The translations under genes and the position numbers were made by a program. From contig NC_086108.1 in the NCBI RefSeq assembly GCF_963921235.1, forward strand, positions 61,072,001 through 61,136,000: a stretch of 64,000 bases of DNA, read 5' to 3'. Position 1 is the first letter of the stretch. The number at the start of each line of letters is the position of its first letter. The notes below the pieces were generated by a model. The model was not told the origin of the DNA and did no database searches. It saw only the letters and a program-made list of their open reading frames with translations. This document shows, one piece after another, positions 1 through 64,000 of the stretch. The DNA comes from Mobula hypostoma (Eukaryota).

Positions 1-285
1 CTAATGCACTATTCTCGGTAGAAACATTGGCAAAGAGTTGGAGCAAAATTTAGATATATCAAAAAATTAGCAAAATTGAGAACTTTATAATAGAGCTTTC
101 CTGATACACCAGTGGATTTGCATAGTATAATGTAAAATATGAAAGAACTGATTTCATATAATTTTAGCAAATGTTCCAGACCTCTTTAAAACTTTTACTT
201 CCTCTTGAATACTATGTGAAAATAAGTTTGCAGTATGACTTGAATGAAATTCTATTTAAATACCTGTTCTCTTATTTACTTAAAG

Positions 286-396
286 GTGTTTCTGCGCAAG
301 ATGTTGGATATTGTTTTTCAAGATCACTGGGAATAGTGATGGACATTTTATCTGTTAAGTCTGAAACTTGTAAGAAGATAAAAAACTATAAAGCAT
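286..396 (+). CDS. C8A: Complement C8 alpha, internal coding exon (MACPF TMH2/CH2 region)
   Basis: ttaaag|GT...GCA T|gtaagt, phase 1/1. Encodes GVSAQDVGYCFSRSLGIVMDILSVKSETCKKIKNYKA, resembling human C8A GITSRDITTCFGGSLGI...HCKK. Splices in frame to the exon at 2984. Confidence 0.85.
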
Positions 397-741
397 GTAA
401 GTAAGCCTAGATTTAGTAGACATAATTGCTGTCTGCTTTTAATATATGTGGAGTTATGTTATTTAATACATAAATGTATTAAAATTACAAAGCAAAATAC
501 ACAAATTGAGAATTTGTACTTAATTAGGGAGCATATTGTACTAAATTGCTGTAGAAACAAGAAATACTTGTTGAGTTGTCCCTGGTCACTGTTATCAATC
601 TGGTTTTAAGATTTGAACTTTTGACTAAAGTAGTGGCGGTTTCAATAAGTTCTACTGCAGTTATCATGAAAAGCTCCTACTTTGCACTCTCTGGTTATGG
701 TAGTTTTAGAGTCATGAAGTATAGAAGAGGAGACACCACAT

Positions 742-1290
742 GAATCAGAATCAGTTTTATTATCACTGACATATGTAATGAAATTTGTTGTTTTGTGTCA
801 GCAGTACAGTGCAATAAATAAATAAACTATAAATTACAATAGGCGATATAATTAAATTAAAGAAGTAGTGCAAAAAGAGAGCAAAAATAGGTGAGGTAGT
901 GTTCTCGGTTTGGTTCATTGTCCTTTCAGAAATTTGATAGCAGAGGGGAAGAAACTTTTCCTAAAGCATTGAGTGTGTGTCTTCAGGCTCCTTGATGGTA
1001 GCAATGAGAAGAGATGTCCTGGGTGATGGGCGCCTTTAATGATGTATGCACCTTTTTGAGCATTGTCTTTTGAAGATACCCTTGATACTGGGAATGCTAA
1101 TACCCATGATGGAGCTTGGCTGAGTTTGCAACCCTCTGCAGCTTTTCCAGTCCTGTGCAGTTCCCCCTCCATACCAGATGGCGATGCAATCAGTTACAAT
1201 GCTCTCCACAGTACAACTGTAGAAACTTCCTGGAGTATTTGGTGACATACCAATTCTCCTCAACCTCCAAAGGAAATATAGCCAGTGTCA
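742..1290 (-). mobile_element. Rex1/Babar-like LINE 3' fragment
   Basis: SFYSCTVESIVTDCIAIWYG and ...FRKSFFPSAIK remnants; (gaatca)n tail at the left end. Confidence 0.75.
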
Positions 1291-1579
1291 GGAAATACCG
1301 TCTAATTAGTAAATGTAGAATCACAGATAACACCAAATGCTTAGAGATATTATTTTAGGTTACGTAATGGTTCCTTCAAGTATATTTTGCCATAGAATTA
1401 ATTCGTGATGCAAGATCAACATTTCTGTAAGGTAGCTTCATGTCTACAGTAATAACTATGGAATCAGTAACACCAAAGTAAAGCCATGAGAAAGTACTTC
1501 CTGCAAGAGTTACCTCCTCTTGCCTACAGTAAAAGGTGATTGTAAAACTAATGGAGTTACACAAATGTTAAAGCTATTG

Positions 1580-2075
1580 AGTCTGGAGTCAATAAGATTG
1601 AAAGAGTGCTGAAGAGATTTGCAAAGCTCTTGCCAGGACTTGAGGATCTGAATTGCTGGAAAACATTGTACGTATAGGTTAGGACTTTATTCCTAGAGCG
1701 AAGGAGTGTGAGGGAAGATTTCATAGAGGTTTATAAATTATGAGGGTTATCACTAGAGTAAATGCAAACAGGCTCTTTCCACTGAGGTTGGGTGAGACTA
1801 GAACTAGAGGTCATGGGTGCAGGATGAAAGGTGAAATGTTTAAAGGGACCTTTTTCACTCAGAGGGTGATGAGAGTGTGGAATGAGCAGCCAGTGGAAGT
1901 GTGGATATGGACTTGATTTCAACATTTAGGAGAAATTTGGATAGGTACGTGGATGGGAGGCATATGGACCAGGTGCAGGTTGATGGGACTAAGTGGATTA
2001 ATAGTTTGGCACGGGCTAGATGGGCCAAAAGGCCTGTTTCTTTGCTGTAGTGTTCTGTGATTCTATAACTCTATG
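1580..2075 (+). mobile_element. CR1-like LINE 3' fragment
   Basis: Typical CR1 ORF2 C-terminal/3'UTR sequence (ttttcactcagagggtg..., gggccaaaaggcctgtttc...) with a ttctat-type tail. Confidence 0.75.
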
Positions 2076-2983
2076 TTTTAATAATAACTGTTGATAATAA
2101 TTATGCTTTCAAAATTTTTTTTCTGTCATTAATCCACCAAATGCATATACTGTGGTTGTGGCTCTCTTGAGGAAGTTCAAATAGTTTGTCGATTGCCAGA
2201 TATTATGAATGTGATGTTTTCTGCAATTGGCAATATTTTACAAGTAAGTGCATGCTTCTGCTGGAAGACTGAAGTTTTATTAGCATTTTTTCCTAAGTTT
2301 TTTGTGTTGGGCCCCTGCTCTTTGACATCTGGATCAGAAACTTAAAGTTATTTTACATTCAAATTATTGAATCCTTCCTTGTTAAGTCCTTAAATATGTC
2401 AGAAGTGCTTCATTTTAAGTAGTATTATAGTGAGAATAATTATTTCATTTGCCCCAGCTTAAAGACCTTCAGGTTTCTGAACCAGGTGTGCAAGAGCATG
2501 GGCCTGACACAGAAAACTTAGAACAAAACAGCATTTAAAATTCAGTTTCCCAGCAGAAGTTTGCACTTATCTGTTAATTTCCTTACACGTCGAACAATTT
2601 TATCAATCTAGAGTACACAGCACAATCCATTGACATGAGATAAATGGACACTTCGGTGCAGACTCAATTGTTGCATGTGGCCAGATGTTAAGTGCTGAAA
2701 ATTGGAATATTGTTCTATTCTCCAATCATGCAATAATTTATTTGCTCAAGAACTTAAAATTTGGAGTACAACAATGACCAAGGCAAAGGAAGAAAAAAAA
2801 CTAATAAACTGAACTCTGTGAAAGGGAGTGTCTACCTGATCATGGTAAGAATTCCATGACTTAATTTGAAATAATATTCAAATTAATATTTGCATTTGGT
2901 GCATTAATTTCATGCTACTTATATTCAGTACAATGTATGATATAGTCTGTAAAAGGGTAATAATTTTTGAATTATTATTTTAG

Positions 2984-3147
2984 CTTCAGGCAGTTCAAGA
3001 ACATTGATAGAAGATATTATTCCACGTGTACAAGGAGGAGACCCTAAATCAATTGCAGGACTGTTAGGTGGAGAAATACCAGATGCCAAAATGTATCGAC
3101 GCTGGGGTAAATCCTTGAAATATATCCCAGCAATCATTGATTTTGAG
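2984..3147 (+). CDS. C8A: Complement C8 alpha exon (MACPF C-terminal part)
   Basis: ttttag|CT...GAG|gtaaaa, 164 bp. EDIIPRVQGG...MYRRWGKSLKYIPAIIDFE matches C8A EDIISRVRGG...YRSWGRSLKYNPVVIDFE. Confidence 0.95.
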
Positions 3148-4139
3148 GTAAAATGTTGTTATGGAAGCAACGTACATATCTGTGTTCTACTTCACATAAT
3201 TAATTTGGCATTTAAGGACAATTATAATATCTAATTGTAATCTCAGGCAATTAAATAAATCAATATACCATGCCCAAGCCTAAAAACTGAAAAGAATAGT
3301 TAAGTTGGCATTTCGAAGTACTGAGGATCAGTGAACCATATCTGAGGATTTATTTTAAATGCAGCCGAAACACTTACACCTCTAGATAACTGGAAGAGAG
3401 AAAAGTTGAAACAATGATGTCAATAGAAGAGAAAAGAATTTTCCACTAAACAGCCCTGGAGCATTGAAAATAAAATCAGAACATGAAGAAATGCCTTTGA
3501 GAGAGGCAGATCAAGGGCACAATTCTAGTTATTACATTTACACTATTCCTCAGAGAAACACGTTAAGAGAACTCGTTCTTGTTTAGATCCTATGAGAAAG
3601 AAGGTGGTTTTGCATGCCCAGCAGCAACAAAGATAAATATAACCAAGGTTGATCTATAACAATGAGACAGGCAGCTGTCATAATGACCTTGAAACAAATA
3701 TTTATAAAGGTAGTAAACCCATAGGAAAACCTTTAACAAAGCTGACCAGACAATGGTTATGACAGAGAAAGGGAAATAATAATTGAAGTTGAGACTCAAG
3801 TTAAACAACCTGATTTGAAAAATCAAGTATAAGATTAAGCCCCGTCTCTAAAAACTTCATAATGGAGTTGGATTTTTTTTCCTTACACGAAGCCACAGTG
3901 AGTACTATTTAATACTGGCCTGCTCATTGCAACGTACTTGATGCAACCTCCTCAGAATGCCTACAGAAAATGTCAGACTATGTTTTATCTGTTGGATTTT
4001 GATGGGTAGTATGGACAATCTGGGCCAAAGGGCCTTTCTCTAAGCTGCTTAACTCTGTGACTTCAACATTCAAGTCAGTTAGCATCTAAGGGGACAGAAA
4101 GTAAATTCTAATCTATGTTCTGGATTATTTCTGATCTTG

Positions 4140-6800
4140 TATGAATGAGTGTGTGCCTTTGAGAACATATCCAAACCAAATGCCATGGATGAACCAAGAG
4201 ATTCATAGTTTACTGAGTGCTAGACCTGTGGCATTCAAGACCAGTAACCCAGAACTATACAAGAAGCTCCTGTTACAACGTATGCAAGGATATTTTAAGA
4301 GTAAAAGAAACAATTCAGATTGAAGTTAGAAATGTAACCAGATGTACGTCAGCTCTGGCAGGGTATACAGGCGATTACTTCCTACATGGCAAAACCTATC
4401 ATCATGAATGGTTGTGATGTTTCACGCCAAGATGAGCTCAACACTTTTTATGCAGACTTTGAAAGAGAGAATAAAGCTACACCTGTGAAAATCCTTGCAG
4501 TATCTGATGATCCTGTGATCTATGTCTCGGAGGCCAATTTCAGAACACCTTTTGAGAGGGTGAACCTATACTAGGCATGAGGCCCTGATGATGAACTTGG
4601 TAGAGCACTGAAACCTTGTGCCAGCCATCTGGTGGGAGTGTTTAAGGACAATATCAATCAACACCTGCTTCAAAAGGGTGAAAATCAATCCAATGCCCAA
4701 GAGAGCAGGGAGGCTGTACAAGGACATAAACTGTAAGGAGAATGAACAAAGAAGCAGTGGATGAAATACAGTATCAGGAAGTATATGGTTGTGCACTTTG
4801 GTGGAAGGAGTAAAAGTGGAAACTATTTTCTAAACAGGAAGAAAATTCAAAACTCCGAAGTGCAAAGGGACTTGGGAGTCCTTGTGCTGGATTGCCTAAA
4901 ATTTAATGGTGAGGAAGGCAAATGCAATGTTATTATTCATTTTCAGAGGATTAGAATATAAAAACAAAGACGTAATGCTGAAGCATTATAAGGCACTCCT
5001 GAGGCCTCACTTGCAGTATCATGAGCAGTTTTGGGCCCCTTATCAAAGAAAGGACGTGCTGACATTGGAGATGGTTTGATGGCGGTTCATGAAATGATTC
5101 TGGGAAGGAAAGGTTTATCATATGTGAAGCATTTGATGGCTCTGGGCCTGTACTCACTGGAATTTAGAAGAGTGGTGGGAGGGAGGGGATTTCATTGAAA
5201 TGCAATGAATGTTGAAAGGCCTGGATAGAGTAGATGTGGAGAGGATGTTTCCTATAGTGGGGGAGTTTAGTATCAGAAGGAGAGCTTCAAAATAGAGGGA
5301 CGTCCATTTCGAATGGAGATGAGGAATTCATTGCCACAGGTGACTGTGGAGGCAGATTACTGAGTGTATTTAAGGCAGAGGTTGATAGATTCTTAATAAA
5401 TCAGGGTGTGAAAGGTTACAGGGAGAAGACAGGAGAACAGGGTTGAGAGAGAAATGAATCAGCCATGACCAAATGGTGGACAGACTCAAAGGGCTGAATG
5501 GCATAATTCTGCTCATACGTCTTATTATCTAATGGTCTAAGAGCAAGGTGATCTGCCTCAACGACTATCGTCCAGTTGCACTCACACCTACTGTGATGAA
5601 GTGCATTGAGGGGTTGGTCATGGCCAGAATCAACTCCTACCTAAGCAAGGACCTGGGCCCATTGCAATTTGCCTATTGCTATAATAGGTCTACAGCAGAT
5701 GTTATCTCACTAGCACTCTACTCAGCCAAAACCTGGGCCTCTGTACCTCCCTCTGCAATTGGATCCTTGACTTCTAATTGGGAGACCGCCATCAGTATGG
5801 ATCAGAAATAACTTCTCCTCTTTGATGACATCCAACACTGGTGCACTTCAAGGATGCATGCTTAGTCCCCTGCTCTACTCTTTCTACATCCCTGACTGTA
5901 TGGCTGGACCCAGCTCAAATACCATCTGTAAATTTGCCAATGACACAACTATTGTTGGCAGAATTTATGATGATGATGAAGAGGTGTACAGGAGTGAGAA
6001 AGATCAGCTGGCTGAGTGGTGTTTCAATAACAACCTCGTACTTAATGTTAGTAAGACCAAGGAATTGATTGTGGATTTCAAGAAGGGGAAGTCGAGGGAA
6101 CACGCACCATCCGTCATTGAGGGATCAGCAGTGGAAACGGTGAGAAGTTTCAAGTTCCTGGGTGGCAACATTTCTGAAGAACTATCCTGAGCATAAAATA
6201 TTAATGTAATTACAAAGAAGGCACAACAGCAGCTATATCTAAAGGAGTGAGGAGCCTCTTGCAAATTTCTAAAGCTGTACCATGGAGAGCATTCTAACTG
6301 CTTGCATCACTGTCTGGTATGGAAAGGCCACTGCACAGGATTGAGAAAAGTTGCAGAAAATGATAAACTTAGCCGGCTCCATTATGGGCACTAGCCTCTC
6401 CAGCACTGAGAACATCTTCAACACGTGATGCCTCAAAAAGGGAGAAGCCATCATTACCGACTTCCATCATGTAAGACATGCCTTCTTTTCATTACTGATG
6501 TCAATGAGAAGGCACAGACCCTGAAAACACACACTCAACATTTCAGGAACAGCTTCTTCCCCACCGCCATCAGACTTCTGAATGGACAATGAACCGATGT
6601 ACATGACCTCAATATTACTTTCTTTAATTCTGCTGTCTTTTTTCACTACAATACTTATTTAATTTAATGTTTTAAGATACAGTATATTTCTTATTTTAAT
6701 TTATATATTTTTATTGTTATGTATTGCATTGTACTGCTGCCGCAAAACAACAAATTTCATGGTATACGTCAGTAATATTAAACTGGATTCTGATTCTGAG
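4140..6800 (+). mobile_element. Decayed Rex1-like LINE interrupted by a CR1 fragment (~4700-5540)
   Basis: [37 protein letters not shown] and LNVSKTKELIVDF RT motifs. The reading resumes after the CR1 piece. gattctgattct tail near 6790. Confidence 0.8.
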
Positions 6801-7744
6801 GTAGCTAACAAAGTGAACGATCACTTCCTCGACAAAGCTCTGTACAAAAAAACTGTTTGGCTTGTGGCTAGACTCCCATATTGTGACATGTATAAAGCTG
6901 GAATTACCACAAGAATGAGGGGCTTTTTTAGTCAAAATAGAGGCATATGCTGTAGCTTCTGTGGAAATAAGTATTGGTTTGGGTGTGTTATGGGAACTTC
7001 TGTTTTTCATGGTGTAGTACCTTTAGTTGTCATTCCATTATTTTGAAACACTGGAAGATGGATATTTGAATTTTGGGATTTAGGAATACTGCATTGGAGT
7101 CTTAAGAATAGTGAGGGGGGCTTTTTGATCTACAGTCACAGCAAACTGCGTCCAAATTTCTGAGTGTGTTTCAAAATATTTCAAAAGATCGCAGGGTCCA
7201 AGAGCACAGTGATGTTGCTGGGATCCTCACCTTAACAAGAATTGTGAGAAAACGAGGCAGGATTCTGAAACACAATAAAGGGCAGGATCTCTGGGAATAG
7301 AAATTCTGTGATCCAACCTTAAAATGACTGGTGCGTGGACAATAGCATCTACAAAAATCGGAAACAGTTGAGTTAAGTCAAACAGCAAGGAATAGGACTC
7401 CGTATCTTTAAAAAGAAAAAATGTGTTTTATAAAGTCACCTTCAAATCTTGAGATTTTACAAAGCATTGAATTCAGACATAAATAATAAGTAATAAGCTT
7501 TTGAAGTCAGCAATGATGGGGCATTAATTTAAAACTGTTAACTCAAAGTGAGGAAAGAGGAGAGGAACAATTTCTTAATAGAGTGAATTAATGGACCAAG
7601 GATATATTTTGTTGAGGGGGTGGGGTGGAGTGTTCATTCAGAGTCTAGCAGCAGTAGTCAGGTCTCTGGTACTGTGACTGGCTCTGAGGTTCAGAGGGAC
7701 AATCCAAAAGTGTTGGGGGGGTGTGGTGGCAGGCAGGAGATTTT

Positions 7745-9140
7745 ATTGCCACAGAGGAGACACTAGGATGGTCTCCCATTTTTCAGCCCAATTTTCTAGC
7801 TGGTCCAGATCCTGCTGCAATCTCTGATCACCTTCCTTGTTGTCTACTACACTCACAGTCTTGGAATCATCTGCAAGTTTGTTGATCAAGTTAACCACAT
7901 TATCATCCAGATCGTTCATAGAGGTGACGAACAACAATGGACCCAACACCGAGTCCTGCGGCACTCTACTAGTCACAGGCTTTCAGTCAGAGAGACAACC
8001 ACCTACTACCACTCTCTGGCTTCTCCCACAATGCTAATGTCTAATTCAATATACTACCTCATCTTGAATGCCAAGCAACTGAACCCTTTTGACCAACCTC
8101 CCATGTGGGACCTTGTCAAATGCCTCGCTAAAGTCCATGTGGAGAACATCCATGGCCTTACCTTCATCAACACTCCTTGTAACTCCCTCGAAAAACTCTA
8201 TAAAATTGGTTAGACATGACCTACAAAGCTGTGATGACTATCCTTAATCGGTTTATGTTTGTCATATATCTGGTCCTTTAGGATGCCTTCCAAAAACTTT
8301 CCCACTACTGATGTTAGGCTCACTGGCCTATAATTTCCTCATTTGTTTTTAGAGCCCTTCTTAAATTGCAGACGACATCCTCCAATCCTCTGGTACCTCA
8401 TCTGGTACTAAGGATATTTTAAGTATCTCTGCTTGGGCCCCTGCAATTTCTGCACTTGCCTCCGCAGGGTCCGAGGGAATATCTTGTCAGGCCCTGGGGA
8501 TCTGTCCACCCTGATTTGCCTGAAGACAGCAAATGCCTCCTCCTCTGCAATCTGTATAGGGTCTGTGACATCGCTGCTGCTTTGCCTCACTTCTTTAAAC
8601 TCTGTCATCTCCTGAGTAAACACAAATGTAAAAATGCAAATCAGGTTTAAATCACAGTGTCTCCCCCCACCTCCTGTGCAGCTCTAGTAAGCCTTCCCAC
8701 TAGGTTATTAGTCCCTCTGTAGTTTAGGTGCAAACTGTCTCTTCTGGACTGGACCCACTTGTCTGGAAGAGAGCCCAATGATCCAAAAATCTAAAACCTA
8801 CACCACTACTTCAGTCATATGTTAAACTATATGATTTTCCTATTTCTAGCCTCACTAGCATGTGGCATGAGTAGCAATCCTGAGGCCACAATCCTGGAGG
8901 TCCTACTCCTTAAATTAGTACCTCTCTTTGAAGAACCTCATTACTCTACATTCCAATGGATCATGACCTCTGGCTGCTCACCCTCCTATTTAAGAATGCT
9001 GAGGACTCGATCTGAGATGTCCCTGATCCCTGGCACCCGGGAGGTAACATATCAACCAGGGATCTTATTCTCCTCCACAGAACCTGCTTTCTGCTCCCTT
9101 CACTAATGAATCCCCTATCACCACAGCTCGCCTCTTCTTT
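7745..9140 (-). mobile_element. CR1 LINE remnant (ORF1 esterase plus ORF2 RT pieces, internally deleted)
   Basis: Minus strand: KRRAVVIGDSLVKG (SGNH/GDSL-type ORF1), VDRSPGPDKIFPRTL, SRVPQDSVLGPLLF, LADDSK. Confidence 0.8.
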
Positions 9141-9529
9141 TGATTTGTTAAGTTTGAGATCTGTGTATTTTTTAAAGAAAGTGTGGATACAAATTTATAA
9201 GAAGAACAAAATTTAGTAATAAAGCAGAGATATTAGAGCAGTTAAGTACCTTTATCAAGGACCATTCAGAGACAGAAAGTTTTGGTGCTGTCAATTATTA
9301 TTGTTCTATGGTCATTCAGTGGATCTTTCAAATATTTGCAATACAATAAACTTTACCAAGACAGTAAAGACACTTGCTTAACAAACTTCAAAAAGATGTA
9401 GACAGTGATAATATTATGTTTGAAATTTATGATAAGTTTACATTTATATAATACTTTAATACAGAGGCTAAATGAGCCAAATCCATTTCTAACTAGTCTT
9501 ATTTTCAATTTTTTTACATATTTTTAAAC

Positions 9530-11450
9530 AAATCAAAGTTCAAAGTAAATTGTTTGTCACCATGCACCACTCTGAGATTCATTTCCTTGTGGGCATAGTC
9601 AAGAAATCCAATAACTGTAATAGAATCAATGAAAGATCTCACCAACTGGGCATACAAGCAGTGTGCAAAAGACTACAAACTGTGCAAATAGAAAAAGAAA
9701 GAAAAAAAACAATAAATAAATAAACAAACAAAACAAACAAGCAAACAAACAAGCCAGCAAGCAATAAATATTGAGAACACAATGTGAAGAGCCCTTGAAA
9801 GTGTGTCCATAGGTTGTGGTAACATTTTAATGATGTAGCGAGTGAAGTTGAGTGAAGTTATCCCCTTTGGTTCAGGAGCCTGATGGTTGAGGGGTAATAA
9901 CTGTTCCTGATGGTGTGAGTCCTGAGGCTCCTGTACCTTCTTCCTGATGGCAGCAGTGAGAAGAGAGCATGACCTGTGTGGTAGGGCTCTTCGAAGAGGA
10001 ATGCTGCTTTCCTGCAACAACACTCCATGTAGATGCTCTCAGTAGTGAGAAGGGTTTAACCCATGATGGACTGGGCCATATCACTACTTTTTGCAGGATT
10101 TTCCATTCAAGGACAATGGTGTTTCCATAACAGGTTATGAAGCAGCAGTCATGTTACTCTCCAGCACACATCTATAGAAGTTTGTTAAAGTTTTAGATGT
10201 CATTGCAAACTTCTAAGGAAGTAGAGGAGGTGTTGTTCTGGGCCTAGGACAGGACCTCTGAGATGATAATACAGAGGAAGTTAAAGTTGCTCTCCTCCTC
10301 TGATCCCTCGATGAGGACTGGCTCATGGATCCCTGGTTTCTTCCTCCTGAAGTCAATAATCAGCTCTTGGTCTTGAGTTAGAGGTTGTTGGTATGGCACA
10401 ACTCGGTGAGATTTTCAATCTCCCTCCTATATGCTGATTGATCACCTCCTTTGATTTGACCTCCCACCGTGGTGTCATTAGTAAACTTGAATATAGCATT
10501 ATAGCTATACCTAGCCACATAGTCATAAGTGTAGAGCAAGAGGCTAAGTACACAGCATTGTGGTGCATCTGTATTGTGGAGGAGATGTTGTTGCCAATCC
10601 GAACTGACTGGGCTCTGCAAGTAAGGAGATTGAAGATCCAATTGCACAAGGAGGTATTGAGGCCAAGGTCTTGAAGTTTATTGTTTAGTTTTGAGGGGAT
10701 GATAGTATTGAATGCTGAGCTGTATTTAATAAAGAGCATCCTGATGTATGCACCTAATTGGAGTGGGTCCAAGTCATTTCTCGGGCAGAAGTTGATATGA
10801 TTCATCACAACCTTTCAAGACACTTCATCGCTGTGCATGTAAGTGCTACTGGACCATAGACATTGAGGTAGGTTACCACATTCTTCAAGCTGCTTCAAGT
10901 AGGTATAATTGAAACCTGCTTGAAGCAGCTGGGTACTTCAAACTGCCAAAGTGAGAGGTTAAAGGTATTGATGAGATTGAAATCACAGCATCATCTGGGG
11001 CTGTGGAACTTCATGGTGATTCCTCCATGTATTGATAGTCAATGCAAACGCAGAAGGCATTCAGCTGATCTGGAACCGAGGCCCTTTTGTCTCCATAATA
11101 TTCAAACCTTGCCACAACTGTCAAGCATCCTTCATTGATTCAAGCTTAGTCTGGAATTGCCACTTCACCTGTGGGATGGTTTTCTGGAGATCGTACCTAG
11201 ATCTCTTGTAACTTGGTCACCAGACTTGAATCCCTCTGATCTGGCCCTCAACAGATTGCAGATCTCATGGTTCATCCAGGGCTTCTGGTTGGAGAAGACT
11301 GAAAGATTTTGTGGGGACATGACTCATCTACAACAATTTTTATAAACTCCGTGACAACCATGGTGTTTTCACTCAGATCCTCAGATGAGTCCTTTAACAT
11401 GGCTCAGTCCACCTACACGAAGCAATCCCGTAGCTGTTCCTCTGCATCAA
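9530..11450 (-). mobile_element. Decayed Rex1-like LINE
   Basis: [40 protein letters not shown] and HALFSLLPSG remnants; tcaaagttcaaag tail at the left end. Confidence 0.8.
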
Positions 11451-11519
11451 CAGTAAATTAAGGAGCTAAGTTTTCAAATGGGTCAACTTGAATCTCATAA
11501 TTTTTGTCGTTTTCTTTAG

Positions 11520-11742
11520 GTCATGCCCATTTATGAGTTGGTGGCCAGAAGTAATCTTCAGTCAGTTAACAGTAAGCAACAGCATTTAAGGAGAGCACTA
11601 GAAGAGTACTTTACTGAATTTCACCCCTGCAGATGCCATCCATGTTATCATAATGGAAATCCATTTCTTTTAAACAATAAGTGCATCTGTGTATGTGAAC
11701 CTGGATTTGAAGGAACAGCATGTCAAGAAACAAATCGAAGGG
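11520..11742 (+). CDS. C8A: Complement C8 alpha exon (MACPF end plus EGF-like domain)
   Basis: tctttag|GTC ATG...AGG G|gtaaga, 223 bp. VMPIYELV...LRRALEEYFTEFHPCRCHPCYHNGNPFLLNNKCICVCEPGFEGTACQE. Confidence 0.95.
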
Positions 11743-12104
11743 GTAAGAAACTGTTCATGCTGTTATCAGGTTTCTTGTAACAGTTACCAATTTAAAAAAA
11801 AAATCTGCCGTACTTCTATTGAATACATAAATGCTGCCACCAAACCACAAATTCCAAAACATATGTCAGTGATAATAAATTTGGTTTGGATTCTGTTTCT
11901 GGAATTGCCAAAAATTTAATCTTTTCTTGATATGCATTGTACTGCTTACTTAATTTTTGCTTTAAACACTTTGAGGGCTAGAGATTGTGGTTTGTTGTTA
12001 AAAGCACACTATATGATCATTGTGTGTTGCACCATTGAATGTATGGGTTGGAGCTTGCTGCTGCTATCTTCAATGGCACTCAAAGCCAAAGACATGAATA
12101 GTAT

Positions 12105-13552
12105 CAGACATCCCACCCTGCAAAATCTCATTTCAGGGAGGTAGCACCCCCATCCCCCGCAACCCCTGATCCCCCCCTCACCCGTCAACCTCCAAGGGTT
12201 TATGTAATACTTTGTTTAGTGATTTTCTCTAATCTCTAAACCAAGTTGAGTATATGCAGAAAATGCAACATTAAAATATGTACTTGTGTTATATTATAAT
12301 GTTTTTTCTATTACAACTTTAAGCAAGTCTGCAGGGAGTTTCGGCTCATCACATAGGACATCAATAGCGTAGCTCCCCAGCAGCCAGCCAGCTAGTTTAA
12401 ATAACGTTAGCTATGCTAATGAACGAATGACACCTGTTAAACTCACCTCAAACCCCCATGGGCAATAGAAAAGTCACTGTTGCAAACAGTGCAGCGAGCA
12501 ACACTGTCATTATTTTTGAGGTCGACTGTAAAGCCCGCCCACAGAAAAAACTGATAGGTCTACTTAGCAGGGGTCCCCAACCTTTTTTGCACCGCAGACT
12601 GGTTTAATATTGACAATATTCTTGCGGACCGGCTGACGGGAGGGGGGCGGGGCGGGGCGGGGGGTGGGGGTGTTAATCGCGACCAGAATATAGGTGATAA
12701 GTCAACTGTAAGTCACTTATAAGTGGCTAATACACTCAAAATTTTGTTTCTAAAAGGGTTTATCTAACGAAATTAATAGTAAACACACAGCGCATATTTC
12801 CCTCGCATGAATATAATAATGAGTCAATTATAAGTCAATAGCATCATAACATTTTAAGTAACATTTGGATATTAAACACACAGCACGTATTTTCCTCGTA
12901 TGAACATATAAAATCATTGCAACACACCAATATCGCTGAATCAGTGGGAGCCCTGGGCTTGTTTTCCTGCAACAAGACGGTCCCATCGAGGGGTGATGGG
13001 AGACAGCGATACTCGAAGGGGGGTCCTTAAGTCCAGTCTATTCCGCAATTTAGTTTTCATTGCAGAAAAGCCCGGTCCACAGAGATATGTTGGAAATGGA
13101 AGCAACGTTTTCAGTGCTTCCGTGGCTATCTCAGGATATTCAGCCTTGACTTAGATGCAGAAGGCCGGCAGAGATGTTATGTCAAACATACTTTTCAGCC
13201 CGCCGTGATTTGCAAACTCGAGGAGTTGATCCTTTTCCCGCGCTGACATGGATGACGTGTGCGTGATGACCTCATGTGCGTTCAAATTCAACAGTGGGTG
13301 TGAGAGGGAATGAGGAAAGGTGCGGATGACTCATATCGTTTCATATCGCCAAATCATATTGTTTCCTTGCATCCCGGTGGATGGGGACCACTCTTAGCAC
13401 GAAGAGAGACCAATCAAGATGCTCGCTCTCCTTCTCCCTCTCTTTCTCAAAAAAATCTATTTCCGGGATATTGTATATAATTTCCAGGCATCAGGGAGCC
13501 ACTATCAATATGCGGGAGACTCCCTGAACTTCCGGGAGAGGTGGGATGTCTG
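12105..13552. mobile_element. Non-autonomous DNA transposon (hAT-like) with 13-bp TIR CAGACATCCCACC and 6-bp TSD TAGTAT
   Basis: tagtat|CAGACATCCCACC...GGTGGGATGTCTG|tagtat, read directly. Confidence 0.85.
12568..13392 (-). mobile_element. Buster/Charlie-family hAT deletion derivative nested in the previous element
   Basis: Ends CAGGGGTCCCCAAC...TGGGGACCACT with partial TSD (ctacttag / cttag). Minus-strand remnant EYPEIATEALKTLLPFPTYLC...KTKLRNRLD...PRWDRLVAGKQAQGSH* at about 12940-13235 is the hAT dimerisation C-terminus. Confidence 0.85.
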
Positions 13553-14220
13553 TAGTATTGTTCACCAGAGAAACAACTTACATTCTGAAATATCTTGAAG
13601 TGAGCAGCTTCAAATCGTATTTGTAAAAAAAAGTTTTAAAAATTCTGATTTTACTTGCTTTTGAAGTTTTTATTTTAGCAAATCTGGGCCTGGAACTGGA
13701 AATTGTAGTAACACAGCTTGATGCTTTCAGTGTAACTGTATTAGTGGCTGTCTGGTATTGAGCATAGTGGGGAAGTAAATTGACTAGAATGACAAATTGT
13801 ACTTTTATGGTTTATATTTGTCCAGCTGCCTCTGAACTCAGTAGGCTGCCAATATTAGGCACACCTGAATGCACCAGTTAAAAAGACCATCCAAAGTGGC
13901 CTTTTAAAATGTTAAATATAAAATTTTAAGTGTCAAGTTGTTGTCAATGAAGTTATTGGGTAATGATTTTGTTCTACAGTTAGTTACAAATTATTCTGCT
14001 GCTTTCTCAAGTTTTAGTTCTCGAAATCATTTTAAATAATAACATTTTAGGTGTCATTCTATGACAAATCAAATTCGTGTTTGTAGAGTACAGAACATAA
14101 TTATTCTGCTGTTATTTTGAAAATGAGCTTACAGTCACTGCTCTTTTGGTAACAGTTGAATATAATGTCAGCCCAGGTTAGTGGAAGAATATCTTAGTGT
14201 GATGTCCTTTATTTTCACAG

Positions 14221-14369
14221 GGCCCACAGATGGGGGTTGGAACTGTTGGTCTCAATGGTCTGCATGCAGAAGCGGCTTGAGGAAACGGACACGGAGCTGC
14301 AACCATCCACCCCCAAAAGATGGTGGTGCCACGTGTCTTGGGAAGGACACACAGGCGCAACGCTGTTAA
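14221..14369 (+). CDS. C8A: Complement C8 alpha terminal coding exon (C-terminal TSP1 domain)
   Basis: ttttcacag|GG CCC ACA GAT. GPTDGGWNCWSQWSACRSGLRKRTRSCNHPPPKDGGATCLGKDTQAQRC-stop, with WxxWxxW and a terminal Cys as in C8A. Confidence 0.95.
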
Positions 14370-14738
14370 AATGTCCCCAGTTTTTGGCTGTCTGTGTTAT
14401 TTGTTTTCAAACTCTGATTTAATTGGGTACTATTTTGAAGTTCACTGTTCCTTTTTTAATGCAAGGAGTATCAGGCTTCATCCAATAATTTGAATCATTT
14501 AAGTCGACAGGAGAACAGAACAGGGATTTATATTCATTGAAAAATACTCATAAAATGATTTGTGGAAATTAATGGCATTTCAATATGCCTTTCCAAAGGA
14601 ATCATATCAATCCTTTGGCAACATTTGCCAGCTGATTCATCAATATATTCAACTCAGCATTTTGATACCTATTGGACCTCTTAATGTCAGATCTATTATC
14701 TTCAGGTCATAAATAGATAATGGGAAAATGAAGCATCA

Positions 14739-14777
14739 AATAAAAATCTGTAACAGTTATTTTCAGTCAAAAATAAA
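14739..14777 (+). promoter_or_regulatory. Candidate C8A polyadenylation signals (two AATAAA)
   Basis: AATAAA at 14739-14744 and 14772-14777, about 370-400 nt after the stop codon. Confidence 0.5.
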
Positions 14778-15066
14778 CATTTAAAATATACTTAGTTTCT
14801 AATATTTTATACACTCTGATCAAATGAGTAAAGTAACACTAGAGCTTTAAAAATAATCAGAGTACAAGTTGTTGTCAATGAAGTAATCAGGTAATGATTT
14901 CATTTTACTGTTGGTTACAGATTATTCTGCTGTTTCCTCAAGTTCTAGTTCTTGAAATCATTTTAGTTTCATATATTTTATACAATCTGATCAAATGGGT
15001 AAGGTAACACTAGAACTTTCAAAATAATCAGAGTACAAATCCAGTTAGAAATCTGTTAGTTAGTAG

Positions 15067-15987
15067 TGTCACAAGCCCTGTGACGGGAATAAAGAACCAG
15101 CAGAGATGAAAAACACTTTGGAGTCTAGTATTGCTATAAACTAATAATATTTATTAGTAACTACGCAATACAGTGAACTAAGTGAAGATAAATCAAACAG
15201 GTTTGCAAAAAAAAAGATAAAAGTAAGTATGGAATATATATATATATATATATATATATGAAAAACCAAGCTTCTTTAAGTCCACGGGTAAAAAGATACA
15301 GTCTTACGACAATGAGTAAAGTTCATTTCAGTTCAGTTCGTGGTATTTAGTTGAGTAGCGATGGAGAGAGAGAGAGAGTGAGTTGAGTCTTCAGATGAGC
15401 TGTTGCCGTCGATCTTCTCGTCGTCCTCCGAAATCCTTCACCAGTCACCGACTGTGACTTTAACAAGGGGGACTGGTTTTCTGTGGTGGAGCTATCACCT
15501 CAGCAAGGGTGAACACATAGACAACTCCCCACCAGTCAACCCCTTCTCCTTCACTGGAAGAGCAATTGGATCGATCCGCCTGATGGATCCTCCAAAACCC
15601 ACTTCCTCTGCGGGCACAACAATGCCCATTCAGTGTCCAGATCGTGTCTGAGGTCTGTATCATCTGACCTCCTATTTATCTCACCGTGCTGAGCATCACC
15701 TGTCATTCAAAGAGTCCCTCCTTCCTTTGTCTGTGAGGACATGCAAACAAGCAGAGCTGTCCTTGAAAGTAACATCAATAATGTGCTGTCGGTCACCATA
15801 GCAACCTTCGAGCTGCTTGGTATTATCTCCAAAGTAGAAATCCAAAGTCACCTCCCATGCCCTAATGGGACAGTCCAACCGTCAATCTTCGTCTCTCTCT
15901 CTCTTTTCAAAACAAACCATTGGTGATGAATAACTCTCTCTCTCTCTCTTCAAACAGTTAATAGGGGCACTCCAGGATCCCCTCACA
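15067..15987 (-). mobile_element. Solo LTR (921 bp, TG...CA, 4-bp TSD GTAG)
   Basis: gtag|TGTCACA...CCTCACA|gtag. AATAAA on the minus strand at 15150-15155. Internal TA and GA microsatellites. Confidence 0.8.
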
Positions 15988-16863
15988 GTAGAGTGTGTAT
16001 TAGAGAACCTTCTTTGCAAGATACTCTGCATAACTGAATCCTGGGTGCTTCCTCGCCATCTTCGTTAAACCTTCAGCCATTCGAAGGTTTTCGAGTCCGA
16101 ATTCCATGAATGCACAAGCTTTGCTCCCCTTTGGCTCGATGTATGGGGTTGCTCAGAGGAAGTATAAAATTCAAGAAGTTTTCTGCTCTGGACCAGGTGT
16201 AATGCAAAGTTTAGATTCACTGTGAGATGAGATATTGCTTCCTCCGGAAAAGTGCAGGCTAGAGAAGAAGGCATTCAGCATGCTTGCGTTTATAAGTATT
16301 GAAAATAAGATTTTGCTAGAGGGGACACACCTGCAGTTTTGTGGAAGACGGAACATCTCATCTTACAAGGCATTCATGCTTAGTGTTGCACCTGGTTCTA
16401 CTGGGCTTGCTTTTTCTGCTTGGAATCACCTTAGAGGACAGAGTCGAAATTTCATATTAGGTTCACAGCATGTTATACCAGGATATCAGCTGCTTTGAAA
16501 GTCATTCAAATGAACTAGAAAACGTGCATTGTGTGTGTTGCACAGGATTTCCAGCATCTGCAGAATCTCTTGCGCAAAATGAACTGGAAGCTCTTTTGAT
16601 CATGAAATCTCCCATTAAAATTGCAGGGAGTACTTATTGATACGAAGCCACGGGGAGCAACTCCTTACTGTGCACCATCATTGAAAGGACATCAGGTTTG
16701 CAGGTTTTGGTTCTTTGAAGGATAACTGTCCATATGATAGGTATTAGCACATACTGGCATGTAGACTCAAAGTTTGCTGCCTGGTCTCCCAACTTGTCAG
16801 GAGGTAGCAAGCCCTGCATCAGCTGGTGATGCCATGCTGGGCCTGGGGCAAGGCTGACATATA

Positions 16864-17479
16864 CGAGGGGTGATTGATAAGTTCGTGGCCTAAGGTAGAA
16901 GGAGTCAATTTTAGAAAACCTAGCACATTTATTTTTCAACATAGCCTCCTCCTACATTTATACACTTAGTCCAGTGGTCGTGAGCATACGGATCCCTTCT
17001 TTGTAGAAGTCGGCATCTGGGACCTCCAGAAAGTGGTCCACAGCTGGAGTGATTGATAAGTTCGTGGCCTACGGTAGAAGGCGATGAGTTATATGGCTCT
17101 CATTATATGCACCTGCAGTTCAACTCTGAGTGATTATGCAGAAAGTTTGAAATTAATAACTCATCAGGGGTGATTGATAAGTTCGTGGCCTAAGGTAGAA
17201 GGCGATGTTATTAACTTCAAACTTTCTGCATAATCACTCAAAGCGTTGAACTGCATGTGCATGTAACGAGAGCTGTATAACTCATCACCTTCTACCTTAG
17301 GCCACTAACTTATTAATCACCCCTGCTGTCGACACTTTCTGGAGGTCCAAGATCCATATGCTCCACGACCGCTGGACTAAGTGTGTAAATGTAGGAGGGG
17401 ACTATGTTGAAAAATAAATGAGCTAGGTCTTCTAAAATTGACTCCTACCTTAGGCTACAAACTTATCAATCACCGCTTG
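16864..17479. mobile_element. Tc1/mariner-type foldback MITE
   Basis: TA|CGAGGGGTGATTGATAAGTT...AACTTATCAATCACCGCTTG|TA; almost entirely palindromic. Confidence 0.85.
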
Positions 17480-17480
17480 T

Positions 17481-17900
17481 ACATTTGTAGGTCGTTCCAT
17501 GTTCTGAACTCTTGCCAGTTTGTCTGAATCTGGTTGCCCTCATTCTGAAGACAGTTGGTGGGCTAAGAACTTCACTTCACAAATTTATTTTTGTTTAGGG
17601 AGATTCCAGCCTGTTCAGTTTCTCCAAGGCAGCATCCACTCTTTTGCTATGTTCCTCACTTGAGCCTCTGAAAATGAGTACATCGTGCATGTGGCAGATA
17701 AGTACTTCCAGTCTCCCCAAAATTTGATTCCTCCTTACCTAAGAGTTCAGGGGCTGAGGAGATGCCAAAGGGAGTCTCTTGAAGGCACATCAATCATATG
17801 GTGTGATACGGGTTGTGAGCTTCTGTGACTCACTGCTATCAGGGAGTAGGGAGTCACTGCTGGATAAGGTATTCTTTTTTCAGTGCCCCCAGTTTGTGCT
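17481..17900 (-). mobile_element. Old Gypsy pol (reverse transcriptase) remnant, split by the MITE
   Basis: Minus-strand frameshifted translation KLTT.ITP...AFKRLPFGISSAPE...CHMHDVLI...EEHSKRV...AGISLNKNK..EVKFLAH. Probably continues left of the MITE toward ~16600. Confidence 0.65.
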
Positions 17901-18019
17901 TCTCACTCAGCTCTTGGAAATCCATGGTTGGAACTTTTATATTTATGCCATGATTTTTTGTTGATATTGCAGACAATGCAATCAACTCTTCATGAGTTAG
18001 CTTCAAATTGACCTTAAGA

Positions 18020-18570
18020 CATAGGAGCAGAATTAAGCCATTCAGCCCATCAAGTCTGCTCAGCTATTTGATTAATATTCCTCTCAAACCTATATTCTTG
18101 CCTTCTCCCGTAACCGTTGGTACCCTTACTAAACAAGAACTTATTAACCTCCTCTTTAAATATACCCAAAGAGCCATTTGTAGCAATGAATTCCACAGAT
18201 TCACCACTTTCTGGCTAAAGAAGTTCCTTCTCAACCTGTCCTAAAGAGATGTACTTCTATCCTGAGGCTGTACTCTCTGGTCCTTGACTCCTCCATTATG
18301 AGAAACATCATTTCCATATCCACTCTATCTAGGTCTTTCAATATTCAATAGGTTTCAATGATATTTCCCCCTATTCTTAACTCCAGAGACATCAAATCCC
18401 CTCATACATTAACTCTTTCATTCCCAGGATTATACCCGTGAACCTCCTTTTAACACTCCCCAATGCTCGCACATTCTTTCTTACATAAAGGGACAAAAAC
18501 TACTCACAGTCCTCCATGTACAGTCCAATCAATACCTTATAAAGCCTCAGCATTACATCTTCGCATGTAA
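18020..18570 (-). mobile_element. CR1 LINE 3' fragment
   Basis: Reverse complement of the CR1 3' end (cagaaagtggtgaatctgtggaattcattg; aattctgctcctatgtctt). Confidence 0.75.
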
Positions 18571-19564
18571 TTCCACTAACCATAGAATTTCTAACACTGG
18601 ATATCTCAGTAATGATTCATTAATCAGACTGAATTCAGACGTTTGCTAAAAACTGGATCACATTGGTCTTGGTTATTCCAATATGTATATGCGATTAACC
18701 CTAAACCCTTCACTTAACCGCCGAGCCAGTTCCCTCCTTTGCTACACAAGTGGTGACGATCTCACCCTCTCCCCTTTACACTACTAAAAGAGAGAATTGG
18801 AATGGTATGAAAGGCAGTTGTACCCAGTCCAGGGAGACTCCTCCACTGCCCTCACCTCAAATCCCCACAGCCACTGCCCCCCCCAATGACTAAAGATGTG
18901 AAAATAAGCAGCGACAGTCACTTGAAATTTGATGAAATCAAGGCACCTGTTGACTCACCTTATCTTTGCCATTTACACCTATCTTTTAGTCTGTGCAGTA
19001 GTTTGAAGGCAATATTCTTGAAATAGTTTCTTAATCTCAGTAAATCCCAGTATAAACTGCCATAGAAACTCTCGGGCAGGTGCAAATATAATGAACAGCT
19101 GGTATCATTCCTCTATTGCTGATTATGAAATTCAGGCCGAGGGTGTTAGTGGTTTATGAAACTGAAATGAACTGCATTATTAAGAACAGAATGCAGTAAT
19201 CATGTTCAAATATTTATGCATATGAGCTCATGCCTGACTGACAAAGAATGAATTGATTCATATTAAAGCGTGTTGCAATTTAAAATAGCTATGACATGGA
19301 AGGCAGAGGCATGGATATCACTGTAAGAACAATGGTTGACGCTATTGGTGCTCACCTTTATTAAAGTGTAAATTGGACAGCGGCTTCCTGCTTCTGCAGA
19401 TGTGTAATGAAATGTGAAAATTGCCCTGTGAGATGCCCTGCTCCTCCAAAAGCCTTACTCTAAGAGTTTCTTGTTGCGAGATGCATCATTCACATGGCAG
19501 AAGAATGTGAGGTGGCACAACTTACCCTCAACTTTTCCTCTGACAAACTGCCAAAAGTTGTCCA

Positions 19565-19662
19565 TTCAACACACAAAAAGCTGGAGGAACTCTGCAGGTC
19601 AGGAACATCTATGGAAAGAGTAAACAGTCGATGTTTTTTGGCCGAGACCCTTCATCAGTCCC
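19565..19662 (-). mobile_element. Penelope-like terminal repeat fragment with a degenerate minimal hammerhead ribozyme
   Basis: Same gctggaggaactc(t/a)gcagg repeat that ends the GIY-YIG fragment at 48300. Minus strand reads CTGATGA-AGGGTCTCGGCC-AAAAAAC-ATC-GACTG. Confidence 0.6.
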
Positions 19663-20499
19663 TTCTTTTGACAAAAATTGTCAATTGCCCATTAAAACAA
19701 CCGAATTAATAACAACAAGACGAGTCTTCATTATTTAAAAATATCTTTTCTGATGCTAGAAGTTCAAGATACGGTCTGATTTTGTCACTTCTTTTATTGA
19801 AGATCTTTGTATATCTTTTGTCATTGAATGAAACACTCTAATTTACATCATAAAGATCCTTCATTGTCTTGAGCAGTAGATCATAGTTTGTCTTGCCACA
19901 CAGGTCCCAAGATACCTACAAACGCACAGAGCTCTTTTGGCTTACCAATAATCACAAATCAAAGTGCAAAATTCCACATGGTAAACCTGTGGACAATTGG
20001 AAATGAGTATAATGAATGGATAGGCACATCTCTTTGACAAAGACTGCAAAATATGGGCTATCTATTCCCAATTACTCAAGTACAATAGTGACAGGGGTCA
20101 AAGCCAGGAGTGTTTCTCCAAGGGCATGGATGCAGTATAGGAAAGAATTTTAACAGTTTGTCATGAATAACATTGGGTGACTTCATCTTCAAACAGATGC
20201 AGTTTAATCTCAACAAATCAATTCACAAGAAACCCATCACCAATCAGTAATCTCCACTCATTGTGACTTGTACCCTAATTATGCATTGTTAACAACCTTT
20301 CACCCGCACCTCCCTGTTTATGCATTTTGGCAGCTACTCAGTAATGCAAGCCACATAGTCTAAGCATATCGCACACCAACAGATACCCTTTCCCTCCACT
20401 GCAAAACTGGGGGGAGCAAGCCACTTCCAATTTTAATCTTCCTGTCAAACAAGTAGTCTCCAGTAAACTCCAAAGACCTTTGCAGTGACTTCCAGCATC

Positions 20500-21815
20500 T
20501 GGAGAAGTCATAATAACCTCTTGCTTAATGTCAACAAGACGAAGGAGGTGGTTATCAACTTCAGGAGGAATTGCACCACTCACCCCCACCTTTACATTGT
20601 CAGCACAGCAGAGGAAACTGCAAGCAGTTCCAGACTCCTGGGAGTGCACATCACACACAGCCTTTCATGGTCCCAGAGCACATCCTACACTGTCAAGAAA
20701 ACTCATCCACGCCTCTACTTTTTGAAGAGGTTGGAGAGAGCAGGACTTTGCACATCCATACACACATCATTTTACAGATGTGCAGTAGAGACCATCCTGT
20801 TAACTGCACCGCCGCTTGGTATGGAAACTGCATTGCGGTGGACAGGGAGACTCTAGTCAAAACTGTGCAATGCGTCACCAGCACCAGCATATCCATCTTC
20901 GAGAAAATATATACAGAAAGGTGCCCGAAAAGTTCAAAGTCCAAATTAAATTTATTACCAAAGTACATAACATATATGTCATCATATACAACCCTGAGAT
21001 TCATTTTCCTGTAGGTAATCACAGTAAGTACAAGAAAAACAATTGAATCAACAAAAGATCACAACCAACTGGATGGACAAACAACCAATGTGTAAAGCAC
21101 AACAAGCTCTGCAAATACAAGAAGAAAGAGGAAAAGATAAATAATAATTATAATGATAATAAATAAATAAATAAGCAATAAATATTGAAAATATAAGATG
21201 AAAAGTCCTTGACCTTGAGTCCATAAGCTGTGGGAACATTTCAATGATGGGGCGAGTAAAGTTGAGTGAAGGTATCTCCTCTGGTTCAAGAGCCCAATGG
21301 TTGAGGGGTAATAACTGTTCCTGAACCCAGTCGTGCAGGTCCTGAGGCTCACGTACCTTCTTCCTGACGGCAGTAGTGAGAAGAGAGCATGGCTTGTAAA
21401 ATGCAGTAACATCACGAAGGATCCCACCCACCCTGATCATGTATGTCCCACTTCCATTGCGGGGAGACTACATAGCATCCACGCCAGGACCACCAGACTC
21501 AAAAACGGTTACTTTCCCCAAGTAGTAAGGCTGATCAACACCTCCACCCACTAACTCCATCGCTGCTTCATTATTTCCTGTCAGTAGCCATATTTACAGC
21601 CTAGCATCACTTTATGGACATACGCTCAATCTACGTATTTAAGCTATTTATGTATTTATATTTATTATGTTTCTTTTTTTATTATTTCTATGTTCTTTAT
21701 CTATTGTGTTTTTTTTGTGCTGCATCAGATCCGGAGTAACAATTATTTCATTCTCCTTTACACTTGTGCACAATAAATGACATTGAACAATCTTGAATCT
21801 TGAATCTTGAATCAT
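20500..21815 (+). mobile_element. Rex1-like LINE 3' part with an oppositely oriented Rex1 3' piece nested at ~20932-21392
   Basis: NNLLLNVNKTKEVVINFRR...RLYFLKRL; reading resumes at SNITKDPTHP after the insert; (tcttgaa)n tail. Confidence 0.8.
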
Positions 21816-22156
21816 TGTTAGAAAATTTGCGAGTATTCAGTTATATTACTTCCTCACTGATATTCATTTCGAACATACAGTATTGCCACAGGTAATGCTT
21901 ATTATTTCTTTGTTATAATTGTTGGATTAAGGTGTAGAATTGTTATATTTTTAGTATTTTCCATGTAGTTTTACTTTTCTGTGCTTGCTTGTATTTCAAT
22001 CTTCAAGTGAGGTGCCACAATAGGGCAGTGTTACAGTTAACGTGATGTTATTTCAGATCAGGGCATCGGAGTTTTTATATTTGTTTATTTATTTAGAGAT
22101 ACAGTGCGGAACAAGTCATTGAGTTGTACCACCCGGCAATCCGCCTATTTAACACC

Positions 22157-22684
22157 CTGGGAAAGGTTTCACTGCTAACGTAATGGTCTTTCTGTAGAAG
22201 CAGTGTTTGGGTTATGGTTAGAGATAATGGCTGCTTTGGAATGTAAGCTGGGTCCTTTTTCAGCAGCAGATGAAGAAGGAAGATGCTGGAGAGAACCGAT
22301 CGCAGGATTTGACCTGGTAGGAGACCTTGATTCGATGGAGCTACGGTCCGCAGTCGACTGAGGATTGGTGAAAATGCCTTTCGGAAGAGTTGAACTCCAA
22401 CTTGTGCACGTTTGACTGTTTAATTATAATGGGCCCCTTTTGTTGTATGTTTCTTTTTTTTCTTTACTAACCCTTTAGCTAAATTAAGATTCATAAATAC
22501 AATCGTATGCAGTGTGCTGTCTGTTCTTTCTTGGCACTGAATTTGTAAGAGGGTAGCAAATTACATATTATCCACACAAAATGGGGATTGGGGTGGGACA
22601 GCCATCTCAATCTCATGGGTTTGGCTGGGCCAGATTGTGTATTCCCCACATTTATGCAGCTAAGGAAGCCAGCAGGGTTTCATA
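22157..22684 (+). mobile_element. Probable solo LTR inserted in the SINE
   Basis: About 530 bp, non-coding, begins TGGGAAAG and ends GGTTTCATA (degenerate TG..GAAA/TTTC..CA ends). Splits the SINE at tttaacac|tagcc. Confidence 0.45.
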
Positions 22685-24269
22685 TAGTCCGTGAGCCAGG
22701 ACCCCAAATTTGAGCCACCGGTTCCATCGGGGGGGAATAATTCTCATAGTGATTTTTGGCAAGATATACACCCCTAGATCTAGAAAATATGTGACAGCAT
22801 TGCAGCGGTGGTAGCTTTCTGTGTTCCGTGTGGGATGATCAAATCATTCTTAGACCATGTGAACGACATGGCCAGTGACTCGAACCAACAGAAGTTGATC
22901 AATCTGCTGCAAAGTCCACTCTTCGCTGAGCTGTTAACCCTGTGGAAGACTTTCTGGAACACCTCCATCACAACAATGGAGAGCTATCCGCATTCTGGAT
23001 ATCATACATTGACAGGGTAGAGAACGTAGTACTTGGACTTCTGTGCGCCTCTCGTGAGGGGGACTGGGAGTTGAACCTCCATGCTATAAGAACCATCATC
23101 CCATGGTGCTTTGCCTATGATAAGATGAATTATGCCAGGTACCTGTCGCCTTATTTTGCTCAGATGATGAACATCCCAGAGAAGAATTCTTCTGTGTATG
23201 AGGCCTTCAAGACCGGCCAATTCTCAGTGCAGCTGTCAAGTAACAACCCCTTTGGGCAGATCCCTGTGGACCAGGCTATTGAAGCCACAGTGAACAAAGA
23301 CACACACAGACTCCTGGAGGCACATCATGGTTCAGCCTGAATGCTGGAGCTATCAAGCGTTACTACATAACAGCTGTGCAGCGCAGTGCATTCCTGGGAC
23401 AGTTAAGGGAGATGGTGCAAGGCAACAAATCAGAGCTTTGTCATGTGGAGCTACAGCAACCAAGAATCCAGAAAGATGAGGAAGCATTTTCAGCAGTGGT
23501 TAGCTGCATACATGAATGGGTCAACCCATTTGCAGAGAAGCAGGACCTCATTAGCATCTCTACGACAAAGTCAGCCCCCAAGGACATTGCCTCCGACCTC
23601 ATGAAGGCATATGAGATTGGTGAGTAATGCTATGCAACGTTCAAGGATGAGAGACTAGAGGAAGACCCACCAGCAAAGAAATTCCATGACACAATGAAAA
23701 CCAACAAGCTGAAAACATTCAGTGATATGTGTAAGAGGAGAGAAGTGAAATCAAATGGGAGGGCGATCATCTTGAAAGCAGACAGGTCTTTGTTTGGACG
23801 CATCATAGTGATGGCACAAGGGCGCAGTCTACGTATGGAGGATATCCTTTCTCATCCCCTTGGACCATTGCCCTGAGCCCTGTCCACACCAGAAGGATTG
23901 CTGAGAAAGACAAATAAAGCTACTTTAGCCACAACCTTGCAGAAAAATGTAGCAGTAGAAGAACAACTCCCAGGAAACTCTGCTACAGTGGTTGATGGAA
24001 TGAACTTGGTCCAAAGAGTAAAAGGTGATCAAGTTACTTTCAGAGATGTTGCCACAACAATGCTGGGTATGGCTCTGAGGGAAGGCAGTCAGAGTAGCAG
24101 AATAGATGTTGTGTTTGACACATACAGGGAAAACTCTATCAAGAATAGTGAAAGATTTCTACGGGGTGAAGAAACTGGTCATGAGTTGCAAGGTATTACA
24201 GGCACACAGATGGTGAGGCAGTGGAGGAGCTTCCTGACCAAAGTCAGTAACAAAAATAGTCTCAGTAGA

Positions 24270-24868
24270 ATAGATTAGACTAGATTATGAGGACATGCAG
24301 TCCTCTTTTATTGTCATTTAGTAATGCATGCATTAAGAAATGATATAATATTCCTCCGGTGTAATATCACAGAAACAAAGGACAGACCAAGACTGAAAAA
24401 CTGACAAAAACCACATACTTATAACATACAGTTACAACAGTGCAAACAATACCGTAACTTTATGAACAGGCCATGAGCACTGTAAAATAGTTCAGTCTCT
24501 CGAAAGTCCCACATCTCACGCTAATGGGAGAAGGAAGAAAACTCTCCCTACCATACCTGACCACAGTTCGACTCTGAGTCGTCCGAAAACTTCGAGCTCC
24601 GATCAGCTCTCCGACACCGAGCACCATCTCTGCCGAACGTTTCGACCGCAGCCTCGGTCGCCAGCAGCAGGCAAAGCCGAGGATTTTGGGGCCTTTCCTC
24701 CGGAGATTCTCAATTGCGCAGTAGCAGCGGCAGCGAACTGGGCGTTTCAGAGGTTACTCCAGATGTTCCTCCGTGCTCTCACGGCAGTCTCCATCAAATC
24801 AGAATTGTGCACAGCCCCTATTTAACAAATACAATATCATTTCACCGGAGAGGCTGCGCGTGCTGCAT
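24270..24868 (-). mobile_element. Short non-autonomous retroposon inserted in the Academ ORF
   Basis: Splits KVSNKNSL / IVHEWRK. Minus strand has a GC/CpG-rich 5' part, AATAAA and a (tctaa)n-like tail. Confidence 0.65.
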
Positions 24869-25178
24869 AGTCCATGAATGGAGGAAGGCAGAGTACAGAA
24901 CAAAGCTACAGGAGAAGATTCTGTATACAACTGTGAATGACAAATGTTACAGAATCACATCTCAAGACAGTGAAGAGGTGTCAGCTCTTCAGCGTCAACA
25001 AGAAGAAGCAGATGGCTGCCCACTTCTCCATGCTGCCCATGCCACAAGAGATACCAATCTGTAGTGATCTGCTCAGAAGACACAGATGTCTTTATCATGT
25101 CTTTAGCATTTTGTGACAAGATTGAGGCCCCATTGTTCCAGAAGTGTGGCACTAGAACCCGTACAAAGCTTGTAGGCA

Positions 25179-26863
25179 TGCCAGGGTCAGGGTCCGGGAT
25201 GTCTCTGCCCGGGTGCACGACATCCTGGTACGAGAGGGAAAGCAACCAGAAGTCGTGATACATGTTGGGACCAACGACATAGGCAGGAAGAGGGATGAGG
25301 TCCTGAAGTGTGAGTTTCAGGAATTAGGCAGAAGGCTGAAGAACAGGACCTCAAGGGTGACGTTCTCAGGATTGCTGCCAGTGCTACGTGATAGAGATGG
25401 TAAGAATTGGAGGAGATGGCAGTTGAATGCGTGGCTGAGGAGTTGGTGCAGGGAACAGGGTATTAGATTTTTAGATCATTGGGATCTCTTCTGGGGAAGG
25501 TGGGATCTGTACAGATTGGATGGGTTGCACCTGAACTCGAGGGAGAGCAATATCCTTGCAGGTAGGTTTGCTAGCATGGTTCGGGAGGGTTTAAACTAAT
25601 TTGCGAGGGGGATGGGACCCAGAGCGATAGAGCAGTGAAAGAAGTGCATGGAGTAAAGCCAGATCTAACATACAGAGAGGCTTTGAGGAAGGAGAAGCAG
25701 AATAATCGATGTAAAGACAGTAAGGTAGAAGGGCTGAAATGTGTGTACCTCAATGCAAGAAGTATCAGGAACAAAGGTGATGAACTGAGAGCTTGGATAC
25801 ATACATGGAGTTATGATGTAGTGGCCATAACAGAGACTTGGCTGGCACCAGGGCAGGAATGGATTCTCAATATTCCTGGATTTCAGTGCTTTAAAAGGGA
25901 TAGAGAGGGCGGAAAAAGGGGAGGAGGAGTGACATTACTGGTCAGGGATACTATTACAGCTACAGAAAGGGTGGGTAATGTAGCAGGATCCTCTTTTGAG
26001 TCAATATGGGTGGAAGTTAGGAACAGGAAGGGAGCAGTTACTCTACTGGGGGTATTCTATAGGCCCCTTGGTAGCAGCAGAGATACAGAGGAGCAGATTG
26101 GGAGGCAGATTTTGGAAAGGTGCAAAAATAACAGGGTTGTTATCATGGGTGACTTTAACTTCCCTAATATTGATTGGCACCTGATTAGTTCCAAGGGTTT
26201 AGATGGGGCAGAATTTGTTAAGTTTGTCCAGGATGGATTCCTGTCACAGTATGTGGATAGGCCGACCAGGGGGAACGCCATACTAGATCTAGTACTAGGT
26301 AATGAACCAGGTCAGGTCACAGATCTCTCAGTGGGTGAGCATCTGGGGGACAGTGACCACCGCTCCCTGGCCTTTATAATTATCATGTAAAAGGATAGAA
26401 TCAAAGAGGACAGGAAAATTTTTAATTGGGGAAAGGCAAATTATGAGGCTATAAGGCTAGAACTTGCAGGTGTGAATTGGGATGATGTTTTTGCAGGGAA
26501 ATGTACTATGGACATGTGGTTGATTTTTAGAGATCTCTTGCGGGATGTAAGGGATAAATTTGTCCCGGTGAGGAAGATAAAGAATGGTAGGGTGAAGGAA
26601 CCATGGGTGACAAGTGAGGTGGAAAATCTAGTCAGGAGGAAGAAGGCAGCATACATGAGGTTTAGGAAAAGGATCAGATGGGTCTATTGAGGAATATAGG
26701 GGCAAAAAAGGAGCTTAAGAAGGGGCTGAGAAGATCAAGAAGGGGGCATGAGAAGGCCTTGGCGAGTAGGGTAAAGGAAAACCCCAAGGCATTCTTCAAT
26801 TATGTGAAGAGAAAAAGGATGGCAGGAGTGAAGGTAGGACCGATTAGAGATAAAGGTGGGAAA
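25179..26863 (+). mobile_element. Internal CR1 fragment (ORF1 esterase plus ORF2 APE endonuclease) within the Academ element
   Basis: PEVVIHVGTNDIG...DGLHLN (SGNH esterase); YLNARSIRNK, VVAITETWL, IMGDFNFP, GDSDH (APE). Confidence 0.9.
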
Positions 26864-27974
26864 CTGTCCAAAAAAATGTTCACTCTCAAGATGTATGTGT
26901 GTTGTAAATGGCCTCAGGTGTACTGACATGTGTAGACTGGCAGACTGTGAGAACCAGGCATCCACCTCAGAGAGTGTGGAAAGTTCAGATGAAGATGTGG
27001 AAGACATGGAAGACTTGGAAAATTATTATGATTATTAATATGTTATGAAAGTACAGAAATTAGTCTTTGATTAAATATATTCATTTTACAACCAAATGGG
27101 GCCTAAGTTATGGCTGTGCAGAACCCCACATTTGAATTATTGTACTGTAATTCTATATGCTATGACAAAAGCTTAAGATTGTTTTGATCTGATACAACAA
27201 CATGGAAAATATCATGACATTGATAAAATTCCAGAAATCTCTCCAAATGAGGTTTTTTACCTTTTGGGGGGGCGGGGTAACATTTTCTGCTGTATTGATG
27301 TTAATATGGAATATATACAAAAAGGGATTACTTATTTGAAGTAATAAAGCTACCACTGGTGCAATGCTATCACATATTTTCTAAAGTCTAGGGATGTATA
27401 CCTTGCCAAAAATCACTATGAGCATTATTCTCCTCAGATGGTACCGACCAACCCTACTGGCTCACAGACTAATAGCACTAGCCTAATCACGGAACAATTT
27501 ACAATGACTAATTAACCTACTAACCTGTACATCTTTGGACTGTGGGAGGAAACCAGAGCATCTGGAGGAAACCCATGCGCACACGGGAAGAATGTACAAA
27601 TGTTCCTACAGAGGATGCCAGAATTGAACACGGAACTCTGACGCCCCAAGCTTTGACAGCATCACGTTCAATTCTGGTTCCATCTGTTCTTCCCGTTAAT
27701 GTATGGGTTTCCTCTGGGTGCTCCTGTTTCCTCCCACAGTCCAAAGGCATATTGTTTAGTAGGTTAATTGGGCTTTGTAAATTGTCCTTTGATTGCAGTA
27801 AGGTTAAATACGTGTGTTGTTGGGAGGGGCAGCTTGTTGGTCTGGAAAGGCCGCTTTTGTGTTATATCGCTAAATAAAATAAAATAACTAAACCAATATA
27901 CATGTAATTGTTTGGCGAATCTTCCAGAAATTGTAGAATAGCTAATTTTAGAGGTTTCCCAGTTTTTCTGCATT

Positions 27975-29460
27975 TGAATCAGAATCAGGTTTAATATCTC
28001 CGGCATATGTCGTGAAATTTGTTAAGTTAGTGACAGCAGTACAATGCAATACATAATAGATATAGAAAAAAAGAATTACAGTAAGTATATTATATGTATA
28101 TTAAGCAGTTACATTAAAAATAGTGCAAGAACAGAAATAATTTTAAAAAAGTGAGGTAGTGTTCATGGGTTCAATGTTCATTCAGAAATCATATAGCAGA
28201 GGGGAAGAAGCTGTTCCTGAATCACTGAGTGTGTGTCTTCGGGCTTCTCTACCTCCTGCCTACAGTAACAATGAGAAGAGGATATGTCCTGATGATGGAG
28301 CTCCTTAGTAATGGACGCCGCTTTTCTGAGACACTGCTCCTTGAAAATATCTTGGACACTACGGAGGCTAGTAACCCATGATGGAGCTGACTAATTTTAC
28401 AACTTTCTGTAGCTTCTTTTGATCCTGTGCAAAAGCCGCCCGCACCCCCCTCCCCCACCTCCACTCCATACCAAGCGGTGATGCAGCCTGTCAGAATGCT
28501 CTCTATGGTACATCTGTAGTTTTCAAATGTTTTAGGTGACAAACCAAATCTCCTCAAACTCCTAATGAAACATAGCCACTGTCTTGGCTTCTTTAAGACT
28601 GCATACGTTGGGACCAGGTTAGATCCTCAGAGATAGTGACACCCAGGAACTTGAAAATAGCTTTCTCTCTCCACTTCTGATCCCTCTGTGAGGACTGGTT
28701 CGTGTTCCCTCTTCTTACCCTTCCTGAAGTCCACAATCAGCTCTATGGTCTTACTGACGTTGAGTGCCAGGTTGTTGCTGCGACACCACTCCACTAGCTG
28801 GTAAAGCTTGCTCCTGTATGCTTTCTCATCTCCATCTGAGATTCTGCCAACAATGGTTGTATCATCAGCAAATTTAAAGCTGGCATTTGAACTGTACCTA
28901 GCCAGAAAGAGATTGGTATGGAGAGGTAGAGCATGGGCTAACTACACATCCCTGAGGTGCATCAGTGTTGATTGTCAGTGGTTTTATTACCAATCTGCAC
29001 AGATTATGGTCTTGCAGGTGAAATGCCACTTGAATCTGTCTATTTAGTAAGTTAATTGTTATCACTGGAATTTTGTTTATCTTTAGTCTGAAATGACCAA
29101 AACTTCTTTGTACTTTTCCTTGTTCATTCTTCATTCTTGTTACACTTAATAAAATGGTCGTAACCACCAAGTGTTATGTCTCATTCTGACTCTGAAGGTG
29201 ATTTGACAAAAACTTTCGGACCAGACAGAGTACCTGGCCACACACTAAAGACCTGTGCTGATTAGCTGGCTGGTGTGTTCACTGAGATATTTAACCTCTC
29301 ACTTCAGCAGTGTGAGGTACCCACCTGCTTCAAGCAGGCTTCAATTATACTGGTGCCCAAGAACAGCATGGTGACCTGCCTCAGACTATTGCCCAGTTGC
29401 ACTTATATCCACAGTGCTGAAGTGTTTTGAGAGGCGGTTGATGAAACACATCAGCTGATG
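27975..29460 (-). mobile_element. Rex1-like LINE remnants (minus ~27975-29010; short plus piece ~29195-29460)
   Basis: MRRFGLSPKTFENYRCTIESILTGCITAWYG, INTDAPQGCVVSP; gaatcagaatcag tail. Confidence 0.75.
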
Positions 29461-29823
29461 TTCCTGTACTTGCCTCATTAGCCATCTCAGTACCAACTAA
29501 AAGTCATTCTCGGTCTCAAGCAACTGCCTAAAAAACTGCTTCCATACATTTATTTATCTGCAAGTTGCCTTATTAAAATTTCTTCAAAGTAGTAACAGGA
29601 TCATCATCATCACACACAAAGTCTACATAATTTTATTGTTTTTTCTTATGTTATTGGCTGTTGCTCCTGTGTATACCTATCTAATGCATGGTCGTTACTT
29701 GGCTGAATATTCCAGTTGAATATAGAACACACCTCCAAAGCCCTTACTTGAATTCACTTGAAATCATGGCTTAATGAGCTAGTGTATGGAAATATAAATA
29801 TTCATGAAAGAGGAAGAAAGCCA

Positions 29824-29829
29824 TTTATT
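29824..29829 (-). promoter_or_regulatory. Candidate C8B polyadenylation signal
   Basis: TTTATT on + (AATAAA on -), about 275 nt past the C8B stop. Further candidates lie near 29632 and 29550. Confidence 0.4.
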
Positions 29830-30104
29830 ATTCAAATATCGCTACGATCATTGTACGTTGTAGTATCAATTGTTTGGTGACAATAAAGTATAAAGTATAA
29901 GTATAAAGTATTTTTTAGAAATTAAATAATTCTGTTTAACTGTCTTGTAAAGGCCATTACAATTAACCAGCTTTATATGTAATTTTACAGGTTCTGTTAA
30001 TATTGAATTAAAATATCTCTTCATGCAAAGTTATAGATCAGTGGAATTAATTTTTGAACTCAGACTTGAAGTTCAAAACCAGGCCGAAAGAGACTGGCAT
30101 TTCT

Positions 30105-30259
30105 TTAGTAACATGGTGTTATGTGCTGATTGTCCCCTACACACATTTGGCCACCATTTTCTGGGGGAGGATTATTACACTGCCGGGTTCTCTTTCTTTC
30201 TCTGTTTACACATTGAGACCATGGAGACCAGCAGCTCCACTTGCCGTCAACAGCCACAT
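30105..30259 (-). CDS. C8B: Complement C8 beta terminal coding exon (TSP1); not in the ORF track
   Basis: tgtttcag|AT GTG..., 155 bp. NVAVDGKWSCWSPWSQCVNRERKRTRQCNNPPPENGGQMCVGDNQHITPCY-TAA. Confidence 0.95.
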
Positions 30260-30499
30260 CTGAAACATGAAGAAATAGTCTTTACTGTGAGTTTGAATAA
30301 TAGAACTTTGAAAAAACAAACACTCATAAATAGAAGATATTAGAGCGAGTATGGAGTGGGCTAAGCATACATGTTTGAGGTGCGCTGGTGTTGATCGTCA
30401 GCGAGGAGGAGATGTTATTTCCAATTTGCACTGACTGTGATGAGGATGTCATCATAGTCAGTGCAAATCCAGCTGTAGAAGGAGGTACTGAGGCCCATT

Positions 30500-31815
30500 T
30501 TGAGATTAAGAAAGAGGCAGTGCTGAGTCTTCTGAAAAAACCTTAAGGTGGATAAGTCCCCAGGTCCTGATAGCATATAATGACATACTTTTGAAAGAAG
30601 CAAGTGAAGAAATTTCTGGGGCTTTGACAAGGACCTTTGTTGCCCTCTCTAGCAACAGGTGAGGTCCTGGAGGGCTGGGGAGTAGCAAATGTTGTGTTTT
30701 TGTTCTAGAAGGGAAATAGGCGAATTTTAGGTAATTATAGGCCACTAAGCATCAAGTTAGTTGTGGGGAAGCTATTGGAGAAGATACTAACTGACAGGAT
30801 TTATGCACATTTGGAAAGGCATGGCCTACTTAGCAGCAGCCAGCAAAACACAATAAGGTTTGTATCGGTCAGGGCATGCTTTATAAACTTTATTGAGTTT
30901 TTGAGGAATTAAAAAAGGAACTTGATGAGGTTAAGGCAGTATTACATTATTTAGTTAGGCATTTAACAAGGTCCCTTATAGTAGCTTCATTCAGAAGATA
31001 AAGATGTATGGAATCTAGTGTAACTTGCATGTTTGTATTTGGAGTTGTGTAGAAAATTACCAGAGGTTGAAGTGGGATATCGCTCCTTTACAATTAAGGA
31101 CACAGACTGGCAGATGGATTTAATCTAGGCAAGTGTGAGGTATTGCATTGTAGGAGGAGAAAATACACAGTTAATAGTAGACCCCTTAATGTTGTTGAGG
31201 CTGGGGGGGCGGATCTTGGAGTCCAGATCCATAGTTCACTGGAAGTGGCTACACAAGCGGATAAGGTACCAAGGAAGATGTATACAATGCTTGCCTTTGT
31301 TGGTATGGGTGATGAAGTCAAACTGCAGTTATATAAAATTTTAATCAGACTACATTTGGCATATCCTGCACAGTTTTGGTTGTTCTCATTATAGGGAACG
31401 TGGAAACTGTGGAAAAGGTTCAAAGATTTATGAGGATGTTTACTGGATTAGAGGGTATGAGCTATCAGGAAAGTTTGGACAAACTTGGTTTGTTCTCCTT
31501 AGAGGTCCAAGACTGAGGGGAGGTCGGATAAGTTTTTTCAAAATTATGGGAGGCATAAATGGGATAAGCAGTCAGAATCTTTTCCCCAGGGTTGAAATGT
31601 GAAACAGCAGAGAACATGTTTTTAAGGTCAGAGAGGAGAGGTTTAAAGGTGCAACAAAGATCAGTTTTTTTTTAAAACACAGAAGGTGCTGGGTGCCTGG
31701 GATAGGTCACAAGGGGCAGTAGTAATACTAATAAACAGGCAGGGAATACTTGCAATAAATCAGCACAACATCGTGGGGCAAATGGCCTGCTCAGGACTGT
31801 ACTATTTTATGTTGT
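30500..31815 (+). mobile_element. Highly decayed CR1 LINE
   Basis: KVDKSPGPD, NYRPLS, DLGVQIHSSLEVATQAD remnants and a CR1 3' end. Confidence 0.7.
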
Positions 31816-32283
31816 ATTTTCAACTAATTACAATCAATTCCCACAAACTAACAACTGCCAAATTTACATGTATTTTGGTACTTCAGTGCAGAAGAGCTGA
31901 AGTTGCACTGAGTGACCTGCTCAACTTCCATAGGCTCTGTCCTTTCCATCACCATCAAGGGAGATCATTGGAACAAACTTGATTGTCAGCTCTTTATGAG
32001 GAAGCCTCTCGGTAAAATACCCTGTACATAAGACAGTCCTAAATCTACATTTTCCCTCTTTTTTTTAATGGGGAATCAATCGTTTTACATTTTTCTTATT
32101 GTATGACGACTGCCACTGAGTTCCAGTGAAAATAACATGTTCAAATCTGCTCCGTGAAGTGCATTCTATTATAGCTGCAGCAGTATTCACATCTGGCTAT
32201 TGGTCTAATTTAGCAAGAAATTATCACCTGGTATCAAAAATAACATTATAATTTTTCTCCTTAATACAATTAGTAATGCTTAC

Positions 32284-32352
32284 TCTCCCTGGTAGTAATC
32301 TCACAGGCAGCTCCATGGAAACCGGCAGGACACATGCAGACACACTGAGTTC
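32284..32352 (-). CDS. C8B: Complement C8 beta small EGF exon; not in the ORF track
   Basis: ctttatag|GA...GAG A|gtaagc, 69 bp. GTQCVCMCPAGFHGAACEITTRE. Confidence 0.93.
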
Positions 32353-32899
32353 CTATAAAGATAAAATAATTTCATTACTGATATTTGACAACAAATTCAA
32401 GTTTAATTCTGTTGTTTTTCATTGTAATTAGCTGGTATCAGCCTGTGCTGTCCAGATGAATACAAGGATAGAGGCTGTACAATGTGGATAGCGTTGCGTC
32501 AGTTTTAACAATAAGAAAAGGGGAACGGCAGCTGTTTTAGCATTCCATTGGAAAAATGGAAGAAATTGTTGCAATTGGCTTTCAAAACAGAAATCAAAGC
32601 CCAGGAAAATTCTATTATTTCTTGAAAAATGGGACAAAATTGTACTTAATGTTTTCATGAAATAATAACACCCCTCAAAATTTCTCGCCTTAAGGAATAA
32701 TTGTAAAATTCTACGTTAAAGTAGAATTTAAGTTTTCTTCATCATTCATAACCATTAACTATCAAGGAAGTCACATCAATTTTTAGTAAATGTAATTATT
32801 TCATGAAATTGTAGAAATGGATTCAGAAAACACAGACTTGATATTACTGTGATAAAAGCAAGAGTTTTGCTATTATTTGTGTACAAAGTCAAATAGGTA

Positions 32900-33215
32900 G
32901 CAGAGAATCAGAACCTTTGGTCCATCAAATATCAAGCCCAATTTTACACCAATCTTACTCATTTTATTCTTCACTAATTCTCATCAAATTCCACCAGCTT
33001 GTACCACTCACTTATACACATACAGTGACCAATTGACCTGCTAGCCCACAAACCTTAGGAATATGTGAGAAACCCAGCCCTCCTGAAGGAACTCGTAGAG
33101 TCCCAGGAGAACATGCAAACTCCTCATGGACAGTAAGAGAAGTCTGAACTGAATGTGGATCACTTGAGTTGTCAGACAGCAGCTCTGCCAGCTGTGCCAC
33201 TGTGCCAACCACTTA
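32900..33215 (-). mobile_element. tRNA-derived SINE
   Basis: Minus strand ggttggcacagtggcacagctggcagagctgctg...gatccacattcagttc (A/B-box-like head) followed by a SINE core. Confidence 0.6.
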
Positions 33216-33305
33216 ATATTACTGTTAATTGTAGGGAAGAACAAGAGTTATTAACACTTTAGACCCACATTCTTGGTTGTCTGATGGCCACTGATTGCAT
33301 TGTAC

Positions 33306-33459
33306 CTTGAAGAACAGCAACTCCATTGTTGTGACATGGAGCACAACGACAGGAACTGTATTCGATCAGGTACTCCTCCAGGGCTCGCCTCATGTTGGCT
33401 TTGATTCTGCTAGCACTCCGAAATGTGCTTGAAGTGATTAGGTCATAAAGTGGTACCGG
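33306..33459 (-). CDS. C8B: Complement C8 beta exon (MACPF end / EGF start); not in the ORF track
   Basis: ctttacag|CCG...CAA G|gtacaa, 154 bp. Manual translation: PVPLYDLITSSTFRSASRIKANMRRALEEYLIEYSSCRCAPCHNNGVAVLQ. Confidence 0.95.
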
Positions 33460-34061
33460 CTGTAAAGAAAACCATGTATAATTAGTAAAAACACACTATG
33501 TGCATGATGTACAGACCTGCTGTTACACAAAGCTAGCAGAGTCGTGCTCAGAGGTTTAGATCCCAGAGGTGCTTCTGATTTGCCTCATGTGCCTGGCAGT
33601 GAGAGCGGACAATCGCTTGTGTTTCTAAAGTCATTACATGTTTCATGCTATTGGGGGGGCAAACAAAGTAATAGAAAACAGCAGATATGACGGGGTACAA
33701 AAATCTACGCCAAGAGGCTGAATGATGTCAATCCCTTTTTCAGTTGTGGAATAGTGTATTGCCAATGTGAACAAAATTCATAACTGGACACAATTGCTAA
33801 CTTCTTATTGGAAAGCAATGTGACCCACTTGAGAGGAAGAGTGACCAGCTACTCACATTAATAGAGACAGACCTTTGTACTACAATGCCAATTTGTAGCC
33901 CAGATATCCTGGAACTGACTAAAGGTTTACTGTAATATTACAGCATACTGTGAAGATCTAGGGCTCTGCGAATATACAAGCTATGAAAATAGAGAGAGAA
34001 GAAGGAAAGCGGGCAGAGACGTAGGGAGAGAAAGAGATAGAGGGGGAAGAGACAAAGAGGG

Positions 34062-34332
34062 AGAGAGAGAGAGAGAGAGAGAGTGTGCGTGTGTGTGTGT
34101 GTATGTGTTTGTATGCGTGTGTGTATGTGTATGTGCGTGTGTGTGCGTGTGTGTGTGCATGTGTGTGTATGTGTGTGTATGCGTGTGTGCGTGTGCATGT
34201 GCGTGTGTGTATGCGTGTGTGTGTGCGTGTGCGTGTGTGTGCGTGCGTGTGTGTGTGTGCGTGCGTGTGTGTGTGTGCGTGTGTGTGTGCGCGTGTGTGT
34301 GTGCGCATGTGTGTGTGTGTGCATGTGTGTGC

Positions 34333-34381
<49 letters not shown>

Positions 34382-34406
34382 TGCGCGTGTGTGCGTGTGT
34401 CTGTGT
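34062..34406. repeat. Compound microsatellite (GA)n + imperfect (GT/GC)n
   Basis: Seen directly; it produces the spurious CVCV/HTHT ORFs. Confidence 0.95.
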
Positions 34407-35226
34407 GGGAAGTAGGAGCAGAGACTGAGATGACAGACGAGAGATTTCTGGTGATTAGCCAGACAAAGAAGAATAAAAATGCAATTAAAAGGAAAGAATA
34501 CAGATAACTAGAGACCTTTGTGAAAGTATCTCATATATATATTTTCTCCCTATGAGAGCTACTGTACTTCTAAGATTTTCCGTTTACGCTGGAAGACAGC
34601 ACTTCTCCTTTCTCCCATTGTCTGTGGTCAGGGAAGGGTGACCTGGATGGTCGCCAGAAGTTATGCCTCATTTAGTTGAGAACAGATTGACTCCTGAGAC
34701 AGTTGTGAGTATGTGGAGCTCGGCTCAAAACACACAGGTAGAGAGAAAGGGAAGCATGTTATAATATCAACTGTCACATTAAGATTACTGCAAACTCTCA
34801 ACCTCAGGTAAAGGTATATGATCATAGCCTTCGGAATTCTCGTCTCTTGTCATTTATTAGACCTCTGTTACACAACCAGCAATAATTCAGTTACTGTCGG
34901 TTGTACAATTAGATAGGAAATGGAGCCAACTGGTCCTCACCAAGTGATGTTGGATAGGATCAATACATTATCACAGGATGTGGGAATGTGTTAGAAGACC
35001 ACGAGAGCAATTAGAAGAACAATTACCACAAGCGTAATTGGTAAATGACTTAATTATGTTAAGGGAAGTTATTGTCTGGTAACCTGATGCTTATAATACT
35101 GCCAGCAGATGTTCAAGTTCTAAGGCAAACCTAGAGTATGCCATTGTTTAACATATACACACTACATACATTGACAAACACATACACTGATAAGTGTGCA
35201 TACACTGTTTAACATATATGCACTAT

Positions 35227-35227
<1 letters not shown>

Positions 35228-35264
<37 letters not shown>
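35228..35264. repeat. (CA)n microsatellite
   Basis: Seen directly. Confidence 0.95.
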
Positions 35265-35269
<5 letters not shown>

Positions 35270-35964
35270 TGCATGTACACTTACATACAGCAATTCTTAA
35301 TACTTTCTTAGTCTACACAGTAAATTACCTGATCACAGCCTTACTTTAAAATGCATGAACTGAAAATATACTGAAAAGCAGTATTGACTGCGAGCTGGGC
35401 ACTTGCTATTTGTAGATCCCACAATGTCAAAATAATAAGCCATGATGTACTAAGAGCTTTTAGCCTTGAAATTCTGGATCTGAAAGGGGATTTTACAAAT
35501 ATCAAACAGAAGTAAATTTAAACCATTAAAATCAAAGTAAGCCAGAACAGATAGACAGGGAGAATTAATTAATATTAGCGATTGGAAAACTTAGTACTGG
35601 CTTTAGGAACAATGAAACTGCAGAACAAACCTCTGGGTCAGAATTATAAAATGCATGTCAACCATTAATTAATTAGAATCTGCACTGGGAGATCCAGACG
35701 TTTCCATCTGGATTCATGGACCAAGACGATCACTGATTGAAAATTGTATTGAGATCCATTGGAAAAAATTGGTAAACCGATAGGAAGCAGAACCTAAAGT
35801 ATAATGACAAAGATATTAAAAAAACCCAAAAGAAACCAAGTACAAAAAAAAATCAAGAATAGTCAGAAGAAAAAGGGAAAGAACACATAAAAAACAGATT
35901 CAGATAAATGGAGATCATTGAGAAATATTTTTGTCCCCATGTGAGCTACTACTAAGTTCTGCAT

Positions 35965-36310
35965 TTACATAGAAACATAGAAAACCTACAGCACAATACA
36001 GGCCTTCTGCCCACAAAGCTGTGTCAAACACGTCCTCACCTTAGAAATTACCTCGGGTTACCCATAACCCTCTATTTTTCTAAGCTCCATGTACCTGTCC
36101 AAGAGTCTCTTAGAAGACCCTATTGTATCCACCTCCACCACCGTCGCCGGCAGCCCATTCCACACACTCACCACTCTCTGCATAAAAAACTTACACCTGA
36201 CATCTCTGTACCTACTTCCAAGCACCTTAAAAATGTGTCCTCTCGCAATGGCCATTTCAGCCCTGAGAAAAAGCCTCCGACTATCCACACGATCAATTCT
36301 TCTCATCATG
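35965..36310 (-). mobile_element. CR1 LINE 3' end
   Basis: ARGHIFKVLGSRYR..FFMQRVVSVWNGLP; (catagaaa)n tail on +. Confidence 0.85.
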
Positions 36311-36616
36311 GAGGGGAGAAATTCACCTTTGTTTCTCCCTTTGTCACAGTAGAAAATATTTGTCAATTTAGTGATTAGGATCTTGCATTTACCACAGCCT
36401 GGTAATCGCAAATAAACACAAAACAAATGAAGTAAACTTAATACAAACCTTTTCATGCACTGTGGAGTTAATTTACATCTGAAAGGAAAGGGGTAAGAAA
36501 TCTACAAAAAACTAATTTGAAATTAAGGTCAGAAAACTGTAATATTCAGAGAACAAAGATAATCTCACTGCTTGGTGACTCCCATTATGGCTGTTTCCAT
36601 CAGTGAAAAGATTTAC

Positions 36617-36780
36617 CTTAAATTTAATGACTTCTGGGTTGTACTCTACTGCATCGCCCCACTCCTGCATCAGCTCCACAGTCGGAAGTTCTTTGTGAGC
36701 AAGAGCTGTTACATGCTCGCTTGCTCCTCCTCGTACAAATATTAAGAAGTCTTCGGTATATTTTGATTTGCTAATCCCAT
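36617..36780 (-). CDS. C8B: Complement C8 beta exon (MACPF C-terminal part)
   Basis: ataccag|AT...AAG|gtaaat, 164 bp. EDFLIFVRGGASEHVTALAHKELPTVELMQEWGDAVEYNPEVIKFK is close to human C8B. Confidence 0.96.
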
Positions 36781-37118
36781 CTGGTATATAAGATATACCA
36801 TACAATTAATTTCCAAGGAAAGAAACTTTTTTCCCTATTATTCCATTATTTTATCCACTACTTATTTTTGAAGATGATAAGTAAACACCTATAATGGAGG
36901 GAAACCGGCTGTTACCTTAATCAAGTACCATTCTACCTAGATGTGATAGCATTTGTCAGGCTTCAAGCAACCGAAAGTGAGTTAAGTCCTCTTCCGCTAG
37001 TTATCCACTCTTACATTTCATGGAAAGAATCACAAGATATCTTGCAAGTACTAGATCCAGGACTCATTTTCCATGCCCCAATCTTGTCTAGGGAAACAGT
37101 TTTATTGATCATGCAATC

Positions 37119-40100
37119 TGAATTGGTTGGTTTTAACTTTTCTGTGCCCTATCTGGGCAGAAAAGTTTATTTTTGATTTCTTAATATGGCTGCTAAACTT
37201 TCTTTTTAACTGCGTCATTTCTTTCTTTTCCCAGGGGATTCTGGGTGGTTACTTCCCTTTTGTCATCTTACGTATTTCCTGTGTGGCCTTAAATTTTGTA
37301 GTTTTTTTAAATTTTATTCTGTTTTGCTTTTTATAATCACTTTATGTTAATAATCCTATTTTTTCTTGTTGCTGTGTCTATTCATGAGTTTGAGGTTTAT
37401 TGTGGTTTTTTTTTAATATATATTTTCCGGCTTTTGTTCTGTTCTGTGTGTATTTTAATTGAGCTAACTTTTTTTTACTTATTTTTTTACTGTTTTACAA
37501 TTAGCTGATCCTTTTCATATTTATACCTTTTTTTTAGGGAGCGTATACCGGAAGTCATGGGGGTAGTTTTAGCGCTTGCTTCTTTCTGGCGGGTCTGCTT
37601 TAGATTTTGCCTTGGGGTCTTGGGGCTGGGGGTGGTGGGAGGGGCTTCACGTTTTAGTTTGTTTCTCTTTGGGCTATATACATTATTGAAGTACTGGTTG
37701 CGTCCTTTTCCCCGGTATCTTTTGTATGTTCTGTTTCCTCTCCGGGTTTGTGGGTCGCGCCTATCGTCAATCCTCCTTGTTGTGGGTTGACTTTAGGATT
37801 TATGGAGTCTATTATTAATTTTGTCTCCTGGAATACTAATGGTCTTAATCATCCTATTAAAAGGAAAAAAGTTTTTAAAGTGTTCCGGACACTTAAAGCA
37901 CAAATTTTATTTTTACAAGAGACCCATGTACGGAGGGGGGACAGACTACGTTTTTTCAAATTCTGGAAGGGACAACAATTTCATTCGAACTCCAATGCTA
38001 AGATTCGAGGCGTCTCTATTTTTATAGATTCCTCAGTTACTTTTACACAACAGGATATTATCTCTGATCCGAATGGTAGATTTTTATTGGTTAGTGGTTT
38101 ACTATTTAATAAAAAAGTAGTTTTGGTTAATGTTTATGCTCCTAATATGGATTGTCCGGAATTTTATAAATCATTGTTTGATCAGTTTCCGAATTTGAAC
38201 GAGTTTTCATTGATTTGGGGCGGAGATCTTAATACCTGTTTGTCTCCAGCTTTGGACCGTTCGGCTCCTTTACGGACTTTACCTAATAAATCTGCAAATT
38301 TGATTAATTTTTTCCTTTCTGATTCTGGGTCGACGGACATTTGGCGTTTTCTGCATCCTCAGGAAAAAGATTTTTCCTTCTTTTCACATGTTCATCATTC
38401 CTATTCAAGAATTGATTATTTTTTCATTGATTCTCGTCTCATTCCTTCAGTGATTAAATGTGATTATGATTCTATAACCATTTCGGATCATGCTCCACTT
38501 AAGCTTTCTATTAAAATTATGGCCAATATACCAAACAATAGACAATGGCGTTTTAATTCGCTGTTGCTTCAGGACTCGGACTTTGTTAATTTTATGAATG
38601 AACAGATTGAGCTTTTTTTTACAATTAACCATACAGAAGATATTTTGGTTAACACTCTTTGGGACACTTTTAAAGCCTATATTCGGGGTCAGATTATTTC
38701 GTATTCCGTTGCTTTGAGGAAGAAACAGAAGCAGGAGGAGATGGCAATTGTGGACAAGATTAAAGAAATTGATAAGAAATATGTTATGGCTCCCTCTGAG
38801 GAGTTATACAAACAAAGAACTGAACTTCAAATGGAACACAGTTTACTACTCTCGTCCTCGATTGTAAACCAATTAAAGAAAACAAGAAGTGAATTTTATG
38901 TTCACAGTGATAAAATTGGCAAGCTGCTGGCTAATCAATTGAAATCTAATTATGTTAAATCTCAAATTAATCAGATTTATAACCAAAATGATCGATTGAT
39001 ATTGGATCATGTGGGGATTAATCAAACCTTTTGTGATTTTTATTCTTCTTTATATCAATCAGAGTCTCCTCGAGATTCTAAATATATGAATGATTTTTTA
39101 GATAAGTTAGACTTCCCTCGGATTTCACAGGATATGTCTTCTTTATTAGATACTTCCATTACAATGGATGAGATTAAGAATATTATTTTTTCTATGAATC
39201 TGGGGAAAGCTCCTGGCCCTGATGGGTTTACCGTTGAATTTTATAAATGTTTTGCTTCTTTATTGATTCCTTGGCTCTATAAGGTTTTTGAGGCTTCTTT
39301 GAAACTTGGTAAACTTCCGGAATCTTTTAATAGAGCATCAATTTCTCTAATACTAAAGAAGGATAAAGACCCTGCTCAATGTGCATCTTATAGACCAATA
39401 TCTTTATTAAATGTTGATTCTAAAGTTTTTTCTAAGTTATTAGCAAATAGACTAGAAAAAGTACTTCCTTCTATTATTTCGGAAGACCAAACGGGTTTTA
39501 TTAAAGGTCGTTACTCTTTTTATAATATTCGTACATTGTTAAATATCGTTTATACTCCCTCACAAAATGTTCCTGAGTGTGTTATTTCTTTAGATGCCGA
39601 GAAAGCTTTTGATAGAGTAGAATGGCCTTATTTATTTAAGGTGCTTGAAATGTTTAATTTTAGCTTGAAATTTATATCCTGGATTAAACTGTTATATCAC
39701 TCCCCTGTAGCCTCGGTTCGTACTAACTCTTTAAACTCACCTTTTTTTCCTCTCTTTCGTGGTACTCGACAAGGCTGTCCTCTTAGTCCCCTATTATTTG
39801 ATATTGCATTAGAACCTCTTGCAATTGCTATTCGAGAATCTTCAAATATTACTGGGATAACTCGGGGATTAAAGTCCCATAAATTATCACTCTATGCTGA
39901 TGATTTACTTTTATATATTTCTAATCCTGAGAGATCCATTCCTGCTGTTTTAGAGTTATTAGCACAATTTGGTCTTTTCTCAGGTTATAAATTAAATCTT
40001 AGTAAGAGTGAACTTTTTCCGATTAATAAACATCTTCCCTTATATTATAAATTTCCATTTAAATTGATTAATAATTACTTTTCATATCTTGGGATTAAAA

Positions 40101-41939
40101 TTACTTGTAAACATAAAGATTTATTTAAGACTAACTTTTTACCATTAATAGACCATATTACTCAACTTTCATCTAAATGGTTTCCCTTATATTTAACTTT
40201 GATTGGTCGTATTAATGCAGTTAAGATGTTTTTTTTGCCAAAATTTTTATATGTGTTTCAGGCATTACCAATTTTCGTTCCTAAATCTTTTTTTGATAAA
40301 GTTGACTCTAAAATTTCTTCATTTATTTGGCAGAATAAGAATCCGAGACTGGGTAAAATACATTTACAGAAAGCTAAGAGAGATGGAGGTTTAGCATTAC
40401 CTAACTTTAGATTTTATTATTGGGCTATTAATATTCGACATATGAAATTTTGGTTACTTGACCGGGACATACTATCTATTCCTAAGTGGGTAGCATTGGA
40501 ATTACAATCTGTTCAGGGTTATACACTTGGTTCTATTTTAGGTTCCTCTCTTCCTTTTGATTCGAAACGTCTTAAGCAGGTCTCTAACCCGATAGTTAAA
40601 TATGCTTTGCGCATTTGGTTTCAATTCAGAAAATTTTTTGATCTTAATCAATTCGGGTTAGCGATTCCTATTTTAGGTAACATATTTTTTCCTCCCTCTT
40701 TTACGGATCGCGCTTTTCAAACTTGGAAGACTAAGGGTATTTTACGGTTTTTGGATTTATTTTTAGATGGTTCCCTTATGTCTTTTGAACAATTATCTAA
40801 TAAATATAACTTATCAAGAATACATTTTTTTAGATATTTACAAGTTAGAAATTTCCTAAGTACTATACTTTCTTCCTTTCCAATGCTTCCTCCTATATAT
40901 ATTTTAGATTCGATAATTAACCTTAATCCATGTCAGAAAGGTGCATCGGCTATGATTTATAATATTATTATGAAACTTAGGAAAGCTCCATTTGATAAGA
41001 TTAGGGTAGATTGGGAACAGGAATTGGGGCTTACCATTTCTGTGGATGATTGGGGGCAGATTTTACAATTAGTTAATACTTCCTCTATTTGTGCTAAACA
41101 TTCCCTAATTCAATTTAAAGTGGTTCATAGAGCACATATGTCCAAAGATAAGTTAGCGTGTTTTTACTCGCATATTAATCCTTTCTGTGATAGATGTTCG
41201 GGGCAGATAGCCTCTTTAACTCATATGTTTTGGTCTTGCCCTACTTTGGAAACTTTTTGGAGAGATATTTTCAATATTATTTCTAAGGTATTAAATATAG
41301 ATATCTCTCCTCACCCTATTACTGCTATCTTTGGACTACCTAAAATTTCTAGTAATCTTTCCCCTTCAGCCCGTAGAATGATTGCATTTCTTACTTTAAT
41401 GGCGAAAAGATGTATTTTACAACATTGGAAAGAGCTTAATGCTCCAACTACCTTTTTTTGGTTTTCTCAGACGATTTTATGTTTGAATTTGGAGAAAATT
41501 AGAAGTAACCTTTATGATTCTTCATTTAAATTTGAACAGATTTGGGGACCTTTTATTCGATATTTTCATTTAATGTAATATTTACCCTTCTTGTTTTTTT
41601 TTCACTGTTTTTAATGGAGGTCGGGATTGAGGACGTGATTTTAAGTTTAACTCTGTTTGGTTTCAAGTTAGCCCATTGCTTTGCCTTGCTTTTAGTTAGC
41701 TGCACGGTGGGTTTTTTTTTGGGTTTTTTTTTCTTTTTTTTCCATTGATATATATAAAATTTAGTATACTATTATGTTATCTTGGTTTCTTATGCTTAAA
41801 TTACATTGTTTGTAGTATTTTCTTTTTGGTATTGTTATCTTTTGGAATTTTATTATACTTTAACATTGTATTAATGTTTATATGGCTTACCTTTTTTGTA
41901 TACTTACTCAATAAAAAGATTTAAAAAGAAAGAAAGAAA
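37119..41939 (+). mobile_element. 5'-truncated L1 (LINE-1 clade) with intact ORF2, 3'UTR, AATAAA and (AAAG)n tail; 12-bp TSD GATCATGCAATC
   Basis: TSD at 37107-37118 and 41940-41951; AATAAA at 41910-41915; antisense inside a C8B intron. Confidence 0.95.
37802..41578 (+). CDS. L1 ORF2p (APE endonuclease, reverse transcriptase, C-terminal Cys/His motif), 1258 aa from the first ATG
   Basis: Uninterrupted ORF with SWNTNGLN, LQETH, NVYAPN, GGDLN, SRIDYF, SDHAP; KAPGPDG, SLDAEKAFD, GTRQGCPLSP, YADD; CDRC...LTHMFWSC. Confidence 0.95.
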   Translation: MESIINFVSWNTNGLNHPIKRKKVFKVFRTLKAQILFLQETHVRRGDRLRFFKFWKGQQFHSNSNAKIRGVSIFIDSSVTFTQQDIISDPNGRFLLVSGLLFNKKVVLVNVYAPNMDCPEFYKSLFDQFPNLNEFSLIWGGDLNTCLSPALDRSAPLRTLPNKSANLINFFLSDSGSTDIWRFLHPQEKDFSFFSHVHHSYSRIDYFFIDSRLIPSVIKCDYDSITISDHAPLKLSIKIMANIPNNRQWRFNSLLLQDSDFVNFMNEQIELFFTINHTEDILVNTLWDTFKAYIRGQIISYSVALRKKQKQEEMAIVDKIKEIDKKYVMAPSEELYKQRTELQMEHSLLLSSSIVNQLKKTRSEFYVHSDKIGKLLANQLKSNYVKSQINQIYNQNDRLILDHVGINQTFCDFYSSLYQSESPRDSKYMNDFLDKLDFPRISQDMSSLLDTSITMDEIKNIIFSMNLGKAPGPDGFTVEFYKCFASLLIPWLYKVFEASLKLGKLPESFNRASISLILKKDKDPAQCASYRPISLLNVDSKVFSKLLANRLEKVLPSIISEDQTGFIKGRYSFYNIRTLLNIVYTPSQNVPECVISLDAEKAFDRVEWPYLFKVLEMFNFSLKFISWIKLLYHSPVASVRTNSLNSPFFPLFRGTRQGCPLSPLLFDIALEPLAIAIRESSNITGITRGLKSHKLSLYADDLLLYISNPERSIPAVLELLAQFGLFSGYKLNLSKSELFPINKHLPLYYKFPFKLINNYFSYLGIKITCKHKDLFKTNFLPLIDHITQLSSKWFPLYLTLIGRINAVKMFFLPKFLYVFQALPIFVPKSFFDKVDSKISSFIWQNKNPRLGKIHLQKAKRDGGLALPNFRFYYWAINIRHMKFWLLDRDILSIPKWVALELQSVQGYTLGSILGSSLPFDSKRLKQVSNPIVKYALRIWFQFRKFFDLNQFGLAIPILGNIFFPPSFTDRAFQTWKTKGILRFLDLFLDGSLMSFEQLSNKYNLSRIHFFRYLQVRNFLSTILSSFPMLPPIYILDSIINLNPCQKGASAMIYNIIMKLRKAPFDKIRVDWEQELGLTISVDDWGQILQLVNTSSICAKHSLIQFKVVHRAHMSKDKLACFYSHINPFCDRCSGQIASLTHMFWSCPTLETFWRDIFNIISKVLNIDISPHPITAIFGLPKISSNLSPSARRMIAFLTLMAKRCILQHWKELNAPTTFFWFSQTILCLNLEKIRSNLYDSSFKFEQIWGPFIRYFHLM

Positions 41940-42136
41940 GATCATGCAATCACTTCATCAGCAACTTTGGATCTGCCTGATTTCTGTATTTCAATATCAA
42001 ATTGCACAGTATAGTTAACAACTGAGCTACAAATAGAGCCCATCATTTATTGAGATTAATGAATGCCTTTTGAATGAACTTGATTTATATGGAGGATCTG
42101 ATATCTTTGTATGAAAATCTGTAATAGTAGAAGTAC

Positions 42137-42265
42137 CTCCTTTTACATCCAGAAGACCATCACAAGCTCCTCCTTTAACTCCAACCCCAATCATGATTCC
42201 TTCAATCGTGGCTTCTATACTAAAGCCAGCTTTGGCACAGTCTTTTGCATCATTCAACGTGTAAC
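42137..42265 (-). CDS. C8B: Complement C8 beta exon (TMH2/CH2 region)
   Basis: ttttag|GT TAC...GGA G|gtactt, 129 bp. GYTLNDAKDCAKAGFSIEATIEGIMIGVGVKGGACDGLLDVKG resembles C8B DYTLNNVHACAK... Confidence 0.93.
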
Positions 42266-42689
42266 CTAAAATTAGAGAAGGCAAAATGCTATCAGTCAAG
42301 GTTTTAATGATCAACATTAATTTTGTGAATTACAAGGCACTGAATATTATAAAAGTAATAAAGTAAGCAAAAGCAATGATGTCACAATTATCAATACATT
42401 AATGCTATCTGTATTTGCATTTATCAAACAATTTTTTTTCTGTTAGGAGCTGTTTATGTGGTCCCCCTGGATTCTAATGGAAATAGTGCTTCCATTAAAG
42501 TAACATTTTCTTCTGGGCACGACGGATAAACTGTCAGCCCTTCCCCCCAATGAATTGAAAGATTCCTCTCTAGTTTCCATCAGTGTTTTTGCCTTTCGGA
42601 AATCAATATTAAAAATAATATTTGGCTTTTATGCATCATGTTTGTGGATCCTTTTGAACCGGGATTCATTGTTCTACGTTGTCACTTCA

Positions 42690-45600
42690 TTTAATAATGC
42701 TCAGGATACATTTCCCAGGAACAGATGCACTAGTGGAATCAGCACCAAAAAGGAGTAGTTACTGTGTTATTCATACAGAGAGCTACGTTAATGGCACTGC
42801 GCCTTCCAGAGAGCACATGAGAATCTTTTTTCTCTGTCTGTAGAGCTTTTGGGGAGGCGTTGAACTAATCTGGCAGGGGGTGGGAGAGTGATAGGGCTGA
42901 GGTTGGGGCAATTCATATACAAGTCAGTGTTTTGTATTGATGATAGGGCAAAATTGCAGTCAGTGGGATGAGCTGAAGTGTAACTTGGCAGCAAAATTGA
43001 AATGGGTGTTGAATACAGGACTGAAAGTGCTATATTTGAATGTACACCATATACAGAGTAAGGTAGATTATTTTGTAGCATAGTTAGAGACTGGCAGGTT
43101 TGACGTTGTGGGCATCACTGAGTTGCGGTTGAAAGAAGATCATAGTTGGGATATTGAGATCCAAGGATACAACTTGTATCAAAAGAACGGGCAGGTAGGC
43201 TGAGTGGGTCGGATGGATCTGTTAGTTAAAAGTGAAATTAAATCCTTAGGAAGAGGTGACATAGAATTAGAAGATGTAGAATCTTTGTGGGCAGTGTTAA
43301 GAAGCTGCAAGGGTAAAAAGACACTGATGGGAGTTATATACTGGCCCCCAAACAGTAGCCAGATGTGGGATATAAATTTCGACAGGAAATAGAAAAGGCA
43401 TATAATAAGGGCACTGCTACGATAGTCATGGGGGGTTTCCATATGCAGATACATTGGGAAAATCTTAGAGAATTTTAGAGCAGCCTTTGGTTGAACCCAC
43501 TAGGGGAAAGACAATTCTGGATTTAGTGTTGTGTAATGAACCAGATATGATTAGGGACCTTAAGGTAAAGGAGCCCTCAGGAGTAAGTGATTATATTATA
43601 ATAAAATTCACCCTGCAGTTTGAGAGGGAGAAGATAAGGTCAGATGTATCAGTATTACAGTGGAGTAAAGGGAATTACAGAGGCATGAGAGAGGAATTGG
43701 ACAAAGTTGATTGCAAGGGGACAAAAGCATGGATGACAGCAGGACAGCAATGGCTGGAGTTTCTGGGGTCAATTCAGAAGGTGCAGAATAGACATATCCC
43801 ACAGATGAAGAAGTCTTCTAAAGGGAGAATGAGGCAACCATGGCTGACAAGGAAAGTGAAAGGCAGCATTAAAGCAAAAGGGAGGGCACATAATGTAGCA
43901 AAAATGATTGGGAAATTAGAGGGTTGGGAAGCTTTTAAAAAACAATAGATGACAACTAAAAAAAACTATAACATGAGAAAAGATAAAGTATGAAGGTAAA
44001 CTAGCCCATGATATCAAAGAGAATAACAGAAGTTTTTTTCAGGTATATAAAGAATAAAAGAGAGGCAAAACTGAGTATTGGACTGCTGGAAAATGACTCG
44101 GGAGACGTAGTGACGGGGAACAAAGAAATGGTGGGCAAACTTATTAAGTATTTTGCTTCAGTCTTCATTGTGGAAGACACTAGCAATATGCCAGAAATTC
44201 AAGAATGTCAGGGAGAATAAGTGGGTGTAGTTGCTATTACTGAGGAGGAGGTGTTTGGGAAGTTGAAAGATCTGAAAGTAGATAAGTCACCTGACCAGAG
44301 GGATTACACTCCAGAGTTTTGAAAGAAGTAGCTGAAAAGATTGTTGGAGGCATTAGAAATGTTCTTTCAAGAATTACTGAATACAGGAATGGTTTTGGAG
44401 GACTGGACATGTCACGCCACTCTTAAGGGGGGTGGGTGGAGTCAGAAGAAAGGAAATTATAGGCCAGTTAGCCTGATTTCAGTGGTTGAGAAAATGATGG
44501 AGTCTATTATTCAGGAAGAGGCTTTGAGGTAGTTGTAGGCCAATGTTCTTGAGGGGAAATCTTGCCTGACAAATCTGCTGGAATTTTTTGAGGGAATAAC
44601 AGGCAAGGTAGACAAAGGAGAGTCAGAGGATGCTGTTTACTTGGATATTCAGATTGCCTTTGATAAGGTGCAGCACATGAGACTGTGTAATAAGATAAGA
44701 GCCCATGGTATTATAGGAAAGATGCTAGCAGGGATAGAAGCTTTGCTGACTGGCAAGAATAAGGGGGACCTATTTTGGTTGGCTGGCAGTGATTAATGGT
44801 GTTCTGCAAGGTTTGCAATTGGGACCCTTCTTGTTACATTATGCTGTATGCTGGTGATTAGGATGAAGGAATTGATGGCCTTGTGGCCAAGTTTGCGGAC
44901 GATACAAAGGTCAGTGGAGGGGCAGTTAGTGTTGAGGAAGCAGGGAGTCTGCTGAAGGACTTGGACAGATTTGGAAAATAGGCAAAGAAGTGGTAGATGG
45001 AATATAGTGCATGGTCATGCACTTTTGTAGAAGGAATCAAGCATAAACTATTTTCTAAAGAGGAAGAAAATTCAAAAATTAGAGCTGCAAAGGGACTTGA
45101 GAGTCGTAGTGCAGGATTCCCTTAGTGTTAACTTGCAGGTTGAGTCAGTGGTAAGGAAGGCAAAGCAATGTTAGCATTCATTTCAAGAGGACCAGAATAT
45201 ACAGTTGAAGTCAGAAGTTTACATACACCTTAGCCAAATACATTTAAACTCAGTTTTTCACAATTCCTGACATTTTATTCCTAGAAAACATTCCCTGTCT
45301 TAGGTCAGTTAGGATCACTACTTTATTTTAAGAATGTGAGATGTCAGAATAATAGTAGAGAGAATGATTTATTTCAGCTTTTATTTCTTTCATCACTTTC
45401 CCAGTGGGTCAGAAGTTCACATACACTTTGTTAGTATTTGGTAGCATTGCCTTTAAATTGTTTAACTTGGGTCAAGCGTTTTGGGTAGCCTTTCACAAGC
45501 TTCTCACAGTAAGTTTCTGGAACTTTGTTCTATTCCTGGTGGGAGGGTGGGGGGTGGGGTAACTGAGTCAGGTTTGTAGGTCTCCTTGCTCGCACATGCT

Positions 45601-47585
45601 TTTTCAGTTCTACCCACAAATTTTCTATCGGATTGAGGTCAGAAAATTATGTCAAGTCTGGTTCATCCTTGGGAGCAATTTCCAAACTCCTGAAGGTACC
45701 ACGTTCATCTGTACAAACAATAGTATGCAAGTATAAACACCATGGGACCACGCAGCCATCATACCGATCAGGAAGGAGACGCATTCTGTCTCCTAGAGAT
45801 GAACGTACTTTGGCACGAAAAGAGCAAATCAATCCCAGAACAACAGCAAAGGACCTTGTGAAGATGCTGGAGGAAACAGGTAGACAAGTATCTATATCCA
45901 CAGTAAAATGAGTCCTATATTGACATAACCTGGAAGGCTGCCCAGTAAGGAAGAAGCTACTGCTCCAAAGCTGCCATAAAAAAGCCAGACTACAGTTTGC
46001 AAGTGCACATGGGGATAAAGATCTTACTTTTCGGAGAAATGTCCTCTGGTCTGATGAAACAAAAATTAAACTGTTTGGCCATAATGACCATTGTTATGTT
46101 TGGAGGAAAAAGGGTGAGGCTTGCAAGCCGAAGAACACCATCCCAACCGTGAAGCATGGGGGTGGCAGCATCATGTTGTGGAGGTGCTTTGCTGCAGGAG
46201 GAACTGGTGCAGTTCACAAAATAGATGGCATCATGAGGAAGGAAAATTATGTGAATATATTGAAGCAACATCTCAAGACATCAGCCAGGAAATTAAAGCT
46301 CGGTTGCAAATGGGTGTTCCAAATGGACAATGACCCCAAGCATACCTCCAAATTTGTGGCAAAATTGCTTAAGGACAATAAAGTCAAGGTTTTGGAGTGG
46401 CCATCACACAGCCCTGACCTCAATCCGATAGAACGTTTGTGGACAGAACTGAAAAAGCATGTGCGAGCAAGGAGGCCTACAAACCTGACTCAGTTACACC
46501 AGTTTTGTCCGGAGGAATGGAACAAAATTCCAGCAACTTACTGTAAGAAGCTTGTGGAAGGCTACCCAAAATGTTTGACCCAAGTTAAACGACTTAAAGG
46601 CAATGCTACCAAATACTAACAAAGTGTATGTAAACTTCTGACCCACTGCGAAAGTGATGAAAGAAATAAAAGCTGAAATAAAACATACTCTCTACTATTA
46701 TTCTGACATTTCACATTCTTAAAATAAAGTAGTGATCCTAACTAACCTAAGACGGAATGTTTTCTAGGATTAAATGTCAGGAATTGTGGGAAACTGAGTT
46801 TAAATGTATTTGGCTTAGGTGTATGTAAACTTCTGACTTCAACTGTAAGAGCAAGGATGTGATGCTTAGGTTTTGTAAGCTATTCGTCATAATGCACTTG
46901 GAGTATTGTGAGCAGTTTTGGCTCTCTTACTTATGAAAAGATGTATTGGCATTCGAGAGCGTCCAGAGGAGGTTCATGAGAATGATTCTGGAATGAAAGG
47001 GTTAATGTCTGAAGAGTATTTGATGGTTCTGGGCCTGTACTCACTGGAGTTTCAAGTAATGAGGGACCATGTTATATCAAATGGCCTAGAAAGAGTTAAC
47101 GTGGAAAGCATATTTCTTCTAATGGGGGAGTCTAGGACGTGAAGGCTCAGCATCAGAATTGACTCTATGGTAGAGGGACGTCCCTTTAGAACAGAGATAA
47201 GGAGGGATTTCTGTAGTCAGAGGGTGGTGAATCTGTGGAATTCATTGCCACGGAAGGCTGTGGAGGCCAAGTCATTGTATATCTTTAAAGCAGAGGTTTA
47301 TAGGTTCTTTGTTAGTCAGGGAGATAAAGGTCACTGGGAGAAAGTAGGAGAATGCGGTTGAGTGGGATAATAAATCAGCTATGATTGAATGATCCCATGA
47401 TCCAGAAGAAGACAATGGCATATCATCTCTGTAGGAAAATTTGCCAAGAACAATCATGGCTATCGGAAGACCATGATCGCCCACGTCATACGACACAGCA
47501 CATAATAAGTGAAGATCGAATGCCCAAGCACACTCATTGGGCTGAGTGGCCTAATTCTCCTCCTATGTGTTATGATCTTATGGTC
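42690..47585 (+). mobile_element. Long decayed CR1 LINE interrupted by a Tc1 element and a short RTE-like piece (~47395-47510)
   Basis: EPTRGKTILDLVLCNEP, GNYRPVSLISVV, FADDTK, FCSQRVVNLWNSLP. CR1 sequence is continuous across the Tc1 TA site. Confidence 0.85.
45202..46845 (+). mobile_element. Sleeping Beauty-like IR/DR Tc1 transposon (DD34E), inactivated
   Basis: TA|CAGTTGAAGTCAGAAGTTTACATACAC...GTGTATGTAAACTTCTGACTTCAACTG|TA with inner DRs (ccagtgggtcagaag). Transposase KSGSSLGAISK...WSDETK...MDNDPKH...SPDLNPIE...GNATKY with in-frame stops near 45909-45923. Confidence 0.95.
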
Positions 47586-47599
47586 TACAAAGTGCTAAT

Positions 47600-48335
47600 T
47601 CATCTCCTCCCTCACTACCATTCAGGGACCCATGCAGTCCTTCTAGGTGAGTCTATCGGGGTATTCTACTGTATCTGGTGCTCCCGGCGTGGCCCCCTCT
47701 ATGTTGGTGAGACCCAGTATAGATCAGGAGAAACACTTTATCTGACACCTTCGCTCCATTTGCAACAAGCAGGATTTCCCAGTGGCCAAACACTTTAATT
47801 CCACTGGCCATTCCCATTCTGTCACGTTTGTCCATGGACTCCTCTACTGCCACAACGAGGCCACTTTCAGGTTGGAGAAGCAAAACCTCATATTCTATCT
47901 GGCTGATTTCAAACCTGATTGCTTGAACATTGATTTCTTCCCCTCTCGCTACTCTATTTTTCTATTCCCCATTCAAGCTTACCTCTTACACTTTCTCTTC
48001 TCCTCACCTGCCTAATACCTCCCTCTGCTGCCCCTCCCTCCTTCCCTTTCTCCCATGGTCCACCCTCCTCTCCTTGCAGATTCTTTCTCCTTCAGCTCAT
48101 TACCTTTTCCATCTGTTACCTTCAAGCTTCTCAATTTCTCTCCCCCACCACCTGCCTTCTGCCTCACCTGGGTGTACCTATTACTTTCTAGTTTATATTC
48201 CGACCCCCCCCCAACCTTTTTCCTCTGACTTCTTCCCCCTTCTTTTCCCAGCTATGGCCCAAAATATTAACTCTTTATTCCTCTCCCTAGAAGCTGCCTG
48301 ACCTGCTGAGTTCCTCCAGCATTTTGTGTGTGTCA
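47600..48335 (+). mobile_element. Penelope-like element 3' fragment (GIY-YIG endonuclease plus terminal repeat)
   Basis: GVFYCIWCSRRGPLYVGETQ and PVAKHFNSTGHS...RLEKQNLIFYL...PDCLNIDF, followed by a pyrimidine-rich tract and gctgcctgacctgctgagttcctccagca. Confidence 0.85.
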
Positions 48336-50864
48336 TTCAGAACATAGTGCAGCAGCTACGAAGAAAGCATAATGTAGCTAAATAAAAAGGTGCAGGAGCT
48401 ATGTCGATGTAGATAGGGAGATCAAGAATTCATCAGTAAAGAATGGGGAAAATGTAACAAAAGCAGTAGAAGCTCCTGTCCACTGTGGGTTTTGAATCAG
48501 AAATATAGCAACTGCTTATTCTCCCCTTTTCAATTAATTCCTTTGATGCTTCTTCTACCTCTTCAACATACAAGCTCTTAAAGCTATGGGTTAGCTCCTC
48601 TTGATCAATAAGTTTGCCGGCATTGTCTTTTTAATCACTGACTGTTTCCCACACTGTAGATTTTAAACCTTCAATTTAACGTACCAGGGGACAAAATAAA
48701 GGATTTTGAGAGAGGTCCCCACTCGGTGAGCTATAGACTGCTACCTCCGGACAAGTGAAGTTATGCCGTTCCGTGCATGTGCAAGTTAATCAAACAATCT
48801 TAGAGGTATTATGAGTTCTGCAATAATCAATTCTGCATGTAATACGCAACACAGATAATATTCTTATCTCTGATCCTTGCTCCTCAGTCACAGTAAAATG
48901 GTGTGGAGCTAAAAGCAATGTGATTAGCTCTAAAGCAACTGTGTAATTTTAGATCTGAGGGCAGCACTTGCTTGGTTTGAACAATGGACCTGTTCATTCA
49001 CCGCGGGGCTCCATTGATAAATATGTCATGATTAGAAATTTTTTATACATCTACCACATCTTTTGGCACTCATGGGGTGCAAAGGGATACATTTTATCAG
49101 CTCCCAGCAATAGTCTCCTAGCAGCGGTAAAAAAAGCTCCTCCCGCCAGCAAGTGAAAACATGACTCTATCTATATTATTAATACAGTCAAAGTACATTT
49201 TATTAGCTCAAAAGGGAAATTTAAAAGAATAGAAACACATTCTGCCTTGGCAAAATATATATGTATAAGATTGGCTGCAGTCAATTTGAAATTTACTATC
49301 TTATTAATGCTGTAATTAATGGACATCCTCGATGTGTCACCAATGTTCAGAAAAAAAGGAAAAATAAACACTCATAAATGTGACTTAGATAATGGTTTAA
49401 TAATATCTGTGAAACTGAATTTCAGCCTCCTCTGGTGTGGTAAACCTGCTTTTCTGTTCAGTACGAAGGCCTAATTGGACCCTCTCAAAAAAAGAACATT
49501 AAATTGACAAAGTGATATTAAAAAGCCACGGTAGGTTTAAACTAAAAACATGCACTTCGACTTGACTTAATTGGTTCCCACCAATTGGGCCAAACACAAT
49601 TGAAGGCTTCTAACTAGTTGCTACACTTCAAATAAGGGCATGAGCCTTGAAATCACTGTCTTCATGGCTGCTAGACAGCAGTAAAACAAATTGTTGTGCC
49701 GTGAGGAGACAGTAGCTGCAGGGTAGAGACAGTCTGCACTCACTTTTACTCGAAGGGACAATGTAAGTGTTCATCAGAGAGACAAATGTCCCAAGAGGGA
49801 CACAGTGTGCCAAGGAATCTTGGAAATCAGTCTGGGTCACCATTCAAAGAGTCAAGCAGGGGAAGACTTTAGCTCTCTTCACCAGGTATAAGAATGCCAA
49901 TTCATTTGAGCAACATGGAAATAACTGGGGATTGTATGCATTGTGATAGCAACAATATAAATAGAATGTGGATATCAAAAAACAAAAATAAACTGCAAAT
50001 GCTAGAAATCTGAAATTAAAATAAAATTTACCAGAAGCTCTCATTAGGAAAGGCAGAATGAATGGAAACACGAAACTAAATAATATTCTAGGTTGAGGAC
50101 TTTTCATCATATGTAGAAGCCAATTTGCCTGAATGCACATGGATGTGTCCAACCTAATTCCAATTGGTGTGGTTTCATGTAGTTACAGTAGTATTGCTTG
50201 TACGATCTATTTTATGTTATTTCACACATAGAAATTGGCAATAATCCATCTAATATCTCAGCTGTTGTATTTTAATTCCAGGCTATTACTGAATCTATTG
50301 GGAGTTTCTTTATTTTTGGAAAGCGTACATATGTAAAGTGAAATTTAGACATAATTTGGTAAGATTTAATTGTATGGTAAAATGTGCTTCTAAACTACAA
50401 ATTGATAACATGTAAAACGTTAACAACAATATTGAAAGAATGCATTATTTCATATAATTTAGGATAACTGCAGTACATTCCCTTTGGAATCAGATAATGA
50501 TTCATTTGACCCTTTTTCTACATAAAGATTAAGATCAGAGACTAATTTATTGGCTTCTGGGACATGTTATGCCCACTAAAGCAAAATAGCGAGTCCTGCA
50601 GAGATAAAATGAAAAGGAATAATCACTTCATTTACCTAAAGAATTTTTAAAGCAGATTTTAGCATTTCCTTTAAATAGGATCCTAGGCTAGAAGTGTGTT
50701 GTGCATATAGTGTCCGTTAAGATTTATATGGATCCTGGATCTGGTAGAAATTGATCCCTTCTTAATTGTATTGGAGATACTAGTACAATTGGGGATAACC
50801 CTATAAAAATCTATTATGGCCGCATCTGTGAATATTGTAATATAACAGAAGCAGGTAGGATACA

Positions 50865-51000
50865 AAGTGTCACGTATAGAATGCTGGAGGAACTCAGCAG
50901 GCCAAGCAGCATTTATGGAAAAAAGTAAATGGTTGACATTTCAGGCTGAGACCCTACTTCAGGACTTCAGGACTGAGAAGGAAGGGGGAAGATGCCAGAA
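50865..51000 (-). mobile_element. Penelope-like terminal repeat fragment
   Basis: atgctggaggaactcagcagg... repeat; degenerate hammerhead CTGAAGT-AGGGTCTCAGCCT-GAAAT-GTC on the minus strand. Confidence 0.65.
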
Positions 51001-51169
51001 TAAATGTATTTCTTGGATCAAAGCTAGATGCCAGGACACATGTGGGTCTTTAGTATCAAGCATTAAGTGGGCCATGTAATTAAAGATAAGATGTTGGAAG
51101 ACACTTTCAGTTCAGGATGGAAAAATGAGGAGAATTAAGTTGTTTGCCAGGTTAAAAAAGTTTGCCTTA

Positions 51170-52917
51170 TCTTTTAGAGCATTGGTGTTTAACGAGCTGC
51201 CAGCAGAAGTGGTAAATGTGAGTTCAGTTGCAATATTTAAAAGAAAGTTTGATAGGTACATGGTTGAGAAGTGCATTTGGGGTGTGGGGGGCAGATGGAA
51301 GGTATGATCCTTATGCAGGTAGATGGGACTAAGCAGAAGACCAGACTAGATGGGCTGAAGGGTTTCTGTGCTGTAGTGCTTGATAACTCTATGACAGTAT
51401 ATACACCTAGCAAAATTCATTTGCTCTCCTCCATAACCCTTGCTGAGCCAAGTACTGCAGTTTAAATAGTCGTCCTAGTATGAATTAATTTAAAAAGGCT
51501 TTAACTCCTGAATTTCTGTCGAGAAGAGTGATGGTGAGAGGCAGTTAGAGGTTTCCCCAGATCCATTAAGAGGCAGGTTTTGGATGTGTTAGCAGGCATA
51601 ATGGTGGTTAAATCTCAAAAGCCTAATGAGATTTATTTCAGGCTGCCATGGAAAGCAAGGGAGGGGATTGCTAAGGTTCTGAAAGTGATTTTAAAATTTT
51701 TCTTGGCTGCAGGTGAAGTGCCATAATGACTAAAGGACAGAAGTTATGATAGCTTTATTCCAGAAGGGCAATAAGGGATAAGCCAGGTAATTACAAGCCC
51801 ATGCCACAAACGATAGAATCAGAGTATTCACATTCAGATTGTCATATACAGGAGATTAACAATCTGGATGTGAATGTAGGAGGCATGGTCAATGAGTTTA
51901 CAGATGACATGGAAATTAGAGTTCTAATTGATAATGAGGAGGGTAGCATGAGTCTTCAGGACAATTATGATGATTTGGTAAGATGGGTAGAGCAATAGCA
52001 GATGGAATTTAATCAATTCATAATTTATTGTTAATAGATAATATAAATATACTCGGTCTTTTTCACAGGTTTGTGAGATCTAGATCTAGGGGGCAGAGGT
52101 TTAGGGTGAGAGGGAGGAACATGAGGAGCATCCTTTTTTAGCCAGAAGGCGGTCGGCGTTTGAAATGAGCTGCCAGTGGAAGTGGCTGAGGTAGTTACAT
52201 TAACAACATTTTAAAGACACTTACAGAAGAACAGAGATAGGAAAGGTTTAGAGGGATATGGGTCAATTATGGTCAAATGGTAGCAGCTTAGATGTCATCT
52301 TTGGCTTGGACCAGTTGGCCTGAAGGGTTCTATAACTTTATAACACCATGGCTCCAATCCTAATGAATGTGAGCTCTTGCACTTTTGGAGGACTAATAAG
52401 GCAACCACTTACACATTGAATAGCAGAGACAAATCAGATTGCCAAGTGTAGGCACAATATTGAGAAATGTAGGGACCTCGGATTCCTGATGGTGGTAGCA
52501 CTGGTGAAGATGTCATATGGAAGAACTGTCTTTATTAGGGGGACATAAAAGAGCAGGATGGATATGGTACAAAGTTGGGACACTGTGGACATTTCTGGTG
52601 CCACACCACAGAAAGCATAATTAGAGAGATGCTAAGGAGATTTATTAGGATGTTGCTGAGATGGAATGTTTCGCTTATGTGATACACTGAAGAGGCTGAG
52701 TTTGATTTTTTGGAGCAACAAAGGTCGAGGGGAGACCTAACTGAGGTGCACAAAATTATGAGGGGCATAAATACAGCAGGGCTCCAATGCCTAAAAGGGC
52801 ATAGGTTCAAAATAATGGATAAGAGGAGAACCTGATGAAAAATTATTGTGAAGAGCACTTGAATCACCAGACACAGAAGGCTATGGGCTAGGTACTGGAA
52901 AATAGGACAAGTACAGG
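51170..52917 (+). mobile_element. Cluster of decayed CR1 fragments (the tail continues at ~56207-56260 after the Gypsy insertion)
   Basis: NELPAEVV...FKRKFDRYM, INNLDVNVGGMVNEFTDD and CR1 3'UTR motifs. Confidence 0.7.
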
Positions 52918-55900
52918 TGTCAGGAAATATAGAGGCGGCTTGCCACAAAAGCAGAGCATTGGAAACTATTTAGCAGTAAATGACATTTTACTAATAAACT
53001 GCAAAATAACAAACAACAGCAGGCCATGAAACAAGTGAGAAGTCAAATACTTAGCAACGACAAGGCAACATAATAACTGAAGATTAGGAGCAATTGGTTG
53101 TGGCTGGCTAGTTCAATGGACTGTGGATAAGCGCTGGGTTTAAATATGCTGGTGATGAATTGGAAACGAGTGGCAGGTGATGTGATAGTAAGGTAGACTG
53201 GGAGGTGCCTACCCGTACAGGCCTGATAGGACCACCCTCCCCTCTTACGGCTGGTACCTGATGACCCAGGACAATCCAGATAGGTCCAGTGGAACTCTAA
53301 ATAGAGATGGATTCAATTGGACAGGAAGGTGACCTCTCTTCTGGGCCGTACCCTTCCCAGTTGAATGGATAACATACACCCTAGCCACGATGATGTAAAT
53401 CCATCAACTGGCAAACCGTGTACACTGGACCACCCTTTACCATCCTAGGTTCTGGAGGTGCAGCTCAGGTGGGTTGACTGGTGCATGGACAACAGGCTTG
53501 ATGCAGGACTTCTGGAAGGTAGGTGTGATCCTGAGGGATGGTGGTAACTGGAGATGTTAAATGACTGGATTGGTACGATGGGTAATCTTGAATGAACCAA
53601 TGTACCGGGGCAAGAGTTTGTGGGAGCTTCTGCAAAGGGGCAGATCTAGGGTGGCCAGCTAAACATAATCTCCAGGCCAGATTACTCTGGCTGGGAGACA
53701 CCATCGTTGGCCTGGTGGCAATAGGAGCAGTTGGCAGCTAGAGCGGTCATCTGTGCTGTCTTCCGAGCATTGTGGCAGTGGCAAACGAGGGCCCTGGTAG
53801 ATAGGATCACTACCATTGTCTCCTCCATGGGGAACATTGCGAGATGGTAGCCATGAAGCACTTCAAAGGGTGACATATCTGTGGCAGAGGAGGTATGTAG
53901 ATTGTGGAAAGTTCAGCTCAGAGCAGATGCTTCTTCCATGTGGAAGGGTTATAGGCAGTGAAGCATCGCAAAAACTTCTCAATCCACTGATTGGCTCTTT
54001 CTGACTGACCATTGGTCTGCAGATGATAGCTAGAGGACAAACTCACTGAGGTGCACAGGAGGTAGCAGAAGGCTCACCAAAGGTGGGTGACAAATTGTGG
54101 GCCCCATTCCGACTCAATGTCCTGAGGGAAACTGTGGAAGCAAATTACTTGTTGGAGAACCAGGTCCACCATCTCAACTTCTGTTGGAAGTTTGGGGAGG
54201 ACAGTGAAATGGGCCACCTTGGGGAACCAGACCACGACTGTCATGATCATCATGGCCCCATTGGAAGGAGACAAACCTGTGAAGAAATCCGTGATGTGGG
54301 ATGGTTGGAGGAACAGGGCAGGGTAGATTGGGGGCAGGCAGTGACAAACTGACACACTTCTGTGATGATGGTGGGCCAGCAGAACCGGCGTTTCAGGAAA
54401 TCCGGAGTTTGTCTTGTACCTGGTTGTCCTTGGAGTGCCTCAGAGCGCACGGCCACTGGCATGGACATTTGGTCGTCAGGTGTGTGGGCAGGAGCAAGGT
54501 TGTGCTGTTGGGCCTGGTGGATCTGGTTCTCAAGATCCCAGGTGATCAGGGTGAGGATCTGCGAGGATGGTATGATGGTCTGAGCGTCGGTCTGAATTTC
54601 ATCTGGGTCAAACTGTCATGGCAGGGCGTCCGCCTTGGTGCTCTTGGTTTCGTTCATTTCCACAGATTTATGGAGCAATATCAACTGAAGTTGTTGGCAG
54701 GTGGTCTAGCAGATGGGTACTGGATGATCAGGCAGTGAGGGTCATGAGCGGAGACCCAGGGATAACCAAAGCTGAAAGGAGTATTGGGTGAGTTGATAAG
54801 GCCGAACTGGATGAACTCACAGTGCTCTCCATTGCTCATGCAAGCAGGCTGTGTACACGTTCTGACCATCCCAGACCTCAAGGGACATCCATCAACAGCT
54901 GTGATGCAGAACAAGTGATCAATAGGCTCAGCAGGGAGTCCGAGCTGGACACATACACATTCACATAGAATCTGGTCCAGCGAGTTGCCTGCTGTGCCAG
55001 AATCCATCAGAGCCTCCCGTGTGCAGAGTGCCACTGGAGTGCGGAGGAGGACAGAGAGAGTGAGACGGGCTGTGGTGTTGGGAAGAGGGGCCGGGGAGAG
55101 CCTACCAAATAGAAAGCCTGTTGTCTCTGCCTCATGGAGCTGTTTTTGGGATGCAGTGGTCATTTCATTCATAGCTGATAAGCTGCTCCGCAGTAAGCAT
55201 ACACGTTGCTTCACCACGAGCACTTATGCTCTTGGGGGAGTTAAGGGAGGTCTCCCGAAGTGCAAGGGTTCTGGAACCTGAAAGTGGTTCGGGGAACAGA
55301 AGCAGGGCTCTGGCCAGTGATGTGGAGGGTCATTCCAGAAGGCATTTGTCAACATGGAGAACCTGAGTGAAGAGGCTTCTGAGGTCAGTTTGGCATCTCA
55401 TAGGTAGGCTGCTCATCTTCCAAGGCCTCCAATGGGCTAGCAGCACGTCCACATTCTAGCCACACTCTACCAAGTAGATCTAGAATTCCATGGTGTAATT
55501 CAGCACCGAGCAAGAGCCTTGATGCAGGCAAAATATCCGATCTGCTGTCTCACTCCCACTTCCCTGTGGCACTGCCCCAGGTCAGAGCTCATGAAATCAG
55601 GAGGAAGAAGACAAAGGCACTCCAGTCTTAGTCTGCAGAACACAGAGGTGGCTGGAGCTTGAAGTGTAGGACAAAACGGGACAGGAAAAGGATCCATCAA
55701 AGCTTTCTGGCACCAGAGTCCGGGGCTCTGAGGGAGGAGGTTGACTGGCAAGGAATTGCTGTAATGAGACAGACAGTTGGTTGAGAGTGGTAAGCAGATG
55801 ATCAGTAGTTTCCTGCTGCTTCTGGATCATGTACTCAGGGCCCCAGATAACTTCCTTTCGGTGAGCAAACTGCTGGTTCACTCATCCTGTCAGGAAATGT

Positions 55901-56201
55901 GGAGGAGGCTTGACCCAAAGAGATAGCTACTGAGACGATTTAGCAGTACATGACACTTTACTAATAAACTGCAAAATAACAAGGCATGACCTGCCAGAAA
56001 ACAAGAGAGAACAGATACTCAGCAAAACTGGCAACAAGGTAACTGAAGGTTAGGAACGTCTGGTTTGAGGCTGGCTAATTCAATGAGTGAACAAGGATTG
56101 CGGATGCGAGCTGGGTTTAAATAGGCTGCAGGAGATGTTGGAAATGAGTGGCAGGTGACTCCTGTTAGCTGGGTGGAGACTGGAGGTATGCAAGACTGAC
56201 A
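52918..56201 (-). mobile_element. Sushi/chromovirus-type Gypsy LTR retrotransposon, decayed, with RT deleted
   Basis: TSD ACAGG on both sides. LTRs at 55888-56201 and 52918-53228 both start TGTCAGGAAAT on +. Polypurine tract on - at 53229-53246. Protease ALMDSGTAGN, integrase remnants (FLKRRFCWP, FPKVAHF, GPQF, SPFEVLHGY) and a chromodomain-like WEGYGPEERS. Confidence 0.85.
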
Positions 56202-56264
56202 ACAGGTAGTACTTGAATCGATATGATGGACCAAATGGCCTGTTTCTGTGCTGTACTATAAGGC

Positions 56265-58185
56265 CTTTTACAATCTGCTGAAGGCTGGATCAGTTGTGTT
56301 CCTGTCTGGAGACCAAGTAAAATACAAGAACTCCAAGTACGATCTCCAAAAAGTCACCTTACGTGCAAAGTGGCAATTACAACCTAAATTTGAATCAGGA
56401 AGGATGCTCGACAACTGTGGCAGGGCTTGAATGCTATCACCTCTTACAAAGTGAAACCAAGTGACAGAGGTGACAAGGTTTAGCTCTCTGATGAGCTCAA
56501 TGCCTTTTATGCTTACTTTGATCATCAAAACATGGAGGCATGTTCACAAACTCCCACAGGCCCCAATGACCCTGTGATTTCATTCTCTAAGGTCGATAAG
56601 AAAGCAGCTTTCTGGAGGGTGAACCCACTTAAAGCATCCAGCCCAGGTGGGGTACCTGACTAAGTACTAAAGACCTGTGCTGACAAACTGGTTGGAGTGT
56701 GCACCGATATCGTTAAACTCTTGCTTCAGCAGTCTGAGGTACCCATCTGCTTCAAGCAGCCTTCAATTATACTGGTGCCTAAGAAGAACGTGGAAACCGG
56801 CCTTAATAACTATGGTCCAGTCACACTTACACCCACTCTCATGAGGAAACATATCAATTCCTGCCTGAGAAGTGACTTGGATCCGCTCCATATTGCCTAC
56901 CATCACAACAGGTCAACAGCAGGTACCATTTCTTTGGCTCTTCACTCGACCCTGATGCTCTTCATTGACTAAAGCTCAGCATTTAACACTAACATCACCT
57001 CAAAACTAATCAATAAGCTTCAGGACCTTGGCCTCAATAACTCCTCATGCAACTGGATCCTGAATTTCGTCACTTGCAGATCCCAGTCAGTTCAGCTTGG
57101 CAACAACATCTCTTTCACATTCATCATCAACGCAGATGCACCATAAGATAGAGGAGCAGAATTAGGCCATGTGGCCTATTGACTCTGCTCTGCTGTGCAC
57201 CACTGTTGTTGGCTGAATCAAAGGTTGTGAATAATTAGCATATAGAAGGAAATTTGAGAATCTAGCTGAGTGGTGCCACAACAATAACATCTTATTCAAT
57301 GGCAGTAAGATCAAGGAGCTGATTATTGAATTCAGGAGGAGGAAACCAGAGTTCTATGAGCCAGTCCTCATCAGGGGATCAGAGGTGAAAAGGGTCAGCA
57401 ACTTTAAATTCCTCAGGCGATTTGTGCTGGGTCCAGCATGTAAGTATTATTACGAAGAAAGCATGGCAGTGCCTATACTTTCTTAGAGGTTTATGGCATG
57501 TCATCTGAAACTTTGACAAACTTCTATAGAAGGGTGAAGGGTACATTGACTCAAATGTAAACACCAAGACCTCGTGTGGAAACACCAAGACCTTTGAATA
57601 GAAAAGCCTGCACAAAGTAATGGATACAGCCCAAACGTTCACAAGTAAAGCCCTTGCCACCATTGAGCATAGCTACATGGTGTACTGCTGTAGGAAAGCA
57701 ACATCCATCATCAAGGACCCCCATCATCCAGACCATGCTTTCTTCTCACTGCTGCCATGAGGAAGAAGGTACAGGAGCTTCAGAAACCACATCATCTGGT
57801 TCAGGGGCAGTTATTAATGCTTAACCATCAGGCTTTTGGATTAGAGGGGTAGCTTCATTCAACTTCACTTGCCCCATCACTGAACTGTTCCCTCAACCTA
57901 TGGACTCACTTTCAAGGACCCTTCACCTCATGCTCTCAATATCTTTTGTTTGTTTGTTTACTTGTTTAGTTATTTATTTACTATTTCTTTCTTTTCGTGT
58001 TTGTAGTTTGCTGTCTTTGCACATTGGTTGCTTATCCATCCTGTTAGGTGGGGTTTTTCACTGATTCTATTGTGTTTCTAGTAATTATTGTGAATTCCCA
58101 CAAGAAATTGGATCTAAGGGATGGATATGGTGACATATATGTACTTCGGAATACATTTACTTTGAACCTTTGAATTTTGAATTTC
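56265..58185 (+). mobile_element. Decayed Rex1-like LINE
   Basis: LQQSEVPICFKQPSIILVPKK, LRSDLDPLHIAYHHNRST; ttgaacctttgaattttgaa tail. Confidence 0.8.
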
Positions 58186-59291
58186 AGGATAAGGGCTTTT
58201 ATTTTAGAAAGTATTTTCAAAATCTAAAATTTAATTGGCATTGAATAACTATACAGTTTCACTCAACACTTTCTGACCAAGACATTCATCATTCACCCAT
58301 GATCATTTTCCATGTTATGTGGGAAATAGTCCCCTTCTCCAGCTAGATTTTACTATATTCAACTTATATCTGTCCATGTTTACAAATATTTTGAGGAAAT
58401 GACTTGGATGTGATGACAGTGTTTGTCCTTATTAATTATCCTTTCATGAGATTTTTGTTAAGGACAGTACTTATTTCTTTAGCACTCTTAAATTGGTTGG
58501 ATTACTGGACCGATTTAAGAGGGCAGCAAATAATCAAAAGCATTGTGTTAGTTTGAAGTCACAGCTAATCCAAACTGGCTAAGGAAAGCAGATCTCTTTT
58601 CTTGAAGGACCAAAGTGAACCAAGTTGTATATTGTATTCACTCTGCTGACCACGAACACTCAAACTAGCCTTGTTGCTTTCAAGTTATTTGGTTAAGTCA
58701 ACTTAAATTCCATAACTATAGTAGTGGACACCAACCAATACAGGGACAGCTTTTTATCTATAACTATGAGGTTCTTGAATTAACCTGCACAGCCTCATCC
58801 TACTTCAATAAGGGAGCACTACAAACCACCTCTTACACTACCATTGACTTGTTTCTAATTGTGCTTTTGCATTAAAGTCTTGCTTTACACAGTCTTTGTA
58901 TATGTACATGTGAGAATACTCTGGACTTAGACTTGGTGGTTTAAAATTCAAGGCTCCAAAACGTTACTCTAGGCTGTCAATTGCTGGCCATAATGTAATG
59001 AGAAAGCTACTGCACTGACTGTACCTTATACCCTTTGTATTTGTTCTGATCGTATATCAGATATCAATGACAAGTAACAGCAGGGAAAGGTGTAACAAAG
59101 TGAAGTCCTGTCAAACAGCAGGATGGCAAAAAGCAAAAGCAGCATTGCACATTCTTGTGTCCAAGTCCGGCAATTCCTGTGAATTTGCTCAGATCACGAT
59201 ACATTTCCTATAGAGGCGAAAAGCACTCTGGTGCCATGGAATCAAAATTTAAGGGCAGTTCTGTATTTTAGTGAACTAAAATAATACCTAC

Positions 59292-59532
59292 CATCTTCCT
59301 TCATTTGTTTTTCATTAACTGCCCAAATATATTCATATGTTCCACCAAGTATGCCTTCACTTATGTAATGAGTTCCATAGTCCTTAAAGATTTCCCTGTA
59401 TTCTCCATAGTTGTAAACTGTTGGCAGTTGTTTAAGTCTTTGAAAAAAATCATAATGGAGCATCAAGTCCCTGGGTTTTACCTTGAACTGAGCCACTTGG
59501 AGGGAGAAATATGAATGATATAGGTGTGTTCT
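59292..59532 (-). CDS. C8B: Complement C8 beta exon (MACPF core)
   Basis: Minus strand ctttcag|AGA...GAT G|gtaggt, 241 bp. LQVAQFKVKPRDLMLHYDFFQRLKQLP...FKDYGTHYISEGILGGTYEY carries the MACPF signature YGTHY..LGG. Confidence 0.95.
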
Positions 59533-60619
59533 CTGAAAGTGAACAAGAAGAATCCAACAATTGAAGAGCATGATTACTGAAGTATTCTGTGTTACTTTAC
59601 TTGATCAGTCTGTATATAATATATAATCTGATCTAAGGGGACAACAACAAGGGAATGATGGCCATTCATTTCCTTAATGATATTCTTTAAATCCATTTTG
59701 AGATCACCATCATTCCCTCTGCTTGTCATTTTTCAACAATTTTCCATTTGTCAGTTAACATTAAAGTAGCAAACAGCCCCAACAAAACTGATGTCAGTGG
59801 GTGAAAGGAGGAAAACAGAATAGTTTAAACGATATATTATCACATACTTACTGTTCCAGAATATTTGAGGACATTTTGCATCATTTTCTTGAAATTATTA
59901 CTCTGGTAACTAATTCCAAGTTCAAAAACTGTTGGAATATTAATATTAAAACCAAAACTGGTATGTTTTTCATTTTGTTCAAATCTGCTGGATGTAAAAT
60001 TTTTGAAAGATGTATATTCATTGAAGGACAGTTTTAATTTTCCTTCTGTCTGTAAAGAAAAGAGAAAACACTTGTGAAATGAGGCAGACTTGTAGGATCT
60101 GTATTATATAGCATGGACCTAGATCTTTGTTCCATTGAGTCTACACTGAGCAATGTGCTAATCCTTCACTAATGCCATTCCCAGCAGTTATCACCAGCAG
60201 CTATTCACTACTTCATGTGAGACAATATACAGTGGCCAACCGTACATTTTTGGCACCCAGGGCAAGCCTATGTGTGATTATGTACAAACTCCATATAGAT
60301 TAAACTAAGGTCTTTGGAGTTAGGAGGAAAAAGCTGTGGCGCTGGGCAGCCCCATGAACTTACTTGAAACAATTCATACGCAGAAAAATACACATGCAGG
60401 TCATACTATGATCATAGAATGTAATTAATGACATGAGTAATATTTAAATTAACTAAAAATGCTTAGTTGTCAGTGGCAGATCCTGTGTAATGGTATGTTT
60501 AACATGATTCGTACTGAGCATGTGAATATGATTGTAGGACTTGGGACAAGACCACAGCTGCTGGAATCTGGAGCAACAAGCAATCCACTGGAAGAACTTA
60601 ATGGGTTAAGCAAAATCCC

Positions 60620-63050
60620 ATTGAGTTCCTTTAGCATCAGAGGATACCTATTGTACGAAAAGGACAGGCAGGTAGGCAGCTAGTATGGGATGGCTATGTT
60701 GGTAAAAAAAATGAAATAAAATCCTTACAAAGAGGTGACATATGATCTGAAAATATATAATCATTGTGGGTTGAGTTAAGAAAATGCAAGGGTAAAAAGA
60801 CCCTGATTGGAGTTATATACATGCCTCTGAATAGTAGCCAAGGTGTGGGATACAAATTACAATGATTGATTAAAAAAAAGCCGTGTAAAAGGGGCAATGT
60901 TACTATAGTCACAGGGGATTTCAATATGCAGGTAGATTGGCAAGTCAGGTTGGAGTGGATCCTGAGAAAGAGAATTTGTAGAGCCCATGAGGGGAAAAAC
61001 AGTTCTGGATTGAGTGTTGTGCAATGAACCAGGTTTGATTAGGGAGCCTAAAGTAAAGGAACCCTGAGGGACCAGTGATCATAATAAGATAGAATGCACC
61101 CTGCAATATGAATGAGAGAAGATAATGCTAGATGTATCACTATCACAGTGGAGTAAAGAGATTGCACGAGAGGAGCTGGTCAAAGTTAATTGGAAGGGGA
61201 CACTAGCAGGGATATCAGTGGAACAACAATGGCTGGAATTTCTGGGGACAATTCAGTATGCGCAGCATTGTTGCAACCCAAAAATGAATATGTATTCCAA
61301 AGGGATGATGAGACAATTGTGCCTGACAGGTGAAGTCAAAAATAGCATAAAAGCAAAGGAGAGGGCATATAATAGAGTAAAAATTAAAGGGAAGGTATAG
61401 GATTGTGAATCTTTTAAAAAACACAAAGCAACTAAAAAATCCATATATTGGACCACTGGAAAATAATGCCAGAGAGGTAATAATTGGGGACAAAGAAATG
61501 GTGGGCAAACTTAAAAAATATTTTGTGTCAGTCTTCACTGTGGAAGACACTAGCAGTATGCCAGAAATTCACAAGTATCAGGGGGAACAAGTGAGATTAG
61601 GTGCTATTATTGAGGAGAAGGTGCTTGGGAAGCTGAGAGGTCTGAAGTTAGATAAGTTACCTGGACCAGATAGACCACACCCCAAGATGCTGAAATAGGT
61701 AGCTGCAGAGATTGTGGAGGCATCTTTCAAAAATCACTAGATTCTGGGATGGTTCCGGGTACTGGAAAATTGCGAATGTCAGTCCATTCTTTAAGAAGGG
61801 AGGGAGGCAGAAGAAACAAAATTATAGGCCAGTTAGCCTTACTTCAGTGGTTGGCAAGATATTGGAGTCTGTTATTAAGGATGAAGTTTTGGGGTATTTG
61901 GAGGCACATGGCAAAATAGTCCAAAAACTTCATGGTTTCTTTGAGGGGAAATCTTGCCCAGCAGATCCACTGGAATTCTTTGAGGAAACAACAAACAGAA
62001 TAGACAAAAGAGAGTCAGTGGATCTTGTTTATGTGGATTTTCAGAGGGCCTTTGACTTGAGGCTGCTAAACAAGATAAGAGCCTGTGGTATTACAAGAAA
62101 GGTACTAGGATGGGTAGAAGATTGGCTGACTGGCAGGAGGCAAGGAATGGGAATGAAGTGGGATTTTTCTGGCTGGCTGCCAGTGTCTAGTGGTGTTGCT
62201 CAGGAGTCGGTGTTGGGACCACTTCTTTTCATGTCATATGTCAATAATTTGGATGACAGAATTGATGACTTTGTGCCCAGCCAGGTTTGCAGATGATGTG
62301 AACGTAGGTAGTGCTGAGGAAGCAGATACGAGCGTATTTTGCAGCCAGATTGGGAGAATGAACAAAGAAGTAGCAGCTGGAATATAGAGCAAGGAAGTGC
62401 ATGGTGATGCACTTCGGTAAAAAGAATAAAGGTGCAGACTCTTTTCTAAATAAGGGGAAAATTCAGAAGACAGGTGCAACGGGACTTGCAAGTACTCCTA
62501 TAGGATTCCCTAAAGGTTAACTTGTAGGTCAAGATGGTGGTAATGAAGGCAAATGCAATGTTAGCATTAATTTTTAGAGGACTAGAATATAAAAGCAAGG
62601 ATGTAATGCTGAGGCTTTATAAGACATGGGGCACACCATATTTGGAGAATTGTGAGCAGTTTTGGGCCTCTTAGTTAAGAATAGATGTGCTGGCATTGGA
62701 GAGGGTCCAAAGGAGGTTCACGAGAATGATCCTGAGAATGAGAGGGTTAACATATGGGGAGCATTTGTTGGCTGTGGTTTTATGTGCTCAAGTTTACAAG
62801 AATGAGAAGGACGTCATTGAAACCTATTGAATATTGAAAGGCTCAGATAAAGTGGATGTGGAGGGGATGTTTTCTATAGTGGGAGAGTCTAGGTCCAGAG
62901 GGCACAGCCTCAGAATAGGGAACCTCCGTTTAGAACAGAGATGAGGAGGAATTTCTTTAGTCAGAAGGTAGTGAATCTGTGAAATTCATTGCCACAGATG
63001 GCAGTGGAGTCAAAGTCATCGGGTATATTTAATGCAAAGATTGGTAGGTT
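60620..63050 (+). mobile_element. Long decayed CR1 LINE (same family as 42690-47585)
   Basis: WKIANVSPFFKKGGRQKKQNYRPVSLTSVVGKIL, VYVDFQRAFD, SGVAQESVLGPLLF, FADD. Confidence 0.85.
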
Positions 63051-63285
63051 TATTTATTTATTTATTGAAATACTGCGCGGAATTGCCCTTTCGAGCCGCG
63101 TCACCCAGCAACACCCAGTTTAACCCTAGCCTAATCAGGGGACAATTTACATTTAACCTGCTACTCGCTACGCCTTCGGACTGTGGGAGGAAAGTACAGC
63201 ACCCAGAGAACACCTACGCATTAAACGTGGACGACGTTCAGACTCCTTACAGATAATGTCAAAACAGAACTCCGGACTCTAACAC
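63050..63285 (-). mobile_element. SINE inserted in the CR1 3' region
   Basis: (ttta)n tail on +; same core as the split SINE at 22076/27476. Confidence 0.7.
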
Positions 63286-63396
63286 GGTTGTGCATTTAAT
63301 TCTTTTATTATACTTGAATAATCTTGTATATATCTTGTTTGATTAAGCAATCCTATTCCTTTAAATAATTAGTTAGGGGTTATATGTAAAAAAATA

Positions 63397-63680
63397 ACAC
63401 ACACAAAACACTGGAGGAACTCAGCAAGCCAGGCAGCATCTGTGGAAGGAGTAAACAATTGATGTTTCAGACGTAGACTCTTAAAGGAGAGAAGAAGTCA
63501 GAGTAAGAAGGTAGGGGTAGTGGAGAAAGAAGTACAAGGTGGTAGGTGATAGGTGAAACTGGGAGAGGGGGAGGTGGTGAAATAAAGAGCTGGGAAGTTA
63601 AATGGAGAAAGAGATAAAAGGCTGGAGAAAGGGGAATCTGATAGGAGAGGACAGAAGACTATGAAGAAAGGGAAGGGATA
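63397..63680 (-). mobile_element. Penelope-like terminal repeat
   Basis: Reverse complement of the 48000-48335 region (ctggaggaactcagcaagccaggcagcatc plus a purine-rich tract). Confidence 0.7.
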
Positions 63681-64000
63681 GTTGGAGTCAGCATAACATC
63701 ACAGTTAAAATATGAAAAAGTATAAAGAACATATCAAACAACAAAGGGTTAAACAGGTGGTAATGGTTTTAAAAATACCCAGAGGATGAAGGAAACAATA
63801 TGTGAACAGTACTGAACGATAAATTCCCAAAAGTAAATGGGAATCATATACTCCCAAGGATATTCATTAAAGTGGCTAATTAGAATCTGGCAGGGATTTT
63901 CAGAAATCATTAGAAATAGACCAAAAATTTAGGGAAAATTGAATTCAAAAGGTGCTATTAAAGGCTGCAGATGAACAAGCCTAGAATTTAAATAAGGTTA

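Follow-up and report, generated by a model that had tools for sequence, protein, structure and literature searches.

A dead, internally deleted AcademX-type transposon between C8A and C8B of Mobula hypostoma, and a predicted two-active-site protein in its intact relatives

A C-terminal cysteine cluster is typical of AcademX, a lineage of the Academ superfamily of DNA transposons that was reportedly described by Kapitonov and Jurka in 2010 and by Kojima in 2020. AcademX elements have a nuclease and target-site duplications (TSDs) of 3–4 bp, whereas AcademH elements have a helicase and TSDs of 9–10 bp; the authors tie TSD length to this accessory enzyme (PMC10045372). The mean length of bivalve Academ elements is given as 5,565 bp in PMC10294476. 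A literature search covering few subscription papers and no Repbase Reports found no study of the biochemistry or structure of AcademX enzymes. In Tn7 (TnsA/TnsB), a DDE enzyme acts on the 3' ends and a second nuclease on the 5' ends; hAT, MULE, P and RAG enzymes achieve excision without a second nuclease, in hAT and RAG via hairpins.

This report examines an Academ copy in the devil ray Mobula hypostoma, located in a stretch of 64 kb that was analysed as a whole (the window). The overall reading, with a probability of about 0.9, is that this is a dead, internally deleted AcademX-type copy with a 3-bp TSD, and that its intact relatives encode a protein with two predicted active sites. The ends, the TSD, the anatomy and lesions, the TSD length across the family and the residue conservation are direct observations.

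The Mobula copy, its relatives and its class

The element spans 4,787 bp (22685–27471 of the window) with matching ends at both sides. Its neighbours, C8A (+) and C8B (−), are arranged tail to tail, with the element between their 3' ends. Position, ATA flanks and TIRs of about 130 bp all agree with the initial annotation. The termini, TAGTCCGTGAGCCAG / CTGGCTCACAGACTA, have two matches in the whole 64 kb, against a chance expectation of 0.00. Left and right TIRs are identical at 14 of 15 outer bases and at 89 of 100 inner bases, and the left end is 79% alike across 133 bp to that of an intact relative, L001. The same unequal spacer past base 15 of the TIR is found in relatives, including L001. 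Dating from TIR mismatches was rejected, since the inner TIRs are merely 63–79% alike in relatives, intact L001 included. The only Rfam signal, a snoRNA match below threshold within the right TIR, was taken as chance. The features are as follows, with residue numbers according to P0002, a relative of 1569 aa.

22682..22684, + strand: left TSD, ATA (same triplet as 27472–27474)
22685..22818, + strand: left TIR, 134 bp (terminus match and alignment to right end)
22835..24263, + strand: Academ ORF remnant, aa 751–1226 of P0002 (65–85% identical to P0002 by piece)
24264..24862, − strand: 599-bp high-copy insertion with a 5-bp tandem tail at its end (skipped by joints in runs)
24867..25178, + strand: Academ ORF remnant, aa 1230–~1334 (alignment to P0002; frameshift near 25049)
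25179..26862, + strand: internal CR1-type LINE fragment (Pfam Lipase_GDSL_2 E 3e-13, Exo_endo_phos E 7e-18)
26863..27038, + strand: Academ C-terminus with CXC (Tesmin/LIN54-like) finger, acidic tail and stop (TCR E 0.017)
27346..27471, − strand: right TIR, 126 bp (terminus match and alignment to left end)
27472..27474, + strand: right TSD, ATA (pairs with left copy)

The first ORF remnant encodes the last part of the helical insertion, the DDE-core residues D896 and E900, the linker and the first half of the nuclease (with D1137, D1178, K1186 and R1193); it is broken by frameshifts near 22950 and 23300 and by stops at 23625 and 23874. The second contributes the nuclease acids E1275, E1276, D1278, D1302 and D1304, and the cysteine-finger profile matches LIN54 at E 0.005. 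Two deletions have removed the N-terminal half (aa 1–750 of P0002) and aa ~1335–1511, the latter including the nuclease half that carries GCD and the helix-hairpin. The copy retains about 640 codons out of 1569, with two stops and three frameshifts; the DDE core keeps its third residue alone, and the nuclease six of its seven acids. D477, D644, H673 and D1360 are lost, and therefore neither active site can form; no intact ORF carries both. The copy is dead, and it is not fresh.

The initial annotation had correctly identified the loss of the N-terminal transposase part and a set of motifs (NYARY, DQAIEATVNK, DGM, VFDTY, EEAD, SEDTDV, the Cys finger and the acidic tail), all of which were found again in the translated frames of the copy, but it overlooked both nested insertions and the deletion of the second nuclease half. 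Its reading of long open stretches as a mark of a recent copy is not supported: the frame that stays open longest (271 aa, 25575–26387) is LINE endonuclease, the longest purely Academ-derived frames reach 136 and 133 aa, and two insertions and two large deletions add to the stops and frameshifts.

L001 measures 6,219 bp and has a single ORF of 1,571 aa between its TIRs. Relatives on metagenome contigs have ends in common with the Mobula copy, and other copies share both the termini and the TSD length, as had been expected: the terminus motif occurs at 37 of 80 related loci, and 9 of the 14 distinct loci having both ends show an exact 3-bp TSD (7 of the 9 from a single assembly; 5 of the 14 lack an exact one). 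Shuffled pairing gives 1.2, and none of 100,000 shuffles reached 9. With duplications tested to 10 bp, no locus had an exact one longer than 3 bp, and all 10 exact ones were 3 bp.

The assignment to AcademX, a name that rests on architecture and TSD as set by the description of the lineage, is supported; the stretch holds a genuine copy, though a broken one, of an element type that is known but little studied. TIRs are shared across the family, the TSD (ATA here) lies within 3–4 bp, and a C-terminal cysteine cluster is present; in L001, the DDE transposase domain is indicated by predicted fold and invariant acids, and the fused XPG/FEN1-like nuclease by predicted fold and profile. Termini, TSDs of relatives and predicted folds of an intact relative thus agree with the transposase, XPG/PIN-like nuclease and Cys finger proposed initially. 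Like AcademX, the intact element has TIRs, a length of 5.5–6.5 kb, a 3-bp TSD and one ORF for DDE core, nuclease and Cys finger; the Mobula copy differs in being broken and twice deleted. AcademH has a related transposase core, and DUF6589, which probably marks AcademH, also matches members of this family and is present on proteins from basidiomycetes and molluscs that resemble the core. However, AcademH differs in its helicase and its 9–10 bp TSDs: no helicase was matched in 8 full-length proteins, L001 holds one ORF between its TIRs, and no 9–10 bp TSD was seen at the loci.

The predicted enzyme of intact relatives

All folds were modelled on L001 rather than on the Mobula copy. The core model (pLDDT 91.7) matches P transposase (Z 10.3, 336 aligned, rmsd 4.8), ISCth4 (9.1), Hermes (8.1) and RAG1 (7.2), with Z values that are middling; in Foldseek, nothing fell under E 0.001, the best match being Hermes (E 0.025). 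By alignment rows, D477 is invariant in 99/99, D644 in 114/114, and D896 and E900 each in 116/116. The core is predicted to be an RNase H fold with a large helical insertion (P, MULE, hAT, RAG-like), with D477, D644 and E900 as the putative catalytic triad. P element, ISCth4 (IS256/MULE), Hermes (hAT) and RAG1 resemble it in fold at 8–10% sequence identity, but none of these matches spans a fused 5' nuclease.

For the nuclease (pLDDT 94.3), FEN1-like 5' nucleases fill the first 17 places in the ranking, and the next unrelated row has Z 6.3. The best are EXO1 (Z 13.8, 266 aligned, rmsd 4.0), XRN1 (12.8), GEN1 (11.3), FEN1 (11.2) and XPG (10.9); Foldseek is concordant (best E 3.5e-5). A FEN1/EXO1/XPG fold is therefore predicted. 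All seven acidic site residues are conserved in the family. EXO1 D78 and D225 align with the invariant D1178 and D1360, and EXO1 K85/R92 finds its counterpart in the family's invariant K/R pair, seven apart and one residue further on. Identity to EXO1, XRN1, GEN1, FEN1 and XPG is 9–15%, the match to EXO1 by sequence is weak (E 0.14–0.19), and the family nuclease differs from all five in being fused after a transposase. Since EXO1 and XRN1 outscore XPG, ‘XPG-like’ is a superfamily name only. Profile–profile comparison found bacterial Pol I 5' nuclease at 76% (E 2e-5; reversed and unrelated controls 0.1–0.4%), but Pfam gave no XPG/PIN match at cut-off in any scanned member. Window pieces and relatives gave weak TCR/CXC and DUF6589 matches and scattered PIN-clan hints (NYN, YacP, Pox_G5, 5_3_exonuc_N; E 0.006–0.035), and full-length profiles had no match among PDB sequences.

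In intact relatives, a single protein of ~1,570 aa would thus combine a DDE core, a 5' nuclease and a CXC zinc finger. At the TIRs, the predicted core would nick the 3' ends, which it would then join to the target with a 3-base stagger; the most probable task of the 5' nuclease is to cut or trim the 5' strand that is not transferred, or the flap of the intermediate, and the CXC zinc finger is likely DNA-binding. It is also conceivable, at somewhat under even odds, that the FEN1/EXO1-like domain works on the target or donor gap instead, by narrowing a wider staggered cut to a short TSD or by resection for repair, while the DDE core alone excises via hairpins. This is consistent with the resemblance of the core to hAT, MULE, P and RAG enzymes, with top fold matches (EXO1, XRN1) that are 5'–3' exonucleases, and with the 9–10 bp TSDs of helicase-bearing AcademH as against 3–4 bp in nuclease-bearing AcademX (PMC10045372). 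Trimming after transfer, however, predicts variable TSDs, whereas 10 of 10 exact duplications in relatives are 3 bp. Returning to the 5'-strand role, a bolder proposal is that AcademX is a single-chain, two-active-site counterpart of TnsA/TnsB, in which a P/MULE/hAT/RAG-type DDE core acts on 3' ends and a fused EXO1/XRN-like nuclease frees the other strand, and that the ray family was horizontally acquired and is shared with eels and cyprinids; taken whole, this is doubtful. The parallel is a functional analogy only: TnsA is separate and restriction-enzyme-like, and homology is not claimed.

Family distribution and transfer between animals

The suggestion of rarity in the initial annotation is not supported: the family is large, with 25,588 protein representatives (E ≤ 0.001), and Academ copies have already been tallied in zebrafish, medaka and stickleback (PMC4746887). 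Viral contigs gave 33 pattern matches and no relatives. GTDB yielded relatives at 4 of 41 candidate stretches, spread over two MAGs. In one of them, L082, the ORF is broken, the flanks are AT-rich and bacterial genes are absent, so mis-binned animal DNA is the preferred reading. The ESM Atlas search returned eukaryotic clusters without names and nothing else. Runs X21 and X22 hold almost no element at 85% likeness, and the LINE piece is absent too, so they do not inform on patchiness.

The closest named relatives are a devil ray and two bony fishes (84–87%), rather than the marine invertebrates anticipated at first. LOC134346378 (P0180) of M. hypostoma, annotated as an uncharacterized 249-aa protein, belongs to this ray family as a decayed fragment at another locus; it has the same DQAIEATVNK variant, is identical at 163 of 188 residues and is sister in the tree (99/94).

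Horizontal transfer of the family into rays from other animals is plausible and, on sequence comparison, likely; the earlier suggestion of such an acquisition gains from the tree and from ray–eel identity, and stays short of proof. Ray and eel are 88% identical (127/144, at sites where the two ray copies agree), above C8B of ray and shark (70–75%) or ray and chimaera (57%), a comparison that includes no teleost C8B or teleost DNA; the ray-to-eel tree path is 0.16 changes per site. In addition, the fish clade has a sponge sequence and a cluster with a crab member nearer to it than the sequences of anemones and corals, and PMC12400950 names Academ as having the highest per-copy transfer rate. 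These points count against vertical inheritance in jawed fishes with similarity maintained by strong protein constraint, a reading of appreciable probability, though clearly below one half. In its favour, the protein is slow (dN 0.12 vs dS 0.8–0.9 to the nearest DNA relatives, L001–L003), the sequences of ray, eel and cyprinid group in a single supported clade (100/95), and C8B, as an immune gene, is a fast comparator. The same dS values were set aside as a gauge of transfer, since the host species of L001–L003 are not on record.

History of the copy and its significance

An intact family member probably supplied the transposase that pasted the already deleted copy between C8A and C8B (movement in trans), and two retroelement insertions and the second deletion would have followed. 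Both runs with the family, X1 and X2, contain deletion forms in which the left TIR end (22817/22820) is joined to mid-ORF (23054/23074); the Mobula copy's own left junction is not among the joints listed from the runs. A full-length autonomous insertion that shed the N-terminal 750 codons where it stood, and never moved as a deletion derivative, is the less likely course: the break falls directly at the TIR end, which is also where it falls in the deletion forms of both runs, and some contigs of both cover 22843–23023. Points in its favour are a junction (22818 to ~22835) unlike the commonest ones in X1 and X2, a depth in bin 22843–23023 of about one tenth of that in the next bins, and the precedent of another in-place deletion at this locus, after the LINE insertion.

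Foreign DNA, in the form of two nested high-copy insertions, accounts for 2,283 of the 4,787 bp. Joints in X1 and X2 omit 594–598 bp at 24264..24862; this insertion, with its tandem tail at 24266–24287 and no Pfam match, probably derives from the 3' end of either a non-LTR retroelement or a SINE. The LINE fragment comprises the end of an SGNH esterase ORF1, then the AP endonuclease of ORF2, presumably the CR1 layout, and stops before the RT, with no 3' tail; it occupies the site of ~0.55 kb of lost Academ DNA (gap of 545 bp vs L001). That both pieces were carried as cargo of a composite element is very improbable: they do sit inside intact TIRs, but other copies skip the 599-bp insert, run reads past 26862 depart from the window and carry on as LINE sequence, and the depth of both inserts far exceeds that of the Academ parts.

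The Mobula copy itself is of minor importance, being intergenic, dead and one among many. The family outweighs it, as the models give candidate catalytic residues for both domains; together with an intact element with ends (L001), these make the role of the second nuclease directly testable. The dead copy thus leads to intact relatives, L001 and P0002, that are suited to testing the idea of two active sites. Transfer between rays and teleosts, if true, would be one more case for a superfamily already reported as a frequent transferrer.

The Academ element and its neighbours

The Academ element spans 22685-27471 (4,787 bp), and ATA flanks both ends. The window (64 kb) contains two matches to its terminal 15 bases, one per strand, against an expectation of 0.00 from 100 shuffles. 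The terminal inverted repeats (TIRs) are 134 and 126 bp long, with 14/15 outer and 89/100 inner bases alike; the spacer between the outer 15 and the inner 100 bases is unequal (19 versus 10 bases). The ATA duplication and TIRs of about 130 bp described in the initial annotation are thereby confirmed, and its placement of the element between C8A and C8B is borne out by exon matches.

Genes flanking the element
11520-14366, + strand: C8A exons, best match C8 alpha (E 2e-18)
60061 to 30108, - strand: C8B exons, match to C8 beta (E 6e-27)

Given these strands, the element is intergenic and lies between the 3' ends of both genes. A C8B exon in the window matches a Mobula birostris model at 100% identity and that of Hypanus at 94%, which marks the host as a devil ray. 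Of 13 matches to this exon, seven (P0437, P0438, P0440, P0441, P0443, P0445 and P0446) are models from cartilaginous fishes that carry the name DAB1 and in which DAB1 and C8B domains are fused in one protein of 1,155-1,292 aa; adjacent genes were likely merged in annotation, or else a read-through is conserved.

Other repeats are present. Two inverted SINE-like copies (27485-27794) lie immediately to the right of the element, the first being covered in all four public sequencing runs compared (X1, X2, X21 and X22). A C8B intron (between exons 42266-42138 and 36781-36617) holds, antisense to the gene, a stop-free LINE ORF2 of 1,306 aa with endonuclease, RT and zf-RVT (37658-41575, + strand), which looks like an intact L1-type element. 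A transposase of Tc1/Sleeping Beauty type, split into two pieces (HTH_SB, DDE_3; 45567-46616, + strand), is also intronic to C8B, and at 54077-55223 (- strand) lie the remains of an LTR retrotransposon, with a match to an integrase zinc-binding domain.

Decay and probable mode of movement of the window copy

With the read-through of 23283-24275 as query, 1,593 candidates yielded 61 longer relatives, and lengths near 1,560 aa are frequent in this set. The closest, P0002 (1,569 aa; its numbering is used for all residues), matches at 79% over the aligned pieces. The window copy retains P0002 aa 751-1226, 1230-~1334 and ~1512-1569, or 642 residues by count, about four of them overhanging into a LINE. 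The previously noted N-terminal deletion is therefore real, the copy starting at aa 751; D477, D644, H673 and D1360 are absent. The reading frame has stop codons at 23625 and 23874 and frameshifts near 22950, 23300 and 25049, and two nested insertions account for 2,283 bp of the element.

Insertions within the element
24264-24862, 5-bp tandem tail on the - strand: first insertion, skipped by joints in X1 and X2
25179-26862: second insertion, encoding an SGNH esterase and an AP endonuclease, without RT and without tail

The domain order of the second insertion corresponds to the CR1 layout. This insertion stands where 545 bp of L001, an intact relative element, are absent; most simply, the LINE would have inserted first, and a single deletion would then have removed its 3' half together with adjoining Academ DNA.

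The copy is decayed, as is evident from the stops, frameshifts, two insertions and deletions, and from the longest open frame in the element span, which is LINE-derived; the long open stretches once read as marking a fairly recent copy thus lose their force. The copy is not ancient either: the best public run contains 0.37 of its 31-mers, a share that converts arithmetically to about 3% divergence, and the protein tree gives the copy a terminal branch of 0.05. Dating by TIR mismatch was rejected, since unequal spacers and imperfect inner TIRs (63-79% alike) are traits across the family.

X1 and X2, from two organisms (A and B), cover the Academ family well. In both, the bin 22843-23023 is covered at about one-tenth of the depth seen in the bins after it, although depth does not equal copy number, and among the joints listed the left TIR end is joined to 23054 or 23074. 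Forms lacking the N-terminal half therefore exist in related genomes. Quite probably, the window copy moved in trans as such a deletion form, and then decayed. X21 and X22 hold next to nothing of the element at 85% likeness; the same runs also lack the LINE piece.

Family, classification and origin

The protein family is large, with 25,588 representatives at E<=0.001. Of 423 stretches from a metagenome scan, 373 proved to be relatives; 80 relatives were retained, and 37 of these share the terminus motif. Both ends and enough flank are available in 15 loci, ten with an exact 3-bp duplication. After removal of L072, whose flanks are the same as those of L054, exact 3-bp target-site duplications (TSDs) remain in 9 of 14 distinct loci, versus 1.2 for shuffled pairs, so that these nine share both the termini and a 3-bp TSD; seven of them come from one assembly. 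L007, which shows no matching duplication, was excluded by the flank rule, and no TSD longer than 3 bp was seen among the loci tested. Locus L013 carries a perfect 1,377-bp inverted repeat (1-1377, 6632-8008) extending to both contig ends, likely an assembly artefact, so its absent TSD carries little weight. A search of viral contigs did not find the family. Four GTDB matches (L081-L084) lie on contigs of two bacterial MAGs, one contig being 1.26 Mb long; L082 has no bacterial ORFs in 11 kb and resembles animal DNA, which suggests mis-binned animal DNA or contamination.

AcademX is described as combining a nuclease with TSDs of 3-4 bp, and AcademH as combining a helicase with TSDs of 9-10 bp (PMC10045372). 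Every testable AcademX feature was found in the window copy or its intact relatives, whereas those of AcademH were not. The AcademX type originally assigned is supported by the 3-bp TSD, by a DDE-fold core and a FEN1-like nuclease in the predicted folds of L001, and by a CXC finger. The element is a real, dead AcademX-type copy of an already known lineage. Academ has been placed among DDE superfamilies (PMC9587614, PMC5751038, bioRxiv 2021.09.26.461848), is reported as abundant in bivalves (PMC10294476), was counted in three teleosts (PMC4746887) and is known as a fossil in amniotes (PMC9004415). The ray families or the catalytic triad may already appear in Kojima 2020, Kapitonov and Jurka 2010, or Yuan and Wessler 2011.

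Similar proteins were initially placed mainly in marine invertebrates; the top named matches are instead Mobula hypostoma (163/188 identical in aligned blocks), Leuciscus (164/189) and a Synaphobranchus eel (199/238), with a snow-crab-containing cluster at 338/432, an anemone at 301/432 and a sponge at 203/297. In a 49-row protein tree, several named rows of which fill under half of the columns, the window copy pairs with the Mobula sequence (99/94), and this pair groups with eel, cyprinid and P0002 in one clade (100/95); the wider tree intermixes sponge, crab and cnidarian rows. The horizontal acquisition proposed initially is favoured, with a probability of roughly 0.65, by this mixed tree and by the eel identity where both ray copies agree (127/144 sites), which exceeds the 70-75% of ray-shark C8B. 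That excess speaks against vertical inheritance under strong constraint, the less probable reading, which nevertheless has arguments on its side: the protein is constrained (dN 0.12 and dS 0.8-0.9 against the three closest of 23 loci), C8B evolves fast for a comparator, and the ray-eel comparison was made at the protein level. Horizontal transfer would be unsurprising given the 638.9 transfers per million copies reported for Academ, above mariner and hAT (PMC12400950).

Predicted transposase core and fused nuclease

Both fold models were built for L001 (6,219 bp, a single 1,571-aa ORF), not for the window copy. In the core model (aa ~400-990, 78-row alignment, pLDDT 91.7), D477 sits on the first of five strands and D644 where the fourth ends; a helical insertion of 200 residues follows, and after it E900 lies on a helix. 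Conservation of these predicted catalytic acids and of H673 is complete or almost so in the family. Among 48,161 chains, the best structure matches are P transposase (Z 10.3), ISCth4 (9.1), Hermes (8.1), integrases, Tn5 and RAG1; Foldseek places Hermes top, at an E of only 0.025. Pfam DUF6589 matches the core in five database proteins (P0325, P0334, P0358, P0059 and P0004; for P0325, 35 bits against a cut-off of 27 bits) and is thus likely a DDE transposase. In intact relatives, the N-terminal part missing from the window has conserved C14, H70 and C73, and C123, C126, H181 and C184; judged from sequence, aa 14-184 are likely to form two zinc-binding sites in a DNA-binding part.

In the C-terminal model (aa ~1085-1545, 81-row alignment, pLDDT 94.3), 17 FEN1-like 5' nucleases outrank every other fold (next score 6.3): EXO1 (Z 13.8), XRN1 (12.8), T5 FEN (12.0), GEN1 (11.3), FEN1 (11.2) and XPG (10.9) are among the matches, and Foldseek gives E 3.5e-5. 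An independent profile-profile comparison with 29 bacterial Pol I 5' nuclease domains reaches 76% (E 2e-5, 139 columns) with a 134-row alignment and 46% with a 40-row alignment, versus 0.1-0.4% for controls and 3.9% for the transposase core. D1137, D1178, E1276, D1278, D1302, D1304 and D1360 are each conserved in 132-134 of 134 rows; the site residues described for EXO1 are D78, D171, D173, K85, R92 and D225 (PMC10153752, PMC12186255). The last 40 residues form a LIN54-like CXC finger (E 0.005).

Most likely, the intact protein would bind the TIRs, and its DDE core would nick the 3' ends and transfer them at a stagger of 3 bases, as the modelled fold and the 3-bp TSD suggest; the 5' nuclease would handle the non-transferred strand. 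Release of the 5' strand is tentatively preferred as its task, narrowly ahead of trimming at the target or donor, and some other task is less probable.
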